A DNA stretch of 64,000 bases from Phycisphaerae bacterium (GTDB lineage Bacteria; Planctomycetota; Phycisphaerae; UBA1845; Fen-1342). The notes beneath the pieces were generated by a model. That model worked only from the letters and a program-made list of their open reading frames with translations. It had not been told where the DNA came from and did not search any database. Numbering within the stretch: position 1 is the stretch's first letter; the number at the start of each line of letters is the position of its first letter. The stretch covers positions 35,860 through 99,859 of the forward strand of contig JASFQK010000022.1 of the NCBI GenBank assembly GCA_050115495.1, read 5' to 3'. Positions 1 to 64,000 of the stretch are shown one piece after another. The translations under genes were made by a program, and so were the position numbers.

Positions 1-1
1 T

Positions 2-304
2 CTCGCCGACAATCTGTGCGCTGCGGCGCACCTGATCCACGGCTCGACCGAGGGGCGGTTCCGCGTGATCTACTGCCCCGGTCGGCTGACGCGGGACGAG
101 GTCGAAGCGGTCGGCTACGAGTGGGCCGACCTCGCGGAGATGCAAGCTCGGTACGATCCGGCGGCGCTGCGGGACGGTTGGAACGACGTGGGCGGCGAGC
201 GGGTGTACTTCGTGTCCGATCCGGGGCTGGGGCTGTGGGCGAACCGCGAGCGGCTGGCGACGATCGATCGTGTCATGGAGGAGGATGCAGACGATGCCCG
301 GTAA
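2..304 (+). CDS. 3' end of a LarA (lactate racemase) superfamily protein, probable sugar-acid 2-epimerase; 5' part lies outside the window
   Basis: Open frame from the window edge: LADNLCAAAHLIHGSTEGRFRVIYCPG...GYEWADL...VYFVSDPGLGLW, resembling the C-terminus of LarA-like mannonate/gluconate epimerases; sugar-acid gene context. Confidence 0.6.
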   Translation, partial: LADNLCAAAHLIHGSTEGRFRVIYCPGRLTRDEVEAVGYEWADLAEMQARYDPAALRDGWNDVGGERVYFVSDPGLGLWANRERLATIDRVMEEDADDAR

Positions 305-1574
305 TGTCCTGGTGGCCCAGTCGGGCGGCCCGTCGGCCGTCATCAACAACACGCTGCGCGGCATCATCGACGGCTGCCGGGCACACCCCGACACGTTCGG
401 GCGGCTCTATGCCGGCTGGCACGGTATTGAGGGGGTGCTCCAGGAAGAACTGCTCGACCTGTCGGCCCAGGACGAACGCGAGATCGCTCTGCTGCGATTC
501 ACGCCGGCGGCGGGGACAATCGGCACGTGCCGCTACAAGCTTCGGTCCTCGCAACAGGCGGACTACGAGCGGATCGTCGAGGTGCTGCGGGCGCACAACG
601 TGCAGTACTTCTTCTACATCGGCGGTAACGACTCGATGGACACGGCGGCGAAGATCAGCAGCCTGGCCCGCGAGCGCGGCCTGGGGCTGGTCGTCGTGGG
701 CGGGCCGAAGACGATCGACAACGACGTGGGCGACGCCGAGTTCCGGCTGGTCGACCATACGCCGGGCTACGGCAGCACGGCCCGCTATTTCGCCCAGATC
801 GTCCGTAACGCGAACGAGGAGAACGCCGGCTCGTGCCCTGCGGACCCGGTGTTGGTGATTCAGGCAATGGGTCGGAAGATCGGGTTCATTCCGGCGGCGG
901 CGCGGCTCGCCGACCCGCAACGGGAAATGCCGCTCCAGATCCACCTGGCGGAGTCGGGGCTAACGCTGGCCGAGATCGGCGAGCAGGTGTGTGCGGGGCT
1001 GGCGCGGCATGGGAGATGCATTGTCGTGGTCAGCGAGGGGCTCGACGTGGGCGACCTGGGCGAAGTACGCGACGCGTTCGGGCACACGTCGTTTGGTTCG
1101 TCCGAGCGCAGCGTGGCGCAGGTGGTCACGAATTACCTCAACTCGCTACGGCTGCCGGTGCGCGGCAAGGCTCGGTACCAGATTCCCGGTACGGATCAGC
1201 GTAGTGCGGCCATCTACGCGTCGACGGTCGATCTCGATGAGGCGTACGCGGTCGGCCAGAAGTGCGTGGAAATCGCCCGCACGGACGGCGACGGCTGGAT
1301 GGGCACGATTCTGCGGCAGCCGGGCGAGCCGTACCGGCCGGTGTATGACAAGGTCCGGCTGACGCAGGTGGCCAATGCGGAGCGAACGTTCCCGCGGGCA
1401 TGGATCGCCGCCGACCGGATCGACGTGACGGATGATTTCGTGCGGTATGCGCAGCCGCTGATCGGGACGGAGTGGCCGGCGGTGCCGCTGGTCGATGGGT
1501 TGCAGCGGTTCGCCCGCTTTGAGCCGATCTTCGCCGAGAAGAAGTCCGACGAGTACACGCCGCAGGCGTTCTGA
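294..1574 (+). CDS. pfp: Phosphofructokinase family, probably PPi-dependent (diphosphate--fructose-6-phosphate 1-phosphotransferase)
   Basis: AQSGGPSAVIN, YIGGNDSMDT (Asp at the PPi-specificity position), GPKTIDND and AMGR motifs; GGAGGA upstream of ATG 294. Confidence 0.85.
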   Translation: MPGNVLVAQSGGPSAVINNTLRGIIDGCRAHPDTFGRLYAGWHGIEGVLQEELLDLSAQDEREIALLRFTPAAGTIGTCRYKLRSSQQADYERIVEVLRAHNVQYFFYIGGNDSMDTAAKISSLARERGLGLVVVGGPKTIDNDVGDAEFRLVDHTPGYGSTARYFAQIVRNANEENAGSCPADPVLVIQAMGRKIGFIPAAARLADPQREMPLQIHLAESGLTLAEIGEQVCAGLARHGRCIVVVSEGLDVGDLGEVRDAFGHTSFGSSERSVAQVVTNYLNSLRLPVRGKARYQIPGTDQRSAAIYASTVDLDEAYAVGQKCVEIARTDGDGWMGTILRQPGEPYRPVYDKVRLTQVANAERTFPRAWIAADRIDVTDDFVRYAQPLIGTEWPAVPLVDGLQRFARFEPIFAEKKSDEYTPQAF

Positions 1575-1586
1575 GTGGCGAGACAG

Positions 1587-1667
1587 GTAGCGCGGGCTCG
1601 GCACGCGGCCACACGCAGAGATCGTCCTGCCGCCAACGAAACAAACGGCGGGCGAAGCCCGCCCTAC
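1587..1667. repeat. Pair of inverted GTAG-type REP-like palindromes (REPIN-like)
   Basis: GGCGGGCGAAGCCCGCC-CTAC at 1647-1667 (minus strand reads GTAG + perfect hairpin); degenerate GTAG-CGCGGGCTCGGCACGCG at 1587-1607 in the opposite orientation. Confidence 0.5.
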
Positions 1668-1724
1668 GATTGCGCGTGCCGGCGTGTTCCGCTTGTGCAT
1701 GAAAGGCCAGAAGAGGAAGGCAGC

Positions 1725-3152
1725 ATGCCGTCGGCAGACATCGGTCTCATCGGCCTCGCCGTGATGGGTGAGAACCTGGCGCTGAACATCGAATCGCGCG
1801 GATTCACCGTGGCGGTGTTTAATCGCACGGTGGCGCGGGTGGATGAGTTCATCCAGGGGCGGGCGGCGGGCCAGAACGTCGTCGGTGTGCATTCGCTCGC
1901 CGAGTTGTGCGGCGTGCTGAAGAAGCCGCGGCGGGTGATGCTGATGGTGAAGGCCGGCACGCCGGTCGACGACTACATTGCCCAGTTGCTGCCCTGCCTC
2001 GAACCGGGCGACATCATCATCGACGGCGGCAATTCGAACTACGAAGACTCGACGCGGCGGACGAAACACGTCGAGAGCCGCGGGCTGCTGTTCATCGGGA
2101 CCGGTGTCTCCGGCGGCGAGGAGGGAGCGCTGCGCGGGCCGGCGGTCATGCCCGGCGGGTCGGAGGCCGCGTGGCCGCACGTTCGACCCATCCTTCAGGC
2201 CATCGCGGCCCGCACCGCCGACGGGACGCCTTGTTGCGATTGGGTCGGTCCCGACGGTGCCGGCCATTTCGTAAAGATGGTGCACAATGGCATCGAGTAC
2301 GGCGACATGCAGCTCATCTGCGAGGCGTATCACCTGATGCGGGCGGGGCTGGGGCTGTCGCTGGAGGAGATGAGCGACATCTTCAACGAATGGAGTCGCG
2401 GCGAGCTCGACAGCTATCTCATCGAGATCACGCGCGACATCCTTGACTACCGCGACGAGAACGGTGAGGCGGTGCTCGATTTCATCGAGGACGTCGCGGG
2501 GCAGAAAGGTACGGGGCGCTGGACGGCGCGGGCGGCGCTGGAGACGGGGCAGCCGCTCACGCTCATTGGCGAGGCCGTGTTCGCTCGCTTCCTGTCGGCG
2601 CTCAGGGAGCAGCGCGTCGCCGCCGCAAAGGTGCTGACGCCGGTGGTCGGGCGTTTCACCGGCGACGTTCAGGCCGCGGTGCGCGACCTGCGCGATGCGC
2701 TCTACGCCTCGAAAATCACGAGCTATGCCCAGGGCTTCCAGCTTATGCGGGCCGTCGCCGGTCAGAACGAGTGGAAGCTCGATTACGGCAACGTCGCCTT
2801 GCTCTGGCGGGCCGGCTGCATCATTCGCTCGGTCTTTCTGGAGCGCATCAAGGAGGCGTTCACGCGCGAGCCGGAACTGGTCAACCTGCTGCTCGATCCG
2901 TTCTTCGCCGAGGCGCTGATGCGTGCCCAGCCGGCCTGGCGCCGCACACTGCAAACAGCGATCGAGCTCGGCATTCCGACGCCGGCGATGAGCGCGGCCC
3001 TGGCGTACTTCGACGGCTACCGCACGGAGCGCCTACCGGCCAACCTGCTCCAGGCCCAGCGCGATTACTTCGGGGCGCACACGTACACGCGCATCGACCG
3101 CCCCGGTACATTTCACACGCAATGGACCGCGAAGCCCGGGAGGACGTCCTGA
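1725..3152 (+). CDS. gnd: 6-phosphogluconate dehydrogenase, NADP-dependent, decarboxylating
   Basis: IGLIGLAVMGENLALN, IIIDGGN, GAGHFVKMVHNGIEYGDMQ, QKGTGRWT, QAQRDYFGAHTY. Confidence 0.97.
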   Translation: MPSADIGLIGLAVMGENLALNIESRGFTVAVFNRTVARVDEFIQGRAAGQNVVGVHSLAELCGVLKKPRRVMLMVKAGTPVDDYIAQLLPCLEPGDIIIDGGNSNYEDSTRRTKHVESRGLLFIGTGVSGGEEGALRGPAVMPGGSEAAWPHVRPILQAIAARTADGTPCCDWVGPDGAGHFVKMVHNGIEYGDMQLICEAYHLMRAGLGLSLEEMSDIFNEWSRGELDSYLIEITRDILDYRDENGEAVLDFIEDVAGQKGTGRWTARAALETGQPLTLIGEAVFARFLSALREQRVAAAKVLTPVVGRFTGDVQAAVRDLRDALYASKITSYAQGFQLMRAVAGQNEWKLDYGNVALLWRAGCIIRSVFLERIKEAFTREPELVNLLLDPFFAEALMRAQPAWRRTLQTAIELGIPTPAMSAALAYFDGYRTERLPANLLQAQRDYFGAHTYTRIDRPGTFHTQWTAKPGRTS

Positions 3153-4393
3153 TGGAGCTCAGCACGATCCGCCAGCAGGTCGACCGCTCGCTGACCCGAA
3201 CGCCGATCGTCGACATTCACACGCACATCTACAGCGAGGCATTCGGCGACCTGCTGTTGTGGGGGATCGACGAGTTGCTGACGTATCACTACCTCGTCGC
3301 CGAGCTCTTCCGCTACCGGCCGGATCTGACCTACGCCGACTTCTGGGCCCAGCCCAAGGCGAAACAGGCGGAGCTCATCTGGGACGAGCTGTTCGTCCGC
3401 CACACGCCACTGAGCGAGGCCACCCGCGGCGTGCTCACGACGCTGCGGTTGCTCGAGATCGACGTCGAGCAGCGGAGCCTGGACCGGATCCGGCAGACCT
3501 ATGCCCGCTTCTCGACGGCGGAGTTCATCGATCGCGTTTTCGCCGTCGCCGATGTGCAAATGGCGATCATGACCAACGACCCGTTCAACGCGAAGGAACA
3601 GGCCGTCTGGAACGCGGGCGGCCAACGGGATCCGCGTTTTCGGGCGGCGCTGCGCCTGGACCGGCTGCTCAACGAGTTCCCGCTGAGCCTGCCCGAGCTG
3701 AACGCCCAGGGCTTCCCGGCTTTCAGTCGGCTCGATCGCCGCACCATCACGGCCGTGCGCGACTTCCTGAACACGTGGATTGAGCGCATGCAGCCGGCGT
3801 ATCTCGCCGTGTCGCTGCCGCCGAGCTTTCGGATGGACGACGACTCCGACCGGGCCCAGCTCATCACTGAGTGCGTGCTACCGGTGGCGCAGGAAACGCA
3901 ACGGCCGCTGGCGCTCATGATCGGCGTGAAAAAGCGGGTGAACCCGGAACTCGGCGACGCCGGCGATTCGGTCGGCAAGGCGGACGTCGGCGTGCTGGAA
4001 ACGCTGTGCCGCGATTTCCCGCGGGTGCGCTTCCTGGTAACGATGCTCTCGCGCGAGAACCAGCACGAGCTGTGTGTCGCCGCCCGCAAGTTCCGGAACC
4101 TGCTGCCGTTCGGCTGCTGGTGGTTCCTCAACAACCCCAGCATCATCCGGGAGATCGCGACGGAGCGCTTCGAACTGCTCGGCCTCACGGCGATCCCGCA
4201 GCACAGCGACGCTCGCGTGCTCGACCAGCTCATCTACAAATGGGCGCATTCCCGTGAGATCATCGGCGACGTGCTCGCCCAGCGCTACTTCGACCTGAGC
4301 CGCGCCGGCTGGACGGTCACCGAGGAAGAGATCCAGCGCGACGCGCAGACGATCCTGGGCGGCGGACTGCTGCTGGAACAGCCGTCGGTGTGA
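3152..4393 (+). CDS. uxaC: Uronate (glucuronate) isomerase, amidohydrolase fold, divergent type
   Basis: DIHTH metal motif, LLTYHYL, MTNDPF, GCWWF, QHSDARVLDQLIYKW; TGATG coupling to gnd. Confidence 0.85.
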   Translation: MELSTIRQQVDRSLTRTPIVDIHTHIYSEAFGDLLLWGIDELLTYHYLVAELFRYRPDLTYADFWAQPKAKQAELIWDELFVRHTPLSEATRGVLTTLRLLEIDVEQRSLDRIRQTYARFSTAEFIDRVFAVADVQMAIMTNDPFNAKEQAVWNAGGQRDPRFRAALRLDRLLNEFPLSLPELNAQGFPAFSRLDRRTITAVRDFLNTWIERMQPAYLAVSLPPSFRMDDDSDRAQLITECVLPVAQETQRPLALMIGVKKRVNPELGDAGDSVGKADVGVLETLCRDFPRVRFLVTMLSRENQHELCVAARKFRNLLPFGCWWFLNNPSIIREIATERFELLGLTAIPQHSDARVLDQLIYKWAHSREIIGDVLAQRYFDLSRAGWTVTEEEIQRDAQTILGGGLLLEQPSV

Positions 4394-4411
4394 AGCCGGC
4401 GGCGTGCATGA

Positions 4412-5578
4412 TCACTTCACAGAAAACCGGTACACGGTCACGTGGTGGTACGTCTTGCCCGGGCGCAGGATGCATGAGGGGAACTGCGGCTTGTTCGGCG
4501 AATCGGGGAAGTGCTGCGTCTCGAGGCAGAGGCCGGACCGGCGGCCGTAGACCTTGCCGCCCTTGCCCACGTCCTGGTCGTTGAGGAAGTTGCCGCTGTA
4601 GAACTGCACGCCCGGCTCGGTCGTGAGCATCTCCATGAAGCGCCCGCTCTGCGGGTCGTGCAGCGTGCCCACTGGGCGCAGCTTGCCATCCCAACGAGCG
4701 AAGACGAAGTTGTGGTCGTAGCCGCCGCCGAAGCGGATCTGCTCATCGTCTGCCTCGATCCGGGCTCCGATCGGCGTGGGCTTCGTGAAGTCGAACGGCG
4801 AGCCCGCAACCGGTCGCAGCTCCCCCGTCGGAATCAGGCTCTCGTCCACCGGCGTGAAGCGGTCCGCGGCCAGCATCAGCTCGTGGCCAAGGATATCGCC
4901 GTTACCGGCGCCGGCGAGGTTGAAGTAGGTGTGATTCGTCAGGTTGATCGGCGTGGGCGCATCGGTCGTGGCGGTATACTCGATGCGCAGCTCGTTGTCG
5001 TTCGTGAGCCAGTAGCACACCGTCGCGTCGAGATTGCCGGGGTAGCCCTCTTCGCCGTCGCGGCTGCGGTAATGCAGCTTCACGCCGACGCGGCCGTCGC
5101 CGACGAGGCCCTCGCCCGCCCAGAGCACTTTCTCGAAGCCGATCTCGCCGCCGTGGAGGTGATTCGGCGGCCGATTCGCGGTCAGGTGGTAGGCCTTTCC
5201 TTCGAGGGTGAACTGGGCGCCGGCGATGCGGTTGCCGTAACGGCCGACGACGGCGCCGAAATGCCGCCGATCGGCGACATAATCCGCCAGCCGGTCGTAG
5301 CCGAGGACAATATCCGCCATTTCGCCCGCTCGGTCGGGCACGGTCAGGGAAACGATGATGCAACCGACGTCGCAGACGCGCATGCGGACGCCGGCGGCGT
5401 TCGTCAGCGTGTAGAGGGATACCGGCTGCCCGTCGGCGGTCTCGCCCCACGACTGCTTCTCGATCGAGCCCTGGACGCGGCCCTCGTCGGCGACGGCGAC
5501 CGAGCGGGCGTCCCCCCACACCATCCAGGCGATCGCGACGAGAAACGATAACGACGACAAGGTGGGTCGGCAGCGCAT
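4412..5578 (-). CDS. galM: Aldose 1-epimerase (galactose mutarotase) with signal peptide
   Basis: GRYGNRIA, HLHGG, EEGYPG, NLTNHTYFNL, GYDHNF, GVQFYSGNFL, CLETQHFPD; hydrophobic N-terminus. Confidence 0.93.
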   Translation of the reverse strand: MRCRPTLSSLSFLVAIAWMVWGDARSVAVADEGRVQGSIEKQSWGETADGQPVSLYTLTNAAGVRMRVCDVGCIIVSLTVPDRAGEMADIVLGYDRLADYVADRRHFGAVVGRYGNRIAGAQFTLEGKAYHLTANRPPNHLHGGEIGFEKVLWAGEGLVGDGRVGVKLHYRSRDGEEGYPGNLDATVCYWLTNDNELRIEYTATTDAPTPINLTNHTYFNLAGAGNGDILGHELMLAADRFTPVDESLIPTGELRPVAGSPFDFTKPTPIGARIEADDEQIRFGGGYDHNFVFARWDGKLRPVGTLHDPQSGRFMEMLTTEPGVQFYSGNFLNDQDVGKGGKVYGRRSGLCLETQHFPDSPNKPQFPSCILRPGKTYHHVTVYRFSVK

Positions 5579-5897
5579 GGACAGGCTCCTGGCTGAACGT
5601 GGCCGGCGTCCCCGGCGGCGGGGAAGGATGCCATCCACCCGTGAGCTTACTTCAGCCGGCGGCGTGACGTCAACCTCATTCGCTCGGCACATGAGAGATT
5701 CTCTGTCGGGACGGAGCCGTCGGAGCGTTCTTCCTTTCCCGTGTGCTGGAGCGGACATCCGGGGCCCTGCGCCGGAGGATTTGCGTAATTCGCTCTTGCT
5801 TCGAGTGATTAGATCGGGTATTGTGCGCTGTGCCGAGGACGTTGGCGGACCGTCCCGCCGACGTCACCCCACCTTCGCCTTCAAACATGAGGTCGGC

Positions 5898-7469
5898 ATG
5901 AGCACACCCAAGAGCACACGTCGGGACTTCCTGAAAGCCGTGGGCGCCGGAGCGGCGGCTGCGGGACTGACCGCATCCGTCAGACAGGCCGCTTGCGCTG
6001 CGACGCCGCGGGCGACGGCCAACGCCGCCCTGACGGTCGACCCGCAACCGAAGTTCGCCCTGTCGCCGTATCTGTACCAGCAGTTCATGGAGCCGCTGGG
6101 GACGACCGATGGATCGGTGGCGGCATCGTGGAATTTCGGCGGCGACCACTGGCGTGGGGACCTGGTCGAGGTGACCAGCAAGCTCGGCCCGCCGCTGCTC
6201 CGCTGGGGCGGTCTGTTCTCGTCGTATTACCGCTGGCGCGAGGCGGTCGGGCCGCGGGAGAAGCGCGTGCCGATGCTCAACATGTGCTGGGGTGGCATCG
6301 ATACGAACCAGGTCGGCACGGCGGAGTTCGTCGACTTCTGCCGGCAGACCGGGGCCGAGCCGCTGATGTGCGTCAACTTCGAGTCGGACGGCAAGCCCTA
6401 CTTCATGCGCGATGCCAAGGGCAGCAACCGCAAGGGCGACGCCGCCGAGGCCGCTGCCTGGGTGCGTTACTGCAACAACCCGGCGGACGCCGACCGCATC
6501 AGCCACGGCCACAAAGACCCGCTGACCATCCGCATGTGGCAGCTCGGCAACGAGACCTCGTACAACCCGGATTGGGACGCCGAGACTTGTGGCCGCAAGA
6601 CGGTCGAGTTCGCGAAGGCGATGCGGGGCGAGGATCCGTCGATCGAGCTCATCGGCTGGGGCGACAGCGGCTGGGGCCCGCGCGTGCTGGAAATGGCCGG
6701 CGAGCACCTGCAATACATCGCCTTCCACCACATGTTCGATCCATATCGCGGGCAACCCGACTCGCCGCTGCGCGGCATCGAATACCGCAAGGACCCCGAC
6801 CGCACGTGGGACGCCCTGATGAACTCGTGGAAGTGCCACGACGAGCGCATCCGCGCCATCCGCGAGGACATGAAGAACTACGACATGCCGCTGGCGCTCA
6901 CCGAGTGCCACTTCGCGCTCGGCGGCCGGAATCGTTGCGAGGTGCTCTCCTCCTGGGCCGCCGGCGTAGCCAACGCCCGGCTGGCCAACTGTCACGAGCG
7001 GCACGGTGACAAGCTGAAAATCGCGACGCTCGCCGACTTCTGCGGCACGCGGTGGCAGGTCAACGCGGTCATGATCCCGGTGCCGGGCGGGCGTTCCTTC
7101 ATGATGCCCGTGGCCCGCGTCATGTGCCTGTACCGACATCATTCCGGCGAGCAAGCCGTCGACGTCACCGGTCACCCGGACGAGCTGGACGTCACGGCCA
7201 GCATCACCGGCGACCGCGTCTTCCTGCACGTCGTCAACACGGCTCGCACGCGCGACGTGAGCGCCACGCTCCAGATCGCCGGCCGGAAGATCACCGGCGG
7301 GCGGGCGTTCACGCTCGCCGCCGACCCGGAATTCGAAGTGTACGAGCATCGCGACGACGTGCTCGAACCCGTCGAGAAACCCGTGCCGGCCAGCGGGGAC
7401 TGGACGTTCCCGGCGGCGTCCGTCACGGCGGTCGAGCTGGATCTGGGGACCGGCGGCGAAGAGGCCTGA
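5898..7469 (+). CDS. Tat-exported GH51-like glycoside hydrolase (alpha-L-arabinofuranosidase-like)
   Basis: STRRDFLK twin-arginine signal; LRWGG, YRWREAVGP, NQVGTAEFVDFC, WQLGNE (acid/base), LALTE (nucleophile). Confidence 0.8.
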   Translation: MSTPKSTRRDFLKAVGAGAAAAGLTASVRQAACAATPRATANAALTVDPQPKFALSPYLYQQFMEPLGTTDGSVAASWNFGGDHWRGDLVEVTSKLGPPLLRWGGLFSSYYRWREAVGPREKRVPMLNMCWGGIDTNQVGTAEFVDFCRQTGAEPLMCVNFESDGKPYFMRDAKGSNRKGDAAEAAAWVRYCNNPADADRISHGHKDPLTIRMWQLGNETSYNPDWDAETCGRKTVEFAKAMRGEDPSIELIGWGDSGWGPRVLEMAGEHLQYIAFHHMFDPYRGQPDSPLRGIEYRKDPDRTWDALMNSWKCHDERIRAIREDMKNYDMPLALTECHFALGGRNRCEVLSSWAAGVANARLANCHERHGDKLKIATLADFCGTRWQVNAVMIPVPGGRSFMMPVARVMCLYRHHSGEQAVDVTGHPDELDVTASITGDRVFLHVVNTARTRDVSATLQIAGRKITGGRAFTLAADPEFEVYEHRDDVLEPVEKPVPASGDWTFPAASVTAVELDLGTGGEEA

Positions 7470-7560
7470 TCGCGAGCCATCGGCCGCGCACGCCTCGCGA
7501 TCGCGTTAAGATAGTCGCTATCGGCGCGGCGGCCGGCTTGAGCCCGTGCCGAATCGACTC

Positions 7561-8598
7561 ATGTTGCACCTCGCGAGAAGGCTGGATTCCGCTGGCGGGA
7601 GAGACCCGCGCCGGGCGGGTCTGCGCCGAGCGACGCTGCTCTTCATCGGCGCGGCGTTGCTGCTGGCGATGCCGGCCTGCCGCGAGCGAGACGGGGCAAA
7701 GACGCTCAAGCTCGCCCATTCCCTCAGCACCGAGCATCCGGTCCACAAAGCCATCACCTTCCTGGCTCGCCGCGTCGACGAGCTTTCAGACGGCACGCTG
7801 CGCATCGATGTCTACCCGGGCGAGCAGCTCGGCTCCGAACGCGAGGCGATCGAGTTGGTGCAGCTTGGCATCCTGGCCATGACCAAGACGTCGACGGGAC
7901 CGATGGAGGGGTTCGTGCCGACGATGAAGGTGTACGGGCTGCCCTACCTGTTTCGTGACGACGAGCACATGTGGAAGGTCCTCGAAGGGCCGATCGGCAA
8001 GCGGTTGCTCGCCGCCGGCACGTCGAAGGGTCTGAAGGGGCTGTGCTACTACGACGCCGGGGCCCGCAGCTTCTACACGACGCACCGGCCAATTCACTCG
8101 CCGGCCGACCTGGCGGGCCTGAAGATCCGCGTGCAGCAGAGCGAGATGTCCCGGCGGATGATCGAGGCCATGGGCGGCGCGCCGACGCCGATCGACTGGG
8201 GCGAGCTCTACACGTCGCTGCAACAGGGCGTGGTGGACGGGGCCGAGAACAACCCGCCCAGTTTCTACAACTCGCGCCACTACGAGACCAGCAAGTACTA
8301 CAGCCTGGACGAGCACCTCCGCGTGCCGGACATGCTGGTCATCAGCCCCACCGTCTGGAACGACCTCTCGCCAAAGCAGCAGGCCATTTTGCAGCAGGCC
8401 GTCGACGAGTCGGTGCAGTTTCAGCGGCGTTTGTGGGCGGAGACGGAGGCCGCGGACCTAAAGGCCGTGCAGGAGGCTGGTGTCGAGATCATCCGGCCCG
8501 ACAAGCAACCCTTCGTCGACGCCGTGCAGTTACTTTGGCAGGAGTTCAGCGGGACCGAAGTGGGCCAGATCGCCGAGGAAATCCGCCGCGTGGAGTAG
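7561..8598 (+). CDS. dctP: TRAP transporter substrate-binding protein, probable lipoprotein (start uncertain, 7546 also possible)
   Basis: LKLAH, YPGEQLGSERE, GARSFY, GLKIRV, ELYTSLQQGVVDGAENN; LLLAMPAC lipobox-like. Confidence 0.92.
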   Translation: MLHLARRLDSAGGRDPRRAGLRRATLLFIGAALLLAMPACRERDGAKTLKLAHSLSTEHPVHKAITFLARRVDELSDGTLRIDVYPGEQLGSEREAIELVQLGILAMTKTSTGPMEGFVPTMKVYGLPYLFRDDEHMWKVLEGPIGKRLLAAGTSKGLKGLCYYDAGARSFYTTHRPIHSPADLAGLKIRVQQSEMSRRMIEAMGGAPTPIDWGELYTSLQQGVVDGAENNPPSFYNSRHYETSKYYSLDEHLRVPDMLVISPTVWNDLSPKQQAILQQAVDESVQFQRRLWAETEAADLKAVQEAGVEIIRPDKQPFVDAVQLLWQEFSGTEVGQIAEEIRRVE

Positions 8599-8600
8599 GT

Positions 8601-9119
8601 ATGCGTGCTGTCCGGACCATCCGTACGGTTCTCGACCGCTTCCTTGAAGCGCTGGTGGCGATCGTCATGGCCGTGCTGGTGCTCGATGTGTCCTGGCAGG
8701 TGTTCACACGCTACGTCCTGAAAGACCCCAGCACGTGGACGGATGAGCTGGCCACGTTCCTCATTGTCTGGGTGGCGTTCCTCGGCGCTGCGGTCGGGCT
8801 GAGGCGCGGGGCGCACCTGGGCATGGACTACTTCGTCGATCGGCTGCCCGCGCGGCGGCGCGCGTACGTCAACGTCTTCATCCACGTGTGCACCGGGCTC
8901 TTCTCGCTCAGCGTGATGACGATCGGCGGGCTGATCCTGGTGGTCCGCAAGTTCCATTTGCAGGAAACGTCGCCGGCGTTGGGCCTGAACCTGGCCTGGG
9001 TCTATGCCGCCCTGCCGATCAGCGGCCTGTTCCTCACGATGTACAGCGTCGAGCTCTTCGTCGGCGCGGTGCGCGCCCTGTCGCCGCGCGGCTCGACGGC
9101 GGCTGGCAAACCGGAGTAA
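8601..9119 (+). CDS. dctQ: TRAP transporter small permease
   Basis: Four hydrophobic segments, QVFTRYV, WTDELA, HLGMD; lies between dctP and dctM. Confidence 0.9.
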   Translation: MRAVRTIRTVLDRFLEALVAIVMAVLVLDVSWQVFTRYVLKDPSTWTDELATFLIVWVAFLGAAVGLRRGAHLGMDYFVDRLPARRRAYVNVFIHVCTGLFSLSVMTIGGLILVVRKFHLQETSPALGLNLAWVYAALPISGLFLTMYSVELFVGAVRALSPRGSTAAGKPE

Positions 9120-9127
9120 AGGTCCCC

Positions 9128-10426
9128 ATGGGTTTTCCGCTGGCGGTGCTGATCGTCACGTTCGTCCTGCTGCTGGCGCTCAACGTGCCGGTGGCCTTCA
9201 GCATCGGACTGGCCACCGTTGCCGCCGCCCTGGCCGTTGGGGATCTGCCAGCCCTGCTGCTCGTCGCGCAGCGGATGGCGACGGGCATCGACAGCTTCGC
9301 CCTGCTGGCGATTCCGTTCTTCATTCTCGCCGGTTTGCTCATGGGTCGAGGCGGCATCGCCCGGCAGCTCATGGATTGCGCCGAGGTCTTCGTTGGTCCG
9401 TTTCGCGGTGGGTTGGCGTATGTGAACGTCGTGACGTGCATGCTCTTCGGGGCGATTTCCGGATCGGCCACCGCGGCGGTCTCGTCCATCGGCGGATTCA
9501 TGGTGCCGCAGATGACGCGCCACGGATACCACCGCGATTTCAACGCCGCCATCACCATCACCGGCGCGACCACCGGACTGCTGATCCCGCCCAGCAACAT
9601 CATGATCGTGTACTCGCTGGCCACGGGCGGAGTGGTCTCCATCGCTGCCATCTTCATCGCGGGGGTTCTGCCGGGCATCTTGCTGGGTGGGGCGCTGATG
9701 GTGGCCGCCGGCGTGATCTCCGCCCGCTGCGGCTACGGCGGGGGCAGTCGCGTCCCGCTGCGTGAAGCCGTCGTCCGCTGCCTCAAAGCCGTGCCCGCCC
9801 TGCTGCTCATCGTGATCATCCTCGGCGGGATTCTGAGCGGGCAGTTCACCGCCACCGAGGCGTCGGCCATCGCCGTCCTCTACGCCTTCATTCTGGCCGT
9901 CTTTGTCTATCGCCAGGTGCGGCTGCGGGAGCTGCCCGAGATTCTGCTTCAGTGCGGCGTTACCACGTCGGTCGTCTTCATGCTCATCGCGACGTCGATG
10001 GCAATGTCGTGGGTGCTGGCCCACGAGAACATCCCGCAGGACGTCAGCGCCGCCCTGCTCGGTCTGACCGACAACAAGATCCTCATCCTGCTCATCATGA
10101 ACCTGCTGCTGCTCGCGGTCGGCACGTTCATGGACATGACGCCGGCGGTGCTCATCTTCACGCCGATCTTCCTGCCCGTCGCGAAGAACCTGGGCATCGA
10201 CCCGATCCACTTCGGCATCATCCTCATCATGAACCTGTGCATCGGCCTGTGCACGCCGCCGGTGGGGACGTGCCTGTTCCTCGGCTGCGGCATCGCCGAG
10301 ACGACGATGGCCAAGGTCTTTCGCCCGCTGCTGCCGCTGTTCGCGGCGATGATCGTGGTTCTGCTGGTGACGACGTTCACGCCGTGGCTGTCGCTCGCCC
10401 TGCCGCACCTGTTCGGGCTCGGCTAG
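9128..10426 (+). CDS. dctM: TRAP transporter large permease
   Basis: LLAIPFFILAG, FGAISGSA, LIPPS, DPIHFG, TPPVG. Confidence 0.95.
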   Translation: MGFPLAVLIVTFVLLLALNVPVAFSIGLATVAAALAVGDLPALLLVAQRMATGIDSFALLAIPFFILAGLLMGRGGIARQLMDCAEVFVGPFRGGLAYVNVVTCMLFGAISGSATAAVSSIGGFMVPQMTRHGYHRDFNAAITITGATTGLLIPPSNIMIVYSLATGGVVSIAAIFIAGVLPGILLGGALMVAAGVISARCGYGGGSRVPLREAVVRCLKAVPALLLIVIILGGILSGQFTATEASAIAVLYAFILAVFVYRQVRLRELPEILLQCGVTTSVVFMLIATSMAMSWVLAHENIPQDVSAALLGLTDNKILILLIMNLLLLAVGTFMDMTPAVLIFTPIFLPVAKNLGIDPIHFGIILIMNLCIGLCTPPVGTCLFLGCGIAETTMAKVFRPLLPLFAAMIVVLLVTTFTPWLSLALPHLFGLG

Positions 10427-10478
10427 TTCGCGACCGCCGGTGGGAGTGCAGGTCGATGTGAGCGCCAGGAGGCTTCCC

Positions 10479-12473
10479 GTGATCCGTAACGCCGCTTTCG
10501 CGCTGCTTGTCGTTCTTCTCGCCACCACAGCCCTCGGGCAGGAACCGGCCGTTCAGGTCACGGTCACCGCCGACGAGCTGGCCGAACAGCCCGCGAGCCC
10601 GCTGATCTTCGGCGGGTTCATCGAGTCCGGCTTCGGCCGGCAGGTCGAGGGCATGTGGGCCGAGATGCTCTTCAACCGGGGTTTCGAGCCCATCCCCCCC
10701 TACACCCGCGCCAACTACGGCTCGCGCGGCTGCGGGCCCGACACCGACCTCCCGGCCCAGCCCTGGTGGCATTCGGGCTATGAGGAGCAGCCCTGGGAAC
10801 TCGCTCCCGGCAACCCGGACGCCCGTTGGTCCAATCCCGAGCACCTCAGCTTCTGGAACGGCCAGCGCGGCGGCTGGCTCGAAAACAAGAACACCGAGCA
10901 GTGGGCCGGCGTCGCCCAACGCGGTATCCACCTGCGTCGCGGCGAACGCTACACGTTCACCGGCATGCTCCGCACGGGCGAGCACGCCTGGGACACCGAC
11001 CCGGACGATCGCTCACTCGACGCCGAAATCCGCCTCTACGCCGAGGATGACTGGTCGACGCCCATCCTCACGGGAAGAATCGAGAACATCCGCAAGGGCT
11101 TCCGGCAACACACCTGCACGCTCGATAACCCGGACTTCGAGGGGCGGGCTGCGTTCAGCATCTGGATTCGGCCCGAATCGAGCATCGGCGTCGACGCCCT
11201 CTCCCTTATGCCGGCGTCGAACGTCGACGGCTGGCGTGCCGACGTGGTCGAGGTCGCCAAGCACATCAATCCGCGTATCATCCGCTGGCCCGGCGGCTGC
11301 TTCGCGTCGTTCTACCACTGGCGGGACGGTATCGGCCCGCGCAACGAGCGACGGCCCCTGCCGAGCTGGTTCTGGGGCGGCCTGTACGACAACGACGTCG
11401 GCACGGCGGAGTTCGTCCAGTTCTGCCGGTTCGTCAACGCCGAGCCGTTCATTTGCGTCAACGTGCTGACGGCCGACGCTGACGAAGCCGCCGACTGGGT
11501 CGCCTACTGCAACGCGCCGGCGACGCATCCCGTCGGCCGGCTGCGGGCTCGTGACGGCTTCGCCGAGCCCTTCGGCGTGAAATACTGGGAGCTGGACAAC
11601 GAGGCCTGTCGCCGGTTCGACTCCGGTGAGTACGCCCGGCGGTGCGTCGGCTTCGCTCGGGCCATGCGGGCCGTCGACCCCGAGATCGAGATCGCCATCG
11701 TCGGCTACGACTGGTACCGTCTCACGCTCGCCGAGATGCTGGAAATCGCCGGCGGGGACATCAACTTCGTCGTCGACCGGGCCATCGACGAGCGAGCCCT
11801 CCGCGACGACCTGAAGATCCTCCGCCGTTACAACGAGGCGCACGGCACGCACATCCGGCTGTGCAATACGGAATGGCCGGCCCCGGAGCGCGACGTCCCC
11901 GCCACCGTCGACCACGCCGCCCTGGACAAGATCACCACCGCCAAGGGCCGCCGCCGTTGCTGGTACAGCGCGCTCAACGTGGCCAAGACACTCCTTACGT
12001 TTCAGCGTCTCGGCGGCGATTTCGCCTTCGGCAACTTCAACAACTTCGCCAACACCTGGGGCCAGAACACGATCGAATGTCTCAAGGACGCCGCGTATCC
12101 CTCCCCTGCCGGGCACGTCTTCGCCCTGCTGTCCCGCTCGCCAGCGGCCCGGGCGCTGAAGATCGAGATCGACGGGCCGGCGGAAAACGTCATCGTTCAG
12201 ACGGCGTGGGACGAATCGCGTTTGAAGCTGTGCCTGGTCGTTCTCAACTACACGGCGGCGGACGTTCCGCTCTCGTTCGACCTGAAGCCCCTCGGCTGCA
12301 CCTTCCAGACGTGCGAAATGAGTGTCCTGCGGGCGGATTCGCTGACGGCCTACAACACGCGCGCTCGACCCCGTGTCGTCGAACGGACGGATTCATCGAG
12401 CCCCCTGCCCGAGCCAACCACGTTCAGCACGACCGTCCCGCCGTTCGCCCTGCTGCACGCCGTCCTGGAGTGA
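10479..12473 (+). CDS. Secreted GH51-like glycoside hydrolase with an inserted carbohydrate-binding-like region
   Basis: AGGAGG before GTG 10479; signal peptide; GMWAEML, IRWPGGC, YHWRDGIGP, GTAEFVQFC, WELDNE, CNTEW. Confidence 0.78.
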   Translation: MIRNAAFALLVVLLATTALGQEPAVQVTVTADELAEQPASPLIFGGFIESGFGRQVEGMWAEMLFNRGFEPIPPYTRANYGSRGCGPDTDLPAQPWWHSGYEEQPWELAPGNPDARWSNPEHLSFWNGQRGGWLENKNTEQWAGVAQRGIHLRRGERYTFTGMLRTGEHAWDTDPDDRSLDAEIRLYAEDDWSTPILTGRIENIRKGFRQHTCTLDNPDFEGRAAFSIWIRPESSIGVDALSLMPASNVDGWRADVVEVAKHINPRIIRWPGGCFASFYHWRDGIGPRNERRPLPSWFWGGLYDNDVGTAEFVQFCRFVNAEPFICVNVLTADADEAADWVAYCNAPATHPVGRLRARDGFAEPFGVKYWELDNEACRRFDSGEYARRCVGFARAMRAVDPEIEIAIVGYDWYRLTLAEMLEIAGGDINFVVDRAIDERALRDDLKILRRYNEAHGTHIRLCNTEWPAPERDVPATVDHAALDKITTAKGRRRCWYSALNVAKTLLTFQRLGGDFAFGNFNNFANTWGQNTIECLKDAAYPSPAGHVFALLSRSPAARALKIEIDGPAENVIVQTAWDESRLKLCLVVLNYTAADVPLSFDLKPLGCTFQTCEMSVLRADSLTAYNTRARPRVVERTDSSSPLPEPTTFSTTVPPFALLHAVLE

Positions 12474-12495
12474 GGCGGCGGCCCGTCGCCGATCG

Positions 12496-14025
12496 TCACG
12501 GGCCGGTGAACTGCTGCTGGAACAGGGCGAAGTCCTCCAGGGCCACGTCGCCGTCGCCGCAGAGGTCAGTTATGGCACAACCCGCCGATGGCGGCAGGTC
12601 GGGACCAGCCAGGCAGCCGGCCAGGATGGCGAAATCGTCTACGTCGACGTCGAAGTCCCCATCGAAATCGGCCGCGTCCGGCACGACGATCGTCGCGCTG
12701 ACGTAGCGCGTCATGCCCGGCCAGACGGACACCGGCGACCCAACGCCACCCGAGATGTTGGTGTAGACGCCGTCGCCGTCGAGATCGAGATAGAAGTCGA
12801 CGCTGGTGATGGTGGCGGAGCCGACGGCGGAAACGTTCAGCGACACCGAGACGAAGACGTTCTTTGCCGTACCGGGCAGGAGGAGACCGGCGCCGTCCGT
12901 CAGGTCCACGACGACGCGGCGTGAATCGTTGATCGAAATCTCGCCTTCGTCCGTCTGCTCGATGGCGTCCGGTCCGACGAACTCGGGAGCCGACGTGGGC
13001 CCGACGCCGCCCGAGAACCGTATGTGATTCCGGGTCGAGTGGTTGAGGCCGGCGGCGGCGTACAGCGATGGTCGGTAATCCGGCCGGTCGATGTGGAAGT
13101 ACATTTCGGGATACGGCGCGTTGTCGAAGCACGGGCTGACCGGGATCTCGTAGTCGTACCAGCCCATCTCGCCTTCGAGGAACATGTTGTACGCGATCCA
13201 GATGAAGCCCTTCGTGCCGGTCCCGGTGCTGTTGTACCAGCCCCAATTGGGCCCCTCGCTGTTGGCGACGAGGAACGCCCCGTAGTGCAACTGCCCATCG
13301 CGGTCGTCGTAGTAGGGCCGCTCGTCGTCGTAGGCGCAGATGCAGATGGAATGCCGCAGGTAGTGCCAGCCCTCCCGCCGAAACATGACGCGATTGCTGA
13401 TGCCGGTGCCGCTGGCGGTGCTTCCATAGTCACCGTAGTTGGAGAGGAAGTCGGCGCGGGTGACGACGCAGCCGCCGTCGGCGATGTGCTGCTTGACGAT
13501 CTCGAGCCCGTCCTCGTTGTCCACGCGGATCTTCTGCAACTCGCCCGGGCGGTTGCGGAGAGCGGCGACCCAGGCCGCTTCGGTCGGCCAGTCCGTGTAC
13601 CACGCCGTCATCGAATGCACCGACGCCGGAGCGCAGCCGACATCGGCCAGGCGGGCCATGGCGTGCCCCGTGCACTCGGCCCCCCACGACCCCTGGGCGA
13701 TGATCGGGAACAGGAACCGCGGGCTGCAGATCACGTCGGGGTCGCCGGTCGAGGCGTCGAGCCCGTGATCGCGGGCCTGCGTGAAGGTGCTGTAGTAGTA
13801 GCAGGACGACCAGCACGTGCAGTCGCCGAGCTCCTGCTGTCCGATCGGCGGGAAGTACATGAGTGTGCTGCTGTCCGCCGCCGGCGGCCGATCGGCGCTG
13901 GCCGGGTCGCCCAGGGCAGTAAGCGCCAGCAGCAGTGCGGCGAGCCGAACGATCGACCGGTGGGCGGCGGATGAGACCCAACACTTGCTTACGCGACGAG
14001 TTAATGTGACACCGTTCAACGTCAC
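12496..14025 (-). CDS. Secreted papain-like (C1) cysteine protease, paralog 1, with C-terminal dockerin/EF-hand-like tag
   Basis: Signal peptide; FPPIGQQELGDCTCW (Gln/Cys), RHSICICAYDD (His), FLVANSEG (Asn); C-terminal DFDGDFDVDVDDF...DLCGDGDVALEDF. Confidence 0.78.
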   Translation of the reverse strand: MTLNGVTLTRRVSKCWVSSAAHRSIVRLAALLLALTALGDPASADRPPAADSSTLMYFPPIGQQELGDCTCWSSCYYYSTFTQARDHGLDASTGDPDVICSPRFLFPIIAQGSWGAECTGHAMARLADVGCAPASVHSMTAWYTDWPTEAAWVAALRNRPGELQKIRVDNEDGLEIVKQHIADGGCVVTRADFLSNYGDYGSTASGTGISNRVMFRREGWHYLRHSICICAYDDERPYYDDRDGQLHYGAFLVANSEGPNWGWYNSTGTGTKGFIWIAYNMFLEGEMGWYDYEIPVSPCFDNAPYPEMYFHIDRPDYRPSLYAAAGLNHSTRNHIRFSGGVGPTSAPEFVGPDAIEQTDEGEISINDSRRVVVDLTDGAGLLLPGTAKNVFVSVSLNVSAVGSATITSVDFYLDLDGDGVYTNISGGVGSPVSVWPGMTRYVSATIVVPDAADFDGDFDVDVDDFAILAGCLAGPDLPPSAGCAITDLCGDGDVALEDFALFQQQFTGP

Positions 14026-14129
14026 CCGCTCCTTCCTTCTGATGGCTCAGCGCGTCTTCGTTCAGCGCGCCTCGATCCGTGGCCGCATCCGCGCGGCAAT
14101 CCGGCACAGCGCGGAGCGCCGCCGGTCGG

Positions 14130-15656
14130 TTACGGCCCCGTGAACTGCCGCTGGAACGAGGCGAAATCGCCCAGGTCCACGTCGCCGTCTCCGGCGAGAT
14201 CGGTGACGACGCAATCGGATGCCGGCTCCCAAGCGGGGCCGAGCAGACAGCCGGCGATCCGTATGAAGTCGGCCACGTCGACGTCGAAATCTGCGTCGAA
14301 GTCGGCCGCGGCTGGCACGGCGATGGTCGCGCTGACGTACCGGGTCGCGCCCGGCTCGACGGTGACCGGTCCCTGCATTTCCCCCGGCACCGTGGTGTAC
14401 ACCCCGTCATGATTGAAGTCGTAGCAGAAATCCACGCTGGTGATCGTGGCCGGCGCGGCCGCCTCAGCGGCGAGTGACAGCGAGACGAACACGTTGCTGC
14501 TCTCCCCTGGCGGCATGAATGGGATACCGTCCGTCAGGTCGACGGCGACGCGGCGTGAATCGTTGATCGATATGTCGCCCAGCTCCGTGCGCTCGATCGC
14601 TTCCGGTCCGATGAACTCCGGCGCACCAGGCTGGCCGATGCCTCCGGAGAAGGTCAGGAGGTTTCGAGCGTTGTGGTTGATCCCGGCCACGCCGTAGAGG
14701 ACCGGCTGGTAGTCGGGCCGGTCATCGTGGTAGTAGATCTCCGGGTACTCCGGGTTGTCGTAGCAGGGATCTGTGTAGGGGTTGTCGTCGTTGTCGTACA
14801 GGCCGAACTGGCCCTCGAGAAACATGTTGTACGCGATCCAGATGAACCCTTTCGTGCCCGTGTCCGTGCTGTTGTACCAGCCCCAATCGGGCCCTTCGCT
14901 GTTGGCGATGAGAAAGGCCCCGTGATAGAGCTGTCCGTCGCGGTAGTCGTAGTAAGGGCGCTCATCGTCGTAGCCGCAGATGCACAGCGAATGCCGGAGG
15001 TAGTTCCCGCCCACGCCCGCGTACATGACGCGGTTGTTGATACCCGAACCGGTCGCCGTGGCCCCATAGCTGACGTAGTTGCCGTGAAACAGCGCCCGGG
15101 TGACCGCACAGCCCCCATCGGCGATGTGCTGCTTCACTTCCTCCAGGCCCGCCAAGTCGTCGGCCCGGACCTGGTGCAGCGTGCCCGTACGGTTGCGGAG
15201 CGCGCCGATCCAGGCCTGCTCCGTCGGCCACTGGGCGTACCACGTGGACATCGGGTGCAGGGATGCAGGAGCACAGCCGATATCGGAGAGGCGAGCCATG
15301 GCGTGCTCGGTGCACTCGGCGCCGGCAGCACCTTGCGCGATGAGGGCGAACAGAAAGCGGGGGCTGCAAATGACCTCGGAGTTGCCGGTCGAGGCATCCA
15401 GTCCGTGATCGCGGGCCTGCGTATAGGTGTTGTAGTAGTAGCAAGACGACCAGCAGGTGCAGTCGCCGATCTCCTGGTGCCCGATGGGCGGGAAGTACAT
15501 GAGTGTGCTGTTGTCCGTGGCCGGCGGGCGCTCGGCCCATGCCGGCGCCACGGCGGCGGCGAACAGCACCGCCGCCGGAACACCGACGGAGAGAAGGAAG
15601 GCCCCGAGGGAGGGCCTGCAATTACTCGGCGCACGATCTATCATTAAGGGACACAT
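14130..15656 (-). CDS. Secreted papain-like (C1) cysteine protease, paralog 2, with C-terminal dockerin/EF-hand-like tag
   Basis: AGGA upstream of ATG 15656; signal ending APAWA; FPPIGHQEIGDCTCW, RHSLCICGYDD, FLIANSEG; DFDADFDVDVADF...DLAGDGDVDLGDF. Confidence 0.78.
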   Translation of the reverse strand: MCPLMIDRAPSNCRPSLGAFLLSVGVPAAVLFAAAVAPAWAERPPATDNSTLMYFPPIGHQEIGDCTCWSSCYYYNTYTQARDHGLDASTGNSEVICSPRFLFALIAQGAAGAECTEHAMARLSDIGCAPASLHPMSTWYAQWPTEQAWIGALRNRTGTLHQVRADDLAGLEEVKQHIADGGCAVTRALFHGNYVSYGATATGSGINNRVMYAGVGGNYLRHSLCICGYDDERPYYDYRDGQLYHGAFLIANSEGPDWGWYNSTDTGTKGFIWIAYNMFLEGQFGLYDNDDNPYTDPCYDNPEYPEIYYHDDRPDYQPVLYGVAGINHNARNLLTFSGGIGQPGAPEFIGPEAIERTELGDISINDSRRVAVDLTDGIPFMPPGESSNVFVSLSLAAEAAAPATITSVDFCYDFNHDGVYTTVPGEMQGPVTVEPGATRYVSATIAVPAAADFDADFDVDVADFIRIAGCLLGPAWEPASDCVVTDLAGDGDVDLGDFASFQRQFTGP

Positions 15657-15842
15657 GATGGTGGGGTCCTGGATGTGCTGTTTTCTGGCGACATGGCTGG
15701 GTCCATTGTATACAGACCATAACCGCTCAATCAACGAGTAAATTCGGATTGCCCTATCCCCGCCCCTGCCCCCTGCGCAGCCGACATCGTCAGACCCGCG
15801 TCACGCCACAATGGTCCTATAACACTGAGCCGCAGAACGCCT

Positions 15843-17207
15843 TTACTTCGCTCCGGCCGTCGGCACAGCCACCCGGGCGCTGACGGACACCGTCGTGCCG
15901 GCGGCGACCCTGGTTGGCGAGGCCATCGCCACCGGTACGGCGGTGTAGCGCCCGTCGCCATCGAAGTCGCAGTAGAAATCGACACTCGTGATCGTCGCGG
16001 GCGCCGACGCTGCATCGTCGACCGTCAGCGAGACGAACACGGCCTGGCTGGTCCCGGGAGCGATGAGGCCGGCCCCGTCGGTCAGGTCGACCGCGACGCG
16101 GCGGGAGTCGTTGATGGCAATCTCGCCGTGGTCCGTCCAGGTGATGGCCTCGGGACCCATGAAGAGCGGGGCATCCGCCGGCCCGACGCCGCCGGTGAAG
16201 GTGAGGAGATTGCGGGACGGGTGGTTGATGCCGGCGACGGCGATCAGGACGGGCCGGTAGTGCGGCCGGTCGTCGTGGAAGTAGACCTCAGGGTAGTCCG
16301 GGTTGTCGTAGCAGGGATCCGTATAGGGGTTATCGTCGTGGTCGTACAGGCCAAAGCCCCCTTCGAGGAACAGGTTGTAGGCGACCCAGAGGAAGCCCTT
16401 CGTACCCGCGCCGGTGCTGTTGTGCCAGCCCCAGTCGGGCCCCTCGCTGTTGGCGATGAGGAAGGCGCCGCTGTAGGTCTCGCCGTCGCGGTCATCCACG
16501 TAGCTAAGCGTGTCGTCGTAGCCGCAGATGCAGAGTGAATGGCGCAGGTGGTTCGGGCCGACGCCGGCGTAGAGGACGTGGTTGTCGATGCCCGGGCCGC
16601 CGGCGCTGTCGCCGTAGTCGACGTAGTTTCGGTGGAACAGGGCGCGGGTGACGGCACAGCCCCCGTCGGCGATGTGCTGCTTGACGGTTTCGAGCCCTGC
16701 CGGATTGTCGACGCGGATCTTGTGCAGCTTGCCGGGGCGGTTGCGGAGGGCGGCGATCCAGGCGTCTTCGGTCGGCCACACGGCGCAGTGCGTCGATACG
16801 GGGTGCTTGGCGGCCGTCGCGCAGCCGACGTCGGCCAGCCGGGCCATCGCGTTGGCCGTGCACTCCGCCCCGCCGGCGCCCTCGGCAATGAGGGCGAAGA
16901 GGAAGCGCTGGCTGCACAGGACGTTGGGGTCGCCGGTGGAGGCGTCCAAACCTTCGTCGCGGGCTTGCGTGTACGTGTTGTAGTAGTAGCAGGACGACCA
17001 GCACGTGCAGTCGCCGAGCTGCTGCGGACCGCCGATGGGCGGGAAGAACATCTCCGTGCTGTGATCGACGACAGCGGACCGCCCCGCCCCGCCGGCGGAA
17101 CAGCCACCCGCGAAGACGACCGCCAGCGTGGCGGCGATCACCAAGCCCACGGCCACGCTCGACCGGCCGAAATATCTCGTAAATCGAGGAAACTCATGTT
17201 GACTCAT
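15843..17207 (-). CDS. Papain-like (C1) cysteine protease, paralog 3, probable lipoprotein without the C-terminal tag
   Basis: LAVVFAGGC lipobox-like; FPPIGGPQQLGDCTCW, RHSLCICGYDD, FLIANSEG. Confidence 0.75.
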   Translation of the reverse strand: MSQHEFPRFTRYFGRSSVAVGLVIAATLAVVFAGGCSAGGAGRSAVVDHSTEMFFPPIGGPQQLGDCTCWSSCYYYNTYTQARDEGLDASTGDPNVLCSQRFLFALIAEGAGGAECTANAMARLADVGCATAAKHPVSTHCAVWPTEDAWIAALRNRPGKLHKIRVDNPAGLETVKQHIADGGCAVTRALFHRNYVDYGDSAGGPGIDNHVLYAGVGPNHLRHSLCICGYDDTLSYVDDRDGETYSGAFLIANSEGPDWGWHNSTGAGTKGFLWVAYNLFLEGGFGLYDHDDNPYTDPCYDNPDYPEVYFHDDRPHYRPVLIAVAGINHPSRNLLTFTGGVGPADAPLFMGPEAITWTDHGEIAINDSRRVAVDLTDGAGLIAPGTSQAVFVSLTVDDAASAPATITSVDFYCDFDGDGRYTAVPVAMASPTRVAAGTTVSVSARVAVPTAGAK

Positions 17208-17238
17208 GGGCGGTGGTCCCTCACTGGCCTTGGTCCAT

Positions 17239-17562
17239 TCATGAAACGTCCCCATGATACACGACATACAAATGCTCAGTCAACGAGCAAACACACCCAC
17301 AGAGCGATGCCGCGTCGGGTTCGTCCGTCAGGGCGATGGACTCGCGCTGCACCTGCTGGATGTCCAACGGTGTGTCCGCCGCCTCGGCGCTTGCTCCAGG
17401 TTGGGCGGCGAGGTGGTTCAGGGCGAGGTCCACTTCGAGGACATCCTTCGTCGCCCGGTAGTTGCCGGCGATCTGATACACGTCCGGACCTGCAGTCGTT
17501 CGCGCCCGGTACTTCAGACAGACCGAGTCACCCCGCCGATCGGCCATACGTATGCGCTGCAT
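17239..17562 (-). pseudogene. Probable gene fragment of unknown family
   Basis: Core stretch (GNYRATKDVLEVDLALNHLAAQ...IALTDEPD) has coding-like G/C third positions, but there is no convincing start or recognisable domain. Confidence 0.25.
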
Positions 17563-17742
17563 GCCGTGTGGGCGGTGCGACTCCTGATCGCCAACTCATG
17601 GTTGGTGCCAGACGGTCGAACGCGTGGACCGGAGGACGCCTCGCCCGACTCCGACGCGCACGGTCTCGGTCAGAGCGGTGACCGCGTCCGGGAATGCGCG
17701 GAACCGGCCTAGGTGGGGCCGCAGATGTGGCCGACGCGACAC

Positions 17743-17789
17743 TTCCAACATGCTGTGCTTGACAGTCTGTTGCGTACTGCATATTGTGC
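17743..17789 (+). promoter_or_regulatory. Sigma70-like promoter overlapped by two candidate NrdR boxes
   Basis: TTGACA 17759-64, 17 bp, TATTGT 17782-87; 16-mers TTCCAACATGCTGTGC (17743-58) and GTACTGCATATTGTGC (17774-89) resemble acaCwAtATaTwGtg and start 31 bp apart. Confidence 0.7.
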
Positions 17790-17794
17790 CATCT

Positions 17795-17986
17795 TGCCGG
17801 TTTGCCCGCCGCTTCGGGCGGTGAGCATCGCAAGAGGGAACCCGGTGAGAATCCGGGACTGCCCCGCAGCGGTAAGTAGGTACGACCGTCGTCTCATGCA
17901 CTGGTCTCCTCGCAGACCGGGAAGCGACGACCAGTGGAACTCCTCCAATCCTGGGGGGCGCCTACGAGTCCGAAGACCTGCCGGCA
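17795..17986 (+). ncRNA. Cobalamin riboswitch upstream of nrdD
   Basis: AAGAGGGAACCCGGTGAGAATCCGGGACTGCCCCGCAGCGGT (17832-73), GCACTGG...CCGGGAAG, GAGTCCGAAGACCTGCC (17966-82); closing TGCCGG/CCGGCA pairing. Confidence 0.93.
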
Positions 17987-18217
17987 GCCGTGTTAGCCGC
18001 ACGGGACTGGGTACGTCGCGTCGAGGGTAACGCGGCGTTCGAGCGGCGTGGATGTTGCCGCCGGTAGCAGAACGAGTTGAATCACTCTCCCCACCGCGCA
18101 TTTGCGCGGTGTCGCTTTGTGCACGGACGGACCGCGGCGGAGTGTCGATGCACGGCGGCAACCGTGAATCGATAGATCAACTCACCGCAAGGCCACGCGC
18201 AGGTATGGAGACCGTCG

Positions 18218-20371
18218 ATGCAAGTCATTCCCCCCGAGCAGCCGCAGCGCGATCTTTTCGGCGATGTCATTGGTTTTACGGACATTCGCAAGCGTGACGG
18301 ACGTGTTACACCGTTTAACGCGCGCAAGATTACGGACGCAGTTCAACGTGCGGGCGGTGCGACCGGCGAGTTCGACGAAGCGACGGCGCGACGCCTGACG
18401 CTCCGCATACTCAGCCTGGCTCAGGCAACCTTGGGCAACGGCATCCCGACGGTGGAGCAAATCCAGGACATCGTCGAACACGTCTTGCTGGAATCCCCCT
18501 TCAAGCGGACGGCTAAAGCGTACATTCTCTATCGGGACCAGCATGCACGGAACCGCGAGTTGATGGCGCGAGCCGACGTGGACCTTGTCGACCAATACCT
18601 GGAACGCCTGGACTGGAAGGTTCAGGAAAACAGCAACATGGCTTATTCACTCCAAGGCCTGAACAACTACGTTTCCAGCGAGGTCAGTAAGGTCTACTGG
18701 CTCAACAAGATCTACACGCCGGAAATCCGCGCCGCGCACAGCGAAGGTGACCTGCACATTCACGACCTCGGCGTGCTGTCGGTGTATTGCGTCGGCTGGG
18801 ACCTGCACGACCTGTTGCTGGTCGGTTTCCGGGGAGCCGCGGGCAAAACGGAGAGCGCTCCGGCGCGCCACTTCCGCAGTGCGCTGGGCCAGATCGTGAA
18901 CTTCTTCTACACGCTTCAGGGTGAAGCCGCAGGGGCACAGGCGTTTTCGAGTCTCGACACGCTCCTGGCGCCGTTCATCCGGTTCGACAACCTGTCATAC
19001 GAGCAGACCAAGCAGGCGCTCCAGGAATTCGTCTTCAACGTCAACGTCGCCACTCGCGTCGGCTTCCAGACGCCGTTTACCAACGTCACGCTGGATCTCC
19101 AGCCGCCCGCGGCCCTCGCCAACCAACCGGTCATCATCGGCGGCAAACCGCGGGAAGAGACCTACAGCGAGTTCCAGGAAGAGATGAACGTGTTCAACCG
19201 CGCCATGCTCGAAGTGCTCAGCGAGGGAGACGCCAGGGGCCGCGTGTTCACCTTCCCGATTCCAACCTTCAACATCAGCCCCGACTTCGACTGGGACGCG
19301 CCCCAACTCGAGAAACTGTGGGAAATCACGGCCAAGTACGGCATCCCGTATTTCGCGAACTTCGTGAATTCTGACCTGTCGCCGGACGACGCGCGCTCGA
19401 TGTGTTGCCGACTGCGTCTCGACCTGCGTCATCTGGCCAAACGCGGCGGCGGTCTGTTTGGCGCCAACCCGCTCACGGGCTCGATTGGCGTCGTCACGAT
19501 CAACATGCCGCGCCTCGGCTATCTGGCACAGTCCGAGGACGATTTCCTCGGCCGGCTCGATCTGCTCATGGAAATCGCCCGGGCCAGCCTGGAAACCAAA
19601 CGCAAAGTCCTGGAGCAACTGACCGAGAGGAATCTCTATCCCTATAGCCGCTTCTATTTGCGGCACATCAAAGAGCGGCACGATCGCTACTGGCACAATC
19701 ATTTCGCGACGATCGGGCTGGTGGGCATGAATGAGGCTTGCCTGAACCTGCTGCAATGCGACATCGGTGCGCCGAAAGGAGTCGCGTTCGCCACGCGGGT
19801 GCTCGATCACATGCGCGACCGACTCGCCACGTTTCAACAACAGACCGGGAACTTCTACAATCTCGAGGCGACGCCGGCCGAAGGGACGACCTATCGGCTT
19901 GCGCAGTTGGATCGGCAGCGATTCCCCGACATCCATGTGGCCAATGATCGCTCCGTCGCCGGCGGCGCCGAGCCGTTCTACACGAACTCGTCGCAACTGC
20001 CGGTCAATTACACTGATGACATCTTTGAGGTTCTCGATCTTCAGGATGAACTGCAGGCTCGATACACCGGTGGGACCGTCCAGCATATCTTCCTGGGCGA
20101 GGCTGTATCTGATCCCGCATCGGTGAAGGCTTTCGTCAAACGGGTCTGTGACGCCTATCGACTGCCCTACTTCACGGTTACGCCGACGTTCTCGATCTGT
20201 GCGTCACATGGCTACTTGCTCGGCCGACAACCGCGTTGCCCAAAATGCAACGCGGAAACCGAGGTGTACTCGCGTGTCGTCGGCTATCTGCGCCCGGTCA
20301 AGCAATGGAACGATGGCAAGCAAGCTGAGTTCGACGAGCGCAGCCGCTACCTGCTCGGAGCGTCAGCATGA
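18218..20371 (+). CDS. nrdD: Anaerobic (class III) ribonucleoside-triphosphate reductase with N-terminal ATP cone
   Basis: IRKRDGRVTPFN ATP cone; HIHDL, YCVGW, SMCCRL, EATPAEG, YTGGT, CxxH..CxxC Zn site, YSRVVGY glycyl-radical motif. Confidence 0.96.
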   Translation: MQVIPPEQPQRDLFGDVIGFTDIRKRDGRVTPFNARKITDAVQRAGGATGEFDEATARRLTLRILSLAQATLGNGIPTVEQIQDIVEHVLLESPFKRTAKAYILYRDQHARNRELMARADVDLVDQYLERLDWKVQENSNMAYSLQGLNNYVSSEVSKVYWLNKIYTPEIRAAHSEGDLHIHDLGVLSVYCVGWDLHDLLLVGFRGAAGKTESAPARHFRSALGQIVNFFYTLQGEAAGAQAFSSLDTLLAPFIRFDNLSYEQTKQALQEFVFNVNVATRVGFQTPFTNVTLDLQPPAALANQPVIIGGKPREETYSEFQEEMNVFNRAMLEVLSEGDARGRVFTFPIPTFNISPDFDWDAPQLEKLWEITAKYGIPYFANFVNSDLSPDDARSMCCRLRLDLRHLAKRGGGLFGANPLTGSIGVVTINMPRLGYLAQSEDDFLGRLDLLMEIARASLETKRKVLEQLTERNLYPYSRFYLRHIKERHDRYWHNHFATIGLVGMNEACLNLLQCDIGAPKGVAFATRVLDHMRDRLATFQQQTGNFYNLEATPAEGTTYRLAQLDRQRFPDIHVANDRSVAGGAEPFYTNSSQLPVNYTDDIFEVLDLQDELQARYTGGTVQHIFLGEAVSDPASVKAFVKRVCDAYRLPYFTVTPTFSICASHGYLLGRQPRCPKCNAETEVYSRVVGYLRPVKQWNDGKQAEFDERSRYLLGASA

Positions 20372-21021
20372 ACATCGGTGGCCTGCAACCATTCAGCCTC
20401 AACGACTTCCCCGGACGGGTGGCCGCCGTCATCTTCACCCAGGGCTGCAACTTCTGTTGCCCCTTCTGCCACAACGGACAATTGGTTTCGTCCAACGGCG
20501 TCCCTGACGAGCAGTTGTCAGACGGCGATGTTCTCCGTTTCCTGCGGAACCGCCGGCGGCAGATCGACGGCGTCGTTCTAAGCGGTGGCGAGCCTACCCT
20601 ACAGCCCGATCTGCCGGATTTTCTGTGCCAACTTCGCCGACTCGGCTACGCGATCAAGATCGACACGAACGGATCGCGGCCCGACGTGATCCGGCGGCTG
20701 ATCGCAGCCGAGTTCGTCGATTTCATTGCGATGGACGTGAAGGCGCCGCTGGAACGATATGACGTCCTGTCCGGTACACGCGTGAACACAGCGGAGATCC
20801 TGGAATCGATCCAGCTGATCTCGGCCAGCACGATCGCCCACCAGTTCCGCACAACGGTAGTCCCTTCACTGCTCCATGCCGCCGACATTGCGCGGATTCG
20901 CCGCCTGCTTCCTGAGAACGAGGAACTGCGCTTGCAGACTTTCCAGCCGGAGCACGCTCGGGACCCGGCGCTGCGTCAGCAAGCTGCTGCGAATCAGTCT
21001 CACGCGGCTCTGGCTGGTTAG
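20368..21021 (+). CDS. nrdG: Anaerobic RNR activating radical SAM enzyme
   Basis: GCNFCCPFCHN, SGGEP, DTNGS; start overlaps the nrdD stop. Confidence 0.93.
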   Translation: MNIGGLQPFSLNDFPGRVAAVIFTQGCNFCCPFCHNGQLVSSNGVPDEQLSDGDVLRFLRNRRRQIDGVVLSGGEPTLQPDLPDFLCQLRRLGYAIKIDTNGSRPDVIRRLIAAEFVDFIAMDVKAPLERYDVLSGTRVNTAEILESIQLISASTIAHQFRTTVVPSLLHAADIARIRRLLPENEELRLQTFQPEHARDPALRQQAAANQSHAALAG

Positions 21022-21040
21022 TGGCTGATCGGAGAACGCC

Positions 21041-21607
21041 ATGAGCATCTGCCCCGATACCTGGATTATCAGCAAGGCCCGCAACGAAGGCATGATCGAC
21101 CCGTTCGTGCCCGGGCTGGTGCGCCAGATCGAAAACCGTCCCGTGATTTCTTACGGCGTGTCGTCTTACGGGTACGATGTTCGTGTCTCAAACCAGTTTC
21201 GCATCTTCACGAACGTTTACGGCTCTGTGGTCGATCCGAAGGCGTTCGATCCCAAGGGCTTGGTGGCAGTCGAGAGTGAGGTCTGTCTGATTCCTCCGAA
21301 CAGCTTCGCGCTGGCGCTCAGCGTCGAGTACTTTCGGATCCCGCGGAACGTCTTGACACTGTGCGTGGGCAAATCGACCTACGCACGCTGCGGCATCATC
21401 GTCAATGTCACGCCATTCGAACCCGGTTGGGAAGGTCGCGCCGTGCTGGAGATTTCGAACACGACGCCGTTGCCGGCTCGTGTGTATGCGAACGAGGGCC
21501 TGGCCCAGGTGCTGTTCTTCGAAGCCGCGCAGCCCTGCAAGACCAGCTACGCTGACCGCAAGGGTAAGTATCAATCTCAAAACGACATCACGCTACCACA
21601 AGCGTGA
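21041..21607 (+). CDS. dcd: dCTP deaminase
   Basis: [65 protein letters not shown]. Confidence 0.96.
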
Positions 21608-21934
21608 CGCAAGACCGTCGTGTGGGGTCACGGCCAGCGAAGGCGAGAGCCGCTGCAACTCGCGGCCGCTGTACACGTCCCACATGCGGGCGGTGCCGTC
21701 TTCGCTGGCGGACAGGGCGCGGGTGCCGTCGCCGGAAAATGTCGCCGACGTAACCGCCACGGTGTGCCCCCGGAATCGCAGCAGCTCGATTCCGTTCTCG
21801 ACATCCCACAGCCGGAAGCTGCTTTCGCCACCACCTCGCGTCAGGACGTGCTTGCCATCGGGTGAGAACGGAATGGACACCCCGACGTCCGAGTGCCCCA
21901 ACTGCGCCACCAGCAACCCGACGATTCCGATCAA
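21593..21934 (-). pseudogene. WD40-repeat remnant (about two blades)
   Basis: GHSD...FSPDGKHVLT...RLWD and GHTVAVTSATFSGDG...SASEDGTARMWD; too short for a propeller; overlaps the dcd 3' end. Confidence 0.7.
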
Positions 21935-21968
21935 ACGGAGAAACAGACGAACAGGCGAACGTATCCTG

Positions 21969-24110
21969 CTATTCCTCGGCGCGCGGCTCGGCGGCGGGGA
22001 CGATGTCGAACGACACGTTCCGCGCCGCCCAGTTCACGGCGTTTTCGAAGTCGCCGCGGGCACGGGTGGCGTCCGCGCCGCGGGCGGTCTGCCGGCTCCA
22101 GGCGCGGTCGAGCTTCTGGATGAACGGATCACGCGGACCGCGGGCGCCGCGAGCCCTGGCCGAGGCGATCAACCAGTCGAAGTCCAGCTCCTTGCTGGCG
22201 ACCAGCACCTTGATACCGACCGGCAGGCGGTCGACGCGCAAGTCGCCCAGCCGGGCGGTCGTCGTCCACGAGTGCGTCCTGTCGTTCTTGCCCGTTCCGA
22301 GCGTTATGCGGTGCGTGTCGCCAATCCGCATCAGAAGCGGCCCCTGCCCCAGTGCTTCCACGCGGTAGTACAGATAGACGTAATACGGCTCGGTGCCGCG
22401 GCTCGTGATGTTGATGCGGATGCGCGCTCCGTCCGGAACCTGGGCCACACCGCCGACTTCCATGAACGGGATGATCTCGTTCGTGTCGCTCGACACAGCG
22501 ATGCCGGCCTGAATCTCGAGGTTCGCCTCGTTGCCGGTCAGGCCCCAGAAGCGCTGCTGCCGGGTGAGTTCATCGAGCGAGACGGCGACCTGGTCGGCGA
22601 TGGTGTCCACCTGCCCGTTCGATGAGATCTCGATCGTACGCAGCGGCGCACCGGGCTCGGCGCTATCCGGCGCACCTTTGCGAAAGACGGCGTCGTCGTG
22701 GGCATAGATGGCCAGGGTCGCGTCCGATTTCGCCTTGTCGATGATGAAATCCGCGTCGGTAGGGTCGTCACACAGAGCCAGCCGGCCCTCCTTGCCATGC
22801 GCGAGCAGTTCGTCGCGAACCGCCTCGGGGACGTTCGCTGAAACGAACGCCGGAAGATCACTGGCCGCCCAGGCGCTAACGACGGCGACCGCACCTTCCG
22901 GAACCGGGGACGGCGAGGGATCGACCAGCCGGATGATCGCCCGATCGAGAATGGCTTTCTCGACGAGGGCCTCGGCCACCGGCGGCTCGTTGTTGTACAG
23001 CGCGTCCAGGCTGGCGAGGACCCGGAGTTGCGTGCCGCTCACCAGCCCCAGGGCCAGGCCGGCGTCGACCTCATACTCGCCATCTTCCGCTGTGTCCTGA
23101 CGTGCGGTCACGTGGAAATGCACGGGCTGCAATTGCGTGGCGAAGCAGACCGTGCGGCGGTCCGCCGGCTCGACGGCATGCAGCGCGGGCTGCTGTTTCC
23201 AGCCGCGCTGTTGCATGTAGTCGCCGATGTCCCGGTGAAGGTCTGCGTAGCTGTGACCGGGGCGATGCTTGAGCAGCGACTGCTGCAGCGCGTAGGAGAA
23301 CCGTCCCCACATCTCCTGGCACCCATCCGGACCGGTGGGGGCGTCGGTCTCCTCGGCCACGTCGTTGTCCTGCGTCGCGGCGAAGCACACAAACCGTGGC
23401 CGGCGTGTTCGCGTATCCTTCGGCGGTCCGCAGGCGTCCACAAACTCACCCGCTTTGGCGTCCGGACGCAGGTTGCCGAAGCGCTTGCAGAGCTCAGGGA
23501 AGAGCGGTTCGCGCGGGCCGGGGGGAAAGTGCTCTCCGCGACTGACGGATAAGCCGTCGCTGCCCCGCCAACTCGTCGCGCAGTGGCACGCGTCGACGAA
23601 CATGACCAGATCGGCGCCCAGGTCGGCCACGGCCGCACGCCACATGGCGACGTCATCGTCGCGTATGTCGTGTTCGCCGTGTCCCTCCGACTTGGTCACG
23701 GTGACCCAGGTTTCATCCAGGTGGTCGCTCTCATCGCCGTTTTGGTCTTCGACGCGACTGCCGTGGCCGAAGTAGTAGAGGACGGCGGTGACTTCGCGTC
23801 CCTCGCTACGGGCCTGCCGGATGCGCTCGAGGAAGTCGCGCAGGCGATCGCGCACGACCTCGCGCGAGCCGTCCATGAGCGGCTCGCCCCACGAGATGCC
23901 GAAGCACCTCGTCAACGACGGCAGCAGTCGGTCCTTGTGCGTGGCATTGCTCTCATACGTTGGACGGGCATCCTGGTAGTGTCCCATGCCGATGTAGAGA
24001 CCGATGATCTCGCGGTCCTCGGCCAGTGCTGCGCAGTGGACCAGCAAGGCGAAGACGCACGCGGCGAGCCAGACTCTGCCGGGCGAATTGGCTGACCGGC
24101 AATAGGTCAT
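21969..24110 (-). CDS. Signal-peptide-bearing caspase-family (C14, metacaspase-like) protease with a long C-terminal extension
   Basis: VWLAACVFALLVHCAALA signal; YYFGHGS (His), DESDHLDETW, FVDACH (Cys); C-terminal region reminiscent of DUF4384. Confidence 0.85.
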   Translation of the reverse strand: MTYCRSANSPGRVWLAACVFALLVHCAALAEDREIIGLYIGMGHYQDARPTYESNATHKDRLLPSLTRCFGISWGEPLMDGSREVVRDRLRDFLERIRQARSEGREVTAVLYYFGHGSRVEDQNGDESDHLDETWVTVTKSEGHGEHDIRDDDVAMWRAAVADLGADLVMFVDACHCATSWRGSDGLSVSRGEHFPPGPREPLFPELCKRFGNLRPDAKAGEFVDACGPPKDTRTRRPRFVCFAATQDNDVAEETDAPTGPDGCQEMWGRFSYALQQSLLKHRPGHSYADLHRDIGDYMQQRGWKQQPALHAVEPADRRTVCFATQLQPVHFHVTARQDTAEDGEYEVDAGLALGLVSGTQLRVLASLDALYNNEPPVAEALVEKAILDRAIIRLVDPSPSPVPEGAVAVVSAWAASDLPAFVSANVPEAVRDELLAHGKEGRLALCDDPTDADFIIDKAKSDATLAIYAHDDAVFRKGAPDSAEPGAPLRTIEISSNGQVDTIADQVAVSLDELTRQQRFWGLTGNEANLEIQAGIAVSSDTNEIIPFMEVGGVAQVPDGARIRINITSRGTEPYYVYLYYRVEALGQGPLLMRIGDTHRITLGTGKNDRTHSWTTTARLGDLRVDRLPVGIKVLVASKELDFDWLIASARARGARGPRDPFIQKLDRAWSRQTARGADATRARGDFENAVNWAARNVSFDIVPAAEPRAEE

Positions 24111-25837
24111 CAGGCCCCCCCGCCGAAGATCTGAGCCAGCGTACGATCAAGCTTCACGCCCTCGATCTGCGGCGTCTGTGGGCGCGCAGATCCCAGCTTC
24201 TCGGAGACGTACTCATGCACGCGAGCGCGAACGTGGTCCATGAACTCGCGCATCGTGATGCGCGTGCCGTTGCCGTCGATCTCGTCCACCAGGAAACGGG
24301 TGAACACGCTCGGCCGGCCGTTCACGCCGGCGCGGGAGGTCTCGTCATCCGCGCAGCCGGCCCAGAGCACGTGATGACGCGGGCTGTCGACGAAGTGTCC
24401 TTCGCCGGCGTCGCCCTTGCTCGGGATGTACTCCGTCGGCAGAACGAGGTGTTCCTGGATCCAGGGGGCCTTGAGGTTCACCGCCTTGAAGTCCTCGCCG
24501 AGCGTGCCGGATCCGGCGTGACAGGAGTCGAAGATAGCCAGCGCGCGGTCGCAATCCAACTCGTCGAGCAGAGCGCCGATCTCGTCATCGACGAGCACGG
24601 ACGAGGCGTCCTCCAGCCCCCACACGTAAAGCACCTCATCCAGGTCGTCTTTCTCGTCCTTGCGGCCGACGTCGTCCATCTGCGCCCCGTGGCCGGAGTA
24701 GTAGAACAGCGCCAGACCGTCCGGACCGACCTGACCGAGGAACTCGCGGATACCGCGGATGATGTTGTCACGCGAGGCCTGGTTGTTGGTGAGCGTGAGG
24801 ATGTTCTCCTCGCTGAACCCGAAGCGATCGACCAGCAGGTCCCGCATCACGCCCACGTCGATCACGCAACTGCTCAGGTCGGATTCCTCGCCGGGGTAGT
24901 CGTCGATGCCCACCAGCAGCGCGTATCGTCCGTCGGACGACCCGCCGGTGCTGAAGGACGGCATCGGGGCCGCGCGCTCGACCGCCTCGACTTCCCGGAT
25001 TCGCAGCTCGTAGTCACCCGATTCCCGTGCGGAGTAGGCGTTGACGACCGCGAAGTACCGGCCGGTGCGCGGGAGCTGGATGCGGATGCGGCTGCTGTTG
25101 CCCGAGCCGAAGTCGTCATTCGACGTCAGCACCGTGCGATCGTCATCTTCCACGATGCCGATGGCCAGAACAGGATCGAAGGACGAGGACGTCAGCGTCA
25201 GCACCAGGGTCTGGCCGCGACGGCCCTGGAAGTAGACGAGCTCGAAGAGGCTGCCGTCGCTGAGGCGATCATCATCGGACGCGGAGAGCCGGCCGCGATG
25301 AACGGGTGGCGGCGCGTCGGTTCCCGAATCGTCTCCGGACCAGCTCGACCGGCGACCCGCCCGCTCGACGTCGATCGTAAGCGTGTACTCGCCGCGATCG
25401 GAGCGGTCCGCGCCGTTCGCGACGACGAGGTACTCACCACCGGTCTCGATCGTGACCTCCAGCCGGGCATCCAGCCCCGGGCCGCTGTCGTCATCTTCCG
25501 CGACGGTGTCGAGGCCTTCGTCCGTACGCCGCACGAGCAGCACGTACGCATCCAGGTCCGTCGAGGACATCGCGATCACCACGCGGTCGCCGGCGGAGAA
25601 GCTCGCCGTGTAGGCGTCGGCCCGCGATCCGTCGCGGATTTGCGTGTCGGAGCTGTCCAGCCGGCCGTATTCCGTCCTCCGCTCCCTGGTCTCGGAGAAG
25701 TCTCCTTTGAGCATGATCTTGTGGGGGGCTTCGAGTTCGGCCGTGATCTGCTTGGCTGGGGCCGGCGAATCGAGGCCGAGCGTGAACAGGCTGAGGCACG
25801 CGGTCGCGATGATGGCGGCGGCAATCCTGGCGTCCAT
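24110..25837 (-). CDS. Signal-peptide-bearing caspase-family (C14) protease with two N-terminal PPC-like domains
   Basis: MDARIAAAIIATACLSLFTLG signal; two PPC-like units (DAYVLL..EDDDSG..DARL; DPVLAI..NDDFG..SSRI); ALLVGIDDY, FYYSGHG, IFDSCH; TGATG coupling to the next caspase. Confidence 0.87.
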   Translation of the reverse strand: MDARIAAAIIATACLSLFTLGLDSPAPAKQITAELEAPHKIMLKGDFSETRERRTEYGRLDSSDTQIRDGSRADAYTASFSAGDRVVIAMSSTDLDAYVLLVRRTDEGLDTVAEDDDSGPGLDARLEVTIETGGEYLVVANGADRSDRGEYTLTIDVERAGRRSSWSGDDSGTDAPPPVHRGRLSASDDDRLSDGSLFELVYFQGRRGQTLVLTLTSSSFDPVLAIGIVEDDDRTVLTSNDDFGSGNSSRIRIQLPRTGRYFAVVNAYSARESGDYELRIREVEAVERAAPMPSFSTGGSSDGRYALLVGIDDYPGEESDLSSCVIDVGVMRDLLVDRFGFSEENILTLTNNQASRDNIIRGIREFLGQVGPDGLALFYYSGHGAQMDDVGRKDEKDDLDEVLYVWGLEDASSVLVDDEIGALLDELDCDRALAIFDSCHAGSGTLGEDFKAVNLKAPWIQEHLVLPTEYIPSKGDAGEGHFVDSPRHHVLWAGCADDETSRAGVNGRPSVFTRFLVDEIDGNGTRITMREFMDHVRARVHEYVSEKLGSARPQTPQIEGVKLDRTLAQIFGGGA

Positions 25838-26547
25838 CGGCAGTCCCCTTTCTGAGCTGCTCTGGGCCCTCATGTGAGAGCCGGGCTTCATCTTCCATCC
25901 ACGAACAATCTGCCTGCGCACGGGTGCTGGCGAGCGCTCGCCCATCGAGGCAATTACGACACCCGCTCGCTCATTTGGATGCAGTTCTCGCTCGAGAGTT
26001 CCGCCCCTCGCCCGGCGTCGAACCGGAGACATGTCCGGACAAGAACGGAAACCCATTGTAGCAAGCACGATAGCACGTCGGAAGCATGCCTGACCGGGGG
26101 CACGCGACGGCCCGGACGCGTTGGATGCGGCTCGCGCGTCCGCCGCCGCCGAGCCGGCCGCCGACGGAGTCCGGAAGCCGGCCCGTGAGCGGTTCCGAAC
26201 CTCGGAGCCGGCCCGCGTTCTTTACGCCGGCGGGGCGGGGCGGCATCATGGTGATGGCTGCCCGTCGACGCTTTTCGATCTGCCGCCTGGCGGCAGCGCC
26301 GGCGTCCTGACGGCGGCCGCGACGTGGTGCTTCCTGACGCCTGCCCGCGAGATGGGAGGGTTATTTTGGCGCTCCATTCCGGTCACGCGGTGAAGATGGG
26401 GAGCGGCTTGGTTACACGAACGGGACATATATCGGCGACCGAATCCGGTACCGTCAGAACCGAACCAGCCCGGCGACCACTCGCACTTCTAAGGTCCGCT
26501 CGTGCTCGTTAAGAATCGTGAATGAGGCGGGGTGAAAGCCGGACGAG

Positions 26548-29500
26548 ATGCGTATGACCTACTGCCCACAGCGAGACCAGATCCGCACCTGGCGATACGC
26601 AATCCGAACGAGCAGCATCGGCATCTGCCTGCTGCTTCTCGTCGCGGCACCACCCGCGCCAGCCCAGGAAACGCATCTGCTCAAACCGGGCGCTACGATC
26701 ATCATCGAGGGAGAGCTAACAACCGCGGACCCACATCCAAACGGTAGCCGCCCTGTCGACACGTACATCGTCACCGTCCCCGGCGGGCCGATCGCCATCG
26801 ACGTGTACTCGTCGGATGTCGACACCTACCTGCACGTCGCGCTGGAAGAGGATGATGGTCACCTCGCGACGATTGGTGATGATGACGGAGGCGCTGATAC
26901 GGATAGCCGCCTTGCGTTCAAACTGACGCATGCGCGGATCGTGTGCATTTCGGTTACTTCGATTGGCGCCGGCGAGTATGGCCGGTACAGGCTCCTGCTC
27001 ACCTCTGGCACACCCGGCGGCCCGTTTCTACCGTTTCACGCGCTCGCCACGGTGCTTGAATTGCAGGACGACATGGACGACCGCAGGCAGGCGTTTGCGG
27101 AACAGGACATGCGCTTGCTGGCCAGCACCATCGCGTCAGCCGAGCAGATCGTCGCCATCAGGGAATCGCATCAGGCAGACTGGCCTGATGGCCGAGGCCC
27201 CTGGTGGGAGCTGCGAGACAGCGAACTGCAAGTCGCCGAATTGAGACGGCTTCAGACACGCTCCGCGGAAGAGACGGCAGAACTGCGTGACGCCCGCATC
27301 GAGTTCGACATCGCCCTCGAAAGCGCCACTCCGGAGACGGCGGCAGAGGCGCTGCGCGATGCCGATCGCAGTCGGCTCGTGATGCAGTGCATCATGGGAG
27401 ATGATCACCCGGATGTACTCGAAGCGCTCATCTATTCCGGCTATGCGCTGTATTCCCTCCACCAGTACACTGACGCTGAACCCTACTTCCGCGAGGCGAT
27501 GGAGAAGCAGCGCCGGGTGCTGGGCCCGGATCACCCTTCCACACTGCTCTCGGTGACCCTGTATGGTGCCGTGCTGGCGCGGCTGGACCGACCGGGGGAG
27601 GCCGAGCCCTACCACCGCGAGGCGCTGGAGGGCCGGCGCCGTGTGCTCGGCAGCAATCATCGCGACACGGTTGCCTCCTTGCTGGATTACGCCCACCTGC
27701 TCCACGCTCTCGGCCGCGATATGGAAGCTCAGCCCTATCGGCGGCAGGCGCTGGAGTGCAAACGACGAATACTCGGCAATGAGGACCCAAGCACCATGGC
27801 CTCGCTCTATGTCTACGGGGTTCGCGTCTTGGCGCTCGATTGCCCAATGGAGGCCGAACCGTACCTTCGCGAAGCCCTGGAATTGCGCCAGTCCGTCCTG
27901 GGGTACAACCATCCGGACACGCTGCATTCGCTGGATGCCTACGGGCTGGTCATGGAATCACTGGGGCGCAATGCGGAGGCTCTGCTGTACTGGCGGGCCG
28001 CAATGGACGGTCGCCGTCGCGTGTTGGGAGAGGATCACCCGCTGACTTTGGGATCGCTGGAGCATTACGGTTCCGCGCTCTGGGCGCTGGATCGGCCGGC
28101 GCAGGCCGAACCGTATCTGCGTGCGGCCGTGGAAGGGCGTCGTCGCGTGCTGGGCGAACTGCATCCGCACACCCTGCGGTCACTTGGTCGCTTGGGTTGC
28201 CTGCTTCGCCTGTTGGACCGACCGACCGACGCTGAACCGTATTGTCGCCAGGCACTCGAAGGATGGCGCCAGATACGGGGGGATGATGACTCCGAGTACC
28301 TGGACTCACTTGCGGATTACGGCAACCTGCTGCACGACCTGGGCAGGCCGGCTGAGGCCCGGTCATGCCTTCGCGACGCATTGGCAGGATGTCGGCGCAC
28401 GTTGGGAAACAACCACCCGTTGACCTTCTCGGTTCTCCAGAGCCACGTGTTGGGGCTTCACGACACGGACGATGCAGGGGAAGTTCTCTCAGCGTACCGT
28501 GAGTTGCTGGAAATCACCGAGCGACTGAGAGTGGAGACCGTCGCCACCGAGTTGCAGCGCGCAGAGAAAGCGAACGAATACGACCTGGCGGAGACCGGGC
28601 GATACCTCGCCTGGCTGGAACTGGACCAAGGCGACTGCAGGTTGGCGCACGAGGCGATGGAACGAAGCACGTCGCGGGCGCTGTTGGATCTGATCGAGCG
28701 AGGCCGTGAAGGCGCGGCGAAGATCGTTGATCCGGCACTGCTCGCCCGTATCGCTGCGGCACGGGAGCGCGAGTCGGAAACGCGGCAGGCGGTTGTCTCT
28801 GCAGAACACCGCCTTGCCACGATGCGTGAGTCTCTGCGGCGAGACGCGGCAGGATCCGGACGGCGCGCCGAGGAAGTCCGCATGCAGAGAGCGGAAGTCG
28901 AGCGTTTGCGACAGCTTCTCAGCGAACGAACTCTGGCTGTGTTCAGACTGCTGCGCGATGCATACCCGGTGGCAAGACCGCTGCAGGCGAGTGAATTACA
29001 GGCGAGCCTGGGCGCAGATGAAGCCATCGTTCAATTCGGCTGGTTGAATGCCGGTGCTGCATTGGCAATGGCACTCGATGCACGCCACCTGGAGGGCGGC
29101 GAGATCGGCGTGCGTGAGCCGTCTGTTGAGGCGCTCGAGGCGAGTGTCGAGGCATTGAAGCACGATTGCGCCACACGCGGAGCGCTCGCCGCAGATGATG
29201 TGCGGCTCCGTCAGCTTCGCGAGGGGCTCTTCCCCTCGAAGGTCGGGGAGATGATCGATGCCGCGAAGCGGGTCGTCATCATACCGGACGGTCCGCTCAA
29301 CGGTCTTCCGTTCGGTCTGCTCCTGCCGGACAAGGAGGTATCCTACGCTGCCTCGGCCACGATGTACGTGGATCGTGTCCGGGCTGCGCGGGCGCAGGCC
29401 GATACCGAACGTTCCAAAGCTGTCCTCGTCGTCGGTGATCCCGACTTTGGCAATGCGCCCGCTCCGACGCGTACTCCTTCGCTGGACGAGCCCCTTGAGC

Positions 29501-30414
29501 GTGTCTCTGCCCGGGCCAACTCCCTGGACGACCTGCGTCTGCACGGCGGCCGATTGAGTCGCCTGTGCGGTACGCGCTTGGAGGCGTTGGCGATCGACCG
29601 CCTGGCACAGGCTCAGGGTCTGGATTCGACGGCGCTCCTGCAGGCCCGGGCAACTGCACCGGAGGTGGCCGCCGCCGCGAAGCACTCACCCCGTTTCCTG
29701 CACCTCGCTACGCATGGGCTCCTCGGTGACGCGCAGCGGCCGTACGACGTAAGCCTTGCCTTGACTCAACCGAAAGTCCCCACGGCGGAGGACATCGGGT
29801 TCCTCCGGCTGGAGGAGTTAGTCGGCAACTGGCAGGGTCACTTGGCCAGGACCGAGCTCGTGACGCTCTCCGCCTGCCAAACGAACGTCGGCGAGCAACG
29901 CGGCGACAGCATGATCAGTCTGCCGTGGGGGTTCTTCTTCGCCGGCGCGCCAACTGTGGTAGCCAGCCTGTGGCAGGTGGACGACGAGGCGACAGCGCTC
30001 TTGATGCAGCGTTTCTACGAAAACCTGCTCGGCGCACATAACGACACGCGCTCCATCCGCGGCCGGAGCTATGGTGCCAACGAGGCCCTCACCAAACTGG
30101 ACGCGCTCGACGAAGCCAAGTTGTGGCTGCGCACGCTGACGCACGACGAAGCCCAGGCCGCCAGGGAACGCTTGTACGAATCGGCCGGCGAAGGGCCGAC
30201 CGACTGTGATGAGAAGCACGGCGATAGCCTGCTCGGCTGGTTGAGTGACCGAGGACGGCTGGCGCCGGCGGTTGCGGCGAACGACGTCGCCCGCCCCGCC
30301 GAACCGGTCGGCTTCGGCCTCGTCGATTGGGAGCTGCCGAAGTCCGAAGAAGAGCTGCCCTACGACCACCCGTATTTCTGGGCCCCGTTCGTCCTCATCG
30401 GGAGCCCGGAGTAA
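26548..30414 (+). CDS. PPC-TPR-CHAT protease with a possible signal peptide
   Basis: IGICLLLLVAAPPAPAQ; PPC-like DTYL..DDDGGADTDSRL; nine 42-aa TPRs; IIPDGPL, HLATHG (His), LSACQT (Cys), ASLWQVDD, HPYFWAPFVLIG. Confidence 0.9.
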   Translation: MRMTYCPQRDQIRTWRYAIRTSSIGICLLLLVAAPPAPAQETHLLKPGATIIIEGELTTADPHPNGSRPVDTYIVTVPGGPIAIDVYSSDVDTYLHVALEEDDGHLATIGDDDGGADTDSRLAFKLTHARIVCISVTSIGAGEYGRYRLLLTSGTPGGPFLPFHALATVLELQDDMDDRRQAFAEQDMRLLASTIASAEQIVAIRESHQADWPDGRGPWWELRDSELQVAELRRLQTRSAEETAELRDARIEFDIALESATPETAAEALRDADRSRLVMQCIMGDDHPDVLEALIYSGYALYSLHQYTDAEPYFREAMEKQRRVLGPDHPSTLLSVTLYGAVLARLDRPGEAEPYHREALEGRRRVLGSNHRDTVASLLDYAHLLHALGRDMEAQPYRRQALECKRRILGNEDPSTMASLYVYGVRVLALDCPMEAEPYLREALELRQSVLGYNHPDTLHSLDAYGLVMESLGRNAEALLYWRAAMDGRRRVLGEDHPLTLGSLEHYGSALWALDRPAQAEPYLRAAVEGRRRVLGELHPHTLRSLGRLGCLLRLLDRPTDAEPYCRQALEGWRQIRGDDDSEYLDSLADYGNLLHDLGRPAEARSCLRDALAGCRRTLGNNHPLTFSVLQSHVLGLHDTDDAGEVLSAYRELLEITERLRVETVATELQRAEKANEYDLAETGRYLAWLELDQGDCRLAHEAMERSTSRALLDLIERGREGAAKIVDPALLARIAAARERESETRQAVVSAEHRLATMRESLRRDAAGSGRRAEEVRMQRAEVERLRQLLSERTLAVFRLLRDAYPVARPLQASELQASLGADEAIVQFGWLNAGAALAMALDARHLEGGEIGVREPSVEALEASVEALKHDCATRGALAADDVRLRQLREGLFPSKVGEMIDAAKRVVIIPDGPLNGLPFGLLLPDKEVSYAASATMYVDRVRAARAQADTERSKAVLVVGDPDFGNAPAPTRTPSLDEPLERVSARANSLDDLRLHGGRLSRLCGTRLEALAIDRLAQAQGLDSTALLQARATAPEVAAAAKHSPRFLHLATHGLLGDAQRPYDVSLALTQPKVPTAEDIGFLRLEELVGNWQGHLARTELVTLSACQTNVGEQRGDSMISLPWGFFFAGAPTVVASLWQVDDEATALLMQRFYENLLGAHNDTRSIRGRSYGANEALTKLDALDEAKLWLRTLTHDEAQAARERLYESAGEGPTDCDEKHGDSLLGWLSDRGRLAPAVAANDVARPAEPVGFGLVDWELPKSEEELPYDHPYFWAPFVLIGSPE
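27390..28510 (+). repeat. Nine degenerate 126-nt (42-aa) kinesin-light-chain-type TPR repeats
   Basis: Periodic units: GDDHP, GPDHP, GSNHR, GNEDP, GYNHP, GEDHP, GELHP, GDDDS, GNNHP, most followed by an AEPY-like motif. Confidence 0.85.
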
Positions 30415-30712
30415 CGCACGCCGGCGAAGCCCGCCTTCCGCCGGAGGCACGCTCAGAAGCCGCTGTCCGCATCCAGTTCGAACACGTACTCGTCCGGCCT
30501 GCGGTTCGCACACAACGTGTCCTGGCAGGGCGCGAACGTCGCTGACGCCGGCGGATCGGGCGAGACTAGCCGTCGTGTGACGGGCCGGAGCGGCCGGCAG
30601 CAAACCGAAGCGCCCGGGGCGAGCGCGTACCCACGGCGAGCGCCCCATGCTACGATTCACCCCGTGGCCCGGGGCGAGAGCGTCGCTCAGCAGCACGAGG
30701 AGTACCGACGCG

Positions 30713-32032
30713 ATGACATCGCAGGTTGTCGTTTGCCTGCTCGGCGTATTGCTCGGCCTCCTTTCGCTTTTCGCGGCCTTGCGCGCCGGTCGCCGCCGCC
30801 GGCTCATTGACAATCTGCCCACCTCGAAGACTACCGGCGTCTTCATTGGCCAGGTCGAGCTCAAGGGTACTGCCGAGTCCGCACAGCCGCTCGTCAGCTA
30901 CCTCGCCGAGCGGCTGTGCGTGCATTACAAGTGGAGTGTCGACGAGCACTGGTCGCGAACCGTGACTGAGACGTACACCGACAGCGAGGGGAAGACCCAG
31001 ACCCGCACCCGCCACGAAAGCGGCTGGGAGACGGTCGCCAGCGGCGGCGAACAGAGCGTCTTCTATCTTCGCGACGACTGTGGCGTCGTCCTCGTCAACC
31101 CTGACCGTGCCGAAGTGGAGCCGGTAACGGTTTTCGAGACCACGTGCGACCGCGGAGACCCGCTCTACTACGCCAAAGGGCCGGCCCACGCCGTGAGCAA
31201 TTCCGATCACCGCCGCCGATTCTTCGAGGAAGCCATCCCACTGCACGCCCGCATCTACGTCATGGGTCCGGCACGCGAACGGGATGACGTCGTCGCGCCC
31301 GAGATCAGGTACCGACGTGACACCCCCCTGTTTCTGATCTCGACGCGCAGCGAAGCCCGCATCAGCGCCGGCCTGAACGTCCAGTTCTGGTGCTGCGGCG
31401 TGCTGTTCGTGGTGCTCTGCGCCGGTGGCGTGATCGGGTTGGACTACGGACACCAGGTCGTTCCGGCGGATCCGCTAACGTGGCAACTGACCGTCGTCGG
31501 CGCCGCCCTGGCGACGTGGGCGCTCGGCTGGCTCTGGATGGCGTACAACAGCATGGTCGGCCTCCGGCAGCGCGTGCGGCAGGCCTGGGCGAATGTCGAC
31601 GTGCAGCTCAAGCGGCGTAACGACCTGATCCCCAACTTGGTCCGCGCGGTCGAGGGCCTGCGGGATCACGAGCGTCACGTTCAGGCGGAGCTGGCCGAGC
31701 TGCGCAGCCAGTTGCTCGCGACGGCACCCGGCCAGGCGGGACCCGATCCGCGTGGCTGCGCCTCATTGCTGCGCGGCATCATCGAGCATTACCCGGAGCT
31801 GAAGGCCGACAAGGCGTTCATGAAGCTCCAACAGAACCTGATCGACACCGAGCAGCGTATCTCGCTGGCCCGCGGGTACTTCAACAGCATCGCCACGTTC
31901 TACAACACGCGGCTGCAAGTCATCCCCGATCGCTTCGTGGCGGCGATCAGCGTGATGAAGCCGCAGCCGCTCATCGCCGCCACCGACTTCGAGCGGGCCG
32001 CGGTGCATGTCAATCTGGTGAGCGGCGAGTAG
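30713..32032 (+). CDS. Membrane protein: GIDE-like domain fused to a C-terminal LemA domain
   Basis: TM, then NLPTSKT..G.VELKG, FYLRDDCG.VLVNP, EEAIP (GIDE-like); two TMs; YNSMV.LRQRV.QAWANVDVQLKRRNDLIPNLV, YPELKAD (LemA). Confidence 0.8.
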   Translation: MTSQVVVCLLGVLLGLLSLFAALRAGRRRRLIDNLPTSKTTGVFIGQVELKGTAESAQPLVSYLAERLCVHYKWSVDEHWSRTVTETYTDSEGKTQTRTRHESGWETVASGGEQSVFYLRDDCGVVLVNPDRAEVEPVTVFETTCDRGDPLYYAKGPAHAVSNSDHRRRFFEEAIPLHARIYVMGPARERDDVVAPEIRYRRDTPLFLISTRSEARISAGLNVQFWCCGVLFVVLCAGGVIGLDYGHQVVPADPLTWQLTVVGAALATWALGWLWMAYNSMVGLRQRVRQAWANVDVQLKRRNDLIPNLVRAVEGLRDHERHVQAELAELRSQLLATAPGQAGPDPRGCASLLRGIIEHYPELKADKAFMKLQQNLIDTEQRISLARGYFNSIATFYNTRLQVIPDRFVAAISVMKPQPLIAATDFERAAVHVNLVSGE

Positions 32033-32167
32033 CCGGCCCCGCCAGTCAAGCCGCCTTCCGAACATCACGCCGAGTGTGGCATGCCGCGTTCAGCGCGCAA
32101 CCCACCACTCCGTTGAACGGACGGTAGACGAACGGGCAGTTCCGTCCGTCGCGATGCGTCACGCCGT

Positions 32168-32228
32168 TTGACACGACGGCTTACCCGAGTATAGTGCCGT
32201 CGATATTACGGTCCGGAGAATCGTAATA
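32168..32228 (+). promoter_or_regulatory. Sigma70-like promoter and candidate operator of the hydrogenase operon
   Basis: TTGACA 32168-73, 16 bp, TATAGT 32190-95; inverted repeat TATTACG (32204-10) / CGTAATA (32222-28). Confidence 0.6.
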
Positions 32229-32266
32229 CTGACCGGCCAAATCAGCAAGCGGAAAGGACAAGCGAC

Positions 32267-32656
32267 ATGGCGAGGATCTTGATCGTGGATGACGACATCG
32301 ACCTCGTGGACGCGGTGCGTCTGATCCTGGAAAGGGACGGGCACCGGGTCGCGAGCGCCTCAAACCGTGAGGAAGGCATGCGTCAGGCGCTGGGAGACAA
32401 GCCGGACCTGCTGATTCTCGACATCATGATGGCCGCGCCGGATGACGGCATCGCCATGGCGCAGGAGCTGCGCAAAGCGGGTTTTGCCCAGCCGATCCTC
32501 ATGATGTCCAGTATTTCCCGAGCCACGGGCCTGTCCTACGGACGGGACGACGCCATCACGCCGGTCGATGACTTCGTGGACAAACCGGTCGCCCCGGACA
32601 CACTTCGGGCGAAGGTCCAGGCCCTACTGGGCGGTGCAAAGGAGGGGACATGCTAA
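32267..32656 (+). CDS. Single-domain response regulator
   Basis: ILIVDDD, PDLLILDIMM, MSS, DKP. Confidence 0.92.
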   Translation: MARILIVDDDIDLVDAVRLILERDGHRVASASNREEGMRQALGDKPDLLILDIMMAAPDDGIAMAQELRKAGFAQPILMMSSISRATGLSYGRDDAITPVDDFVDKPVAPDTLRAKVQALLGGAKEGTC

Positions 32657-33171
32657 GCATGCAACAGGATCGGCTGGCGGTGGAGATCGACGCGCTGGTG
32701 GATCGCCACGGCCGCGGGCGGTCCGCCCTGGTTCCGATTCTCCAGGATGTCCGGCGGCGCTACCACGCCATCAGTGACTTCGCGATGCAGACAGTGGCCG
32801 ACCGACTCAGCATACACCCCGTCGAGGTGTACGGTGTGGTGACGTTCTATGCCTTTCTGAGCGAGAAGCACCAGGGGCGGTTCGTCATTCGGCTATGCCG
32901 CACGGTCAGTTGTGACATGGCGGGCAAGGACGCGGTGGCGCGGCAACTCTGCAACGACCTGGGCATCGATTTCGGCGAGACCACGCGCGACGGGCGTTTC
33001 ACGCTGGAATGGGCCAACTGCATCGGCATGTGCGACCAGGGTCCGGCCCTGCTCGTTAACGACCAGGTCTTCACCCGCGTCACGCCGGAGAAGGTGCACG
33101 ACATCCTCACAGCGTGCGAACGGGCCTTCGGATCCCACGCTCTCCAGACCAAGGAGGAGCACGCACTATGA
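32650..33171 (+). CDS. NuoE-like [2Fe-2S] subunit of an NAD-linked [FeFe]-hydrogenase (HydC/HndA-like)
   Basis: VYGVVTFY, CRTVSC and CIGMC ligands. Confidence 0.92.
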   Translation: MLSMQQDRLAVEIDALVDRHGRGRSALVPILQDVRRRYHAISDFAMQTVADRLSIHPVEVYGVVTFYAFLSEKHQGRFVIRLCRTVSCDMAGKDAVARQLCNDLGIDFGETTRDGRFTLEWANCIGMCDQGPALLVNDQVFTRVTPEKVHDILTACERAFGSHALQTKEEHAL

Positions 33172-34364
33172 CCATCCGCAACGACATGACGCTCGCTGCC
33201 GTGGTGCCGAACGCCGGCCTGGCGGCAGCGCTGAAGATGGATCGCGCCGGCGTGATCGGCGAGATTCGCAACTCCGGGATGAAGGGGCGCGGCGGCGCCG
33301 GCTTTCCGACCGGGGTCAAGTGGAACCTCGCCGCCGGCGCGCGTGGCGAACGCAAGTTCGTCGTGTGCAACGCCGACGAAGGGGAACCCGGAACGTTCAA
33401 GGACCGCGTGATCCTCAGCGAGTGGCCCGACCTAGTCTTCGAGGGGATGACCATCGCCGGCTACGCCATCGGGGCGGCGGAGGGAATCCTGTACCTGCGC
33501 GGTGAATACAGCTACCTGCGGAAGGGACTGGAGGAATGCCTGGCCAAACGCCGAGCGGCAAAGCTGTTGGGAGCCGGCGCCGGCGGCAAGGAGGGCTTCT
33601 CCTTCGACATCCACCTGCACATGGGCTCTGGCGCGTACGTCTGCGGCGAGGAGACCGCGCTGATCGAGAGCCTGGAGGGCCATCGCGGCGAGGCGCGCAA
33701 CCGGCCCCCCTTCCCAGTGAACACGGGTCTCAACGGCATGCCGACGATCGTGAACAACGTGGAGACGTTCGCCTGGGCGAGCGCGGTCTTCGCCAAGGGC
33801 GCGGACTGGTTCAAGGGGATCGGGACGGAGAAATCGACCGGACCCAAGATGCTCAGCGTCTCGGGCGACGTCGAGCGTGCCGGCGTGTACCAGTTTCCGC
33901 TGGGGACGGCGGTACGGGACGTGCTGAAGGCCGCGGGCGGTGACGGTGCGAAGGCCGTGGTGATCGGCGGCGCGTCCGGCCACTGCGTGCCGGCGGACCA
34001 GTTCGACCGGGCCATCAGCTACGAGGACGTGGCCACGGGCGGCGCGGTGATCGTGTTCGGTCCAGAGCGGGACATGCTCGACGTGGCCGAGAACTTCCTC
34101 GAGTTCTTCGTGGACGAGTCCTGCGGGCAGTGCACGCCGTGCCGCATCGGGAACGTGAAGCTGCTCGAAGGCGTTCGCCGGCTGAAGCGCGGCGAATGCT
34201 CATCGGGGTATCTTCGCGAGCTGTGTGCCCTGGGCGAGACGATGCAGGTCGCCTCGAAATGCGGCCTGGGCCAGTCCAGCCCCAACGCGTTCCTTTCAAT
34301 CATTGAGCATTTCCGTCACGAGGTCCTGGGCCGGGCTTGCGCGACGATCGAGGCATGGGAGTAA
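33168..34364 (+). CDS. Short NuoF-like FMN/NAD-binding subunit (HydB/HndC-like)
   Basis: GRGGAGFPTG, NADEGEPGTFKDR, GAYVCGEETAL, NNVET, ESCGQCTPCR, CGLG; no extra ferredoxin domains. Confidence 0.93.
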   Translation: MTIRNDMTLAAVVPNAGLAAALKMDRAGVIGEIRNSGMKGRGGAGFPTGVKWNLAAGARGERKFVVCNADEGEPGTFKDRVILSEWPDLVFEGMTIAGYAIGAAEGILYLRGEYSYLRKGLEECLAKRRAAKLLGAGAGGKEGFSFDIHLHMGSGAYVCGEETALIESLEGHRGEARNRPPFPVNTGLNGMPTIVNNVETFAWASAVFAKGADWFKGIGTEKSTGPKMLSVSGDVERAGVYQFPLGTAVRDVLKAAGGDGAKAVVIGGASGHCVPADQFDRAISYEDVATGGAVIVFGPERDMLDVAENFLEFFVDESCGQCTPCRIGNVKLLEGVRRLKRGECSSGYLRELCALGETMQVASKCGLGQSSPNAFLSIIEHFRHEVLGRACATIEAWE

Positions 34365-34367
34365 ATC

Positions 34368-36314
34368 ATGAACAGAGACAAACCCTGCGCCGATGGAAGC
34401 TGCCGCGCCCCGACCAGCCAGCGTTCACAAGTGGTTGACGCCCCACGCAATACCGAAGAGATCGGTGCCCTGGTCAGCGTCAACATCGACGATCACGCCA
34501 TCAAGGTGCCCATCGGCACGACCATTCTGGAGGCAGCCAGGCAGATCGGCGTCCACATCCCGACGCTGTGCCACCACGACGACCTGTGCGTGGCCGGCGT
34601 GTGCCGCGTGTGCGTGGTGGAGGTCGAGGGGCAGCGGACGCTCCAGGCGAGCTGCGCCTACCCGATCACCCAGCCGATCACGGTCCGCACACACACACGC
34701 AAGGTGCGGCAGGCGCGGCGGCACATCATCGACCTGCTCCTATCCGAGCACTACGGTGAGTGCTACACCTGCTTCCGTAACAACAACTGCGAGCTCCAGG
34801 CGCTGGCCAAGGAGTACGGCGTCGACTTCTTCCGCTTCGGCCATCCGGACGAGCCGCGGCACGAGGTGGACCACTCGAGCTATGCCGTCGTGCGGGACAT
34901 GAACAAGTGCGTACTCTGCCGCCGCTGCGTGCGTACGTGCATCGACTTGCAGGAAGTCGGCGTGCTGGAAACCGTCGGCCGGGGCGACCAGACCACGATC
35001 TCGACGTACCTGGACAAGCCGCTGGCCGACGTAATCTGCATCAACTGCGGCCAGTGCATCAACCGTTGTCCGACAGGCGCCCTGCGGGCGAACGACCCGA
35101 CCGACGAAGTGTGGGCAGCCATCGATGACCCGACCAAGCACGTGGTTATCCAAACGGCGCCGAGCCCGCGGGCGGGCATTGGCGAGGAGTTCGACCTGGA
35201 GCCGGGCACGCCGATGACCTGGGAGATGAACACCGCCCTGCGGCGTTGCGGCTTCGACAAGGTCTTCGACACCAACTTCACCGCCGACCTGACCATCATC
35301 GAGGAAGGCACCGAGCTGATCCTGCGGCTGTACAAGAACCTGGTGCAGGGTGACGCCTCGCTGCCGCTGCCACAGTTCACGTCGTGCAGCCCGGGCTGGG
35401 TCAAGTACATCGAGCACTTCTATCCGGAATATCTGCCGCACGTTTCGAGCTGCAAAAGCCCGCAGCAGATGTTCGGGGCGCTCATCAAGACGTGGTACGC
35501 CCAGGTCAACCAGATCGATCCGGCGAACATCGTCTCCGTCGCCCTGATGCCGTGTGCGGCCAAGAAATTCGAGTGCAACCGCCCCGAGATGTGCGACAGC
35601 GGGCACAAGGACGTCGACTACGGGCTGACCACGCGCGAGCTGGCCCAGATGATCCGCGAAGCCGGCATCAACCTGCCCGAGATGCCCAAGAGCGATTTCG
35701 ACGACCCGTTTGGCACGGCCAGCGGCTCCGGCGTCATCTTCGGGGCGACCGGCGGGGTCATGGAGGCCGCGTTGCGCTCGGTCATTGAGTTCGTCACCGG
35801 CAAGAAGGTCGAGGACTTCTACAAGCACGCCGACATCGTACCGATCCGTGGCTTCGATGGCTGCCGGTACGTCGAGCTCACCATCCCGAATGAGGTCGGC
35901 CCCGTGCCCGGTCTGATTAAGCACCTTGTACCGAACTGGGACTGGCTCAAGGGCGCGACGCTCAAGGTCGGCGTCGCTCACGGCACCGCCAACGCCAGGA
36001 AGGTGATGGAAGACATCAAGGCTGGCGGCAAGTTCAGCGAGTGCCACTTCATCGAGTTCATGGCCTGTCCGGGCGGTTGCCTCGGCGGCGGCGGACAACC
36101 GATTCCGACCAGCCCGGCTATCCGCGCGGCCCGAGCCCGGGCGATCTACGCCGAGGACGCGGCCTACGGCGACGCCGGCAAGGCCCGCAAGAGCCACGAC
36201 AACCCGGCGGTGCTGCGCGTGTATGGAGAGTTTCTGATGGATGGCCCGTGCGGACATCAGAGCCATCACTTGCTGCACACGCACTATACGCCGCGTGGGA
36301 AGTACATCGGATGA
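34368..36314 (+). CDS. hydA: [FeFe]-hydrogenase catalytic subunit, group A (HydA/HndD-like)
   Basis: H-cluster motifs FTSCSPGW, MPCAAKKFE, EFMACPGGCLGGGGQP; N-terminal [2Fe-2S], His-ligated HYGECYTC and 2x[4Fe-4S]. Confidence 0.96.
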   Translation: MNRDKPCADGSCRAPTSQRSQVVDAPRNTEEIGALVSVNIDDHAIKVPIGTTILEAARQIGVHIPTLCHHDDLCVAGVCRVCVVEVEGQRTLQASCAYPITQPITVRTHTRKVRQARRHIIDLLLSEHYGECYTCFRNNNCELQALAKEYGVDFFRFGHPDEPRHEVDHSSYAVVRDMNKCVLCRRCVRTCIDLQEVGVLETVGRGDQTTISTYLDKPLADVICINCGQCINRCPTGALRANDPTDEVWAAIDDPTKHVVIQTAPSPRAGIGEEFDLEPGTPMTWEMNTALRRCGFDKVFDTNFTADLTIIEEGTELILRLYKNLVQGDASLPLPQFTSCSPGWVKYIEHFYPEYLPHVSSCKSPQQMFGALIKTWYAQVNQIDPANIVSVALMPCAAKKFECNRPEMCDSGHKDVDYGLTTRELAQMIREAGINLPEMPKSDFDDPFGTASGSGVIFGATGGVMEAALRSVIEFVTGKKVEDFYKHADIVPIRGFDGCRYVELTIPNEVGPVPGLIKHLVPNWDWLKGATLKVGVAHGTANARKVMEDIKAGGKFSECHFIEFMACPGGCLGGGGQPIPTSPAIRAARARAIYAEDAAYGDAGKARKSHDNPAVLRVYGEFLMDGPCGHQSHHLLHTHYTPRGKYIG

Positions 36315-37420
36315 GCGCGTGGACCGCGACAGGAACATCGACCGTCTCCGCGCTACCCCTGCCGGCGGATGAGTCGCCCAAACACTACGTGGTCACGGGT
36401 GGTGCCGGTTTTCTCGGCATCAATCTGGTGCGGTACCTGCTCGCCCGCGGGCACCACGTCACCTCACTGGACCTGGCCCCGTTTGACTATGAGGATTGCC
36501 GGGCGCGGATTCGCGAGATACGCGGCGACGTTCGCGACCGGAAGACCGTCGACGAGGCGGTGCGCGGCGCGCAGATCGTAGTGCATTGCGCCGCGGCGCT
36601 GCCGTTGTATTCGCCAGAAGACATCCGCTCCACCGATGTGGAGGGTACGCGCCACGTGCTGGAGGCCGCCCGCGAGGCCGGTTGCCAGCGCGTGGTTCAC
36701 GTCTCCTCCACGGCCGTATACGGCATTCCCGATCACCATCCGCTGATCGAGGATGACCGGCTGGACGGCGTGGGACCGTACGGACAGGCGAAGGTCGACG
36801 CCGAGGCCGTGTGTAGCGAGATGCGTGCTCGCCATGGTATGTGCATACCCATCATCCGTCCCAAGAGCTTTGTTGGCCCGGAACGACTGGGCGTCTTCGC
36901 GCTTTTCTATGACTGGGCCAGGGAGGGCCGCGGGTTTCCGATGATCGGTTCCGGGCGCAACCGCTACCAACTGCTCGATGTGGACGACCTCTGCGATGCG
37001 ATCTACCTCTGCTGTACGCTGGAGCGTGAACGCGTCAACGACGTCTTCAACGTCGGGGCGAGCGAATACCTCACGATGCGCGAGGACTACCAGGCCGTTC
37101 TGGACCGTGCCGGTTTCGGAAAGCGTGTGATCGGTTTTCCGGCCACGCCGATGATCTGGGTTCTGCGTCTGCTCGAACTGCTGCGGTTGAGCCCGCTGTA
37201 CAAGTGGGTCTACGAGACGGCCTCGAAGGACTCCTTCGTGTCGATCGAGCAGGCGCAGGCTGTGCTAGGCCTCCAACCGAAGTTCAGCAATCGCGACGCC
37301 CTGGTGCGCAACTACGAGTGGTACCTGGAGAATCTCGCGAAGTTCCGTGGCGCCAGCGGCATCTCGCATCGCGTGCCCTGGAAACAGGGCATCCTGCGAC
37401 TGGCCAAGGCCTTCTTCTGA
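36311..37420 (+). CDS. NAD-dependent epimerase/dehydratase (extended SDR)
   Basis: VTGGAGFLG, SSTAVYG, YGQAK; ATGA overlap with the hydA stop. Confidence 0.9.
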   Translation: MSAWTATGTSTVSALPLPADESPKHYVVTGGAGFLGINLVRYLLARGHHVTSLDLAPFDYEDCRARIREIRGDVRDRKTVDEAVRGAQIVVHCAAALPLYSPEDIRSTDVEGTRHVLEAAREAGCQRVVHVSSTAVYGIPDHHPLIEDDRLDGVGPYGQAKVDAEAVCSEMRARHGMCIPIIRPKSFVGPERLGVFALFYDWAREGRGFPMIGSGRNRYQLLDVDDLCDAIYLCCTLERERVNDVFNVGASEYLTMREDYQAVLDRAGFGKRVIGFPATPMIWVLRLLELLRLSPLYKWVYETASKDSFVSIEQAQAVLGLQPKFSNRDALVRNYEWYLENLAKFRGASGISHRVPWKQGILRLAKAFF

Positions 37421-37443
37421 GGTGGCCGGCGCAAAGGTGTGCG

Positions 37444-38397
37444 ATGATTGCGATAACCGGGGCAACGGGCTTCATCGGCTCCAACCTTGCCCAGCGTCTG
37501 GCACGTGACGGCGCTGACCTGCTCCTCGTGGACCCAGACGCCTCGCCGGAAAGACTGGCGAATCTGAGAGGAGTTCCGGTCAGCGCCGTCGTGCCACCCG
37601 ACGAGTTCCTTCAGCAACTTGAATCGGGCGGCGCCGCGCCGTACACGGTGTTCCACCTCGGGGCATGCAGCAGCACGATTGAGGTGGACTGGAACTTCCT
37701 CGCCGAGAACAACATCCACTATTCGCAGCGTCTCTGGCGCTGGTGTGCCGCGCACGAACGCCCTTTCATCTACGCCTCCAGCGCCGCCACATATGGCGAT
37801 GGGAGCCGTGGTTTCGATGACCGTACGCCGCCGGCGTCTCTCCAGCCGCTGAACCTGTACGGCAAGAGCAAGAACGACTTCGACGCCTGGGCGCTGGCGG
37901 AGACAGCAGCCGCACGGCCAGCGCCGCCGCGGTGGGCGGGGCTTAAGTTCTTCAATGTGTACGGCCCCCGCGAGCTGCACAAGGGGCGTATGGCCAGCGT
38001 CGTCTGGCATGCCCGCCGGCAGATCATCGAGACGGGTGAGATGCGGCTATTTCGCTCCAACGACCCGGCCATTGCTGACGGCGAGCAACGCCGGGACTTC
38101 GTGTTCGTTGAGGACTGCATCGACCACATGCTGTGGCTCTGGAGAAATGCGGCCCCCAACGCCATCTACAATTCCGGCACTGGCGCAGCGCGTACGTTTC
38201 TCGACCTGACACATGCCGTGTTCTCAACGCTGGGCCGAGAACCACGCATCGTGTTCATCGATATGCCAGCGGATGTGGCGGGGCAGTACCAGAACTGCAC
38301 GCAGGCCGACATGACTCGGCTGCGTCAGGCTGGGTACAACCGCCCCCCCCCCACCACGCTCGAAGAGGGTGTCGCGAGGACGCTCAGCGAACGATGA
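37444..38397 (+). CDS. hldD: ADP-L-glycero-D-manno-heptose 6-epimerase
   Basis: ITGATGFIGSN, FHLGACSST, YASSAATYG, PLNLYGKSK, FFNVYGPRE.HKGRMASV, RDFVFVED. Confidence 0.9.
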   Translation: MIAITGATGFIGSNLAQRLARDGADLLLVDPDASPERLANLRGVPVSAVVPPDEFLQQLESGGAAPYTVFHLGACSSTIEVDWNFLAENNIHYSQRLWRWCAAHERPFIYASSAATYGDGSRGFDDRTPPASLQPLNLYGKSKNDFDAWALAETAAARPAPPRWAGLKFFNVYGPRELHKGRMASVVWHARRQIIETGEMRLFRSNDPAIADGEQRRDFVFVEDCIDHMLWLWRNAAPNAIYNSGTGAARTFLDLTHAVFSTLGREPRIVFIDMPADVAGQYQNCTQADMTRLRQAGYNRPPPTTLEEGVARTLSER

Positions 38398-38524
38398 CCA
38401 GGCAACAAAGGCCGCCGGCGTCGGCTTCGGCACGTACTCATCGAATGCAGAGCATCCCTTCGCGCGGCGATCCGCGCCGGGGCCGGACTCGAATCCGCTG
38501 CCAGGGACGAGAGGGATTTCGGCT

Positions 38525-39226
38525 CTAATCGTCGTCCGGCTCGACGTTCGGATCAAGCCGCAGGCCGAGTGCGGCGAGCCCGCGGCCGTGCGCGCCGGCG
38601 AATTCCGCCGGATAGGGCTCGTCGCCGCAGGCGGCGTGCCAGAGGACGCGGTTGAAGATGTCCTCCTCGGCGCGGTCCGGCAGCGACAGGTCGAGGCTGG
38701 CCGTCATGGCGTACAGCGGCTGCTGATCGGGCCGGGCGGCTTCCTTTGGCGGATTCAGCTCGTCCAGGGGGATGCGGTTGGGCAGCGCGGTATACGGCGT
38801 CAAATCGGGCGTATCCATGAAACACGTGGTCATGACCGGCGCCAGGCCGTAGAGCTGGTTCTGGGCCGTCGCGCCCAGGATGCGCTCGATCGTGTGCACG
38901 ACCGACGCCTGGTTGTAGAAATCGCTGACCACCGCCCCACGCCGGGCGTAGGGACTGGCCACGAGGCAAAGCGAGCGGTGCCCGTCGACGTGATCCCAGC
39001 CGTTCTGCGGATCGTCCTCGATCACGAACACGCACAGCTTCGGCCAGAAGCGCGAGTGCGAGAGCGCCTCGATGATCCGCCCCACGGCCAGGTCATTGTC
39101 GGCGACGCAGGCCCGCGGCGTCGGCTTGCCCTCCGACACGCCGCTGGTATGGTCCTGCGGCAGGTACACCACGATGAAGTCCGGCAGATCGCCGGTTCGC
39201 CCGAACGCCCTCAACTCCTCGAGAAG
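38525..39226 (-). pseudogene. C-terminal remnant of a phosphoesterase / alkaline-phosphatase-superfamily protein
   Basis: LPQDHTSG, PTPRACVADNDLAVGRI, FVIEDDPQNGWDHVDGHRS, SPY; in-frame stop just upstream at the nitroreductase end, so the N-terminal part is missing. Confidence 0.7.
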
Positions 39227-39244
39227 ATGTGGTAGCCACCATGT

Positions 39245-40150
39245 TCAGGCCCAGTGCACGTCCACGAACTGCCGCTGTACGGTGCGCTGGAACGTGACCG
39301 CGGGGTGGCCCAGGATCAGCACGAGCGCTGCCTTGTGGCCGGCGGGGATGCCATATTCGCGCGACAGGGCAGCGTCGCGTTGGAGGATCGGGCCGGCACT
39401 GCCGATCATCGTCGAGCCCAGACCGTGCGACTCCGCCGCCAGCATCGCGTACGTGCAGGCGATCGCGGCGTCTTCGGCCTGCGCGTACGGCGAGTGGTGG
39501 AAGATGAGCAGCGCGGGGGCGTCCCAGAACAACACGTCCTTGCCGGCGGCCCGGTGCGCGACGAGCTTCTCGGCGAGCGGCAGGACGAACGTGCGGAACT
39601 GCTCGTACATGCCCCGCTTGACGAAGGGACGCATGAGGGTCAGCACCCACGGGCGGAAGATGCGCTGAAACGAGGCGTAGCCTTCGACGACCCGGGCGGC
39701 GAGCCGCTGCACCGCCGGCCGGCCCTGGACGACGACGCAGCCGACGTCCCAGGGCGGGATACCGATCGGTGCGGTGGCGGCGAGTTCGACGATCTGCTCG
39801 AGTACGCTGCGCTCGACCTCGCCGGGACCGAAACGCCGGACGCTCCGCCTGGCTCGCAACAGGGCGGCCAGGGCGTCGGCGGTGGCCCGTTCGCTGCGCG
39901 GAGGCAATTCGCGGAGATCGGCCGGCGAGGCTCCGCGACCGGTCACGGTGATGCTGGCCGTCGGGCAGACCATCATGCAGTGGCCACAAGCGATGCAGCC
40001 GAAGTCGCCGGGCTGCTGGACGACACGCTCGCCGTCCAGGCGGAGAACGTCCCCCGGGCAGGTGCGAACGCACAGGCCGCAGTGGTTGCAGGTTTCGGTG
40101 TTGACGGTGATGGTGCCGGCCTCGGCGAAGCGGCTATGGGCAATGGGCAT
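39245..40150 (-). CDS. Nitroreductase-family protein with N-terminal 2x[4Fe-4S] domain
   Basis: CNHCGLCVRTCP, CIACGHCMMVCP, RRSVRRF, LAAESHGLGS. Confidence 0.92.
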   Translation of the reverse strand: MPIAHSRFAEAGTITVNTETCNHCGLCVRTCPGDVLRLDGERVVQQPGDFGCIACGHCMMVCPTASITVTGRGASPADLRELPPRSERATADALAALLRARRSVRRFGPGEVERSVLEQIVELAATAPIGIPPWDVGCVVVQGRPAVQRLAARVVEGYASFQRIFRPWVLTLMRPFVKRGMYEQFRTFVLPLAEKLVAHRAAGKDVLFWDAPALLIFHHSPYAQAEDAAIACTYAMLAAESHGLGSTMIGSAGPILQRDAALSREYGIPAGHKAALVLILGHPAVTFQRTVQRQFVDVHWA

Positions 40151-40214
40151 GGTACGTGCTCCTGTGGAACGGCTCGACTCGATCCGCCCGACGGCTCGGC
40201 AGCATGCGCAGCCG

Positions 40215-41771
40215 CTACCACCAAACCTGCTGGCCGTCGTCGAAGATGAAGATCCGCTCCAGCTTGCGTGAGTCCCTGGGCAGCAACCAGTAGAGCCGGT
40301 CTGCGGGAACTTCGTTGAATGTGAGTGTCGTTCCCTCGGCCTGCTGCTCCCCTGCCGAGACCCAGCCGTTGTCCCAGACGAACAGCTCGTACTGCCGGCC
40401 GGGCTCGATGCGGGTCAGTGGCTTGGCCGCCTCACCGGGCGAGTACAGCCCGTCCGGTGCCGTGGCGTTGAGCTGCAACGTGGCGAGTTCGTCACCGGCG
40501 CCGGCCAGCACGCGGACCGTGCCCGTCTTCGCGACGATGAAGGGCGGTGCGGCGGGGACGACCTTCTCATCGATGTAGTACGCCGGCAGATAGACGGCGT
40601 TACGCCCCATCTGCGTGAAGGTCACCAGTCCGTCGTGGATCTCGCCCCAGTGCACCGGGCCCCACTCGCCGTCGTTGAAAACGCAGATGTACGCATAGCG
40701 CGTCCCCGCCGGCGCGGGCTGCGTCAGGTGAACCGTGACATCGGTCGTCTCGACGTACTGCGGCGTGACGTCGACGAAGTTCCAGCGTCTCAGCCAATAC
40801 GGCAGTGGTTCTTCCGGGCCCACGCGTGCTGCGAGGCTCTCCCGCTGCTTGACGAACGTCGTGCGATAGACCTTGGCGGGCACGGCCGTGAGCGGCGCTC
40901 GACCGACGCCGTGCTCGTCCACCACGACCACCCAGGCGTGGTTGTTGTCGCGGTTGGCCCAGAGCGGCGAGTAGTCGCGGGCGGCCGGTACGGCGTTCGC
41001 CCGCAGGGCGTACATCTGCATGTTGCTGATGTCGCCGCAACGGCCCTGCTGCCGCTGGCACATCTCCTCGAAGCTCTGCTCGGTCGGGTGGAAATAGAAC
41101 TGCTCGTTGAACCGGATCCAGTTGTCGACGTCGCGGAGGATCAAGGCCGCCGCCTCGCGCGGATCGCTCGGAGCCTTCATCCGCGACGGCAGATCGGCGT
41201 AGCGGGCGAGACAAGCGGGGCGGGTCGAGTTGAGCGGTTCCTTGCCGCTACGATACGGCAGCACCAGTTCGCAGAACTGCTCGAACGGTATCTGCCGGGC
41301 CCAGGGACGCTCCTGCCAGGCCTGAAACGCGAGATCGATATTCTCGATCAGCAGGTCGGCGGGCATCGTTTCCAGGTCGGGATGGACGTGCTTGCGATCG
41401 GTGTGCAGCTTTCCATGCTGCTTCTGGAGCACGTCGTACGCATCCTGGGCGGCGTGCACATCGGGATAGGCCAGGGCATCGTACGGGATCTCTTTCTTGT
41501 TCTCATCGTACATCGCCATCTCGGCGAAGCCGTGTCCGTCCATGTTGGCGATGAGGAACTGGGCGGCCAGCAGCTTCTGCGTGTCGCCCGACTCCTGATA
41601 GTGCTGGAGGACACGTTCGAGCTCGCCGCGGTGACGGCCGGCCTTCGAAAGGTTCGCCCGCACGTCGGCGGGCTGGGTGGAAACACAGCCGGCGGGCAGG
41701 ACAAGGGCCGCCGCCGCGAGTATTGGCCAGCCCCACCGCAGGTTTCGTTCGACGATTCGCTTGGACAACAT
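40215..41771 (-). CDS. Lipoprotein with a transglutaminase-like domain
   Basis: ALVLPAGC lipobox; FLIANM, LPYR, GRCGD (Cys), NHAWV (His), KVYR. Confidence 0.72.
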   Translation of the reverse strand: MLSKRIVERNLRWGWPILAAAALVLPAGCVSTQPADVRANLSKAGRHRGELERVLQHYQESGDTQKLLAAQFLIANMDGHGFAEMAMYDENKKEIPYDALAYPDVHAAQDAYDVLQKQHGKLHTDRKHVHPDLETMPADLLIENIDLAFQAWQERPWARQIPFEQFCELVLPYRSGKEPLNSTRPACLARYADLPSRMKAPSDPREAAALILRDVDNWIRFNEQFYFHPTEQSFEEMCQRQQGRCGDISNMQMYALRANAVPAARDYSPLWANRDNNHAWVVVVDEHGVGRAPLTAVPAKVYRTTFVKQRESLAARVGPEEPLPYWLRRWNFVDVTPQYVETTDVTVHLTQPAPAGTRYAYICVFNDGEWGPVHWGEIHDGLVTFTQMGRNAVYLPAYYIDEKVVPAAPPFIVAKTGTVRVLAGAGDELATLQLNATAPDGLYSPGEAAKPLTRIEPGRQYELFVWDNGWVSAGEQQAEGTTLTFNEVPADRLYWLLPRDSRKLERIFIFDDGQQVWW

Positions 41772-42125
41772 CGGTTCGACTCCTGTTACTACGCGTACTG
41801 CTCATTGGCCGCCATGCGGCAACGGCAGAGTAGCCCACGAACCACATCTCTGTGAAGCGTCGGCGGCCCTTATCGGCTCGAAACCTCATGCCAACCGGAG
41901 CTGTGCGCTGCGTTCACAGCTATGTCCTTGACGCCGCGGCCGACTTCGCTTCCGATGCCGAATGGGCGAGCCCGATTTTTCGGATTGATGATGAGGCGGT
42001 TGCCATTGGGGTCCGCGTCGCGAAGCCTGCCGCAGGCGCGCTGAGGCCGTCCGGCCCGGCACCGACGAGGGCTGGCGGGACGAGGACGATCGCCGGTTCA
42101 CCCGTCCGTTGTTGAGGAAAGGTGC

Positions 42126-43046
42126 GTGATGGCCAAGGCGCAGACGCCGGCGGGTTTCGGCCGCATCCTCTACTGCCACTGCGCCCACGCGCAGGTTGTG
42201 CCCGAGGCGGTCAGAGAGGAAGTACTGCATCGGCTGCATGCGTCCGGCGTGCCGTTCGACGCGGTTCCCGACCTCTGCGGGCTGGCGGCGAAGCGAGACG
42301 ACAATTTGCGACAACTGGCATCCGAGCGGCCGCTCAGAATCGCCGCCTGCTTCCCCCGTGCCGTGCGCTGGATGCTGGCCACGGCGGGTATCCCCCTGCC
42401 GACCGAGGGCGTCGAGATTCTGAACATGCGGACTATGTCGGCGGATGAGGTGGTCGTCGGCTTGCTGGGAGGCGTGCGTGAAGAACACACAACCCGTGAC
42501 GCGGCGGAGACGGACCAGATTGCGGCCATGCGCACAGCGGTCGAAGCCGGGCCGGCGGACGGCTGGATCCCCTGGTTCCCGGTGATCGACGCCGACCGCT
42601 GCGGCAACTGCCAGCAGTGCCTGTCGTTCTGCCTGTTCGGCGTGTACGGTCACTCGGAAACGGGTCAGGTTGAGGTGCAGCGGCCGGAGAACTGCAAGAC
42701 CGACTGCCCGGCGTGTGCCCGCATCTGCCCCGAGGCGGCCATCATCTTCCCGAAATACGGAGCGCCGCCGATCAACGGGGCCGAAGTGCGGCCCGAGGAC
42801 GTGCAGCGCGAAGCCATGGCGGTCGATGTCTCCGCCCGGCTGGGCGGCAACCTCCACCAGATGTTGCGCGAGCGCAGTGCCCAGGCGAAGCGCCGCTTCT
42901 CGCCGGACCAAACGCAGGAGCGAGCCCTGGAGGAGCGGAAGCGCTGTATGTGCAAGTGCCGCACGGCGACCGGCGTGCCGCTGCAGACGCCCGGCTCCCG
43001 TTCGGGCGAGGCGTCCGGGGGCGAGCCGCCGCGATCCACCGACTGA
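42126..43046 (+). CDS. Fe-S protein: HdrA-N-terminus-like Cys module plus 2x[4Fe-4S] ferredoxin domain
   Basis: YCHC...DLC...AACFPR; CGNCQQCLSFC; CKTDCPACARICP. Confidence 0.8.
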   Translation: MMAKAQTPAGFGRILYCHCAHAQVVPEAVREEVLHRLHASGVPFDAVPDLCGLAAKRDDNLRQLASERPLRIAACFPRAVRWMLATAGIPLPTEGVEILNMRTMSADEVVVGLLGGVREEHTTRDAAETDQIAAMRTAVEAGPADGWIPWFPVIDADRCGNCQQCLSFCLFGVYGHSETGQVEVQRPENCKTDCPACARICPEAAIIFPKYGAPPINGAEVRPEDVQREAMAVDVSARLGGNLHQMLRERSAQAKRRFSPDQTQERALEERKRCMCKCRTATGVPLQTPGSRSGEASGGEPPRSTD

Positions 43047-43059
43047 GGAAGGCACGCGC

Positions 43060-44247
43060 ATGCTGCTGCCCCTGGCGAAACGGCTGCTGACCGAGGTGGA
43101 TCGGCGCGCCCTGTGGAAGTTCATGTGGAACTTCGGCTTCCACGGGATGCGGGCCGTGCAGCGCTTCAAACGCCGGCTGCGCAGCGGCGTGCACTTCCCG
43201 CCGTTTCTCTACGTTTCGATCATCAATTCGTGCCAGCTTCGTTGCCAGGGCTGCTGGGTGGACGTCGCGGCCCCGCGGCGGATGATCACACTGGAGGAGA
43301 TGAACCGGCTCATCGACGAGGCGAAGCGCTACGGCAACCGCTTCTTCGGTTTGCTCGGCGGTGAGCCCCTGCTGCACCCGCAGTTGTTCGAAATCCTCGA
43401 AGCCCATCCGGACTGCTACTTCCAGCTCTTCACCAACGGGCACTTGCTCACCGATGAGGCGGCGCGGCGGCTGCGGGCGGTCGGCAACACGACACCGCTC
43501 ATCAGCATCGAAGGGTCGGAGGCGGCCAGCGATGAGCGGCGGGGCCAGTCGCACGTCCTGGAGCGGACGCTGGCGGGGCTGGAGAACTGCCGCCGGCACA
43601 AGCTGATTCTCGGCGTGGCCACGAGCGTGTGTCAGACGAACTTCGACCTGGTCAGCGAGACGTGGCTCCGGCGGCTGATCGAACTGGGCGTGCACTACGT
43701 GTGGTTCTACACGTACCGGGTCATCGGCCCGCGGCCGACGCCGGAGCTGGCCCTCCGCCGGGAGCAAATGCGGCAGCTTCGCGAGTTCATCGTAACCATG
43801 CGGAGCCGGCTGCCGATCGGCATCGTCGACGCCTACTGGGACGCTGACGGCGTAGCCCTCTGCCCGATGGCGGCGGGGATCAGCCACCACATCGGCCCCG
43901 GCGGGCACATCGAGCCCTGCCCCATCATCCAGTTCGCCACGGAGACGATCCGCGACGGTGGCCTCTATGATCTGCTGATCCGATCGGAATTTGTTCGTGC
44001 CTGCCGGGAAACCGCCGCAGCCACGACGCGCGGGTGTATCCTGTTGGAGAGGCCGGACCTGGTGCAGGAGCTGGTTCGCACCCACGGTGCGGCGGACACG
44101 ACCCAACGGGCCACCGGCCTGGCGGAGCTTGAGGCCATGGTGCCGCGCGAGAGCCAGCACGACCCCGAGTTCCAGGTGCCGGAGCGGCACTGGCTGTACC
44201 GGTTCGCCAAGCGACATTGGTTCTTCGGATTCGGTGCATACGGATGA
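43060..44247 (+). CDS. Radical SAM protein with SPASM/twitch-like C-terminus
   Basis: CQLRCQGC, LGGEP, FTNG, ISIEG; C-terminal CPMA...IEPCP...GC. Confidence 0.9.
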   Translation: MLLPLAKRLLTEVDRRALWKFMWNFGFHGMRAVQRFKRRLRSGVHFPPFLYVSIINSCQLRCQGCWVDVAAPRRMITLEEMNRLIDEAKRYGNRFFGLLGGEPLLHPQLFEILEAHPDCYFQLFTNGHLLTDEAARRLRAVGNTTPLISIEGSEAASDERRGQSHVLERTLAGLENCRRHKLILGVATSVCQTNFDLVSETWLRRLIELGVHYVWFYTYRVIGPRPTPELALRREQMRQLREFIVTMRSRLPIGIVDAYWDADGVALCPMAAGISHHIGPGGHIEPCPIIQFATETIRDGGLYDLLIRSEFVRACRETAAATTRGCILLERPDLVQELVRTHGAADTTQRATGLAELEAMVPRESQHDPEFQVPERHWLYRFAKRHWFFGFGAYG

Positions 44248-45971
44248 CACACGACGCGATGTCGATGCAGAATTCCGATACGCCGCCGGCGGCGCCGCCG
44301 AAGTCGGTGCGCCCGCCGCAGGAGGGCATCCCGCCGACGTATGCGGAGCGCGAGCGGATCCGGCTGGCGGCGCGTGAATACGTGGCGTCCGCGCGTCCGG
44401 TGCCGCCGCTGTCGCTGACCGAGCTGCACGAGCACGCGGCGCGACTCGGTGCCCAGCTCGGACTGGACGGGCAATATCGCGACTTCACATCGGTGCTGCT
44501 CAACAGCGAAGTGTGGCGCGACACGCTGGCGGGCGTTCCGTATTCGCGGCGTCTACTGCTATTGCCCAAGTGCCTGCGGTCGGCGGACGCGTGCCCGGCG
44601 TCGTTTGACGAGCTCGGGCTCGTGTGCCAGGGCTGCGGGCGCTGCGCGATCGACGAGTTGCAGACCGAGGCCGAGCAGCTTGGGTATGCCGTCCTCTGCG
44701 CCGAGGGGTCGGCCCGGGTGATCGAGCTCATCCAGACCGGGGGCATCGACGCGATCATCGGCATCAGTTGCCTGTCCGTGCTGGAGAAGGCGTTTCCGCA
44801 CATGCAATCCGCCGGCATTCCGGGCGTCGCCATCCCCCTGCTACAGGACGGGTGCCACGACACGTCGCTCGACATGGCGTGGGCGTGGGATGCGATTCAC
44901 CTGACCAGCGATGCACGCTCGTGCCCGCTGGACCTCGACGGCCTGCGACAGACGGTGGACGCGTGGTTTGAGCCGGCGGCGCTCGAGGCCATCCTCGGCC
45001 CGGTGCAATCGCCGACGGAACGCATCGCCCGCGACTGGCTGGCCGGCGCCGGGAAGCGCTGGCGGCCGTTCCTTACGGCGTGCACGTGTGCCGCGCTGGC
45101 GCCGGACCCGCGGGCCCCGCTGTCGGAGGCGGTGCAGCGGATCGCCGTTGCGGTGGAGTGCTTCCACAAGGCGTCGCTGGTGCACGACGACATCGAGGAC
45201 GGCGACGAGTTGCGCTATGGGGCCCCGACGTTGCACGCGGAACACGGTGTGCCGGTGGCGTTGAACGTGGGCGATCTGCTCATCGGCGAGGGCTATCGCC
45301 AGCTCGTGGGCATCGATGTTCCGCCGGCCGTGCGGACGGAAATAGTGCGCATCGCCGCCGCGGGACAGTGCGTTTCCTGTCTCGGGCAGGGCGCCGAGTT
45401 GCATTGGGCCCGCAACGGTGGGCCGCTGTCGTCACAGGCGGTGCTCGACATCTTCCGGCAGAAGACGGCCCCGGCCTTCGAGGTGGCACTGCGGCTCGGC
45501 GCGGCGTACGCGGGTGCAACGCCGGACGTGGCGGAGGTTCTGGCACAATGCAGCGCCGCATTGGGCATCGCCTATCAGATTCGCGACGACCTGGATGACT
45601 TGCAGCCGGGGCACGCTCCGGACGATCTGACCGGGCGGCGGCTGTCGTTGCCGCTGGCCGTGGCGTACGAGTGCACAACCGGCGACGCGCACACCGCGGT
45701 GGAGGCGGCGTGGCAGCGGACCGAGGGACTGGGCGACCGGCTGCGGCAGATCATTGCGGAGTCCGGTGCGGAGGCGCATTGCCGGGAGCTGCTCGATTCG
45801 TATCGGGAGGAAGCGCTCCGCCATCTGGCGAAGTTGGAGAATCCCGATCTGCGGAACCTGCTGCGCCGCGTGGTGGCCAGGATCTACGGGGTCGATTTCA
45901 GGGGCTGGTGTCGTGAGTCTGCGTCTGGACATGCTGCAAACCGCGCGGCGGGCACCGCATCTGCTGGGTGA
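44244..45971 (+). CDS. DUF116-like Cys-rich domain fused to a trans-polyprenyl diphosphate synthase
   Basis: LPKCLR..C....CQGCGRC..ISC..GC; GKRWRP, HDDIED (first Asp-rich motif), GQG.EL, KT, YQIRDDLDD (second Asp-rich motif); ATGA overlap. Confidence 0.87.
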   Translation: MTHDAMSMQNSDTPPAAPPKSVRPPQEGIPPTYAERERIRLAAREYVASARPVPPLSLTELHEHAARLGAQLGLDGQYRDFTSVLLNSEVWRDTLAGVPYSRRLLLLPKCLRSADACPASFDELGLVCQGCGRCAIDELQTEAEQLGYAVLCAEGSARVIELIQTGGIDAIIGISCLSVLEKAFPHMQSAGIPGVAIPLLQDGCHDTSLDMAWAWDAIHLTSDARSCPLDLDGLRQTVDAWFEPAALEAILGPVQSPTERIARDWLAGAGKRWRPFLTACTCAALAPDPRAPLSEAVQRIAVAVECFHKASLVHDDIEDGDELRYGAPTLHAEHGVPVALNVGDLLIGEGYRQLVGIDVPPAVRTEIVRIAAAGQCVSCLGQGAELHWARNGGPLSSQAVLDIFRQKTAPAFEVALRLGAAYAGATPDVAEVLAQCSAALGIAYQIRDDLDDLQPGHAPDDLTGRRLSLPLAVAYECTTGDAHTAVEAAWQRTEGLGDRLRQIIAESGAEAHCRELLDSYREEALRHLAKLENPDLRNLLRRVVARIYGVDFRGWCRESASGHAANRAAGTASAG

Positions 45972-46797
45972 GTCGACCGACCTCGTCCGTCGTTTCCTGC
46001 ATAGCCAGATGAACGCGGATGGTGGGTTTCGCGATCGCGCCGGCCAGAGCGACGTCTACTACACCGTGTTCGGCTTGCAGGGGCTGATCGCACTGGACGC
46101 TGACGTGCCACTGGGGCCTGTCGCGGAGTATCTCGCTTCGCTGGGTTCGGGGACGCAATTCGACCTGGTTCACGCCGCGAGTCTGGCACGTTGTTGGGCC
46201 GCCCTGCCGCCAGCGGAGAAAGCCGGGATGCCGCGTGCCGAGCTTCTGCGACATCTGGCCACGTTTCGCAGCGACGACGGGGCGTACGACATCGCGACAG
46301 GCAGCACGCACGGCACGCTGTACGGCTGCTTCCTCGCACTGGGGGCGTACGAAGACCTCGACGCCGACCTGCCCGAGCCCGCGGCGTTGGTGACTTGTGT
46401 CGAACGACTGCGGACGGATGACGGCGGCTACGCCAACGGCACGGACCTGCCCGTGGGACTGGTGCCAACCACGGCGGCGGCGGTTGCGCTGCTGCGAAAC
46501 CTCGGCCGGCCTGTACCGCCGGAAGTCGGGACGTGGCTCCTGGCACAGCATTGTGCCGGCGGCGGGTTTCTGGCCACGCCCGCGGCGCCGATGCCGGATC
46601 TGCTGTCGACCGCCACGGCGCTCTTCGCACTGCACAGCCTGCACGCCGATCTCGCAGCCGTGCGCGAACCGTGCCTCGACTTCATCAACAGCTTGTGGAC
46701 CAATCGCGGGGCGTTCTGCGGCAACTGGGCCGACGACGTCGTGGACTGCGAGTACACGTACTACGCCCTTCTGGCACTGGGATGTCTGAGTCAGTGA
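45913..46797 (+). CDS. Prenyltransferase/squalene-oxidase-repeat protein (single alpha/alpha barrel)
   Basis: Repeats QMNADGGF, SDDGAY, TDDGGY, AGGGF; SDVYYT, DCEYTYY; no DxDD motif. Confidence 0.8.
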   Translation: MSLRLDMLQTARRAPHLLGESTDLVRRFLHSQMNADGGFRDRAGQSDVYYTVFGLQGLIALDADVPLGPVAEYLASLGSGTQFDLVHAASLARCWAALPPAEKAGMPRAELLRHLATFRSDDGAYDIATGSTHGTLYGCFLALGAYEDLDADLPEPAALVTCVERLRTDDGGYANGTDLPVGLVPTTAAAVALLRNLGRPVPPEVGTWLLAQHCAGGGFLATPAAPMPDLLSTATALFALHSLHADLAAVREPCLDFINSLWTNRGAFCGNWADDVVDCEYTYYALLALGCLSQ

Positions 46798-48641
46798 CGA
46801 TTCGCAGTACGGATACCGACGCCGTGGCCGAGACGCTGGCTAACGCCCGCCAACGTCTGCTCGCGGCCCGCACGGACGCGGGTCATTGGGAGGGCCTGTT
46901 ATCCAGCAGTGCCCTTTCGACCGCGACGGCGTCGTTTGCGCTGTGGTTGTATGCCGAGCGTTCGTCTGGCGCACGCGACGGGCCGAATCGCGCCGAATGT
47001 CGCCGGCTGGCGCAGGCTGGCGCGCACTGGCTGGCCGGTCACCAGAATGCCGACGGCGGCTGGGGCGACACGCCGGAGAGTCCGAGCAACATCAGCACGA
47101 CGGTGCTGGGCTGGGCGGCATTGCACGCCATCGACGGTGATGAGGCCGTGCAGAGCGCTCGCGAGAAGGCCGACGCCTGTGTGGACCGTGCCGCCGGCGG
47201 ACGTGACGCAGACACGCTGACGCGGGCGATCGTCCACCGCTACGGCGACGACCGGACGTTCTCGGCACCGATTCTCACGATGTGCGCGTTGGCCGGCCGG
47301 CTGGGCCCGGATGCGCAGGCTTGGCGACACGTGGCGCAATTGCCATTCGAGTTGGCGGCGTTGCCGCAATCGTGGTTTCAGTTCCTGCGCCTGCCAGTCG
47401 TCAGCTACGCCCTGCCCGCGCTGATCGCCATCGGTCGCGTGCGTCACCATTGCCGGCCGACGCGCAATCCGCTGCTGCGCGCGTTGCGCTGGGCCGCGCG
47501 TCGCCGAACGGAACGAGTCCTGGAACGAATTCAGCCACCCGGCGGCGGGTTCCTCGAAGCGACGCCACTGACGAGCTTCGTGCTCATGAGCCTGGCCGGC
47601 AGCGGGCAGGCGGATGGCGCAGTTGCGACCCGCGCGGCGCAGTTCCTGGCGCGGTCCGTGCGGGCCGATGGTAGTTGGCCGATTGATACGAACCTGGCGA
47701 CGTGGGTCACGACACTCTCCATCCAAGCGCTCGCGACTGCCGGAGCACTGTCCGAGTCGCTGAGCGACGGCGAGCGGCATTCCATCAAAACGTGGCTGCT
47801 CGGACAGCAGTACCGGCAGCGGCACCTCTACACGGGCGCCGATCCCGGCGGCTGGGCCTGGACGGATCTGCCCGGCGGCGTGCCCGACGCGGACGACACG
47901 GCGGGAGCACTCATCGCGCTGCATCAGTTCGGCGCCGAGGACGCCGCAGATGCCGCCGCTGACGGAATCCGCTGGCTGCTGGGTCTTCAGAATCGTGATG
48001 GGGGCATCCCGACGTTTTGCCGAGGCTGGGGCCGCCTGCCGTTTGACCGCAGCACGCCGGAGATCACGGCCCACGCTCTGCTGGCGTGGAGTCTGTGGCA
48101 CGACTCGTTGCCTGCAACACTGGCGAGCAAGGTGCACTACGCCACGCGCCGAGCCCTGGCGTACCTCCGCCGACAACAACGACTGGACGGGGCATGGCTA
48201 CCGCTCTGGTTCGGCAATCAGCATGCGCCAAACGAGCGGAATCCGACGTACGGCACGGCACGCGTCGTGCTGGCGCTGAACCGCTGCCGAACGCACGTGT
48301 CGACGACACGCGAGCCCGTCACCCGCGGCGTTCGCTGGCTGCTCACGGCGCAGAACGCCGATGGCGGCTGGGGCGGCGCACCGGGCGTGCCATCATCCAT
48401 TGAAGAGACCGGCCAGGCCGTGCAGGCGCTGGTGGCGGCGCACGCCGCGGCGCAGAATGAGGTCCTCCCTGCGATCGACCGCGGCACACACTGGCTCGCC
48501 CAGACCACGCACGCCGGACGAGATTTCCCCGCCGCTCCCATCGGCCTGTACTTCGCCAACCTGTGGTATGCCGAGCGGCTCTACCCCCAGATCGCCACCG
48601 TCGCCGCTTTGGGCTTGAAAAAGACTGCCTCGTGCGCATAA
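46782..48641 (+). CDS. Squalene-hopene-cyclase-like class II terpene cyclase
   Basis: GHWEG, QW repeats (QNADGGWG, ADGSW, QNRDGG, LDGAW, QNADGGWG), GGWAW...PDADDT (DxDD), YGT, LYFANLWY. Confidence 0.87.
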   Translation: MSESVTIRSTDTDAVAETLANARQRLLAARTDAGHWEGLLSSSALSTATASFALWLYAERSSGARDGPNRAECRRLAQAGAHWLAGHQNADGGWGDTPESPSNISTTVLGWAALHAIDGDEAVQSAREKADACVDRAAGGRDADTLTRAIVHRYGDDRTFSAPILTMCALAGRLGPDAQAWRHVAQLPFELAALPQSWFQFLRLPVVSYALPALIAIGRVRHHCRPTRNPLLRALRWAARRRTERVLERIQPPGGGFLEATPLTSFVLMSLAGSGQADGAVATRAAQFLARSVRADGSWPIDTNLATWVTTLSIQALATAGALSESLSDGERHSIKTWLLGQQYRQRHLYTGADPGGWAWTDLPGGVPDADDTAGALIALHQFGAEDAADAAADGIRWLLGLQNRDGGIPTFCRGWGRLPFDRSTPEITAHALLAWSLWHDSLPATLASKVHYATRRALAYLRRQQRLDGAWLPLWFGNQHAPNERNPTYGTARVVLALNRCRTHVSTTREPVTRGVRWLLTAQNADGGWGGAPGVPSSIEETGQAVQALVAAHAAAQNEVLPAIDRGTHWLAQTTHAGRDFPAAPIGLYFANLWYAERLYPQIATVAALGLKKTASCA

Positions 48642-48860
48642 TGGAGTGCGGTTGCGGAACCGATGACTCGTTTGCAGAAAGGAGGTATCCCGTGCGTTTC
48701 GTTGCATTGACGCTTCTCGTGGAGCCTTTCTGCGCAGTCAGCCGCGGCTGATTCCCGCCTGATCGCTGGCTGATCGCAGCCAGGCTCCTCCCTGTTGGTT
48801 TGTGATTCGTGCACACGACCAGGGACGACGCTGCGCGCGTCGCCCGAGACGAGGAGCGAT
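48615..48860 (+). promoter_or_regulatory. Promoter and attenuator-like leader of the rbfA-like/rtcB pair
   Basis: TTGAAA 48615-20, 16 bp, CATAAT 48637-42; GCTCCTC (48784-90) complements the SD GAGGAGC (48851-57); competing pairs GGAGCCT/AGGCTCC and GCAGAAAGG/CCTTTCTGC. Confidence 0.6.
48692..48751 (+). CDS. Putative 19-aa leader peptide MRFVALTLLVEPFCAVSRG
   Basis: Near-perfect SD AAAGGAGGT (48678-86), 5 nt before GTG 48692; TGA at 48749-51. Confidence 0.6.
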   Translation: MRFVALTLLVEPFCAVSRG

Positions 48861-49280
48861 ATGCCTTCGCACAAGCGAAAGAAGACGGACCTGCGCGCGC
48901 TGTGCGCGCAACTGCATCCAGATGACGGCGTCGACCCGCGCGAGGACAGGCGGCGCGACGCCGAGTACGAGAGGAAGCCGGACCGTAAGATCTGGCAGCT
49001 CTGCAAGCAAGTGGAACAGACGCTGCAACTGGCCTTCGGAGCCCTGCCGCAAGCCGCAGCGCTCGCTGGCGTAACCGTGTCGGAAGTAACGCCGGCGCCG
49101 AACGCCGGGCGCTTGCGGGTGGTGATCGCCGTGCCCGTTCCCGACCGCGCGGCCCAGGTGCTCGCGATCGTCCGGCAGCACGCCCGCCAACTGCGTGCCG
49201 AAGTCGCCGCGGCCATCACACGGCGTCGTGCACCGGAGCTCACGTTCGACGTGCTGGTGGAAGGAGGTGACCGTGGCTGA
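48861..49280 (+). CDS. Divergent ribosome-binding factor A (RbfA)-like protein
   Basis: GAGGAG SD; RKIWQLCKQV helix, VTVSEV.PAPNAGRLRV, LRAEVAAAITRRRAPELTF (RbfA-type R..PEL.F); not in an infB-truB context. Confidence 0.72.
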   Translation: MPSHKRKKTDLRALCAQLHPDDGVDPREDRRRDAEYERKPDRKIWQLCKQVEQTLQLAFGALPQAAALAGVTVSEVTPAPNAGRLRVVIAVPVPDRAAQVLAIVRQHARQLRAEVAAAITRRRAPELTFDVLVEGGDRG

Positions 49281-50409
49281 GTGTGCCATGATGAAGATGT
49301 GGGTAACACAGCCGCCCGAGCCGGCGGTTCGCCAGACGCTGGACCGACTCGCCCGCGCTCCCGACGTCGTGCACGTGGCGGTTATGCCTGACGTCCACCT
49401 CGCAGCCGGCGTCAGCAACGGTGTTGTCGTCGCCACCCGGCAGCTGGTCTATCCGGCGGCTGTCGGGGGCGACATTGGCTGTGGATTCGGCGTTGTCGCG
49501 CTCAACGGGAGCGCAGCCACACTGAAACGCCGGCCCGCGGCGGAAGCCGTGCTGGACGCCCTGCCGACCGCGGCACCGGTCATGCGTCACAAGCGGCGAG
49601 ATGGTCTTCCGGAGTATCCGGACGACCTCGCCGTCGACCGGCTCAGCGCCCCTGCCCTGGCCGCCCAGGCCGCCAGTGAGGGACGGTTGGAGCTGGGCAC
49701 GCTCGGGCGCGGAAATCACTTCCTGGAGTTGCAGGAGGACGATGAGGGTCGGTTGTGGCTGATGGTGCACAGCGGCTCGCGTGCCATGGGACAACACATC
49801 GCCAACCATCACACACGATCCGCGACATTCGCCGGCGGCGGTCTCGCCTGGCTCGACGTGGAGACGGACGCCGGACAAGCGTACCTCCGCGACGCCGGCT
49901 GGGCCCGTGCCTACGCCGCCGAGAGTCGGCGACGCATGCTCGTAGCGGTCGCCGAAGTGGTCTCCGACATCCTGGGCATCGAGCCGAACTGGGAGACGTT
50001 CCTGAACACCGACCACAATCACGTTCAGTCGGAGCAGCACGGCGACGCGACGCTGTGGGTGCACCGGAAAGGCGCCAACGTGGCGCAGGATGGCGCAGAC
50101 AACGTCATTCCGGGATCGATGGCGACACCCACGTACCACGTCGCCGGCCGCGGTGAGCCTTCGGCGCTGGCGTCGAGCTCGCATGGTGCCGGCCGCCGAC
50201 TTAGCCGTGGCGCAGCCCGCGCCCAGGTCCGCCGAAAGGACCTGGCTCGGCAGCTCGCGGACGTCTGGATCGATCCGCGCACCGCGGGGCGGCTGGTGGA
50301 CGAAGCGCCGGTGGCCTACAAGGACATCGACGCCGTTATGCGTGCCCAGCGTGATCTCGTTCGCATCGTTCGCCGACTGCGCCCGGTGCTCTGCTACAAG
50401 GGTGCCTGA
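49273..50409 (+). CDS. rtcB: RtcB-family RNA 3'-phosphate/5'-OH ligase (compact form)
   Basis: MPDVH, VGGDIGCG, GTLGRGNHFLE, HSGSR, HNH, HRKGA, IPGSM, SHGAGR, DEAPVAYK; AAGGAGGT SD; overlaps the upstream gene. Confidence 0.94.
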   Translation: MAECAMMKMWVTQPPEPAVRQTLDRLARAPDVVHVAVMPDVHLAAGVSNGVVVATRQLVYPAAVGGDIGCGFGVVALNGSAATLKRRPAAEAVLDALPTAAPVMRHKRRDGLPEYPDDLAVDRLSAPALAAQAASEGRLELGTLGRGNHFLELQEDDEGRLWLMVHSGSRAMGQHIANHHTRSATFAGGGLAWLDVETDAGQAYLRDAGWARAYAAESRRRMLVAVAEVVSDILGIEPNWETFLNTDHNHVQSEQHGDATLWVHRKGANVAQDGADNVIPGSMATPTYHVAGRGEPSALASSSHGAGRRLSRGAARAQVRRKDLARQLADVWIDPRTAGRLVDEAPVAYKDIDAVMRAQRDLVRIVRRLRPVLCYKGA

Positions 50410-50443
50410 ACCTGACCCGCCCACTCGCCAAGCTACAGCGCCC

Positions 50444-50488
50444 CCTCGAACCGGCGGCTCGACATGTTGGTCGAGCCGCCGATCGAGG
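50444..50488 (+). terminator. Strong GC-rich hairpin after rtcB (terminator or stabiliser; no U tract)
   Basis: CGGCGGCTCGAC (50452-63) / GTCGAGCCGCCG (50470-81), extended by CCTCGA/TCGAGG. Confidence 0.45.
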
Positions 50489-50772
50489 CGGCGACTGCGC
50501 CCAATAACGAAGCCACCCGACCGGCGCCGGTCACTGGCACTCGCCATCGCCGCCTCCAAGCCAGCGGCACGACATTCATGTAACTCATTTCCTAAGAGCA
50601 ACTTCCGCGCGGATCCCACTCAGTCGGTCGGAACTCTAGCGGCGTCGGCGGTTTCCGCCACGACGACCGCGACATCCTCGTCGCCCCCGCCGCCCAGGTT
50701 CATTTCTAGTTTCTGTTTGCGTTTCTGAAATTCTGATTGAAATCGACTCCGGGACTCGATACCCTGGCATCC

Positions 50773-52053
50773 ATGGCCACGTCCAAGACACACGACAAGC
50801 CCCCACACGCGTTCGAAGAGGACGCCCTCCGGGCGCTCCAGAACATTCGCGAGGCCTTCGCCGCCCTGCTGGAGAGCCTGCCACAGCGTGTCGGCCGGGC
50901 CCATGAGGTCGCCAAGGTCCTTGGTATCCACCGCAAGCTCGGCTGGCAGATCGCCAAGCTCGTATACGAGTCCGATCCGCTCGCCGCCGCCCAACACGTT
51001 CCCGGGGCGGCGTCGATTCGGCGGTTCCTCGACGCCGTCGCGAAGCAGAAGGTTAACGCCGGGCTGATCGAATCCGCCCGTGCGGCCGTGGAGAGCTTCG
51101 AGCGTCTGGTCGAGGTCCATGCCGGTGACCGCGAGTCGCTGAACCTCATGCTCACGGGCTGGGGCGGCGAAGCCGCCCGCAAGGCGGACCTCGTGCAGCG
51201 CCGGGCCGCCTTCTCGGCCGGCAGCTACATCTGGGGCGTGCAGGCGAAGACGTCACTGTCCACCGTCTTCCTGTCGCCGTCCACGACGCGAGAGGACTTC
51301 TTCGACCTGGCACACATCATGGGATTCGTGGAGCTTCGCCGGATGCGCTCGCAGGTGTGCTGGCCGCTCCGCTATTCGAAGCACTTCGCGGACGACGCCA
51401 GCGAGCTGGAACAGCCGTTGCGCGAGCCGCTGGACGATGCGCCCGTCGCCGCCGACGAGCCGCCGCTGCTGCGCCGCTTCTGCTCGCAACCCGTGCCGGA
51501 AACGCGGCGGCGCGTCTTCGACGGCGGCTGGGTGGTCGACGAGATCACGCCGGGGCCCGTCGGCAACACGGGGGCCATCGACTGCTTCGTAGGCGAGTTC
51601 TGCCGCGCGGTCATGTGCAAGTATCGAACGGAGCAGAGCTGGACGTGGGCGCTCGGGCGCGTGGTTCGCGCACCTTGTGAGGTGCTGATCCTCGATCAGT
51701 TCATACACGAGGACGTGTTCGGCTCCATACAGCCGCAGTTGCACATGTACCGCGACCTCATCGGCGCTCCGCCGACGGGCGCCACATCCCGGCAGAAAGA
51801 GGACGAAATGCCGGTCTTCGAAACGGTGCGGCACCTCGGCCAGGGGCTCTCCGGAATCCGCATGCCCGACGTGCATCGGTACGCGGAGATGGTGAGCTAC
51901 GTGTTTGAGCGATTCGGCTGGGACCCGAACCGCTTCCACGTGTATCGGGCGCGCGTGGAGTATCCGCCCCTGCCCACGATGGTGTGCATGGAGCACCCGC
52001 TGCCCGAACGGCCGCAGCCGGCCCGCGGCACAGACGAGTCTAACACTCCATGA
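50773..52053 (+). CDS. Hypothetical cytoplasmic protein with a possible N-terminal helix-turn-helix
   Basis: Long ORF with coding-like codon bias; AHEVAKVLGIHRKLGWQI is HTH-like; AT-rich upstream segment. Confidence 0.6.
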   Translation: MATSKTHDKPPHAFEEDALRALQNIREAFAALLESLPQRVGRAHEVAKVLGIHRKLGWQIAKLVYESDPLAAAQHVPGAASIRRFLDAVAKQKVNAGLIESARAAVESFERLVEVHAGDRESLNLMLTGWGGEAARKADLVQRRAAFSAGSYIWGVQAKTSLSTVFLSPSTTREDFFDLAHIMGFVELRRMRSQVCWPLRYSKHFADDASELEQPLREPLDDAPVAADEPPLLRRFCSQPVPETRRRVFDGGWVVDEITPGPVGNTGAIDCFVGEFCRAVMCKYRTEQSWTWALGRVVRAPCEVLILDQFIHEDVFGSIQPQLHMYRDLIGAPPTGATSRQKEDEMPVFETVRHLGQGLSGIRMPDVHRYAEMVSYVFERFGWDPNRFHVYRARVEYPPLPTMVCMEHPLPERPQPARGTDESNTP

Positions 52054-52148
52054 CACCGGGCGTGTCGCTGGAGTTGTTCCGTTGGCGATCCACGGCGTGC
52101 GTGGGCGCGACACAGTGGAATCGGAGGCATAGACGAGGAGGAACGGAG

Positions 52149-53141
52149 ATGCGGTGCAGATTCCTGACGGTCCTGGCCGTGGGAGCTTGTGTCATCGGAG
52201 CAGAGGCCGCCGTCGTTGTCGACACGGTCACCGTCGGAAACCCCGGCAACCTACCCGACACGCGATACTCCCGAACCTACGGCGCCGTGGACTACGTGTA
52301 TCAAATGGCCAAGTTCGAGATCACGGCCGGGCAGTATACCGAGTTTCTCAATGCCATCGCGGCGACGGATACGTACGGCCTGTACGACCCGGGCTGGTGG
52401 GCATCCGATCAGGGCTGCAAGATCGAACGTCTCGGCGAGGAGGGCAGCTACACGTACCAGGTGGCGTCGGATTGGGCCGAGCGCCCGGTCAGCGCCGTGA
52501 GTTGGGGCGATGTCGTGCGGTTCGCCAACTGGATGCACAACGGCCAGCCGACCGGCGCGCAGGATCTAACCACGACCGAAGACGGCTCGTACTTCGTCAA
52601 CGGCGCAATAGACAACGCCGCGCTTCAGGCCGTTGAGCGACAACCGGACGCCACGTGGGTTCTTCCCACCGAGGATGAGTGGCACAAGTCGGCGTTTCAC
52701 ATGAACGACGGTCAGACGGGGAACTACTACGTCTACGCCACCAGCAGCGACGACGCGCCGGCCAATACGATAGTCGATCCGGATCCCGGCAACAGCGCCA
52801 ACTACCACACGGATGTCTACACGCTGGGCGCTCCCTACTGGCGTACGGTGGTTGGTGAGTTCGAAAACAGTGCCAGCCCGTACGGCACGTTCGACCAGGG
52901 TGGCAACGTCTCCGAATGGACCGAGACGAAGTACCATGCGGGCTTCCGCATCTTCCGGGGCGGCGCATACATCAGCGTTGAGGCCCTCCTGCGAGCGTCA
53001 TACTGGGATAGCCACTCCCCGATTCAGTACGCTCTGAGCAACGGCTTCCGCCTGGCACTCGTGCCGGAGCCGGCGCCGTTCAGCCTGCTGGCGATCGGTG
53101 GTCTCCTGGCCGTCGGCTGGAGAAGACACCGGTTGAGCTGA
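52149..53141 (+). CDS. Secreted FGE-sulfatase (SUMF1-like) domain protein with PEP-CTERM sorting signal
   Basis: Signal peptide; VTVGNPGN, FEIT..QY..FLN, LPTEDEW, SPYGTFDQGGNVSEW, GFRL; VPEP + TM + RRHR. Confidence 0.88.
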   Translation: MRCRFLTVLAVGACVIGAEAAVVVDTVTVGNPGNLPDTRYSRTYGAVDYVYQMAKFEITAGQYTEFLNAIAATDTYGLYDPGWWASDQGCKIERLGEEGSYTYQVASDWAERPVSAVSWGDVVRFANWMHNGQPTGAQDLTTTEDGSYFVNGAIDNAALQAVERQPDATWVLPTEDEWHKSAFHMNDGQTGNYYVYATSSDDAPANTIVDPDPGNSANYHTDVYTLGAPYWRTVVGEFENSASPYGTFDQGGNVSEWTETKYHAGFRIFRGGAYISVEALLRASYWDSHSPIQYALSNGFRLALVPEPAPFSLLAIGGLLAVGWRRHRLS

Positions 53142-53568
53142 ACCTGTTGGCCTTTGAGCTTGGCTCGCCTGTGCGGCCCGGGCACGCCCGGCTGCACAGG
53201 CGACTGGCAACGAAGAAGAACGAGACCCCTCCCCCTTCAATCTGCGCGGTGGGCGATTGCATCCCCGATCGCCCACCGCGCCGCCTTTGTCCCCACCGAC
53301 AGCCGGCGCCACCCCTCAATCACAGTGCCGAGCGCCCATGTCCACACGCGCTTCCCGCGACACACCATACGCGAAGTCGATATTGCGTGGTTGAAACGTC
53401 GCTCTATCCGGCACGCCACGCCTGCGGCGGCTTGCGAAAGCGACACGCGCTCCAGTCGGCGACCGAATCTGCCGATGACGGGCAATACAATCACCACAGC
53501 ACTGTCTGTGGCTGAAGTCGACAGATTCTTCGCGACGCAACTGCCCACTTCGCAGCGAGCAACAAAAC

Positions 53569-53784
53569 ATGGAACCGATGATGACCGGCTCCGAGGTCGC
53601 CGGCCTGCTGCGCGTCTCACTGGCGACCGTCTACCGCCTTGCCGCCCGGGGTGAACTCCCCGCCCACAAGGTCGGTCGGGTGTGGCGATTCCAGAGAGAG
53701 GCCATCGCGAACTTCGCGCTGAAATCACCCGGCCCCTCTTCTGGAGACGCGTCGCGTGCGGGTGAGCGAGGCAAGGAGACATAG
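53569..53784 (+). CDS. Excisionase-like helix-turn-helix DNA-binding protein
   Basis: MTGSEVAGLLRVSLATVYRLAARGELPAHKVGRVWRF. Confidence 0.85.
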   Translation: MEPMMTGSEVAGLLRVSLATVYRLAARGELPAHKVGRVWRFQREAIANFALKSPGPSSGDASRAGERGKET

Positions 53785-53786
53785 CC

Positions 53787-54218
53787 ATGTCCTGCGCCGA
53801 CACCGTGACCGTTCTGCTGGTGGAAGACGACGATGTCGACCGCCGCGTCGTTCACCGGGCATTCGCGCAGCGCGGGCTCGCGAACCCGATCGTGGACGCC
53901 TCTGACGGAACCGAGGCGCTGGAGACGCTCCGCGGCGAGCACGGCCGCGGCCCCCTGCCGCGACCTTACCTGGTGCTGCTCGACCTCAATATGCCAGGCA
54001 TGAACGGGATGGCATTTCTGGAGGAAATCCGCAGGGACGACGAGTTGAAGGATGTCGTCGTCTTCGTGCTGACCGCCTCCCGCGACGAGCAGGACCGCGT
54101 GCAGGCGCATCGACTCAACGTGGCGGGATACATGGTCAAGGCCGACGTGGGCACCGAGTTCATCAAGACCGTGGAGATGCTGGATCGTTATTGGCGCGTG
54201 GTCGAGTTTCCCTGCTGA
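53787..54218 (+). CDS. Single-domain response regulator (Rcp1-like)
   Basis: LLVEDD, LLDLNMP, LTAS, YMVK. Confidence 0.93.
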   Translation: MSCADTVTVLLVEDDDVDRRVVHRAFAQRGLANPIVDASDGTEALETLRGEHGRGPLPRPYLVLLDLNMPGMNGMAFLEEIRRDDELKDVVVFVLTASRDEQDRVQAHRLNVAGYMVKADVGTEFIKTVEMLDRYWRVVEFPC

Positions 54219-54261
54219 CGATGTCGGAATGCGGACTACAGGACGTCAGGAGGACGTGAAC

Positions 54262-56703
54262 ATGCACGAGTCGCTACGAGTCCTGCTGATCGAGGATTCC
54301 GAGGCGGACGCCGCGCTCATCCTTCGCGAGCTGCGGCGCGGGGAGTACGAAGTGACCGCCCGTCGTGTGTCCACGCTGGAAGAGCTGCATGCAGCCCTGG
54401 CCGACGGCGGCTGGGACGTCGTGATCTCCGATTTCGTCCTGCCGGGTTTCGACGGGCTCGAAGCGCTGCGGATCGTTCGGCAGGTCGCCGGCAACGTGCC
54501 CTTCCTGCTCGTCTCGGCGCCGATTAGCGAGGAGCGGGCGATCGAGGCCATGAGAGCCGGCGCGCACGACTACCTCGCCAAGGACCAGCTCGCGAGACTC
54601 CGGCCGGCCCTGGAACGCGAGCTGCGTGATAGCGAGGAGCGCCGCGCCCGCCAGAGGGCCGAGGCAGCCCTCCGCGAGTCCGAAGCGCAGCATCGCGCCA
54701 TCGCGGAGACCGCCCGCGACGCCATCATCACGGCGGACGCCACCGGCGTCGTTCGCTTCTGGAACGCCGCGGCCGAACGCGTCTTCGGATTCACGTCCAG
54801 CGAAGTCCTCGGCCGCGACATGCTGGAGCTGATCGTTCCCCCCCAGCATCGGAAGGCGAAGCGACAGGCGATGGTCGAGTTCGCCCGCACGGGCCACGGA
54901 CGGCTGATCGGCCAGACGATCGAACTAACCGCGCTGCGCAAGGATGGGACGGAGTTCCCGATCGACCTGTCGTTGTCGAGCTACGAGGGCGCGGACGGGC
55001 CCGTCGCCGTGGCCATGATTCGCGACGTCACCGATCGCAAGGAGAAAGAGGCCCAACTGCGCCGTAGCGAGCAGAGACTCCAGGCGATCCTCGACACGGT
55101 CCAGGCCGGTATCGTCATCGAGGATGCCCGGACACACGAGATCGTGGAGGCCAATCCGGCGGCGCTACAGATGATCGGCGTCACCAGGGCGGAAGCCCTC
55201 GGTCGCCCGTACCACCAATTCACTCGTCCCGCCGACGCGGACTGCGGCCCCGTCGCCGATCCTGGCCATTTCGGGGACAACGTGGAGCGTGTGCTGCTGA
55301 CGGCGGGCGGGGAGACGCTGCCCATTATCGAGACCGTCACGCCGCTGGTGCTCGACGACGGGGAATTCCTCGTCGACAGCTTTGTCGACATCAGCGATCG
55401 CAAGCGGGGCGAAGAGCAACTGCGGCTCGCCAAGGAGATGGCGGAGGCGGCGGACCGGACCAAGAGCGAGTTCCTGGCCAACATGAGCCACGAGATTCGG
55501 ACGCCCTTGACCGCGATTCTCGGTTTCTCGGAGATGCTGAGCGGCGATGTGCTCTGTTGCACGGTGTGCCCCAGTCACGCAAACTGCCCGACGCGCAGCC
55601 AACACCGGGACCACGCGGCCACCGTCGCCGCCAACGGCCAGTATCTGCTCACGATGATCAACGACATTCTCGATCTCTCGAAGGTTGAAGCCGGCAAGCT
55701 CGAGGTCGAGCGCATTCGCGTGTCCACGTGCGAGATCCTGGCCCAGGTTGCGTCGCTGGCGCAGGTCCACGTCGACGCGAAGGGCCTGAGCTTCGAGCTG
55801 GAGTTCAACGGGCCGATTCCCGAGTTCGTACAAACCGACCCAACGCGGCTCCGGCAGATCCTCGTCAACGTGGTGGGGAACGCGATCAAGTTCACCGAAG
55901 TCGGCAGCGTGCGTCTCATCACGCGCGTTCTCGACGCCGACGGTCCGGAACCGGCCCTGCAATTCGAGGTGGTGGACACGGGCATCGGCATGACGCCGCA
56001 ACAGGTGGCCGGGCTCTTCCAGCCATTCGGACAGGCGGACACGTCAATGACCAGACGTTTCGGCGGCACGGGCCTCGGCCTGGCCATCTGCAAACGCCTG
56101 GTCGAGCTGCTGGGCGGAGAGATCGCCATTGTCGAGACAAAACCGGCGCGTGGTACACGGGCCAAGATCACGATTGACGCCGGGTCACTCGCCAACGTGC
56201 CGATGCTCGATAACCCGAAGTCGGCAATCATCACGAAGGTCACGGCGAGCCGTGCGCACAGCGGCAGCAAGTACGAGGAGGGCCTGACCTGTCGCATCCT
56301 GCTGGCCGAGGACGGCCCGGATAACCAGCGTCTGATCGCGCACGTGCTCAGGAAAAGCGGCGCCGAAGTGACGATCGTGGAGAACGGGCAGTTGGCCGTC
56401 GACGCGGCCCTGACCGCCCGCGACACCGGCCAGCCGTTTGATGTGGTCCTGATGGACATGCAGATGCCGGTGATGGATGGCTACGCCGCCACGCGACTGC
56501 TGCGTCAGAGCGGATATGAGAGCCCGATCATCGCGCTGACCGCATACGCCATGGCGGGAGACCGGCAGCGGTGCCTGGCCGCCGGCTGCAACGAGTATGC
56601 CACCAAGCCTATCTGTCGCAGCCAGTTGATCCAGAGTATTCGCAGCCAGTTGGAAGAGCACGGCGTGCACGGCGAAGTCGTGGCGTGCCATGCGGGAGTG
56701 TGA
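54262..56703 (+). CDS. Hybrid histidine kinase REC-PAS-PAS-HisKA-HATPase-REC
   Basis: LLIEDS/ISDFVLP; two PAS domains; FLANMSHEIRTPL; NAIKFT, DTGIG, GGTGLGL; LLAEDG/LMDMQMP. Confidence 0.94.
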   Translation: MHESLRVLLIEDSEADAALILRELRRGEYEVTARRVSTLEELHAALADGGWDVVISDFVLPGFDGLEALRIVRQVAGNVPFLLVSAPISEERAIEAMRAGAHDYLAKDQLARLRPALERELRDSEERRARQRAEAALRESEAQHRAIAETARDAIITADATGVVRFWNAAAERVFGFTSSEVLGRDMLELIVPPQHRKAKRQAMVEFARTGHGRLIGQTIELTALRKDGTEFPIDLSLSSYEGADGPVAVAMIRDVTDRKEKEAQLRRSEQRLQAILDTVQAGIVIEDARTHEIVEANPAALQMIGVTRAEALGRPYHQFTRPADADCGPVADPGHFGDNVERVLLTAGGETLPIIETVTPLVLDDGEFLVDSFVDISDRKRGEEQLRLAKEMAEAADRTKSEFLANMSHEIRTPLTAILGFSEMLSGDVLCCTVCPSHANCPTRSQHRDHAATVAANGQYLLTMINDILDLSKVEAGKLEVERIRVSTCEILAQVASLAQVHVDAKGLSFELEFNGPIPEFVQTDPTRLRQILVNVVGNAIKFTEVGSVRLITRVLDADGPEPALQFEVVDTGIGMTPQQVAGLFQPFGQADTSMTRRFGGTGLGLAICKRLVELLGGEIAIVETKPARGTRAKITIDAGSLANVPMLDNPKSAIITKVTASRAHSGSKYEEGLTCRILLAEDGPDNQRLIAHVLRKSGAEVTIVENGQLAVDAALTARDTGQPFDVVLMDMQMPVMDGYAATRLLRQSGYESPIIALTAYAMAGDRQRCLAAGCNEYATKPICRSQLIQSIRSQLEEHGVHGEVVACHAGV

Positions 56704-56778
56704 CCGAATGCATGGCACCAACGAGCGTGAGAGGCCGCGGCCAGACGGACCGCCGGAGCGTGTCCCGCGTCCGTCCGA

Positions 56779-57153
56779 TCAGGAACTCGCTCCGGCGCCG
56801 ACCAGGGACGCCAGCAGATCGGTGAGTCGGTGTTCGTCCAGCGGTTTGGAAAGGAAGTACACATTCGGCAGGCGCGTCACGATGGATCGGAAGTCCTCAC
56901 GATCATGGCCGGAGAGAAACACGATGGGTACGTCGCTCTCGTTGCGCAGGGCCTTTGCAATGGACCGGCCGTCGCCACTGGGCATCCCATGGTCCAGAAT
57001 GGCGACCGCGAACCGCTGCCGCTGGCACTCCCGCAACACGCCCAAACCGTCCGCGACCTCGGTCACCTCGTATCCCAACGCGGTGAGTCGCAAACGCAGG
57101 GCCTTCCGCACGTGCGCGTTGTCGTCAGCAATGAGCATTCTCGGACGTGACAT
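56779..57153 (-). CDS. Single-domain response regulator
   Basis: LIADDN, ILDHGMP, FLSG, SKP. Confidence 0.88.
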   Translation of the reverse strand: MSRPRMLIADDNAHVRKALRLRLTALGYEVTEVADGLGVLRECQRQRFAVAILDHGMPSGDGRSIAKALRNESDVPIVFLSGHDREDFRSIVTRLPNVYFLSKPLDEHRLTDLLASLVGAGASS

Positions 57154-57414
57154 GTGCCTCTCCCGGACGACGAAGCGGGCCCCCTTTCGCTACGAACACC
57201 TACTACAAATGTGCGATTCTCACGCCCTGAGTCAAGTGAAGGGCGCAGCTCACCCGGCCCGCAGGCCGGGCACTCGTGACGACGCAACTCCAGCCGCCCG
57301 AACCGGCGGCCCGTGGCGTTTTCTGCAAGACGAAGTTCTGGCATCGTTCCAGACCCGGCACGTCCGTGGGTTCGATAAGACGCGCTGGGCAGCGAACATC
57401 GCGAGCCCATCACG

Positions 57415-60333
57415 ATGAACGAGACCGTTGCCAAGCTGCGGCGGTTGGGCGCACTCGTTCTGGTTGGGGTGTTCGCCCTCGGCGTGACCGAGCTGGTCAC
57501 CGCGTTCGCTCCGCATTGGAGTTGGCAGCACTACCCCGTACATGCGGCCCTGGAGGGTTTCGGCGCCTTCGCCGCGCTGACCATCGCCCTGCTGATTCTC
57601 CTGCTGCGCAGGCACGAGGACCTGCAACCGGCGCACGTCTGGCTGGCCAGCGGCATGATCGGGATGGGGATGCTGGACGGTTTCCATGGAGCCGTGCACG
57701 CCGGGGATTCGTTCGTCTGGCTCCACAGCCTGGCGACACTGATCGGCGGCACCCTGTTTGCTTGCGTCTGGCTGCCCCAGGCGTGGGCCACGACTCGCGT
57801 GGTTCGGGCGCTTCCTGCCGTGATGCTCAGCGTCAGCACGGCGCTGGGCATCTTCTCGATCGCGAAGCCCGCATGGCTACCCAGGATGGATGGCACATAC
57901 GGCTTCACGCCCACTGCCCAGGCCCTGAACGTCGCCGGCGGCATCGGCTTCCTCGCCGCCGCCTCATACTTCATCGTCGTTCGGGGCCGCGCGCAACGGC
58001 ACGGCGCGCTGGTGTGGGTGAGCCAGTGCCTGTTGTTGGGCGTGGCGGGCATCCTCTTCCACGGGTCGCTGCTCTGGGATGCGGAATGGTGGCTGTGGCA
58101 CGTTCTCCGCATACTCGCCTACGGAGTCACGCTCTATTACTTCTTCGCCCTGTACCACCGGGGACAGGTCGAACTGCAGCAGTCCCGCGATCTGACCCAG
58201 CAGCGCGTTGAAGAACGGACGAAAGAACTGGCGCGGACCAATGAAGACCTCAGAACGGAGAACCGCGAGCGCCGAATCGCCGAGCGGAACCTCCACATCA
58301 CGCTCAGCAGCATCGGCGACGGTGTGATTGTGACGGATACGAGCCGGACTGTCGTGCGTCTGAACCGGGTTGCCGAAGAGCTGACCGGCTGGCGCCACAG
58401 CGAGGCGCTGGGCCGATCGCTGGACGAGGTGTTCAGAATCATCAACGAGGACACGCGTGCGCCGGCCGCTGATCCCGTGGGACGCGTGCTGCAATCGGGT
58501 CAGATCGAGGGGCTGGCCAACCACTCGATGCTGATCGCCCGGGACGGCACGCAGCGGGCGATCTCCGACAGCGCAGCGCCGATCCAGGCCGATGAAGGGG
58601 AGATGCTCGGCGTCGTGCTCGTGTTCCGCGACGTGACGGAGGAACGGCGTCGGCAGGTGGAGAAGGACCAACTGCTGCATCAACTGGGCGAGCGCGTCCA
58701 GGAACTGGACTGCCTCTACGGCCTGAGCCGCGTGATCGAAACGCCCGGACTGAGCATACTGGAGATCCTGCAAAGAGCGGCGGAGCTTCTGCCGCCGTCA
58801 TCGCAGTACCCCGAATACGCGGGCGCCCGCGTTCGCTACCACGAGGCGGTGTTCGAAACGTCCCGATTTGATACGGACGGGGAGTTCGTCTCGGTCGCCA
58901 TCGAGGTCCGGGGGAAGAGGGTCGGTGACATCTCCCTCGGTTACGGCGAAGTGCCGCCGGAGGCTGGCGAGGGACCGCTCCTGGAGGAAGAACGGGTCCT
59001 GGTCGGGGCGATCGCCGAACGCCTCGGCCACGTCATCGGACGCATGCAGGCGGAGGAGGCGTTGCGTAAGTCGCGCCACGAGCTGGCCATTCGAAATCGT
59101 ATCGCCCGGAGCTTTCTCACGCTCTCGGATGACGACATGTACACCGAAGTCCTCAAGATCGTCATGAAGGCGCTGGAGAGCGAATATGGTGTGTTCGGAT
59201 ACATCGACGAGCACGGGACCTTCGTCGTTCCGACGATGACGCGCCACATCTGGGACAAGTGCCAGGTCGCCGACAAGCGCATTGTCTTCCCACGGGAGAG
59301 CTGGGGGGACAGTGCGTGGCCTCAGGCCATTCGTGAGAAGCGGACGATACACTCGAACGAACCCTCCATGAAGGTGCCCGCCGGCCACATACCGATCACG
59401 CGGCACGTGTCGCTGCCGATCATTCATCAAGGCACGGTGGTTGGTGTCATACAGGTCGCCAACAAGAAGACCGACTACACGGAGAAGGACATCAGACTGC
59501 TCGAAATGCTCGCGGGAGCCATCGCGCCGGTTCTGAGCGCGCGGCTGCAGCGCGAGCGTCAGGAGCAGGCGCGCGCCGAGGCGGAGCAGCATCTGGCCGT
59601 CAAGGCCACCGAACTGGCGCGCTCGAACAGCGAATTGGAGCAGTTTGCCTACATCGCTTCGCACGACCTGAGGGCCCCCTTGCGGGCGATTGACCATCTC
59701 TCCCAGTGGATCGAGGAGGATATCGCGACCCTGCTCACTGGGGAGACGCGCGAGAACATGCAGCTCCTGCGCGGGCGGGTGTCGCGGCTGGAGGCACTCC
59801 TGGACGATCTGCTGGACTACTCGCGTGCCGGGCGTGTGGGCACCGAAGTGCGTGAGATGGACACGGCCATGGCCGTGCAGGACATCGTGGCCCTCCTGGA
59901 CCCTCCCGTCGGCTTCACCGTCGAGACGTTCGGCATTCTGCCCACGTTCCGGACGGCGGTCGGGCCGCTGGAGCAGGTGCTGCGTAACCTGATTGGCAAC
60001 GCGATCAAGCACCACGATCGCACCTCCGGACGCGTGGAGGTCTCAGTCGAGGAAGGTGACGAGTTCTACGAGTTCACTGTCGCCGATGACGGTCCCGGCA
60101 TCCCGGACCGGCTTCGCAACAAGGCGTTTCAGATGTTCCAGACGCTACGGCCGCGCGACGAGGTCGAAGGCAGCGGTATGGGTCTGGCCGTGGTCAGGAA
60201 GCTCGTCGAGTGGCAAGGCGGGACCATTCGGCTGGACTGCGGCCCCGACGGCCGCGGCGCCGTCTTCCGCTTCACCTGGAGGAAAAATTGGTCGAACACG
60301 GAGGCAGAGCCATGCCTGACAGCCGTACCGTAA
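57415..60333 (+). CDS. Membrane sensor histidine kinase (multi-TM, PAS, GAF, HisKA, HATPase)
   Basis: About seven hydrophobic segments; TLSSIGDGVIVTD PAS; GAF; ASHDLRAPL; NAIKH, DDGPGI, GSGMGL. Confidence 0.93.
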   Translation: MNETVAKLRRLGALVLVGVFALGVTELVTAFAPHWSWQHYPVHAALEGFGAFAALTIALLILLLRRHEDLQPAHVWLASGMIGMGMLDGFHGAVHAGDSFVWLHSLATLIGGTLFACVWLPQAWATTRVVRALPAVMLSVSTALGIFSIAKPAWLPRMDGTYGFTPTAQALNVAGGIGFLAAASYFIVVRGRAQRHGALVWVSQCLLLGVAGILFHGSLLWDAEWWLWHVLRILAYGVTLYYFFALYHRGQVELQQSRDLTQQRVEERTKELARTNEDLRTENRERRIAERNLHITLSSIGDGVIVTDTSRTVVRLNRVAEELTGWRHSEALGRSLDEVFRIINEDTRAPAADPVGRVLQSGQIEGLANHSMLIARDGTQRAISDSAAPIQADEGEMLGVVLVFRDVTEERRRQVEKDQLLHQLGERVQELDCLYGLSRVIETPGLSILEILQRAAELLPPSSQYPEYAGARVRYHEAVFETSRFDTDGEFVSVAIEVRGKRVGDISLGYGEVPPEAGEGPLLEEERVLVGAIAERLGHVIGRMQAEEALRKSRHELAIRNRIARSFLTLSDDDMYTEVLKIVMKALESEYGVFGYIDEHGTFVVPTMTRHIWDKCQVADKRIVFPRESWGDSAWPQAIREKRTIHSNEPSMKVPAGHIPITRHVSLPIIHQGTVVGVIQVANKKTDYTEKDIRLLEMLAGAIAPVLSARLQRERQEQARAEAEQHLAVKATELARSNSELEQFAYIASHDLRAPLRAIDHLSQWIEEDIATLLTGETRENMQLLRGRVSRLEALLDDLLDYSRAGRVGTEVREMDTAMAVQDIVALLDPPVGFTVETFGILPTFRTAVGPLEQVLRNLIGNAIKHHDRTSGRVEVSVEEGDEFYEFTVADDGPGIPDRLRNKAFQMFQTLRPRDEVEGSGMGLAVVRKLVEWQGGTIRLDCGPDGRGAVFRFTWRKNWSNTEAEPCLTAVP

Positions 60334-60743
60334 CCGTTTTGCTGGTGGAGGATGACGACATCGACCGCAAGGTCGTCCACCGGGCCTTCGCCAAGCACAA
60401 GATCGCAAACCCGATCGTCGAGGCGCGCGACGGCCTCGAGGCGCTGGAGATCATTCGCGGCAAGAACGGGACCGCGCCGCTGCCGCGGCCGTACCTGGTG
60501 CTGCTCGATCTGAACATGCCGCGTATGAACGGCATCGAGTTCCTGAGGGAGGTCCGCGGGGACAATCGTCTGCGGGATTCGGTGATCTTCGTGTTGACGA
60601 CATCCCGGGGCGAGCAGGACCGCGTCCAGGCCTACGAACTGAACGTGGCCGGGTACATGGTCAAGGCCGACGCCGGCGCCGAGTTCATCAACGCCGTGGA
60701 GATGCTGGACCACTACTGGCGCGTTGTGGAGTTCCCCTCCTGA
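60312..60743 (+). CDS. Single-domain response regulator (Rcp1-like), close paralog of 53787-54218
   Basis: LLVEDDD, PLPRPYLVLLDLNMP, LTTS, NVAGYMVK. Confidence 0.93.
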   Translation: MPDSRTVTVLLVEDDDIDRKVVHRAFAKHKIANPIVEARDGLEALEIIRGKNGTAPLPRPYLVLLDLNMPRMNGIEFLREVRGDNRLRDSVIFVLTTSRGEQDRVQAYELNVAGYMVKADAGAEFINAVEMLDHYWRVVEFPS

Positions 60744-60882
60744 GGTCGCCATTGACGGAACCCGTTCACATCGTGTCGTTTGAGGAAGATGCGCGCCGGG
60801 CACTTGCGGAGTTCGCGGGAGCCTCGCCGAACACCTGTCACGCCCCGACGGTACGACCGGGGCATTTGCCGGAGCGCTGAAC

Positions 60883-61185
60883 ATGCAACACCGACTATCG
60901 CTGTACATCGCCGGGGAGGCCGACAACAGCGTACGAGCGCTGCAGACGATCAGGCGTATCTGCCTGGAACACCTGAACGGTGACGTGGAACTGCACGTTA
61001 TCGACATCGACGCCGAACCGGAGGCGGCCTCGGCGCACGGCATTCGCGCCGCGCCGACGCTGGTCCGGGAGCGGCCCACGCCCGTGCAGATGCTCGTCGG
61101 CGACCTTTCGGACGAACGGAGGATCCTGGACATGCTGGAGCTGCCCCATCCCGACGAACAGCAGGAGTGCCGCGGCCATGTGTAG
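60883..61185 (+). CDS. kaiB: KaiB-family protein
   Basis: LSLYIAG...SVRAL..I.RIC, VIDI..EPE.A, AAPTLV..P.P...VGDLSD. Confidence 0.88.
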   Translation: MQHRLSLYIAGEADNSVRALQTIRRICLEHLNGDVELHVIDIDAEPEAASAHGIRAAPTLVRERPTPVQMLVGDLSDERRILDMLELPHPDEQQECRGHV

Positions 61186-61297
61186 CCAGGCGAAGGGCCC
61201 GCTCATTCCGAGGATTTCGACCGCAATTGAGGGTTTTGTCCGGCTGTCGCGCGACGAGATCCCTCAGAGGTGGACGACACTCCTGGCCGATGTGTGA
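61178..61297 (+). pseudogene. kaiC: Degenerate N-terminal remnant of kaiC
   Basis: IPRISTAIEGFVRLSRDEIPQRWTTLL resembles the KaiC start (T.IEGFD.IS.GGLP..R.TLV); stops before Walker A; overlaps the kaiB end. Confidence 0.55.
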
Positions 61298-61317
61298 AGC
61301 GGAAGGAATCGTTGCGG

Positions 61318-62889
61318 ATGGACACCGTGCGCGTGCTGCTGGTCGAGGACGATCCCATCGACGCGAAGCACGTGTTGCGCTCGTTGCGTGACACGTCGTT
61401 CGGCGTGTTTCAGGTAACTCATGTCCAGGATCTCCGGGATGCCCTGGCGGATCTGGCCGGCGGCGGCCTGGACGTCGTGTTGCTGGACCTGTCGCTGCCC
61501 GACTCGGACGGGACGACCACCGTCACACAGATCCAGGAAGCCGCGCCCAACGTGCCGGTCGTCGTGCTGACCGGCTACGACGATTCGGGTCTGGGTGACG
61601 CCCTGCTCACCTCCGGCGTCCAGGACTACATCCCCAAGGGCCGGGAGGCGGAGCACGTCCTGCAGCGCAGCCTTTGCTATGCCGTGGAGCGTCAGCGCCT
61701 GCTGGAGGCGCTCCGCGCGGAGCGACAGGAGCTGAAGGACTTCGCCGAAGCGGTCCGCAGCGGGGCCGTTGACACGATCGTCGGCAGCGGCGGCGGATCG
61801 CAGATCATCCGCCTGCTGGACGCGCGCGCCGTGGAGGAGAACGAGCGCCTGATGGCCGAGCTGCGGCAGTCCAACAGCGACTTGCAGGCGGAGATTGCGG
61901 AACGCGTACGGGCCGAGGAGGCCCTGGCGGAGAACGCCATGACCCTGGCGGCCATGAACGAGGCGTTCGGCGAGACCAAGCGTGATCTGACGAACATGAT
62001 CACGCAGCTATCGCAGGTCAACGCCGACCTGGGGCGCAAGAACACCGAGCTGGACGAGCTCAACATGGTCCACGCCGCCACCAACGAAGCGCTCCAGGAG
62101 ACGCAGCGTTCCCTGGCCAATACCGTCGCCCAACTGTCCGAGGCCAACGAGGCCCTGGCGCAGAAGAATGCCGAGCTGGACGAGTTCAGCTACGTCGCCT
62201 CGCACGATATCCAGGAGCCGCTGCGCAAACTGATCTCCTTTTCCGAGCTGCTCCGCGGGGACCTGGGGGGTGACCTGCCGGAAGCCGCGGCGAAGGACCT
62301 GGACTATATCACGGACGCGGCCCGGCGGATGCAGACCCTGGTCCAGGACCTGCTGAAGCTGTCCCGGGCCGGGCGTACCGAGCTGAAACGCACGCGCGTG
62401 TCGCTCGGTGAATGCGTGGACCGGGCCCTGACCGCCCTGGCCGGCCGGATCGAACAGACCAGCGCGGAGGTGACGTGCGACGATCTGCCGGAGGTCGACG
62501 GCGACATCACGCTGCTCACGCAGCTCTATCAGAACCTCATCGGCAACGCCCTGAAGTTCGTGCCCGGTGAGCAGCGGCCCGCCGTCCACGTCACCGCCGA
62601 GCGCAGCAACGGCGGGTGGACTCTGGGCGTTCGCGATAACGGGATCGGGATTGCGCCGGAGTACGCGGAGCAGATCTTCTCGCCCTTCAAGCGTCTGCAC
62701 GGGCGCAGCGAGTACGAGGGCAGCGGGATCGGCCTGGCCATCTGTCGCAAGACGGTCGAACGCCACGGCGGTCGAATCTGGGTGGAGTCACAGCCGGGCG
62801 ATGGGGCGCACTTTCGGTTCACCCTGAACACGGACCAGGAGGCGTGTGAATGCGCGGTCGAGACGACAGGCATTTCGTCATCCTGCTAG
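61318..62889 (+). CDS. Histidine kinase REC - coiled coil - HisKA - HATPase
   Basis: LLVEDD/LLDLSLPD; AVRSGAVD; duplicated coiled-coil unit; ASHDIQEPL; NALKF, DNGIGI, GSGIGL. Confidence 0.93.
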   Translation: MDTVRVLLVEDDPIDAKHVLRSLRDTSFGVFQVTHVQDLRDALADLAGGGLDVVLLDLSLPDSDGTTTVTQIQEAAPNVPVVVLTGYDDSGLGDALLTSGVQDYIPKGREAEHVLQRSLCYAVERQRLLEALRAERQELKDFAEAVRSGAVDTIVGSGGGSQIIRLLDARAVEENERLMAELRQSNSDLQAEIAERVRAEEALAENAMTLAAMNEAFGETKRDLTNMITQLSQVNADLGRKNTELDELNMVHAATNEALQETQRSLANTVAQLSEANEALAQKNAELDEFSYVASHDIQEPLRKLISFSELLRGDLGGDLPEAAAKDLDYITDAARRMQTLVQDLLKLSRAGRTELKRTRVSLGECVDRALTALAGRIEQTSAEVTCDDLPEVDGDITLLTQLYQNLIGNALKFVPGEQRPAVHVTAERSNGGWTLGVRDNGIGIAPEYAEQIFSPFKRLHGRSEYEGSGIGLAICRKTVERHGGRIWVESQPGDGAHFRFTLNTDQEACECAVETTGISSSC

Positions 62890-63299
62890 CCGACGACGAT
62901 CCCGGCGACCAGGAACTGGTTCGTCGGGCATCGCGGACGGCGGGCATCGACGCCGAACTGCGCGTCGTGGCGGACGGCGAGGAGGCTCTGGAGTACCTCC
63001 ACCAGCGTGGACGCTATGCGCCGCCGGGCGACGCCCCCCGGCCGGATCTGATGCTCCTGGACCTCAACATGCCGCGGCTGGACGGGCGTCAGGTGCTGCA
63101 ACGCGTACGTTCCGACCCGCAGACGCAACGCATCCCGGTCGTCGTGTTCACCACGTCGGACCGGGTGGAGGACGTGCGGGACTGCTACCAGCTCGGCTGC
63201 AACTCCTTCATCACGAAACCCGCCGAATTGAGCGATTTCGTGCAGCTCCTCGAGCGGCTGAAGACGTACTGGTTTGAACTTGTGACGCTTCCCATCTGA
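62850..63299 (+). CDS. Single-domain response regulator (Rcp1-like)
   Basis: LLADDD, PDLMLLDLNMP, FTTS, NSFITKP. Confidence 0.93.
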   Translation: MRGRDDRHFVILLADDDPGDQELVRRASRTAGIDAELRVVADGEEALEYLHQRGRYAPPGDAPRPDLMLLDLNMPRLDGRQVLQRVRSDPQTQRIPVVVFTTSDRVEDVRDCYQLGCNSFITKPAELSDFVQLLERLKTYWFELVTLPI

Positions 63300-63312
63300 A
63301 TGAGGCCGGCCC

Positions 63313-63885
63313 ATGGAAGACCGTGAACTCAGGATTCTGGCGATTGACGATGACGCGGGCGACGCGGAGCTGCTACGCCGCCACCTGGGGAGCATCGACC
63401 GACTGAAGAGCGACGTGATCCACGCCACCGATGCGCACCGCGGCCTCGCCTGGCTCGAAGAGGACGACGTGGACGTCATCTTCCTGGATGTCCAACTGGG
63501 CGGCGACACCGGCCTGAACGTGGTCGAGCGCATCCGGAACCGGGGGGACCTGCGTCCGGTGATCGTGCTCACCGGGCGCGGGGATGAGTACGTGGCCGCC
63601 GAGCTCACGCGGGCCGGCGCCGACGACTACCTCGCCAAGTCCGATCTCGGCCCGGAAAGCCTGCGGCGGTCGCTGGAGCTGGCCCTGGCACGTTACAGGC
63701 AGCGCAAGGCGGAGGCGGAGTTGGCCCGCACGCGCGAGCGTGTCGTCAAGCACATCGCCGAGTCGAACATTGAGCTGTCGCAGGCCAGCCGCCTCGACCC
63801 GCTGACCCGGCTGATGAACCGGGCGGCGTGGGATGAGGCGGCGACCATCGAGCATGACCGTTCCTCGCGGTACGGAGAGCTATAA
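63313..63885 (+). pseudogene. REC-GGDEF diguanylate cyclase truncated at the start of the GGDEF domain
   Basis: Intact REC domain, linker, DPLTRLMNR...EHDRSSRYG, then an abrupt stop; no DxDxFK or GGDEF follows. Confidence 0.75.
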
Positions 63886-64000
63886 CCGAATTTCGTTGAT
63901 GGCGGGATGAAAAAAGGCGGCGTACTCTCGGGATCAAGATTGGTTCCGAGCCGCCCACGCTGGGCAGAGGAGTACGCCGATGCACGAGAGTAACGACGCG
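63878..64000 (+). mobile_element. Probable left end of an insertion sequence (family not determined)
   Basis: Composition shift at the truncation; CGGCGTACTC (63918-27) pairs with GAGTACGCCG (63970-79), covering part of the SD of an ORF that starts at ATG 63980 and runs off the window. Confidence 0.45.

Follow-up and report, generated by a model that had tools for sequence, protein, structure and literature searches.

In a 64,000-nucleotide stretch of a Phycisphaerae genome (contig JASFQK010000022.1; hereafter the window), we found a locus in which two coupled Peptidase C14 genes diverge from a gene for a PPC-TPR-CHAT protein, and sequence features of the three products predict their export into the envelope. 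It is the caspase pair that forms the conserved core across related loci, and the CHAT protein is an optional member. Our preferred reading, to which we give a probability of about 45%, is a relay of proteases in the cell envelope whose target is a membrane regulator (an anti-sigma factor or a kinase) of an ECF sigma factor, with the CHAT protein as an optional sensor.

Organization of the locus

Both C14 genes lie on the minus strand. The first encodes P0006, a PPC-PPC-C14 caspase (24110..25837, 575 aa; C14 E 2.9e-24, PPC E 1.1e-7), and its stop codon overlaps, in a TGATG at 24110, the start of the gene for P0001, a caspase with a DUF4384-like tail (21969..24110, 713 aa; C14 E 1.5e-12). On the plus strand, beyond a divergent intergenic region of 710 bases (25838..26547) in which we found neither a sigma-70 consensus site nor a notable repeat, lies the gene for the PPC-TPR-CHAT protein P0003 (26548..30414, 1288 aa; TPR_12 E 8e-67, CHAT E 4.7e-52). 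The Pfam domains and the overlap bear out the first-pass annotation, which had described a coupled C14 pair divergent from a PPC-TPR-CHAT gene. The gene starts needed one correction. The longest P0006 reading frame begins at GTG 26068, and we corrected the start to ATG 25837 (minus strand) because a run resembling a ribosome-binding site (AAAGGGG) stands upstream, GC3 is 0.86 below this codon but 0.60 above, and the database lists a protein of 575 aa. P0003 may start at its second methionine (ATG 26554) instead of at 26548; the database call for this protein is 1286 aa.

With a GC3 of 0.74-0.86, the locus genes do not stand out from their neighbours. The flanks carry genes of nucleotide, hydrogenase and sugar metabolism, and the direct neighbours are a WD40 remnant, dcd and GIDE-LemA. 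When six congeners were compared for an empty site, dcd found a match in none of them and GIDE-LemA in two, through its LemA part only. The WD40 remnant, also seen at first reading, lies 3' of the caspases (21593..21934, minus strand) and is convergent on dcd. It has 113 codons with two WD40 repeats (PF00400 E 5.5e-15), no signal peptide, a GC3 of 0.825 and a best match in its own genome of 35%. Among the fetched loci, a set enriched for caspase loci, its best matches (41-47%) were to WD40 parts of L178:4385-9625 and L068:2817-6011, both of which also carry C14 beside WD40. The remnant is likely a relic of a longer WD40 gene, possibly a WD40-caspase gene.

In the whole genome (5.97 Mb), the only two C14 matches are P0001 and P0006, and one of the two CHAT matches is the neighbouring P0003, a grouping that exceeds chance. 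As the first-pass annotation had it, no CRISPR is visible: the 20 largest of 46 direct-repeat families include nothing like a CRISPR array, and the window proteins that were scanned gave no match to a Cas family.

Domains and active sites of the three proteases

The three proteins are clan-CD proteases, and the His/Cys dyads noted at first reading are present in all of them. In P0006, a signal-like N-terminus is followed by two PPC domains (49-158 and 178-282) and a C14 domain (300-575; 86.5 bits versus a Pfam cut-off of 21.4) whose dyad, H383/C439, is invariant in 17 aligned rows. The C14 model matches 6w8r with Z 24.6 (rmsd 3.0, 244 aligned). The PPC fold resembles the collagenase PPC 5sv5 (Z 12.3, rmsd 2.3, 102 aligned), PliG 4dzg (Z 11.7, rmsd 2.7, 104 aligned) and the DeCLIC N-terminal domain 6v4b (Z 10.5, rmsd 2.4, 99 aligned). 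P0006 retains D327, S381 and D437 at the S1-pocket positions, the residue set that in metacaspases makes an acidic pocket for Arg or Lys. The residue seven positions past the catalytic Cys (Cys+7) is Leu446, and K451 is invariant. We considered Leu at Cys+7 as a mark of CHAT dependence and ruled it out, as the PPC-caspase of G875 has this Leu in a genome without a CHAT match.

P0001 consists of a signal-like segment (1-30), a C14 domain (about 35-320; 48.2 bits versus 21.4), middle domains and a DUF4384-like C-terminal domain. Its dyad, H116/C175, is invariant in 32 aligned rows, and the best matches of its predicted model are metacaspases and PDB 3bij. DUF4384 is matched by 11 of the 32 family members, P0001 itself not being one of them; its atlas score is 0.93 to a cluster with 17% DUF4384. 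At the S1-pocket positions D173 is kept and H58 and F114 occupy the other two places; His58 stands where P0006 has the pocket Asp and where the closest P0001 relatives have Asn or other residues. A search with the single P0001 sequence in 300 other genomes of the class gave only three weak matches, and modelling mature P0001 in complex with the C14 domain of P0006 (score 0.00, mark 0.32) weighs neither for nor against an interaction.

Arg-Gly motifs are found in P0001 at R182, R654/R657 and R677/R685. All 32 family rows have Arg at Cys+7 (R182-G183 in P0001), and Arg-Gly occurs in 26/32, 21/32 and 18/32 rows of three loop windows against a background of 0.12-0.20, these windows having been picked after viewing the alignment of sequences that are kin. 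PCaspase, another C14 protease, is reportedly cut at R153, which is Cys146+7, and R182 is a candidate site that parallels it. C14 proteins without a nearby CHAT often have Arg at Cys+7 as well, and therefore this residue is no pointer to CHAT.

P0003 comprises a signal-like segment (1-39), a PPC domain (53-154), a TPR array (about 290-650) and a CHAT domain (887-1286; 177.7 bits versus a cut-off of 24). Both motifs of its dyad, H1056/C1110, which we take to be the CHAT catalytic motifs, are common to its 50 listed matches. The family scan gave no SAVED match. Residues 53-154 match the profile of the first PPC domain of the caspase family with E 1.1e-14, in agreement with the earlier claim that a caspase and the CHAT protein share PPC-like domains. 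PPC as a fixed part of caspase-linked CHATs was rejected, as the profile missed 12 of 12 other CHATs, that of L054 included; among the other 49 listed matches of P0003 it matched one (P0240). In a CHAT tree of 29 rows that leaves out L217, the CHATs of the window, L054 and G798 group weakly (89/54) with caspase-free CHATs of the family, and the P0003 branch (0.89) is longer than those of most family relatives.

All three proteins pass a hydropathy and charge heuristic for signal peptides (not SignalP). By this heuristic, N-termini are signal-like in 30/32 members of the P0001 family, 17/19 P0006 homologues and 43/50 listed P0003 matches, compared with 25 of 555 internal control segments, so the signal-peptide-like starts of the first reading stand. 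These conserved N-termini, together with PPC folds resembling extracytoplasmic domains, support the predicted export.

The caspase pair recurs with and without CHAT

The same three-gene divergent layout is found in G827/L054 and G1019/L217, two of 251 genomes sampled from another planctomycete family; therefore it is not chance. The first-pass annotation had proposed synteny in Planctomycetota as a check, and the layout is kept in three genomes at about 30-40% protein identity. The sole CHAT match of G1019 is the neighbour of its caspases. All three full-length PPC-PPC-C14 genes in the 251 genomes lie beside, or one gene from, a DUF4384-type caspase. Among 20 PPC-caspase loci in Planctomycetota, Gemmatimonadota and Rubricoccaceae records, the pair is present in 13 and a CHAT adjoins the PPC-caspase in three. 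In five planctomycete-type PPC-caspases the Cys+7 Arg is missing and the partner caspase keeps it.

Regarding the 72 genomes of the window's own family, CHAT is present in 38, C14 in 13 and both in 10, and they are linked only in the window genome; none of its six congeners has C14. Caspase pairs occur in genomes without a CHAT match (G875, G829-G831; assemblies incomplete), and close P0003 relatives occur in genomes without a full C14 (G039, G049). Hence, of the extracytoplasmic cascade proposed at first reading, export and co-occurrence are supported, but CHAT as the obligatory initiator is not. In G798, the genes for a DUF4384-type caspase, a subtilase and four lipoproteins form a single run, and an exported CHAT is encoded divergently at a distance of 7 kb. 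Besides, a metagenome scan with a two-row alignment found at least 18 generic caspase loci, with 25-59% identity over short stretches. P0004 and P0008 are each on a 45,534-base contig, likely the same one.

Sigma-like genes beside the caspases of relatives

An output candidate that the first reading had not contained was found in related loci, in the form of an ECF-like sigma factor with an anti-sigma-like protein or a kinase. Beside the caspase pairs of G827 and G875 lie a sigma-like gene (sigma70-ECF E 1.7e-4, under the cut-off) and a gene with a single membrane segment, both of them homologous between the two genomes (E 6e-40 and 1e-18). The membrane protein is putatively anti-sigma-like, judging by where its gene lies and by its one hydrophobic segment; it matched no family. 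Shortly past that segment both proteins, otherwise distant, carry W-x-x-P-L-R-G-x-S-G-F-L-D, a motif seen in these two sequences only. A patatin-like lipoprotein gene lies between the two caspases of G875. In G911, a DUF4384-type caspase is accompanied by an ECF sigma factor, by a membrane kinase whose outer part bears an Arg-Gly motif, and by a PPC-TPR gene truncated where the contig ends. The 11.6-kb contig of G1019 has no sigma gene. Neither the anti-sigma-like protein nor the lipoprotein has a homologue in the window genome (92% complete), and therefore the module would here have another target or be an orphan.

Comparison with known systems

Periplasmic TPR-CHAT (DdvA) and exported metacaspases are already in print, and we did not find the combination of an exported caspase pair with CHAT in the open-access literature searched. 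In the type III-B CRISPR system of Haliangium ochraceum, SAVED-CHAT cleavage activates the C14 protease PCaspase, whose catalytic residue is C146 (10.1101/2023.06.23.546230). The available text of that report places, as in our loci, a CHAT gene close to that of a C14 protease, and a sigma factor and a kinase are encoded nearby; there, however, a SAVED sensor binds cA3 from the CRISPR complex, whereas here the candidate sensors are TPR and PPC, the N-termini are signal-like, there are two C14 genes, and neither a SAVED match nor a CRISPR array was seen.

The first-pass annotation had held the characterised CHAT systems to be cytoplasmic, which does not apply to DdvA-DdvS of Myxococcus xanthus: its TPR-CHAT lies outside the inner membrane and is the proposed site-1 protease ahead of RseP, freeing an ECF sigma factor (PMC11506125). 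According to the available text, DdvA unites a cytoplasmic zinc anti-sigma domain, a membrane helix and TPR-CHAT in one chain, with no C14 caspase at that step. P0003, in contrast, is a separate protein of exported type that starts with a signal-like segment and PPC; its neighbours are caspases and GIDE-LemA, without an adjacent ECF sigma factor, and the anti-sigma-like gene is separate in relatives or missing in the window genome. Craspase Csx29 has the same TPR-CHAT architecture and, according to the summary in PMC11506125, a target tied to a sigma factor, but it is cytoplasmic and RNA-guided, and its family NF041237 scores 16.6 here against a cut-off of 300.

Geobacter GSU0716 (PDB 3bij) and MaOC1 are bacterial metacaspases or orthocaspases of Peptidase C14 (PMC3501461, PMC7475262), with which our caspases share fold and dyad; DUF4384 is a listed accessory domain. 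The 2012 survey counted 46 of 671 sequences with one lone N-terminal helix, which might be a signal peptide (PMC3501461). Unlike our loci, the available text of both papers mentions no PPC-caspase/DUF4384-caspase pair or CHAT partner, and it gives no function for exported forms. Arg219 of MaOC1 is not counted here as a Cys+7 parallel. Lysobacter LcCaspase has conserved Arg-Gly cut motifs, called putative, in the neighbour-encoded LcHydrolase (10.1101/2025.11.14.688446), but its substrate is a death-effector hydrolase, and the main text in its available form is without signal peptide, periplasm, CHAT or DUF4384. EACC2-caspase systems with ECF sigma factors differ in architecture (PMC8195603, available text), and the EACC1-associated caspase family NF047832 scores 51.2 bits at our locus, below its cut-off of 140. 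As for gasdermin-activating proteases, the direct neighbours here are the WD40 remnant, dcd and GIDE-LemA.

A possible protease relay and its alternatives

In the relay that we propose, the PPC domains (with a fold like collagen-binding domains) and the TPR array would recognise something outside the inner membrane, either a ligand or a surface. The zymogen of the DUF4384 caspase would then be cut by the PPC-caspase, and also by the CHAT protein in loci that have one, at R182-G183, the invariant Arg seven residues past the catalytic Cys, and the further Arg-Gly sites in its tail might permit amplification. The activated protease would cut the outer Arg-Gly motif of the anti-sigma-like protein, leading to regulated intramembrane proteolysis and release of the sigma factor. 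The caspase pair would be the core of such a relay and CHAT an optional input. A more specific form, in which two PPC sensor proteases (PPC-caspase and PPC-TPR-CHAT) converge on the DUF4384 zymogen through its Cys+7 loop and the executioner is the site-1 protease of the ECF anti-sigma factor, we regard as unlikely.

One could argue that these are parallel envelope proteases, which independently mature or degrade secreted and surface proteins with autoactivation only, their clustering coming from common export and regulation and from the shuffling of PPC modules; in relatives, the sigma factor would then control the proteases and not be released by them. The caspase and CHAT sides do each occur without the other, PPC resembles substrate-binding domains of secreted collagenases, the G798 caspase shares its run with a subtilase and lipoproteins, and the orthocaspase MaOC1 self-activates at an Arg (PMC7475262). 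We nevertheless find this rather unlikely, given the divergent layout kept in three genomes at such low identity, the Arg-Gly motif kept in two otherwise distant membrane proteins, and the five PPC-caspases without the Cys+7 Arg that their partners keep, a pattern consistent with divided roles.

A defence cascade, in which TPR-CHAT as obligatory initiator activates both caspases to destroy envelope proteins of the invader or of the cell itself, seems improbable to us: caspase pairs occur in genomes without a CHAT match (in incomplete assemblies), the flanks are metabolic, and PADLOC on four proteins gave only a generic caspase match and a weak BovA match. Speaking for it are PCaspase, activated by SAVED-CHAT with casein then degraded (10.1101/2023.06.23.546230), the DdvA periplasmic TPR-CHAT that gates a defence island (PMC11506125), the patchy presence (4/251 and 7/401 genomes) and the patatin-like lipoprotein of G875. 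Finally, the locus might be a once complete cassette that lost its sigma factor, anti-sigma factor, lipoprotein and most of the WD40 gene and is inactive in the window genome. The WD40 remnant, the partners not found in this genome, the long P0003 branch and the congeners without C14 would agree with this. Such an orphan is very improbable in view of three intact frames with dyads, signal-like N-termini, an RBS-like run and coupling, and of a GC3 within the neighbouring range.

The available text of PMC11506125 leaves the DdvA trigger and first cut open. In the present module the proteins are separate and candidate cut sites can be named (R182 and the Arg-Gly motif of the relatives' membrane proteins), and therefore the questions of an envelope caspase cascade and of a caspase as site-1 protease are directly testable at the bench. 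If the more specific form of the relay is true, an initiator/executioner caspase cascade would exist outside the inner membrane. It would correspond in the envelope to SAVED-CHAT/PCaspase and resemble DdvA split into separate proteins, and the DUF4384 caspases would gain a function.

An exported-type protease locus with two caspases and a CHAT protein

Three clan-CD protease genes, all intact, lie in the window, flanked by an nrdD-nrdG-dcd run on one side and a GIDE-LemA gene on the other. On the minus strand, the PPC-PPC-C14 caspase P0006 (575 aa, 25837-24110) is followed by the C14 protein P0001 (713 aa, 24110-21969); the stop of the former overlaps the start of the latter, so the genes are coupled, and a WD40 remnant of two repeats lies 3' of P0001 on the same strand. 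The TPR-CHAT protein P0003 (1288 aa, 26548-30414) is encoded on the plus strand, 710 bases from the caspase pair. The longest ORF of P0006 is too long by 77 codons, and checking the start codon moved it to 25837, because of a ribosome-site-like run, a GC3 step and the database call. The His/Cys dyads that the first-pass annotation had reported in all three proteases were found at H116/C175 (P0001), H383/C439 (P0006) and H1056/C1110 (P0003). The genome has two C14 matches, both in this module, and two CHAT matches, one being P0003; the other TPR-CHAT (L002, G000:C5:13084-16140) is more divergent (E 1e-16) and lies tail-to-tail with a TPR gene. P0001 (24110, minus) and P0003 from its second Met (26554, plus) both start with M-T-Y-C, with 12 of 13 bases identical. 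Such codon strings occur only six times in the genome, both strands counted, and this common start may reflect chance or a shared leader.

AlphaFold models of P0001 (pLDDT 81) and P0006 (pLDDT 76) present metacaspase folds. Judging by sequence, the C-terminal end of P0001 after the C14 domain is a DUF4384-like domain. PF14326 (DUF4384) matches 11 of 32 aligned relatives and not P0001 itself, and an atlas search with residues 325-713 gave a score of 0.93 to a cluster with DUF4384 in 17%. In structure comparisons, both the collagenase PPC domain and PliG came up as matches to the P0006 PPC domains, as did the N-terminal domain of DeCLIC. PPC-like domains had been proposed in both a caspase and the CHAT protein, and profile searches agree: residues 53-154 of P0003 belong to the PPC subfamily of P0006 (E 1.1e-14). 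This subfamily is rare on CHATs (0/12 others in one set, 1/49 others in a second); besides these sets, a PPC-TPR gene incomplete at a contig end in G911 is a further case.

Export was judged by a hydropathy/charge rule, a heuristic rather than SignalP. All three proteins pass it, as do 30 of 32 aligned P0001 relatives (chosen by rank and length from 150 matches listed), 17 of 19 PPC-caspases (drawn from 78 matches) and 43 of 50 CHAT matches, against 25 of 555 internal control windows. Among the excluded matches, 80/118 and 25/55 pass. Many PPC-caspases carry a lipoprotein-like Cys.

Other genes surround the module. Three tandem paralogues of 474-534 aa (12496-17267, minus) have DNA stretches 67-81% alike; the two translations read show signal-like N-termini and what we take to be a papain-like Cys motif, while Pfam gave no protease match among the three and a weak dockerin match on one. 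The nrdD-nrdG-dcd run (18218-21607, plus) has a GC of 0.61 vs about 0.66, and its dcd was matched in 0/6 congeners at E 1e-40. Directly behind CHAT, a GIDE (E3-ligase-like) domain is fused to LemA, with membrane segments (30647-32032, plus); this fusion did not appear in the related loci covered and was not found at full length in 6 congeners. A response-regulator-like gene, then NuoE-like, NuoF-like and [FeFe]-hydrogenase genes, occupy 32267-36314 (plus).

Recurrence of the layout

Homologues of the module bear names that indicate Planctomycetota. The synteny check recovered the three-gene layout, with CHAT divergent from PPC-PPC-C14 and then C14-DUF4384, in L054 (G827, titled Phycisphaerales bacterium) and L217 (G1019). 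In both, a related lipoprotein without Pfam match lies directly 3' of CHAT (L054:6098-6709, L217:8738-9583); the TPR array might have it as a ligand or partner. The family of G827 was sampled with 251 genomes, of which 4 contain the close P0001 subfamily and 3 the full PPC-PPC-C14. Of 72 genomes in the family to which the window belongs, 38 have CHAT and 13 have C14; ten have both, linked only in the window's genome. The closest CHATs of this family have signal-like N-termini; in 5 of 10 stretches (3 genomes; Pfam run on 25 of the ORFs), a kinase or sigma factor gene is nearby. The wider P0001 profile hits 7/401 class genomes at E 1e-30 and 31/401 phylum genomes at E 1e-40, with CHAT near some of these loci only. 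One genome of 4.8 Mb, G618, has 24 CHAT matches.

Partners vary. Among 20 PPC-caspase loci, 13 have a DUF4384-type partner and 3 a CHAT, on retrieved stretches of which some are short. G875 encodes sigma-like and anti-sigma-like proteins, a PPC-caspase, a patatin-like protein, a DUF4384-caspase and two long C14 proteins, with no CHAT match in an assembly of unstated completeness. In G911, the incomplete PPC-TPR gene is accompanied by an ECF sigma gene, one for a membrane kinase and one for a wider-family caspase. In G798, the gene of a predicted exported TPR-CHAT diverges from a run that encodes four lipoproteins, a subtilase and a DUF4384-type caspase; the lipoproteins (L188:11021-17901) are tandem and related, lie between the CHAT and the subtilase and caspase, lack a Pfam match and have N-terminal linkers with Arg-Gly/Arg-Asp motifs. 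In several Gemmatimonadota loci (L055:7317-14964, L056, L058, L060-L062, L067), three caspases of exported type occur together with a secreted protein that has five to ten PPC domains and is possibly a scaffold; CHAT matches were absent in 3 of 5 searched Gemmatimonadota genomes with such multi-PPC clusters. Stand-alone DUF4384 lipoproteins adjoin exported-type caspases (L168:7627-8622, L170:8231-9049, L171:6226-7209), and the two sequences read share a late Arg-Gly-Phe-Ala motif.

Candidate cut sites and possible roles

An Arg at catalytic Cys+7 (R182 in P0001) is invariant in the 32 rows of the P0001 family alignment and adjoins a low-confidence loop of the model. Three loop windows have RG in 26/32, 21/32 and 18/32 rows against a background of 0.12-0.20; these windows were chosen post hoc, and the aligned sequences are kin. 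Of 17 aligned PPC-caspases, 14 have the Arg, and Leu replaces it in P0006, its homologues P0007 and P0008, and the G875 and G1019 PPC-caspases. Unrelated C14 neighbourhoods often have this Arg too, so it marks an activation loop of a general kind. Cutting at putative Arg-Gly sites is reported for a bacterial caspase (10.1101/2025.11.14.688446), and PMC7475262 covers both DUF4384 and the autoactivation of MaOC1. In G827 and G875 alike, the anti-sigma-like protein carries W-x-x-P-L-R-G-x-S-G-F-L-D just beyond its hydrophobic segment; no homologues of this protein or of the lipoprotein were detectable in the window's genome.

We infer, at a probability of about 0.45, an envelope relay in three steps, all of them conjectural. 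A ligand would be bound by PPC or TPR; the PPC-caspase or CHAT would then activate the DUF4384 caspase at R182; and a membrane regulator, cut in the manner of a site-1 protease, would release an ECF sigma. A full envelope caspase cascade is doubtful, and about as improbable are parallel enzymes for maturation or degradation. A defence cascade led obligatorily by CHAT, close to the TPR-CHAT-led activation first proposed, seems more improbable still. Least likely is an orphan cassette.

SAVED-CHAT/PCaspase (10.1101/2023.06.23.546230) has the CHAT and C14 pairing in common with the module, and DdvA (PMC11506125) places a TPR-CHAT outside the membrane and upstream of a sigma factor, as the proposed envelope relay would; the module is a member of neither. 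Metacaspases that may be exported are counted in PMC3501461, and a search of literature mainly outside subscription journals brought up no paper about an exported PPC-caspase/DUF4384-caspase/CHAT module. The module is real, rare and recurrent, and as a combination apparently undescribed; that it is a real set of proteases, predicted to be exported, is much more certain than any mechanism proposed for it.

Follow-up and report, generated by a model that had tools for sequence, protein, structure and literature searches.

Does a terpenoid cyclase encoded beside Fe-S and radical SAM proteins serve a variant of hopanoid synthesis or a lipid pathway of its own? The question is raised by a cassette of five co-directional genes (42129-48641, + strand) in the window analyzed here, a stretch of 64,000 nucleotides from a Phycisphaerae bacterium. 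We judge it moderately probable that the cassette is the core of a conserved operon for a cyclic isoprenoid (polyprenoid) lipid that bypasses canonical squalene-hopene chemistry. What was observed directly is which genes are present, their catalytic motifs and folds, how they are co-conserved, and their distance from true squalene-hopene cyclase (SHC) and HpnH. The genes are:

42129..43046, + strand: g1, Fe-S protein, four-Cys N-terminal domain fused to a 2x[4Fe-4S] ferredoxin domain
43060..44247, + strand: g2, radical SAM enzyme, 395 aa, PF04055 67.4 bits, CX3CX2C
44244..45971, + strand: g3, DUF116 fused to a trans-polyprenyl diphosphate synthase, PF01976 and PF00348
45931..46797, + strand: g4, single alpha/alpha-barrel protein, 288 aa, PF00432 53.1 bits, without general-acid motif
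46782..48641, + strand: g5, two-domain class II terpenoid cyclase fitting the 'SHC-like' clade, PF13249 and PF13243, DADD at residues 369-372

With the starts assigned here, 13 nt separate g1 from g2, and the other junctions overlap by 4 nt (g2/g3), 41 nt (g3/g4) and 16 nt (g4/g5). The tight packing reported in the initial annotation was thus recovered, with all five genes on the + strand where it had placed them. That annotation began g1 at a GTG at 42126; the gene is present, but this GTG is the codon preceding the ATG start at 42129, which is itself preceded by GAGGAAAGG. HpnC, HpnD and HpnE are absent from the cassette.

Gene content and catalytic motifs

Both SQHop_cyclase domains were matched in g5, and its DADDTA aligns on the DVDDTA of the solved SHC 1gsz, in agreement with the SHC-like cyclase with intact DADD that had been described earlier. 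The two barrels and the DxDD(TA) motif expected of an SHC are therefore both present, and D-x-D-D-T is invariant in 81/81 relatives. Against the canonical family model TIGR01507, however, g5 scored 95.8 bits versus a cut-off of 431.1, and in a tree whose sole outgroup was seven canonical SHC rows (six distinct) from the same phylum, the 80 SHC-like rows were split from these by long branches (4.86 and 5.14) with support 100. On the basis of score and separate clade we rejected canonical SHC as the identity of g5, as the initial annotation had anticipated.

From its sequence, g5 fits the published descriptions of an 'SHC-like' clade (PMC7306690, PMC12324236): it is divergent, keeps the catalytic residues, has a PVC/Acidobacteriota range and lies near a polyprenyl synthase, and MAGs labelled Gemmata and Gemmataceae (~51% identity) among the 80 loci provide a link to that clade. 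The available text of Santana-Molina et al. 2020 (PMC7306690) already describes the clade and its adjacent polyprenyl synthase, and from the proximity of that synthase predicts a precursor other than squalene. McShea et al. 2025 (PMC12324236) present the clade as sister to epoxy-polyprenyl cyclases, which act on head-to-tail chains, and in the text available describe its function as not demonstrated. The earlier description of an 'unknown terpenoid pathway' is therefore apt for function, but not for the clade and its synthase link, which are already in print.

The DUF116-polyprenyl synthase fusion with two Asp-rich motifs was also recovered. In g3, PF01976 covers residues 69-215 (104.9 bits, cut-off 25) and PF00348 covers residues 260-493 (134.4 bits, cut-off 27), with motifs DDIED and DDLDD. 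The FARM Asp are kept in 41/42 synthase relatives; at the first SARM position 32 of the 42 have Asp and 9 have Asn, and the remaining two Asp are kept in 41/42. Overall, the synthase is closest to short-chain (C15-C20) GGPP and FPP synthases. Positions -5/-4 of the FARM are Ala-Ser in 40-41/42 relatives, and small residues at positions before the FARM lead to products longer than C20. Since its chain-length positions hold small residues, g3 probably makes a chain longer than C20, a prediction that, given the overall similarity to short-chain enzymes, draws on two residues and this rule.

The DUF116 domain is joined to the synthase in 40/42 synthase relatives from the 80 loci, and its seven Cys are kept in 39-40/42. 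An earlier study (PMC5898192) noted a CxxCxxC motif in DUF116 and read the domain as flavodoxin-like, metal-binding and active in electron transfer. Stand-alone DUF116 proteins of one family in the phylum (f30) occur in def-fmt-DUF116-rsmB operons, which have no isoprenoid link.

The AlphaFold2 model of g4 (pLDDT 96.9) is one alpha/alpha barrel, which together with the PF00432 match agrees with the single-barrel protein named in the initial annotation. Foldseek matched it to the single-domain class II cyclases 8paj and 8pak, to MstE and to RabGGTase beta. In the profile alignment with the cyclase, PDLLST of g4 lies opposite PDADDT, and among g4 relatives no Cys or His was seen to be invariant or conserved at >=90%. 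We therefore rejected both a prenyltransferase beta subunit and a single-domain class II cyclase, which g4 resembles in fold but without the zinc ligands and catalytic Asp motif. The alignment points to g4 being a relative of a cyclase domain that lost the proton-donor Asp.

The g2 product had been called a radical SAM/SPASM enzyme. The first part is clear from PF04055 and the CX3CX2C motif. For the second, no SPASM Pfam match was obtained at E <= 0.01, but four downstream Cys are invariant (C119, C268, C287, C326) and the profile matches AhbD-like SPASM enzymes through the C-terminal domain (Prob 99.2, E 1e-19, 277 columns; residues 45-322). These features fit a twitch/SPASM-type auxiliary cluster and place g2 among the SPASM/twitch radical SAM enzymes, as either twitch or full SPASM. 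An aromatic C-terminal tail is also conserved. Relatives among the matches listed were 68-91% identical, and all NCBIfam matches were far under cut-off. The profile match to HpnH (Prob 97.5, E 7e-12, 206 columns) was weaker than the AhbD-like control, and identity with HpnH was rejected (TIGR03470 35.7 bits versus a cut-off of 225.05, with no match to PF11946, DUF3463). The model of g2 (pLDDT 87.7) is closest in fold to SkfB, PqqE, SuiB and BlsE; fold ranking within SPASM enzymes is no guide to function.

Annotation of g1 as an Fe-S protein was upheld by Fer4_6, Fer4_10 and Fer4_9 matches, each under its cut-off, and by eight ferredoxin Cys kept in 40/40 relatives bearing that domain (~ residues 145-210). 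For the four-Cys N-terminal domain (~ residues 1-115), no Pfam family was found and an atlas search gave unnamed clusters only; its Cys pattern is also kept in small stand-alone proteins at other loci.

Co-conservation and the host genome

Synteny across anaerobes had been suggested as a check on the cassette, and the five genes are indeed co-conserved: of 80 related loci from four phyla, 25 contain all five families, 19 of them in the window's order. By family, the 80 loci contained the cyclase (80), synthase (41), Fe-S protein (40), DUF116 (40), barrel (35) and radical SAM enzyme (29). The three flanking window genes tested for travelling with the cassette were each found at only 0-1/80 loci. 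At many of the 80 loci the cyclase stands alone within 8 kb, several such contigs being short.

In a phylum sample of 151 genomes, 33 had the cyclase. DUF116 was present in 33/33 of these versus 27/118 others, and the g2-type radical SAM enzyme in 26/33 versus 0/118, a coupling that holds even in genomes in which the two genes are unlinked. As the genomes sampled are related and hence not independent, these counts overstate the evidence. A canonical SHC was also present in 17/33 cyclase genomes, and true HpnH occurs in genomes such as G134, G003 and G120. A match to PF00494, the SQS/PSY family, was missing in 10/33, some of them 99%, 98% and 96% complete.

The absence of squalene synthase from the window was confirmed, as no PF00494 gene lies there. 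The wider genome search for hpnCDE/SQS that had been called for gave one divergent PF00494 gene, the genome's only one, adjoining dxs on another contig and scoring under every NCBIfam cut-off (81.7 versus 286.75). In a whole-genome search, nothing exceeded the TIGR01507 cut-off for canonical SHC, and no HpnH was found in this genome.

Operons from other phyla add a cysteine desulfurase (22/80 loci), a GcvH-like protein (28/80), whose lipoyl-Lys motif is invariant in 28/28, and a CobW-type GTPase (25/80). These additions are not explained by a simple lipid pathway. None of the three genes lies beside the window's cassette, and only housekeeping-like copies occur elsewhere in the genome.

The window encodes NrdD/NrdG and an [FeFe]-hydrogenase, from which its genome looks anaerobic, and the cassette's enzyme families require no O2. 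The oxygen-independent route proposed initially would agree with this, but the cassette also occurs in largely aerobic groups, namely in MAGs assigned to Gemmata, Chthoniobacter, Pedosphaera, Bryobacterales and Vicinamibacterales.

Possible pathways and products

The 10/33 cyclase genomes without an SQS/PSY match, together with the 17/33 that have a true SHC as well, fit a product that is separate from hopanoids and probably squalene-independent, in line with the non-hopanoid cyclic terpenoid proposed initially. Squalene may nonetheless be the substrate, since 23/33 cyclase genomes, the window's included, have an SQS/PSY-family gene. For the substrate, chain length, product and order of steps, as well as the chemistry of g1, g2 and DUF116, we infer the following scheme. 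The synthase half of g3 would convert IPP/DMAPP into an all-trans polyprenyl diphosphate, and g4 might bind or hand over the hydrophobic chain. In g5 the DxDD acid would protonate the terminal double bond and the chain would be folded into fused rings. Using electrons from the ferredoxin-type g1, g2 would act on the terpenoid at the membrane surface in a single radical reaction, and the Fe-S-type DUF116 domain may provide an additional redox step.

It is also conceivable, though unlikely, that the cyclase receives its substrate from the Fe-S and radical components, with DUF116, alone or with the radical SAM enzyme, reductively removing or coupling the allylic diphosphate to give a hydrocarbon polyprene. 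SHC-type cyclases use hydrocarbons, and neither a phosphatase nor a class I synthase was seen in the cassette. The fusion of DUF116 to nearly all synthase relatives, its presence in every cyclase genome and its reading as an electron-transfer module (PMC5898192) are consistent with such a role. The idea is purely inferential, however, and the f30 operons show DUF116 in a setting with no isoprenoid link. Moreover, class II cyclases can use diphosphates directly, and we know of no enzyme that reductively removes or couples an allylic diphosphate in this manner.

We also regard as rather unlikely a divergent hopanoid-type pathway, in which the single SQS/PSY-family gene adjoining dxs provides squalene, g3 supplies FPP only, and a triterpenoid is extended or modified by the radical SAM enzyme, as by HpnH or HpnP. 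Because this genome has a PF00494 gene but lacks both canonical SHC and HpnH, g5 would be its only triterpenoid cyclase; the PF00494 match in 23/33 cyclase genomes, the suitability of DxDD for an unactivated alkene such as squalene, and the likeness of the g3 synthase to short-chain enzymes point the same way. Against this are the ten cyclase genomes without a PF00494 match, the true SHC and HpnH already present beside the cyclase elsewhere, the closer profile match of g2 to AhbD-like enzymes than to HpnH with no DUF3463 match, and the low score of the lone PF00494 gene itself.

A more specific form of the squalene-independent reading, to which we assign a low probability, is an Fe-S/radical-dependent pathway whose products would be regular polyprenoids with several rings, of the tricyclopolyprenol type. 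In it DUF116 would strip or reduce the diphosphate, the cyclase would fold the chain end only, and the SPASM-type enzyme would functionalize the product. To our knowledge, such lipids have been proposed but never found as the biological precursors of the extended tricyclic terpanes that serve as biomarkers in rocks and oils, and we know of no source organism for tricyclohexaprenol-type parents. 'Tricyclohexaprenol' is given as the parent compound in the available text of PMC12980184.

It is improbable that the cassette encodes a meroterpenoid pathway, with the cyclase folding a polyprenyl chain that already bears a head group, aromatic or otherwise, as do the sister-clade enzymes Lon15 and AtoE and the single-domain MstE. 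The fold match of g4 to MstE and the placement of the clade as sister to epoxy-polyprenyl/meroterpenoid cyclases (PMC12324236) would agree with it, but the 80 loci show no conserved gene for a UbiA- or ABBA-type prenyltransferase, for an epoxidase or for an aromatic precursor, conserved Cys or His residues that could form a zinc site are missing from g4, and DxDD suits alkene over epoxide activation. Least probable of all is protein or cofactor modification, for example prenyl or sulfur on a GcvH-like carrier with the SPASM-type enzyme as maturase and no membrane lipid, for which the longer operons and the peptide maturases SkfB, PqqE and SuiB as nearest folds of g2 could speak, but the window's cassette lacks all three added genes, its gene junctions leave no space for a precursor-peptide gene, SPASM fold ranking is uninformative on function, and the terpenoid-cyclase acid motif is kept in all 81 relatives.

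Relation to known systems

The cassette resembles the SHC-like clade as described in PMC7306690 and PMC12324236, namely divergent two-domain cyclases of Planctomycetota, Verrucomicrobiota and Acidobacteriota that keep the catalytic Asp motif and have a polyprenyl synthase near. That synthase is the sole neighbor mentioned in the available text of these sources, and 'radical SAM' has no occurrence in the retrieved main text and supplement of PMC7306690. To this our analysis adds the Fe-S protein, the radical SAM enzyme, the DUF116 fusion, the dead barrel and the longer NifS-GcvH-CobW form. The DUF116::polyprenyl synthetase architecture itself was reported for Pirellula staleyi Psta_0175 (Makarova et al. 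2015, PMC5898192), with neither cyclase context nor function given in the text available.

The hopanoid pathway (HpnCDE, SHC/HpnF, HpnH) follows the same logic, in that it combines the supply of an isoprenoid chain with a DxDD beta-gamma cyclase and an enzyme of the radical SAM type. Unlike that pathway, the cassette has a cyclase and a radical SAM enzyme under the curated cut-offs (95.8 versus 431.1 and 35.7 versus 225), has Fe-S proteins as partners in place of HpnC, D and E, and coexists with true SHC and HpnH elsewhere. In the Bacillus route to sporulenol, a C35 sesquarterpene (HepS/HepT, YtpB, SqhC), an SHC relative likewise cyclizes a compound derived from a regular head-to-tail polyprenyl diphosphate that a dedicated synthase makes (PMC7306690). 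That route lacks the Fe-S and radical SAM partners, whereas the cassette lacks a YtpB-type class I enzyme and its cyclase belongs to another clade.

Hopanoids and sterols, which are made by class II cyclases, regulate membranes and are the chief molecular fossils. SHC-like cyclases of Planctomycetota, Verrucomicrobiota, Acidobacteriota and others form a whole clade without a known product, according to the available text of PMC12324236. The window's cassette is a further copy of a system partly in print, and the gain from the window alone is small. It nevertheless presents a defined, testable gene set, in which a chain synthase and a cyclase are joined by a dead-barrel partner and by a radical SAM enzyme with its Fe-S partner. 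Discovery of its product could bring a new class of bacterial lipids, perhaps the source of an orphan biomarker, and could reveal a reaction of radical SAM enzymes with isoprenoids that is new.

Gene organization and the cyclase

The initial annotation had described a tightly packed operon for an Fe-S protein, a radical SAM/SPASM enzyme, a DUF116-polyprenyl synthase fusion, a single-barrel prenyltransferase-repeat protein and a cyclase resembling squalene-hopene cyclases (SHCs), here called g1 to g5. ORF layout, Pfam and NCBIfam domain matches, and the alignment of the g5 motif DADDTA with the DVDDTA motif in the solved structure of the SHC from Alicyclobacillus confirmed this description. The genes form five successive plus-strand ORFs (42129-48641) with high third-position G+C, in a window of ~66% G+C, and with the chosen starts their junctions are a 13-nt gap followed by overlaps of 4, 41, and 16 nt. 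A divergently transcribed transglutaminase-like gene lies upstream of the cassette and rtcB lies ~550 nt downstream. Scans ill-suited to this GC content and phylum found neither a sigma-70-like promoter upstream of g1 nor an intrinsic terminator.

Three other groups of genes in the window were recorded:

18218-21021, plus strand: NrdD (717 aa, PF13597) and its radical SAM activase, G+C 0.61 compared to ~0.66
21969-30414, minus strand for the two caspase-domain (Peptidase_C14) proteins, which adjoin a 1288-aa TPR-CHAT protein
33114-36314, plus strand: a NuoF-like flavoprotein (Complex1_51K), then the large subunit of an [FeFe]-hydrogenase, with Fe-S domains at its N terminus

NrdD and its activase point to an anaerobic or facultative lifestyle, the NuoF-like protein and hydrogenase subunit seem to belong to a multimeric hydrogenase that may be bifurcating, and the Peptidase_C14 and TPR-CHAT genes may constitute a conflict or programmed-death-type module.

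The cyclase g5 matches SQHop_cyclase_N and SQHop_cyclase_C (Pfam), and the D-x-D-D-T motif is invariant in 81 of 81 cyclase relatives. It scored 95.8 bits on the hopene-cyclase equivalog model, for which the cut-off is 431.1, and nothing in the window's genome (5.97 Mb, 92% complete) exceeded that cut-off; HpnH, the hopanoid radical SAM enzyme, was not found there either. We built a maximum-likelihood tree of 87 rows, comprising 79 related loci, the window, and seven canonical SHC rows from the window's phylum (one gene being represented twice), with one truncated row of <560 aa left out. The SHC-like rows were separated from the canonical SHCs with support of 100, on branches of 4.86 and 5.14 substitutions per site. 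This fully supported split bears out the earlier view of a non-canonical cyclase, and g5 is not a canonical SHC. The window's cyclase was placed among Acidobacteriota sequences, apart from the other Planctomycetota, and the SHC-like clade mixes phyla throughout, which suggests that the cassette may have moved between phyla repeatedly.

Conservation and variants of the cassette

We scanned for cyclase relatives with one genome per species, retained the best 80 of 555 stretches, and compared the window's proteins with these loci by tblastn. Among these best 80 loci the cyclase was found in 80, the synthase in 41, the Fe-S protein and DUF116 in 40 each, the barrel protein in 35, and the radical SAM enzyme in 29, several of the loci with the cyclase only being short or truncated contigs; the window's three tested flanking genes occurred in 0-1 of 80. 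All five families were present together in 25 of the 80 loci, 19 of which have the window's gene order, and these full loci span Verrucomicrobiota, Planctomycetota, Acidobacteriota, and Hydrogenedentota. The five genes are thus co-conserved across four phyla, as the proposal of a shared pathway had anticipated.

Clustering all ORFs of the 80 loci for additional operon members revealed a cysteine desulfurase (22 loci), a GcvH-like protein (28 loci, the E-x-x-K-A lipoyl-lysine motif being kept in 28 of 28), and a CobW-type GTPase (25 loci). The order of the longer operon is cysteine desulfurase, GcvH-like protein, CobW-type GTPase, small four-Cys protein, ferredoxin, radical SAM enzyme, DUF116::synthase, barrel protein, and cyclase. 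The N-terminal domain of g1 is the counterpart of the small four-Cys protein, indicating that the window's g1, which has a weak double-[4Fe-4S] ferredoxin signature (Pfam), is a fusion. The window's cassette consists of the five-gene core only. A cassette-linked NifS/GcvH/CobW set was sought in the window's genome and rejected, as the NifS found lies in an isc operon, the GcvH is 30% identical, and the CobW-like gene stands alone, all of them on other contigs.

The radical SAM position also varies. At four loci (L035, L042, L046, and L072) a longer radical SAM enzyme occupies the slot of g2 between the ferredoxin and DUF116::synthase; it has ~230 extra N-terminal residues and no significant BLAST similarity to g2, and this swap looks like a non-orthologous replacement. 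At three Gemmataceae-type loci (L011, L020, and L026), a HemN-like radical SAM gene adjoins the GcvH, ferredoxin, and cyclase genes.

Properties of g2, g3, and g4

The g2 protein matched Radical_SAM (Pfam) with 67.4 bits, while its NCBIfam matches (NirJ2, AhbD, PTO1314, and others, with HpnH at 35.7 bits) were all far under their cut-offs. Among the matches listed, its relatives share 68-91% identity with it, almost all having a length of 396 aa. It carries CX3CX2C and the invariant cysteines C119, C268, C287, and C326, as well as a conserved aromatic C-terminal tail, which suggests that g2 may sit at the membrane surface. The g2 model (pLDDT 87.7) resembles SkfB, PqqE, SuiB, BlsE, and anSME; the neighbours in the fold search were all of a general SPASM/twitch kind (GDGT-MAS, a lipid enzyme, came at rank 40) and did not indicate a substrate. 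A specific relationship to HpnH was considered, a profile match to one HpnH having looked full-length. However, the g2 profile matched 14 HpnH sequences (Prob 97.5, E 7e-12, 206 columns) less well than the control of 10 AhbD-like SPASM enzymes (Prob 99.2, E 1e-19, 277 columns), and the HpnH relationship was rejected. We conclude that g2 belongs to the SPASM/twitch group; the SPASM part of the original assignment is partly upheld by the downstream conserved cysteines and the profile match, although there is no SPASM Pfam match.

The g3 protein combines DUF116 (104.9 bits) with polyprenyl_synt (134.4 bits; both Pfam). In its synthase half, the Asp residues of the first Asp-rich motif (FARM) are present in 41 of 42 relatives; in the second (SARM), the first position holds Asp in 32 and Asn in 9 of 42, and the other two Asp are kept in 41 of 42. 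Small residues at positions before the FARM permit trans-prenyltransferases to make chains beyond C20, and positions -5/-4 are Ala-Ser in 40-41 of 42 synthase relatives, yet among solved and curated proteins the closest are GGPP and FPP synthases of the archaeal type. The DUF116 half has seven conserved cysteines, CxxCxxC among them. Makarova et al. (2015, PMC5898192) interpreted DUF116 as a flavodoxin-like electron-transfer domain and recorded the same type of DUF116::synthase fusion in Pirellula staleyi.

A role for DUF116 as a squalene-supply factor for true SHCs was also considered. In one planctomycetal family of low G+C (f30), all 8 genomes have both SHC and DUF116 and none of the 8 has PF00494, the SQS/PSY family; the distance between DUF116 and SHC is 4-7 kb in 3 of the 8. 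We compared the regions from six of these genomes, two by annotation and the others by gene sizes. In both annotated genomes a stand-alone 147-aa DUF116 gene is part of a def-fmt-DUF116-rsmB operon, flanked by fmt and rsmB:

L095:11321-13376, locus of genome G049
L098:7109-10705, locus of genome G026

The gene-size pattern of the remaining regions matches these two. The f30 context is translation or one-carbon related, unlike the isoprenoid fusion, and given this context the association with SHC was dismissed as coincidence. An AhbD-like radical SAM gene was also seen with a stand-alone DUF116 gene directly upstream of it (G060:C398:526-1967), in a cyclase-positive genome lacking the cassette's usual radical SAM enzyme.

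The g4 protein has Prenyltrans repeats (53.1 bits, Pfam) and was modelled as one alpha/alpha barrel (pLDDT 96.9), its nearest solved folds being single-domain class II cyclases (8paj, 8pak), MstE, and RabGGTase beta. When the g4 and cyclase profiles were compared (Prob 91.3, E 9.4e-7), PDLLST of g4 fell exactly on PDADDT of the cyclase, and no conserved Cys or His was found in g4 relatives. These observations mark g4 as a relative of the cyclase domain in which the proton donor has been lost and a zinc site is lacking, and a zinc-dependent thiol prenyltransferase was rejected on the lack of conserved Cys/His. The simplest inference is that g4 would bind the hydrophobic chain or hand it over. 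A cyclase-g4 complex prediction scored 0.00, with controls that were not folded, and speaks neither for nor against binding.

Relationship to the hopanoid pathway

A hopanoid role for g5 would call for squalene made elsewhere in the genome. The initial annotation had seen no squalene synthase in the operon or window, and genome-wide this stands in part: one PF00494 gene is present, below every NCBIfam cut-off, with squalene synthase as its best match (81.7 vs. 286.75).

G000:C24:53163-56152 (= L086:9164-12153), in the window's own genome: PF00494 gene (314 aa) directly beside dxs

We then cross-tabulated by hand the complete match lists from 151 evenly sampled genomes of the phylum; in these counts kin genomes are not independent, and absence of a gene from a MAG is not proof. 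The SHC-like cyclase occurs in 33 of 151 genomes. The cassette radical SAM enzyme was found in 26 of these 33 and in 0 of the 118 others, at 100-240 kb from the cyclase in some of the 26, and DUF116 in 33 of 33 and in 27 of 118, in the latter mostly as the short stand-alone form. Canonical SHC is present in 49 genomes (17 of the 33 with the cyclase), true HpnH in 48, and a PF00494 gene in 81 (23 of the 33); PF00494 was not found in 10 of the 33, including genomes that are 99%, 98%, and 96% complete. Because SHC accompanies the cyclase in 17 of 33 genomes and PF00494 was not found in 10, the SHC-like cyclase represents a separate function, which can occur either beside the hopanoid pathway or without a recognisable squalene synthase.

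Santana-Molina et al. (2020, PMC7306690) defined "SHC-like" proteins and proposed a non-squalene precursor for them; in their account, the planctomycete members retain catalytic residues and a polyprenyl synthase is usually encoded close by. McShea et al. (2025, PMC12324236) placed the SHC-like clade (PVC, FCB, Spirochaetota, Acidobacteriota) as sister to epoxy-polyprenyl cyclases and stated that its function is not demonstrated. In a Bipolaricaulota preprint, a figure legend lists a single cluster with DUF116, IspH, SHC, a gene annotated as HpnH, and polyprenyl synthetase, and the accessible part of a review from 2026 on radical SAM enzymes that modify lipids (PMC13459092) does not mention the cassette. 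No characterised product was found in a search of the open literature, which could miss a recent report.

Taken together, the five genes form the core of a genuine, conserved operon built on a cyclase clade that is published yet uncharacterised, and the window's cassette is another member of that system. In our judgement, held with some but not strong confidence, the cassette most likely represents a squalene-independent pathway to a cyclic polyprenoid lipid that employs Fe-S and radical SAM chemistry.

Follow-up and report, generated by a model that had tools for sequence, protein, structure and literature searches.

A conserved upstream ORF with competing hairpins that probably ties an rbfA-like/rtcB operon to ribosome state in many Planctomycetota

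We analyzed the stretch of about 220 nt that separates a cyclase-like gene from an rbfA-like gene in a 64,000-nt segment of DNA (hereafter, the window; 66.7% GC) from a Phycisphaerae-type genome. All coordinates are those of the window and all features described lie on its plus strand. The rbfA-like gene (48861..49280) encodes a 139-aa protein, a divergent RbfA paralog with an N-terminal extension of about 40 residues, that scores 26.3 bits against PF02033, below the cut-off of 34.7, and 20 bits against the NCBIfam RbfA model, with a cut-off of 142; a canonical rbfA is located elsewhere in the genome, on C27 (91.4 bits). In the AlphaFold2 model of the rbfA-like protein (pLDDT 72.8), the order of secondary-structure elements fits the KH-like alpha-beta-beta-alpha-alpha-beta fold, and in a Foldseek search of the PDB the best 15 hits were all RbfA entries, the five best with TM-scores of 0.74–0.83 (normalised to the target). 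With profile scores below cut-off, it is the predicted structure that points to a paralog with the RbfA fold, and we use the name in this sense. The next gene (49288..50409) encodes an RtcB-family RNA ligase (PF01139, 272.4 bits, cut-off 27, E = 1.1e-80), with a probable start at ATG 49288, 7 nt past the rbfA-like stop codon. This RtcB does not reach the equivalog cut-offs that NCBIfam sets for its RtcB subfamilies, including the PrfH-linked RtcB model TIGR03073 (141.9 bits, cut-off 271.8). RtcB is found downstream in 60 of 97 rbfA-like loci, and in 20 loci where it is missing we found no consistent partner following the rbfA-like gene.

The stretch upstream of these genes opens with a sigma-70-like promoter identified by motif match (48615..48642), TTGAAA (48615-20) and CATAAT (48637-42) separated by 16 nt, with the -10 box overlapping the stop codon of the cyclase-like gene. 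This pair of boxes, already listed in the initial annotation, stands above chance, being the sole sigma-70-like match in the 3 kb between 47500 and 50500, where shuffled sequences give 0.1. Of 24 core orthologs, 17 have a like promoter ending 40–54 nt before the start of the upstream ORF (uORF) described below, whereas shuffles would yield 0.9.

Downstream of the promoter lies a uORF of 19 codons (48692..48751), which starts with GTG 48692, ends with TGA 48749-51 and encodes the peptide MRFVALTLLVEPFCAVSRG. It is preceded by an extended Shine-Dalgarno (SD) sequence, SD1, AGAAAGGAGGT (48676..48686), an 11-nt perfect complement of the 3' end of the genome's own 16S rRNA, which reads ...ACCUCCUUUCU on contig C11. 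The near-perfect leader SD reported earlier, AAAGGAGGT at 48678-86, is thus part of a longer match, and the SD1:16S-tail duplex has a predicted energy of -19.2 kcal/mol. SD sequences are rarely used in the phylum Planctomycetota; in this genome, GGAGG is found upstream of 436 of 7047 long ORFs, and a complement of at least 11 nt upstream of only 1 of the 7047. Among 60 uORFs, the complement to the 16S tail spans at least 9 nt in 26 and at least 11 nt in 18. We infer that the uORF is translated; the 3 sequencing runs found for this organism were all DNA from wetland metagenomes.

Both the uORF and its placement recur across the phylum. The promoter/uORF layout precedes the orthologous rbfA-like/rtcB operon in all 9 of the first loci, each with an SD-led ORF of 16–19 codons, and a uORF with a strong SD was also present in all non-redundant Phycisphaerae-type loci of a further locus set. 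The locus search was run with six closer sequences. In a strict test, an SD-led uORF was detected in 43 of 95 loci across the phylum, compared with 2 of 95 on the reverse complement, so that the leader ORF recognized in the initial annotation is kept in orthologs. It is present in 49 of 57 RtcB-linked loci versus 5 of 29 loci without RtcB downstream. Its length falls within 15–21 codons in 53 of 60 cases, whereas only 16.3% of 952 start codons in the same leaders give such ORFs; the 18-codon and 19-codon forms differ by a 3-nt indel. A covariance model of the leader finds a single strong copy per genome (133.9 bits in the genome of the window, next best 18.6 bits), with matches in 9 of 101 relatives, and all 5 covariance-model loci checked adjoin an rbfA-like gene. 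A cmscan of 47500-50500 against Rfam 15 (E up to 10) returned no family match in 48642-48860 and 6 weak hits elsewhere, none near its own gathering score. Literature searches on RtcB, uORFs, Planctomycetes, translational attenuation and anti-Shine-Dalgarno sequences yielded no description of such a leader, and a search on RtcB together with RbfA yielded no such operon by paper title.

Variation within the uORF has no three-base periodicity, the summed entropies at codon positions 1, 2 and 3 being 19.8, 18.1 and 17.8, respectively, which counts against the attenuator model put forward below. Codon 12 is always Pro/CCU in the core clade, and the third positions of codons 10-15 are conserved as well as the first and second, which points to a constraint on these codons at the RNA level. 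A functional 19-residue peptide with a conserved motif, [EG]-P-x-C-A, would fit the retention of that motif at residues 11-15 in 18 core sequences, as well as the closest pair of loci (L001/L002), in which 5 of 8 changed uORF codons are synonymous, a count that likewise favors the attenuator model. We reject such a micropeptide as very improbable: third positions within the motif are conserved as much as first and second ones, and distant clades have a different peptide at this site (SSL or SLSL) that again spells an SD complement. The N-terminal half also changes freely, with 4 of 5 changed codons non-synonymous between L006 and L051.

The leader contains four complementary segments. Segment 1 (48682..48691), GAGGU.UCCC, comprises the core of SD1 and the spacer to the start codon; in the RNAalifold consensus it forms the 5' strand of Stem I. 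Its partner, segment 2 (X, 48719..48734), GU GGAGCC UUU CUGCG, coincides with uORF codons 10-15 and can pair with either segment 1 (state A) or segment 3 (state B). Across all 24 orthologs, for which the Stem I pairs were counted, 95.3% of cells are paired, against 38–64% for slid controls, and 11 cells are changed on both sides, a value reached by 0 of 500 shuffles; state A as a whole (91.5% of cells paired) is likewise reached by 0 of 500, and these and all other shuffle and permutation counts given here overstate significance because related sequences are not independent. An alignment of the distant clades (A6) was unusable for Stem I column counts because the spacing between SD and start codon shifts the register, and energies relative to shuffles are weak in those clades (mean z of -1.12 for SD1:X and -0.44 for X:mid). 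The initial annotation noted that CCTTTCTGC (48725-33) can pair with the leader's own SD region, GCAGAAAGG (48674..48682). The pairing of this SD is indeed conserved and covarying, but in a register shifted by a few bases: by complementarity, the 9-bp register is perfect in the window, but only 77.8% of its cells are paired in the 24 orthologs. Its two middle pairs are open in most cases, and both-side changes occur in 3 cells; L064 carries a compensatory form, GCGGAAAGG / CCUUUCCGC. As an isolated element, Stem I averages -23.3 kcal/mol; given this stability, we consider an RNA thermometer unlikely.

Segment 3 (Y, 48775..48790) offers X an alternative partner, through CGCAG..GGCUCC (48775-88), and its GCUCCUC (48784-90) also complements the SD of the rbfA-like gene. 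The X:Y pairing was counted in 17 of the 24 leaders (alignment A5) because the 24-sequence alignment (A4) misplaces Y in the 7 leaders that bear inserts. In these 17, 93.1% of cells are paired, compared to 32–54% for slid controls, with 9 cells changed on both sides, which 0 of 500 shuffles reach; the proposed pairing of AGGCTCC (48782-88) with GGAGCCT (48721-27) is therefore not only present in the window, but conserved and covarying. Between the uORF and Y, and overlapping the latter, lies the Stem II hairpin (48766..48783; CTGGCTG, ATCG, CAGCCAG), which is part of the state A count and has 86.4% of cells paired and both-side changes in 4 of 7 pairs. The 3' strand of Stem II is common to the hairpin and the alternative pairing with X, and in it, column 115 covaries with two other columns, 108 (UA 10, CG 3, UG 3) and 67, the latter located in X (UA 11, CG 3, UG 3). 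A single alignment column thus covaries with both of its alternative partners, pointing to mutually exclusive foldings that each have compensatory changes. A third hairpin, Stem III (48822..48845; GGGACGACGC, TGCGC, GCGTCGCCC), is found in the RNAalifold consensus just 5' of the downstream SD, with a covariation score of 0.364 versus 0.194 in shuffles (1 of 500 reaches it) and an almost invariant UGCGC loop. The stem of CCCTG (48790-94) with CAGGG (48820-24) that had been suggested for this region can be drawn in the window, but it is not conserved, being absent from both the RNAalifold consensus and the window's minimum free energy (MFE) fold, and we dropped it as a conserved element. The fold of 48645-48870 as a whole has z = -2.0, with 5 of 200 shuffles folding as well or better.

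Segment 4 (Z, 48851..48863) contains the SD, GAGGAGC (48851-57), and ATG (48861) of the rbfA-like gene. The complementarity of this SD to GCTCCTC (48784-90), noted in the initial annotation, is present, and in 12 core sequences Y matches Z as its complement in 81% of cells; within this clade, however, there is no Y:Z covariation, only conserved letters (306 of 500 shuffles reach the score). Across clades, Y and Z change together, for example, CUCUCAC with GUGAGAG, a Z that is not SD-like. In 45 loci, native Y:Z duplexes average -10.88 kcal/mol, compared with -8.52 (sd 0.36) when permuted, and none of 10000 permutations is as low; Y was located with a 12-nt X core, as a long X gave noisy detection, and 15 of 60 loci with X:Y weaker than -9 kcal/mol were left out. 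The best leader partner of Z is no better than that of shuffled Z (mean z +0.25; 0 of 24 below -2), although this control is uninformative because purine-rich shuffles still pair with pyrimidine tracts. Covariation, which the initial annotation proposed to look for, is found for Stem I and X:Y, but not for Y:Z in the close clade. The sequence features listed there were all found at the coordinates given, and most of them are conserved.

Folding the leader with and without masking, a comparison proposed in the initial annotation, gave no consistent opening of the downstream SD in 24 orthologs. Ribosome-sized masks at initiation and at nine uORF positions left Z accessibility unchanged in equilibrium folding (means 0.38–0.43), and folding predicts a largely paired SD core of Z whatever the state, with unpaired fractions of 0.00–0.16 in the window and means of 0.22–0.27 in the 24 orthologs (0.22 unmasked, 0.26 with the initiation mask, 0.27 and 0.23 with masks at codons 5 and 12, and 0.25 and 0.24 in forced states A and B, respectively). 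Of 17 sequences, only 7 have a Z that is more occluded in state A than in state B (p = 0.49), and a wider Z window is slightly more open in state A than in B (0.46 vs 0.36), the opposite of what the attenuator model predicts. In the window alone, a uORF mask does open Z (from 0.24 to 0.44–0.51), because there Z is covered by a lineage-specific helix: in the window MFE fold, uORF codons 6-9, ACGCUUCUCG (48709..48719), pair with CGAGGAGCGAU (48849-59), forming an outer helix that encloses X:Y. As a general mechanism, we rejected a pairing between uORF codons 2-9 and Z, which has a mean z of -0.02 in 24 orthologs and is confined to the window and a few relatives.

Taken together, the sequence evidence supports a promoter, an SD-led leader ORF and mutually exclusive pairings that link this ORF to the downstream SD. 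The segment pairings, the uORF and the co-change of Y and Z in orthologs therefore make up the four-segment architecture of an ermC-type translational attenuator, and we assign a probability of about 0.55 to the stretch being a cis-acting, ribosome-sensing translational attenuator of the rbfA-like/rtcB operon. Under this model, the sigma-70-type promoter would drive a leader with a uORF of 18–19 codons and four complementary segments: 1, the uORF SD and spacer; 2 (X), codons 10-15; 3 (Y), GGCUCC and the pyrimidine tract; and 4 (Z), the rbfA-like SD. In state A, segment 1 would pair with segment 2 while segment 3 could pair with segment 4, closing both ribosome-binding sites; in state B, segment 2 would pair with segment 3. 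The 3' tail of 16S rRNA in a 30S subunit might catch the single-stranded 5' part of the long SD1 and open Stem I, and for as long as a ribosome occupies the SD, the start codon or the earliest codons, X would be free for Y, the X:Y pairing taking the anti-SD away from Z. A ribosome moving quickly across X would let Y return to Z. Slow or blocked early translation would thus turn the operon on, with damaged ribosomes, cleaved or scarce tRNAs, or inhibitors as possible triggers. That a ribosome gates Z, and in this direction, is our inference.

The same switch could also operate with the opposite sign, as a sensor of ribosome capacity. With plenty of active 30S subunits whose 16S 3' tail is intact, the very strong SD would keep the uORF loaded, and ribosomes passing over X would leave Y available to block Z; if such subunits ran short, the untranslated leader would relax to state B and the operon would be translated. 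We regard this as unlikely, even though state B is thermodynamically favored in most core leaders (its ensemble energy lies below that of A in 11 of 17, and the mean difference is about -3.3 kcal/mol), the ensemble energies in the window are -99.8 for B and -93.0 for A, and the extreme SD1 would suit a sensor of the 16S 3' tail. Stem I is the first to form during transcription and is, as noted, highly stable, and therefore an untranslated leader should remain caught in state A, which keeps both sites closed; moreover, Z in the distant clades is not SD-like, and masks over X at codon 12 (P12) left predicted Z accessibility no lower. We give a similarly low probability to a bistable RNA flipped by a factor acting in trans, be it the RbfA-like protein or RtcB, either of them binding the leader in autoregulation, or a small ligand, with the uORF secondary or a helper. 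The RNA-level conservation of codons 10-15, the near-invariant loop of Stem III beside Z, a by-eye resemblance of the stretch at the uORF stop, GCGGCUGAUUCC, to the 16S 3' region, GCGGCUGGAUCACC, and the indifference of predicted Z accessibility to ribosome masks would all be in keeping with such a factor. Arguing for translation instead are the placement of the start codon at SD-optimal spacing, an ORF length held tightly across clades whose peptides differ, and an SD1 that is longer than Stem I needs and matches the 16S tail; nor does the leader match an Rfam family or present an evident conserved, pocket-like multi-helix junction.

Output at the level of transcription appears more improbable still. 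uORF translation might govern premature transcription termination, by Rho or at a non-canonical terminator, resembling the PA5471.1/armZ leader of Pseudomonas aeruginosa, the closest functional precedent, which is proposed to work by transcription attenuation (PMC12057347); in toiL/topAI, translational repression leads to Rho termination (PMC12121999). In the present locus, however, the search of 47500-50500 found 0 terminator-like sites, against 1.3 expected from shuffles, and in the window sequence Stem II and Stem III both lack a U tract on their 3' side. The leader 3' of the uORF is highly structured and should thus be a poor substrate for Rho.

Returning to the attenuator model, one tentative refinement, in our view improbable but deserving mention, is that the leader senses the integrity or maturity of the 16S rRNA 3' end and controls a repair module for the 3' minor domain of the 30S subunit. 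The 11–12 nt complement to the 16S tail would then serve as a single-stranded toehold that lets a 30S subunit open Stem I only if its 3' tail is free and intact, and the dwell time of the 30S subunit before elongation would determine the duration of opening at the downstream site. RbfA-family proteins bind the 30S subunit next to the 16S 3' end, and RtcB, in other systems, rejoins cuts near this end; here, the RbfA paralog and RtcB would act on damaged or immature 30S subunits. If true, Planctomycetota would have an RtcR-independent ribosome-damage circuit that parallels RtcB2-PrfH while using other components. In common with RtcB2-PrfH, in which RtcB repairs cuts near the 16S rRNA 3' end, the present operon combines RtcB with a putative ribosome-binding protein; the partner, however, is of predicted RbfA fold rather than a homologue of release factors, and the RtcB falls below the TIGR03073 cut-off.

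The ermC leader (ermCL) provides the template for the attenuator model. Its segments pair 1:2 and 3:4, or 2:3, with segment 4 containing the SD of the regulated gene, and no terminator is involved; the downstream SD is expected to become available once a ribosome is held on segment 1. The leader described here likewise has a short SD-led ORF, a four-segment alternative pairing in which Z is the regulated SD, and no terminator. It differs in that segment 1 consists of the SD and spacer of the leader ORF itself instead of leader codons, and the uORF's own ribosome-binding site is therefore sequestered too; that segment 2 lies inside the uORF; that the first nine uORF codons encode no evident conserved stalling peptide; and that, in place of a resistance methylase, the regulated genes encode an RbfA paralog and RtcB. 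The ermC/cat-like logic put forward in the initial annotation is borne out by orthologs as regards the short SD-led ORF and the mutually exclusive pairings, but the masks gave no consistent opening of the SD.

Two further leaders are comparable. The toiL uORF of E. coli topAI-yjhQ senses general translation stress; the downstream ribosome-binding site is masked by structure in the leader, stalling of ribosomes at the toiL start codon or other positions remodels that structure and opens the topAI ribosome-binding site, and regulation ends in Rho-dependent termination inside topAI (PMC12121999). The combination of a uORF and a structured leader is shared, and start-codon stalling would be a precedent for the attenuator model, whereas the extreme SD and the self-sequestering Stem I are features of the present leader that the available portion does not describe for toiL. 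In P. aeruginosa, the PA5471.1 leader peptide controls armZ (PA5471, called RtcB-like) and PA5470, with induction tied to stalled or impaired ribosomes and transcription attenuation with terminators proposed (PMC12057347). Both systems place a short leader peptide upstream of an RtcB-family gene; the P. aeruginosa system differs in having terminators, none of which were found here, in its release-factor homologue partner, where the present operon has the RbfA paralog, and in belonging to another phylum.

To our knowledge, how bacteria without the RtcR activator decide when RtcB is made is largely unknown. A tiny uORF and competing hairpins, present in many Planctomycetota, probably tie the repair genes rbfA-like and rtcB to the state of the ribosome, and such a switch, conserved as it is, would put an RtcB operon under direct control of ribosome status in a phylum where SD sequences are seldom used. 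The design of the switch is unusual, because the uORF's own extra-long SD forms one of its arms, and, at about 220 nt, the element offers a compact system in which to examine the readout of SD strength, of structure at the ribosome-binding site and of early elongation. The analysis also suggests that the RbfA paralog, so far unstudied, is likely to partner RtcB in repairing ribosomes. Together with the armZ leader, the leader reported here suggests that control of rtcB by leader peptides has arisen repeatedly.

The leader, some 220 nt between a squalene-hopene-cyclase-like gene ending at 48641 and the rbfA-like/rtcB operon, carries all its proposed elements on the forward strand, and a reading of 48300-49200 bore out every coordinate of the initial annotation. 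A promoter (TTGAAA 48615-20, 16 nt, CATAAT 48637-42), sigma-70-like and the sole such match within 47500-50500 (0.1 in shuffles), is followed by the Shine-Dalgarno (SD) sequence AAAGGAGGT (48678-86), 5 nt ahead of a GTG at 48692 that opens a 19-codon upstream ORF (uORF) with its TGA stop at 48749-51; the rbfA-like gene starts at ATG 48861. Within this stretch, CCTTTCTGC (48725-33) can pair with GCAGAAAGG (48674-82), GGAGCCT (48721-27) with AGGCTCC (48782-88), GCTCCTC (48784-90) with GAGGAGC (48851-57), and CCCTG (48790-94) with CAGGG (48820-24). We call the uORF's own SD SD1, uORF codons 10-15 X, the third segment Y and the SD of the rbfA-like gene Z. The fold of 48645-48870 reaches -96.5 kcal/mol, compared with -87.05 (sd 4.7) for shuffled sequences (z = -2.0), of which 5/200 fold as well or better, and no Rfam family was found in the leader. 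Around the uORF stop, 48739-48757 (GCCGCGGCUGAUUCCCGCC) resembles a 16S rRNA 3' region (CCUGCGGCUGGAUCACCUCC, contig C11 of the same genome), and GCUGAU at the stop codon is kept in the core clade of close relatives; as a sequence likeness, this could be chance or an rRNA-site mimic.

The 139-residue ORF downstream of the leader matches RbfA weakly (PF02033, 26.3 bits against a cut-off of 34.7), and the RtcB gene (272 bits) begins 7 nt past it. Because the genome (66.7% GC) carries a canonical rbfA elsewhere (contig C27, 91.4 bits), the rbfA-like protein is a paralog. Its AlphaFold2 model (mean pLDDT 72.8) predicts the alpha-beta-beta-alpha-alpha-beta order of RbfA, and the 15 top-ranking PDB matches are RbfA entries without exception, the five best with target-normalised TM-scores of 0.74-0.83. 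Residues 1-43 (48861-48990) form an N-terminal extension absent from canonical RbfA, with conserved motifs LRALCA, PDDGVNPR and RK..QLC, two conserved cysteines and a low pLDDT of about 50. On the same strand upstream of the leader lies a three-gene isoprenoid cluster (44217-48641) of seemingly overlapping ORFs, encoding a DUF116-polyprenyl synthetase fusion, a prenyltransferase-like alpha-alpha toroid protein and the squalene-hopene-cyclase-like protein; downstream of rtcB are genes for a 438-residue protein without a Pfam match (50737-52053) and an FGE-sulfatase-domain protein with a PEP-CTERM tail (52050-53141).

Orthologs of the rbfA-like gene were sought among relatives (match in 9/61 genomes), in a phylum sample (109/401 genomes, E up to 0.001, canonical RbfA hits included), in all species genomes (23 loci) and in metagenomes (51 loci). 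All of the first nine loci have a strong SD, weakened to AAAGGCGG in one, and a 16-19-codon ORF 150-330 nt upstream of the rbfA-like gene, with RtcB downstream; the upstream neighbours differ, which argues that promoter, uORF, leader, rbfA-like gene and rtcB move as one unit. Conservation of the uORF before orthologs, a check proposed in the initial annotation, was evident under a strict test (six or more letters of AAGGAGG, spacer of 3-10 nt, ORF of 12-30 codons, within 450 nt), which found it in 43/95 loci versus 2/95 when the same stretches were read as their reverse complement. A looser test recovered the uORF in 60 loci, 53 with 15-21 codons and 36 with 18 or 19, against a background in which 16.3% of 952 start codons in the leaders open 15-21-codon ORFs. 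In 17 of 24 core leaders, a sigma-70-like promoter ends 40-54 nt ahead of the uORF start (0.9 expected from shuffles).

RtcB follows the rbfA-like gene in 60/97 loci. The uORF is present in 49/57 RtcB-linked loci versus 5/29 without RtcB downstream (absent from 24), counts on which kinship inflates any test. The 37 loci lacking RtcB there belong to other Planctomycetota (L021, L025-L028, L031-L039, L058, L060, L061 and others), and no consistent alternative partner was found among 20 of them inspected. At L063 (1003-1132), a one-base insertion in X (GGGGGCC for GGGGCC) shifts the frame of a TTG-initiated uORF, which closes four codons later at TAA after 23 codons; this may be a genuine variant or an assembly error.

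Comparative folding supports two mutually exclusive conformations. In the RNAalifold consensus of 12 leaders, the uORF SD and spacer pair with uORF codons 10-13 (Stem I), Stem II forms a hairpin past the uORF stop, and Stem III one immediately 5' of the downstream SD. Across 24 leaders, 95.3% of Stem I cells pair, compared with 38-64% in slid controls, and 11 are changed on both sides. State A, comprising Stems I and II, pairs in 91.5% of cells with 14 two-sided changes in the 17 leaders without inserts, the other 7 of the 24 being left out because inserts misalign Y. In state B, X is instead bound by GGCUCC together with the 3' strand of Stem II (X:Y); here 93.1% of cells pair, versus 32-54% in slid controls, with 9 changed on both sides. 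For Stem I, state A and state B alike, 0/500 shuffles reach the observed value; these counts are not probabilities, and the leaders share ancestry and also served to derive the structures. Covarying stems, which the initial annotation proposed to look for before orthologs, are present, with two-sided changes in both Stem I and X:Y. The annotated SD1 register (I'), which has no mismatch over its 9 bp in the window, pairs in 77.8% of cells and has an internal loop in most orthologs. One column in the Stem II 3' strand covaries with its Stem II partner (UA 10, CG 3, UG 3) and also with its partner in X (UA 11, CG 3, UG 3), which argues that both conformations are under selection. The Stem III loop (48832-48836 and orthologs; columns 207-213 of the leader alignment) is near-invariant UGCGC or CGCGC on a covarying stem, its CUGCGC motif recurs in X, and it may be a protein-binding site. 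Two related leaders (L055:1260-1419 and L089:960-1119) carry three tandem CATCACCGGC-like units between uORF stop and Y; as the unit comprises the Stem II 5' strand and flank, Stem II could form there as any of several alternative hairpins.

Searched with a covariance model of state A, the window's genome yields a single strong copy (133.9 bits), and 9/101 related genomes give hits; the 5 hits checked all adjoin an rbfA-like ORF. The sole other match in the window's genome (contig C18, 26301-26394; 18.6 bits, E = 0.23) has no adjoining rbfA-like gene and is therefore probably noise.

SD1 is exceptional for this genome: over all its 11 nt, AGAAAGGAGGU (48676-86) perfectly complements the genome's own 16S rRNA end (...GGAUCACCUCCUUUCU). 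Among the genome's 7047 long ORFs, 0.27% have an upstream 16S complement of at least 9 nt, one has 11 nt, and just 436 are preceded by GGAGG. The complement is at least 9 nt in 26 and at least 11 nt in 18 of 60 uORFs, and has a median of 4 nt at the rbfA-like gene's own site. The SD1:16S-tail duplex is worth -19.2 kcal/mol in the window (mean -19.0 over 24 leaders) and the isolated Stem I element -21.4 (mean -23.3). The consensus register leaves the 5' part of SD1 out of Stem I, so that this part could be a toehold for the 16S tail.

In the core clade, Y and Z (GCUCCUC/GAGGAGC) are complementary in 81% of cells, with no covariation there (306/500 shuffles reach the observed value). Distant clades have other letters at the same places (SD1 AAGGAGGCCGAC, X GUCG-UCGA-GCCUG, Y CAGGCUCUCAC, Z GUGAGAG), and further Y/Z variants combine CUCUCGCU with AGCGAGAG and GCUCCC with GGGAGC. 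When Z was permuted among 45 loci (15 of 60 with weak X:Y excluded), native Y:Z duplexes averaged -10.88 kcal/mol versus -8.52 (sd 0.36) for permuted ones, with 0/10000 permutations as low; 35/45 loci had a native duplex stronger than the average over Z sequences of other types. Taken over the family, the permutation supports selection for the Y:Z pairing.

In 24 leaders, placing ribosome-sized masks at initiation or at any of nine uORF positions did not shift Z accessibility (means 0.38-0.43). The mean unpaired fraction of the SD core was 0.22 unmasked, 0.26, 0.27 and 0.23 with masks at initiation, codon 5 and codon 12, and 0.25 and 0.24 with states A and B forced. Z was less accessible in A than in B in only 7/17 leaders (p = 0.49), and over a wider stretch around Z, A was slightly more open than B (0.46 vs 0.36). 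For the window's own SD core, the calculations predict pairing in almost every state; in the window only, masking codons 3-13 raised wider-Z accessibility from 0.24 to 0.44-0.51, owing to a lineage-specific helix of uORF codons 6-9 with Z, which as a general feature was rejected (mean z -0.02). State B is more stable than A by 3.3 kcal/mol on average (window ensemble energies, -99.8 and -93.0), and in the window Y:Z forms unprompted once I' and Stem II are imposed. These equilibrium calculations, which leave out kinetics and concern GC-rich 200-400-nt RNAs whose folding is unreliable, do not reproduce the proposed gate. Thus, of the ermC/cat-like attenuator initially proposed, the architecture holds across orthologs, but masked folding gave no consistent opening of Z.

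We favor, with a probability of roughly 0.55, a four-segment translational attenuator in which slow early translation would induce the operon. Stem I would form first during transcription, closing the uORF ribosome-binding site and leaving Y free to close Z; capture of the long SD1 by a 30S subunit would open Stem I; a ribosome on SD1, the start codon or early codons would let X:Y form and release Z; and its movement across X would return Y to Z. The same switch might work with the opposite sign, which we consider unlikely, and it is equally doubtful that a trans-acting factor or autoregulation flips the leader. Transcription termination as the output is less probable still, as no terminator-like site was found in 47500-50500.

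That the uORF makes a functional peptide appears most improbable. Aligned at the start codon, core-clade peptides read M-x3-A-x5-[EG]-P-x-C-A, with codon 12 always proline, and 5/8 changed uORF codons in the closest ortholog pair are synonymous. However, the variation lacks a three-base period (summed entropies 19.8, 18.1 and 17.8 at codon positions 1, 2 and 3), codons 10-15 hardly vary at their third positions (CG GRG CCU NNC UGC GC), and distant clades have SSL or SLSL in place of the motif, which together argue that the conserved block is an RNA element. The frame is nonetheless maintained, with the start codon at SD-optimal spacing and the 18- and 19-codon forms differing by a 3-nt indel. 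From these patterns we read the uORF as translated, its peptide not being the functional product. In both clades the uORF stop falls 15-21 nt beyond the X core, so that a terminating ribosome would have just cleared X.

The leader matches the architecture of ermC-type attenuation, except that here the SD of the uORF itself serves as the first arm. We found no description of an RbfA-RtcB operon or of this leader in the main texts of the literature. Ribosomes stalled at several positions of the toiL uORF, its start codon included, are reported to open the ribosome-binding site of topAI (PMC12121999), a precedent for a start-codon ribosome opening a downstream site, as proposed here. The closest functional precedent is the Pseudomonas aeruginosa PA5471.1 leader peptide upstream of armZ, termed RtcB-like in a review, for which transcription attenuation is proposed (PMC12057347); it differs in the terminator, not found in the present leader. 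Studies of RtcB2-PrfH, and of the rejoining of the MazF-cut 16S 3' end by RtcB, are reported to show this ligase to be capable of repairing 16S rRNA close to the 3' end. Under the favored attenuator, because an early ribosome keeps X:Y in place and its passage restores Y:Z, a slow transition from initiation to elongation, or slow early elongation, would induce the rbfA-like/rtcB operon.

Follow-up and report, generated by a model that had tools for sequence, protein, structure and literature searches.

We analysed a window of 64,000 nucleotides from a Phycisphaerae bacterium and found on its forward strand two overlapping genes, the first encoding an RbfA-like protein and the second a compact RtcB RNA ligase. 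The RbfA-like gene (48861..49280, + strand) begins with ATG at 48861, ends with TGA at 49278-49280 and encodes 139 amino acids, of which residues 1-40 form an N-terminal extension and residues 41-133 an RbfA KH type II core. The rtcB gene (49273..50409, + strand) is read in a different frame from the RbfA-like ORF, ends at 50409, and encodes 378 amino acids when started from GTG 49273 (373 amino acids from ATG 49288). Since the RtcB orthologs in the database are mostly 378 amino acids long and their N-termini agree with a start at GTG 49273, we placed the RtcB start there; the overlap between the genes is then 8 nt long (GTGGCTGA) and holds the RtcB GTG and the stop of the RbfA-like gene. A GGAGG sequence lies 5 nt 5' of this GTG. 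Thirty nucleotides past the RtcB stop there is a GC-rich nested hairpin (50439..50493, + strand), in which a perfect 12-bp stem (50452-50481) sits inside an 11-bp stem (50439-50493). The terminator scan made no call at this hairpin because it has no T tract.

The RbfA-like gene is placed between a cyclase-like gene and rtcB. The neighbourhood was scanned as 21 + 5 ORFs, all of at least 200 amino acids, over about 10 kb on either side. Among these ORFs, the upstream neighbours are isoprenoid or hopanoid-type genes, and the downstream neighbours are an unassigned ORF of 438 amino acids, a protein with an FGE-sulfatase domain, and histidine kinases. The scanned ORFs included no rtcA, archease, prfH, rtcR-like or Ro60/TROVE gene, and PADLOC returned no match for the RbfA-like protein, RtcB or the downstream ORF. 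A preliminary description of the locus had pointed out a divergent RbfA-fold ORF overlapping a compact RtcB with intact catalytic motifs, a hairpin downstream of the pair, and the absence of prfH, rtcA, rtcR, archease and Ro60 nearby. The 8-nt overlap, the RtcB motif residues given below, the nested stems and, for ORFs of the scanned size and distance, the neighbour scan all agree with that description.

The RbfA-like protein and the compact RtcB

The RbfA-like protein matched the Pfam RBFA family (PF02033) with 26.3 bits and an E-value of 9e-6, under the cut-off of 34.7, and the NCBIfam RbfA model (NF001802) with 20 bits and an E-value of 4e-4, under the cut-off of 142. Across the family, 63 of the 67 aligned members matched PF02033 at E<=0.01, the best with an E-value of 1.7e-12. 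Judged from these profile matches, the homology of the family to RbfA is clear despite the sub-cut-off score of the window protein. An AF2 model built on the family alignment had a pLDDT of about 90 for residues 41-133, and its elements run in the order helix-strand-strand-helix-helix-strand, as in the KH type II domain of RbfA. When the model was compared with the PDB by Foldseek, the best 18 matches were all RbfA, including 30S-bound and mitochondrial forms; the top match was 7afq_V (TM 0.82, rmsd 2.0 Å), and the KH domain of Era came only at rank 19. A sequence search against PDB chains gave nothing relevant; in the PDB, RbfA was recovered by the fold search only. The titles of PDB entries among the Foldseek matches show 30S-RbfA complexes. 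The RbfA (KH type II) fold suggested earlier for the small ORF was thus recovered, both in the order of the elements and in the 18 best matches.

The genome has a canonical rbfA as well, located 3' of infB on another contig (C27) and scoring 91.4 bits, so that the second copy looked for after the preliminary description does exist. The RbfA-like gene in the window has neither the infB/truB context nor the single-copy state of the housekeeping gene. A strong RbfA match (E<=1e-18) was present in 16 of the 17 other genomes that carry the pair, the exception being a genome 86% complete in 1010 contigs. The small ORF is an RbfA-fold paralog and not the canonical rbfA of the genome. With canonical RbfA it shares the fold and a C-terminal motif, LRxEVAxAIxRRRAPEL-F, which aligns with the canonical RbfA of the same genome; overall the two proteins are 23% identical over 60 aligned columns. 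It differs from canonical RbfA in falling under the curated cut-offs, in its genomic context, in the family signatures DRKxxQLCxQV and PAPDA(S/G)RL, which accompany the C-terminal signature LRxEVAxAIxRRRAPEL, and in the 40-residue extension. This extension carries the motif LCxxxxxDDGxDPR, with C15, D22, G23 and P26 (Cys, Asp, Gly, Pro) invariant; in the AF2 model it has low confidence and is disordered when alone. The best-conserved part of the protein is the RbfA RNA-binding core. With regard to a putative binding to the 30S subunit, the sequence shows the conserved basic and LR...RRRAPEL motif. Public records name these proteins 'ribosome-binding factor A' or give them no name.

The window RtcB matched PF01139 with 272.9 bits (cut-off 27) over model positions 3-426. 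Alignment with P. horikoshii and T. thermophilus RtcB (structural chains 2epg and 4dwr) showed that the motif positions D35, H37, D62, C65, N143/H144, H161, H243 and H299 are kept (373-aa numbering). Across 71 RtcB orthologs there is no variation at D35, H37, D62, N143, H144, H161, H243 or H299, and at least 90% have C65. We take these residues to be the metal-binding Asp, Cys and His ligands and the HGAGR histidine nucleophile, and as far as the alignment tells, the active site of the enzyme is intact. The protein scored 191 against NCBIfam PRK09588 (cut-off 407) and 141.4 bits against the PrfH-linked release_rtcB model TIGR03073, under its cut-off of 271.8; no PrfH (TIGR03072) scored over the cut-off anywhere in the genome. 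RtcB is encoded three times in the genome, each time with a different partner: archease (contig C8), RtcA (contig C19) and, in the window, the RbfA-like protein. The window locus is thus neither an archease-RtcB nor an RtcBA-RtcR operon, archease and RtcA adjoining the other two RtcBs.

RtcB also repairs tRNA and other RNAs, and the enzyme alone therefore does not fix the substrate of the pair. Single-stranded RNA is a general ligand of KH type II domains, and the paralog has diverged far from canonical RbfA, as the low identity given above shows. Its KH core might accordingly have been retargeted to another broken RNA (tRNA, tmRNA or mRNA), which it would deliver to RtcB in place of the ribosome. 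A passage of one paper links damaged tRNAs with the Rtc repair operon (PMC7790460), which lends some support to such a retargeting. Nevertheless, we consider it unlikely, because the residues that the paralog has in common with RbfA are those of the C-terminal motif peculiar to RbfA and not features of KH domains at large, and because its best structural matches are all RbfA, with the KH domain of Era far down the list.

Linkage of the two genes in Planctomycetota

To follow the pair in other genomes, we surveyed it from both sides. On the RtcB side, 400 other sampled genomes of the phylum were searched. The window RtcB found a top tier of 17 genomes with 48-52% identity and at least 316 bits, after which the identity fell to 44% or less. 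In all 17 genomes with this RtcB clade an RbfA-like match lies directly upstream and ends at the RtcB start, which bears out the expectation that the small ORF is linked to this RtcB elsewhere. Counting the window genome, the pair occurs in 18 of the 401 sampled genomes, scattered over many families, and this patchy distribution fits an accessory stress or conflict function. The pair is also present in cultured strains, among them Adhaeretor mobilis HG15A2, Lacipirellula limnantheis I41 and Aeoliella straminimaris. One database ortholog, 56% identical, carries the label Myxococcales.

On the RbfA side, species-representative genomes were scanned with the small protein, and 80 loci were obtained, almost all labelled Planctomycetota (Phycisphaerae, Pirellulales, Planctomycetaceae, Isosphaeraceae and Gemmataceae). 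This RtcB is immediately downstream at 46 of the 80 loci. A further 5 loci (Pirellula-type) have a long-type RtcB downstream instead, with a 4-nt overlap in one of them (L132); 19 carry the extension and have no RtcB, three of these being ended by a contig edge; and 10 are short forms without the extension, in unrelated contexts. In 45 RtcB-coupled loci out of 46 the two genes overlap at stop and start, by 4 nt (n=27), 8 nt (n=15), 11 nt (n=2) or 1 nt (n=1). The identities of both proteins to the window pair co-vary over these 46 loci (r = 0.84). Clustering of all neighbouring ORFs across the loci gave no third conserved gene, and the genes that flank the pair in the window are present in 0 of 102 related loci. 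In one genome (L146) a SpoU-type methyltransferase-like gene is inserted between the RbfA-like gene and an RtcB. Taken together, the pair is a conserved, self-contained, mobile and translationally coupled two-gene module of Planctomycetota.

A sister clade of RtcB (41-44% identical), found in a single family of genomes, has another RbfA-like gene in front of it; in 4 of 5 loci this gene runs into the RtcB start. This second RbfA-like lineage shares only 15% identity with the first family (hhalign probability 96.5%) and matched PF02033 in 4 of 4 cases. Its members do not have the N-terminal extension, and the extension is therefore not needed for pairing with RtcB.

Some extension-bearing paralogs stand without a ligase. 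About 66 loci with the extension had enough sequence downstream to be judged, and in 15 of them no RNA ligase lies closer than about 3 kb. Such paralogs turn up often in loci with a Gemmataceae or Isosphaeraceae label; several are divergent to a class-V aminotransferase gene, and three have RtcA on the opposite strand within about 1.5 kb. We searched five genomes with orphan paralogs (E<=1e-10) and found two compact RtcB copies elsewhere in one, only a distant long-type RtcB in three, and no RtcB in one. Since orphan paralogs occur in genomes without the compact RtcB, the paralog can work without this RtcB, and the orphans argue for an independent role of the small protein, to which RtcB has been added in many lineages. 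At one locus labelled Gemmataceae (L084) a DraRnl-type ATP RNA ligase lies 200 nt downstream (TIGR02306, 183 bits, cut-off 151). We considered whether this ligase has replaced RtcB and rejected it as independent support, as only the 97%-identical L159 has the ligase too; 19 of 20 metagenome relatives in the clade, many of them on short contigs, have no ligase nearby. As the ATP ligase is limited to these two loci, we gave it no weight.

These data bear on whether the RbfA-like protein could be a dedicated cofactor of RtcB, which like archease would activate or load the enzyme, with the ribosome not involved. Such a cofactor might act, perhaps, through the acidic, cysteine-bearing N-terminal extension, whose four invariant residues lie in a segment modelled as disordered by itself. 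The tight translational coupling suggests a 1:1 complex, and the other RtcBs of the genome have helpers of their own (archease and RtcA), the compact one having only the RbfA-like protein. On the other hand, paralogs with the extension occur in genomes without this RtcB clade, the partner of the sister RtcB clade has no extension, and the part of the protein that is conserved best is the RNA-binding core of RbfA. It appears improbable, on balance, that the protein serves RtcB in this way.

The leader of the operon

The pair had been credited with a promoter and leader of its own, and this is upheld by a sigma-70-like site, TTGAAA-16-CATAAT (48615..48642, + strand), followed by a leader of about 210-219 nt before the RbfA-like start. 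The -10 box of this promoter-like site overlaps the stop codon of the upstream cyclase-like gene. One sigma-70-like site was found, against 0.1 expected in shuffles, and the box (CATAAT or CATACT) is kept in an alignment of 6 leaders. Conservation of the leader is far beyond the neutral expectation, and this in loci whose proteins are no more than 62-71% identical. No Rfam family matched at E<=1 in the region 47500-51500. We also considered the leader as the signal of a regulon and rejected this, the leader motif having a single copy in the genome.

Within the leader there is an upstream ORF of 19 codons (MRFVALTLLVEPFCAVSRG; 48692..48751, + strand), preceded by an extended Shine-Dalgarno sequence (AAAGGAGGT) at 48678-48686. 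All 6 aligned leaders preserve its start codon, reading frame and stop codon. With fixed criteria (a Shine-Dalgarno-led ORF of 14-24 codons, 150-310 nt upstream), such an ORF was found in 34 of 46 RtcB-coupled loci (8 of 46 in the reverse-complement control), in 8 of 18 extension-bearing orphans (control 3 of 18) and in 2 of 10 short forms (control 2 of 10). RNAalifold on the 6 leaders predicted a hairpin, P1 (48673..48734, + strand), in which GCAGAAAGGAGGT...GTG, holding the Shine-Dalgarno sequence and the start of the upstream ORF, pairs with codons 11-15 (GAGCCTTTCTGCG), so that the Shine-Dalgarno sequence would be sequestered. On 15 leaders, 89.5% of cells in P1 were paired, against 43-63% with the partner slid, and 9 cells had changed on both sides, a number reached by 0 of 500 shuffles; the compensatory changes in the 15 leaders fall on three inner pairs. 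Where the upstream ORF is conserved in sequence, this may be for the sake of the hairpin and not of the peptide.

Two further elements are predicted downstream of the upstream ORF. The first is a small conserved hairpin, CTGGCTG-ATCG-CAGCCAG (48766..48783, + strand), with 7 predicted pairs, one of which shows compensatory UA/CG changes. The second is a long-range pairing (48784..48857, + strand) of GCTCC at 48784-48788 with GGAGC at 48853-48857 in the Shine-Dalgarno region of the RbfA-like gene; its 5 pairs are kept in 5-6 of the 6 sequences, and a predicted inner hairpin between the two arms has compensatory changes at 3 pairs. The structured leader probably sets the expression of the operon, and the Shine-Dalgarno-led upstream ORF together with the hairpins that sequester Shine-Dalgarno sequences could make production of the two proteins respond to the state of translation initiation. 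Leader-peptide and Shine-Dalgarno-sequestering attenuators, such as the erm, cat and ribosomal-protein operon leaders, likewise have a short Shine-Dalgarno-led upstream ORF within alternative hairpins before a translation-related operon; the window leader differs from them in having no counterpart among the Rfam families searched.

RbfA is an assembly and cold-shock factor, and the leader, being long and structured, is similar to leaders that sense temperature or translation. Both points would suit a role of the pair in small-subunit biogenesis, in which the paralog would stand in for RbfA or help it under stress (e.g. cold) and RtcB would join rRNA processing intermediates. We know of no ligation step in bacterial 16S rRNA maturation, however, and the occurrence of the pair in 18 of 401 genomes, patchy by family, is hard to square with a core maturation step. 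We therefore regard a biogenesis role as quite unlikely.

A candidate ribosome-repair pair and its known relatives

Although some paralogs stand alone, it is very improbable that the adjacency of the two genes is gene-order inertia between products that do not work together, given the linkage on the RtcB side (17/17), the stop/start overlap (45/46), and a pairing kept across two deeply diverged lineages with flanks that are not conserved.

On the 30S subunit, RbfA sits at the neck, the decoding region and the 3' end of 16S rRNA. Passages of three papers describe how RtcB2-PrfH repairs 16S rRNA cut by colicin E3 at the decoding centre (PMC9304027, PMC9223846, PMC13166195). The site of RbfA together with the repair of decoding-centre cuts by PrfH-RtcB2 makes ribosome-directed repair the most economical mechanism for the pair. 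We propose that the locus is an accessory two-gene operon, in which a diverged paralog of a 30S-maturation factor would be co-translated with a compact RtcB acting as a 3'-phosphate/5'-OH RNA ligase. The paralog would keep the RNA-binding core of RbfA and bind small subunits with broken 16S rRNA, the break lying in or near the normal site of RbfA (the 3' minor domain, the decoding helix or the 3' tail). It would hold or mark the broken subunits while RtcB reseals them, and the pair would form a ribosome-repair module with a logic analogous to that of PrfH-RtcB2. From the present analysis, we give an even chance to the RbfA paralog being the ribosome-recognising part of a ribosome-directed RNA repair with RtcB.

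For this proposal we infer binding to the 30S subunit, the rRNA substrate, contact between the two proteins, and the signal read by the leader. Co-folding of RtcB (71 rows) with the RbfA-like protein (67 rows), run without controls, gave a score of 0.01, the mark being 0.32, and we count this neither for nor against contact. That the paralog acts as an adaptor which presents the broken rRNA of damaged 30S subunits to RtcB is plausible; a strict form of this model is weakened by the extension-bearing loci without a ligase and by the genomes that have only a distant long-type RtcB. In a fuller version, the paralog would recognise small subunits cut in the 3' minor domain or the decoding helix of 16S rRNA, the compact RtcB would reseal them, and the leader would sense a shortage of initiation-competent 30S subunits. 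The sensor would be the upstream ORF with its super-Shine-Dalgarno sequence, held in a hairpin of the SD/anti-SD-like kind, and the leader would turn the operon on when 30S subunits with an intact anti-Shine-Dalgarno end run short. We put this joint version forward tentatively, as a possibility somewhat on the doubtful side.

We found no pairing of RbfA with RtcB in the searchable literature, which did not cover the 2016 survey of RNA-repair neighbourhoods (PMC5062991, doi 10.1093/nar/gkw722), a survey that could list the pair. One paper has a lone mention of RbfA, unrelated to RtcB (PMC8421152), and the RtcB passages of another do not mention RbfA (PMC6514570). The pair thus appears to be undescribed, and the results point to RtcB repair with a new ribosome-binding partner, analogous to PrfH-RtcB2. 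In the passages of the literature searched, PrfH-RtcB2 is the one bacterial system described as mending a cut ribosome. If the proposal is true, a second, unrelated ribosome-binding partner of RtcB would make in-place repair of the ribosome a recurring solution, would give a handle on the rRNA lesions that planctomycetes face, and would assign a function to a family now labelled as ribosome-binding factor A or left unnamed. Should the leader prove to sense translation capacity, it would count as a regulatory element of a new kind.

Among known systems, the archease-RtcB and RtcB-RtcA(-RtcR) operons likewise join RtcB to a small helper gene, and archease-RtcB and RtcB-RtcA pairs are found elsewhere in the same genome. 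The window locus differs from them in having no archease, RtcA or RtcR, and its RbfA-like helper is unrelated in fold to archease. PrfH-RtcB2 is likewise a two-gene operon of sporadic distribution, made up of a compact RtcB and a paralog of a ribosome-binding translation factor, and the same logic is proposed for both: a damaged ribosome would be recognised and its 16S rRNA then sealed. The two systems differ in the partner, which in the window has the RbfA fold (KH type II), whereas PrfH is a release-factor homolog; one would expect a partner of the RbfA type to have free 30S subunits as its target, and not 70S ribosomes that have stalled.

Neighbours of RtcB and of the pair in the genome

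The genome that holds the window encodes three RtcB paralogs, no two of which have the same neighbour. An archease-RtcB locus (contig C8, 22986-24855) and an RtcB-RtcA locus (contig C19, 96961-100674) lie outside the window, while the third RtcB is the member of the RbfA-like-RtcB pair in the window. Upstream of the pair is an isoprenoid or hopanoid-type gene cluster (window 42670-48641) that encodes a radical SAM protein, a DUF116-polyprenyl synthetase fusion, a prenyltransferase-repeat protein and a squalene-hopene-cyclase-like protein, and the stop codon of its last gene overlaps the -10 box of the RbfA-like-RtcB operon. Directly 3' of the pair, a 438-aa ORF (window 50737-52053) had no Pfam match over the curated cut-off and none to NCBIfam or PADLOC families, and it was absent beside the pair in all related loci compared.

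RbfA-like genes in other contexts

Short RbfA paralogs (loci L015, L138, L143, L016/L128 and others) keep the signature motif DRKxxQLCxQV and lack the N-terminal extension. Their contexts differ from that of the pair, and several adjoin a cysteine-desulfurase/FeS_assembly_P pair or an ECF sigma factor; the family carrying them has two RbfA matches per genome.

Other RNA enzymes were found near extension-bearing RbfA-like genes. At loci L084 (3605-4699) and L159 (625-1719), an ATP-dependent RNA ligase of the DraRnl type, which scores above the TIGR02306 cut-off, is encoded 200 nt 3' of such a gene, an arrangement observed in a single species-level lineage only. At loci L136 and L141, a convergent gene for RtcA (RNA 3'-phosphate cyclase) lies about 1.4 kb downstream, and locus L100 has the same arrangement as assigned by similarity only. 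The RbfA-like genes of these three loci carry the extension and have no adjoining RtcB.

Apparently decayed and three-gene forms of the pair

At locus L155 (genome G309, contig C10, about 2029-3245), similarity to RbfA-like and RtcB is scattered across three reading frames. This locus is apparently a degraded copy of the pair, and G309 retains a separate RtcB elsewhere.

Locus L146 (genome G213, contig C77, 1608-4159) has a three-gene variant, in which the RbfA-like gene is followed by a SpoU-family methyltransferase-like ORF, so assigned by a Pfam model matched over the C-terminal half only, and then by an RtcB of 402 aa, with intergenic gaps of at most 10 nt. By analogy, this triplet is reminiscent of repair systems in which methylation precedes ligation.
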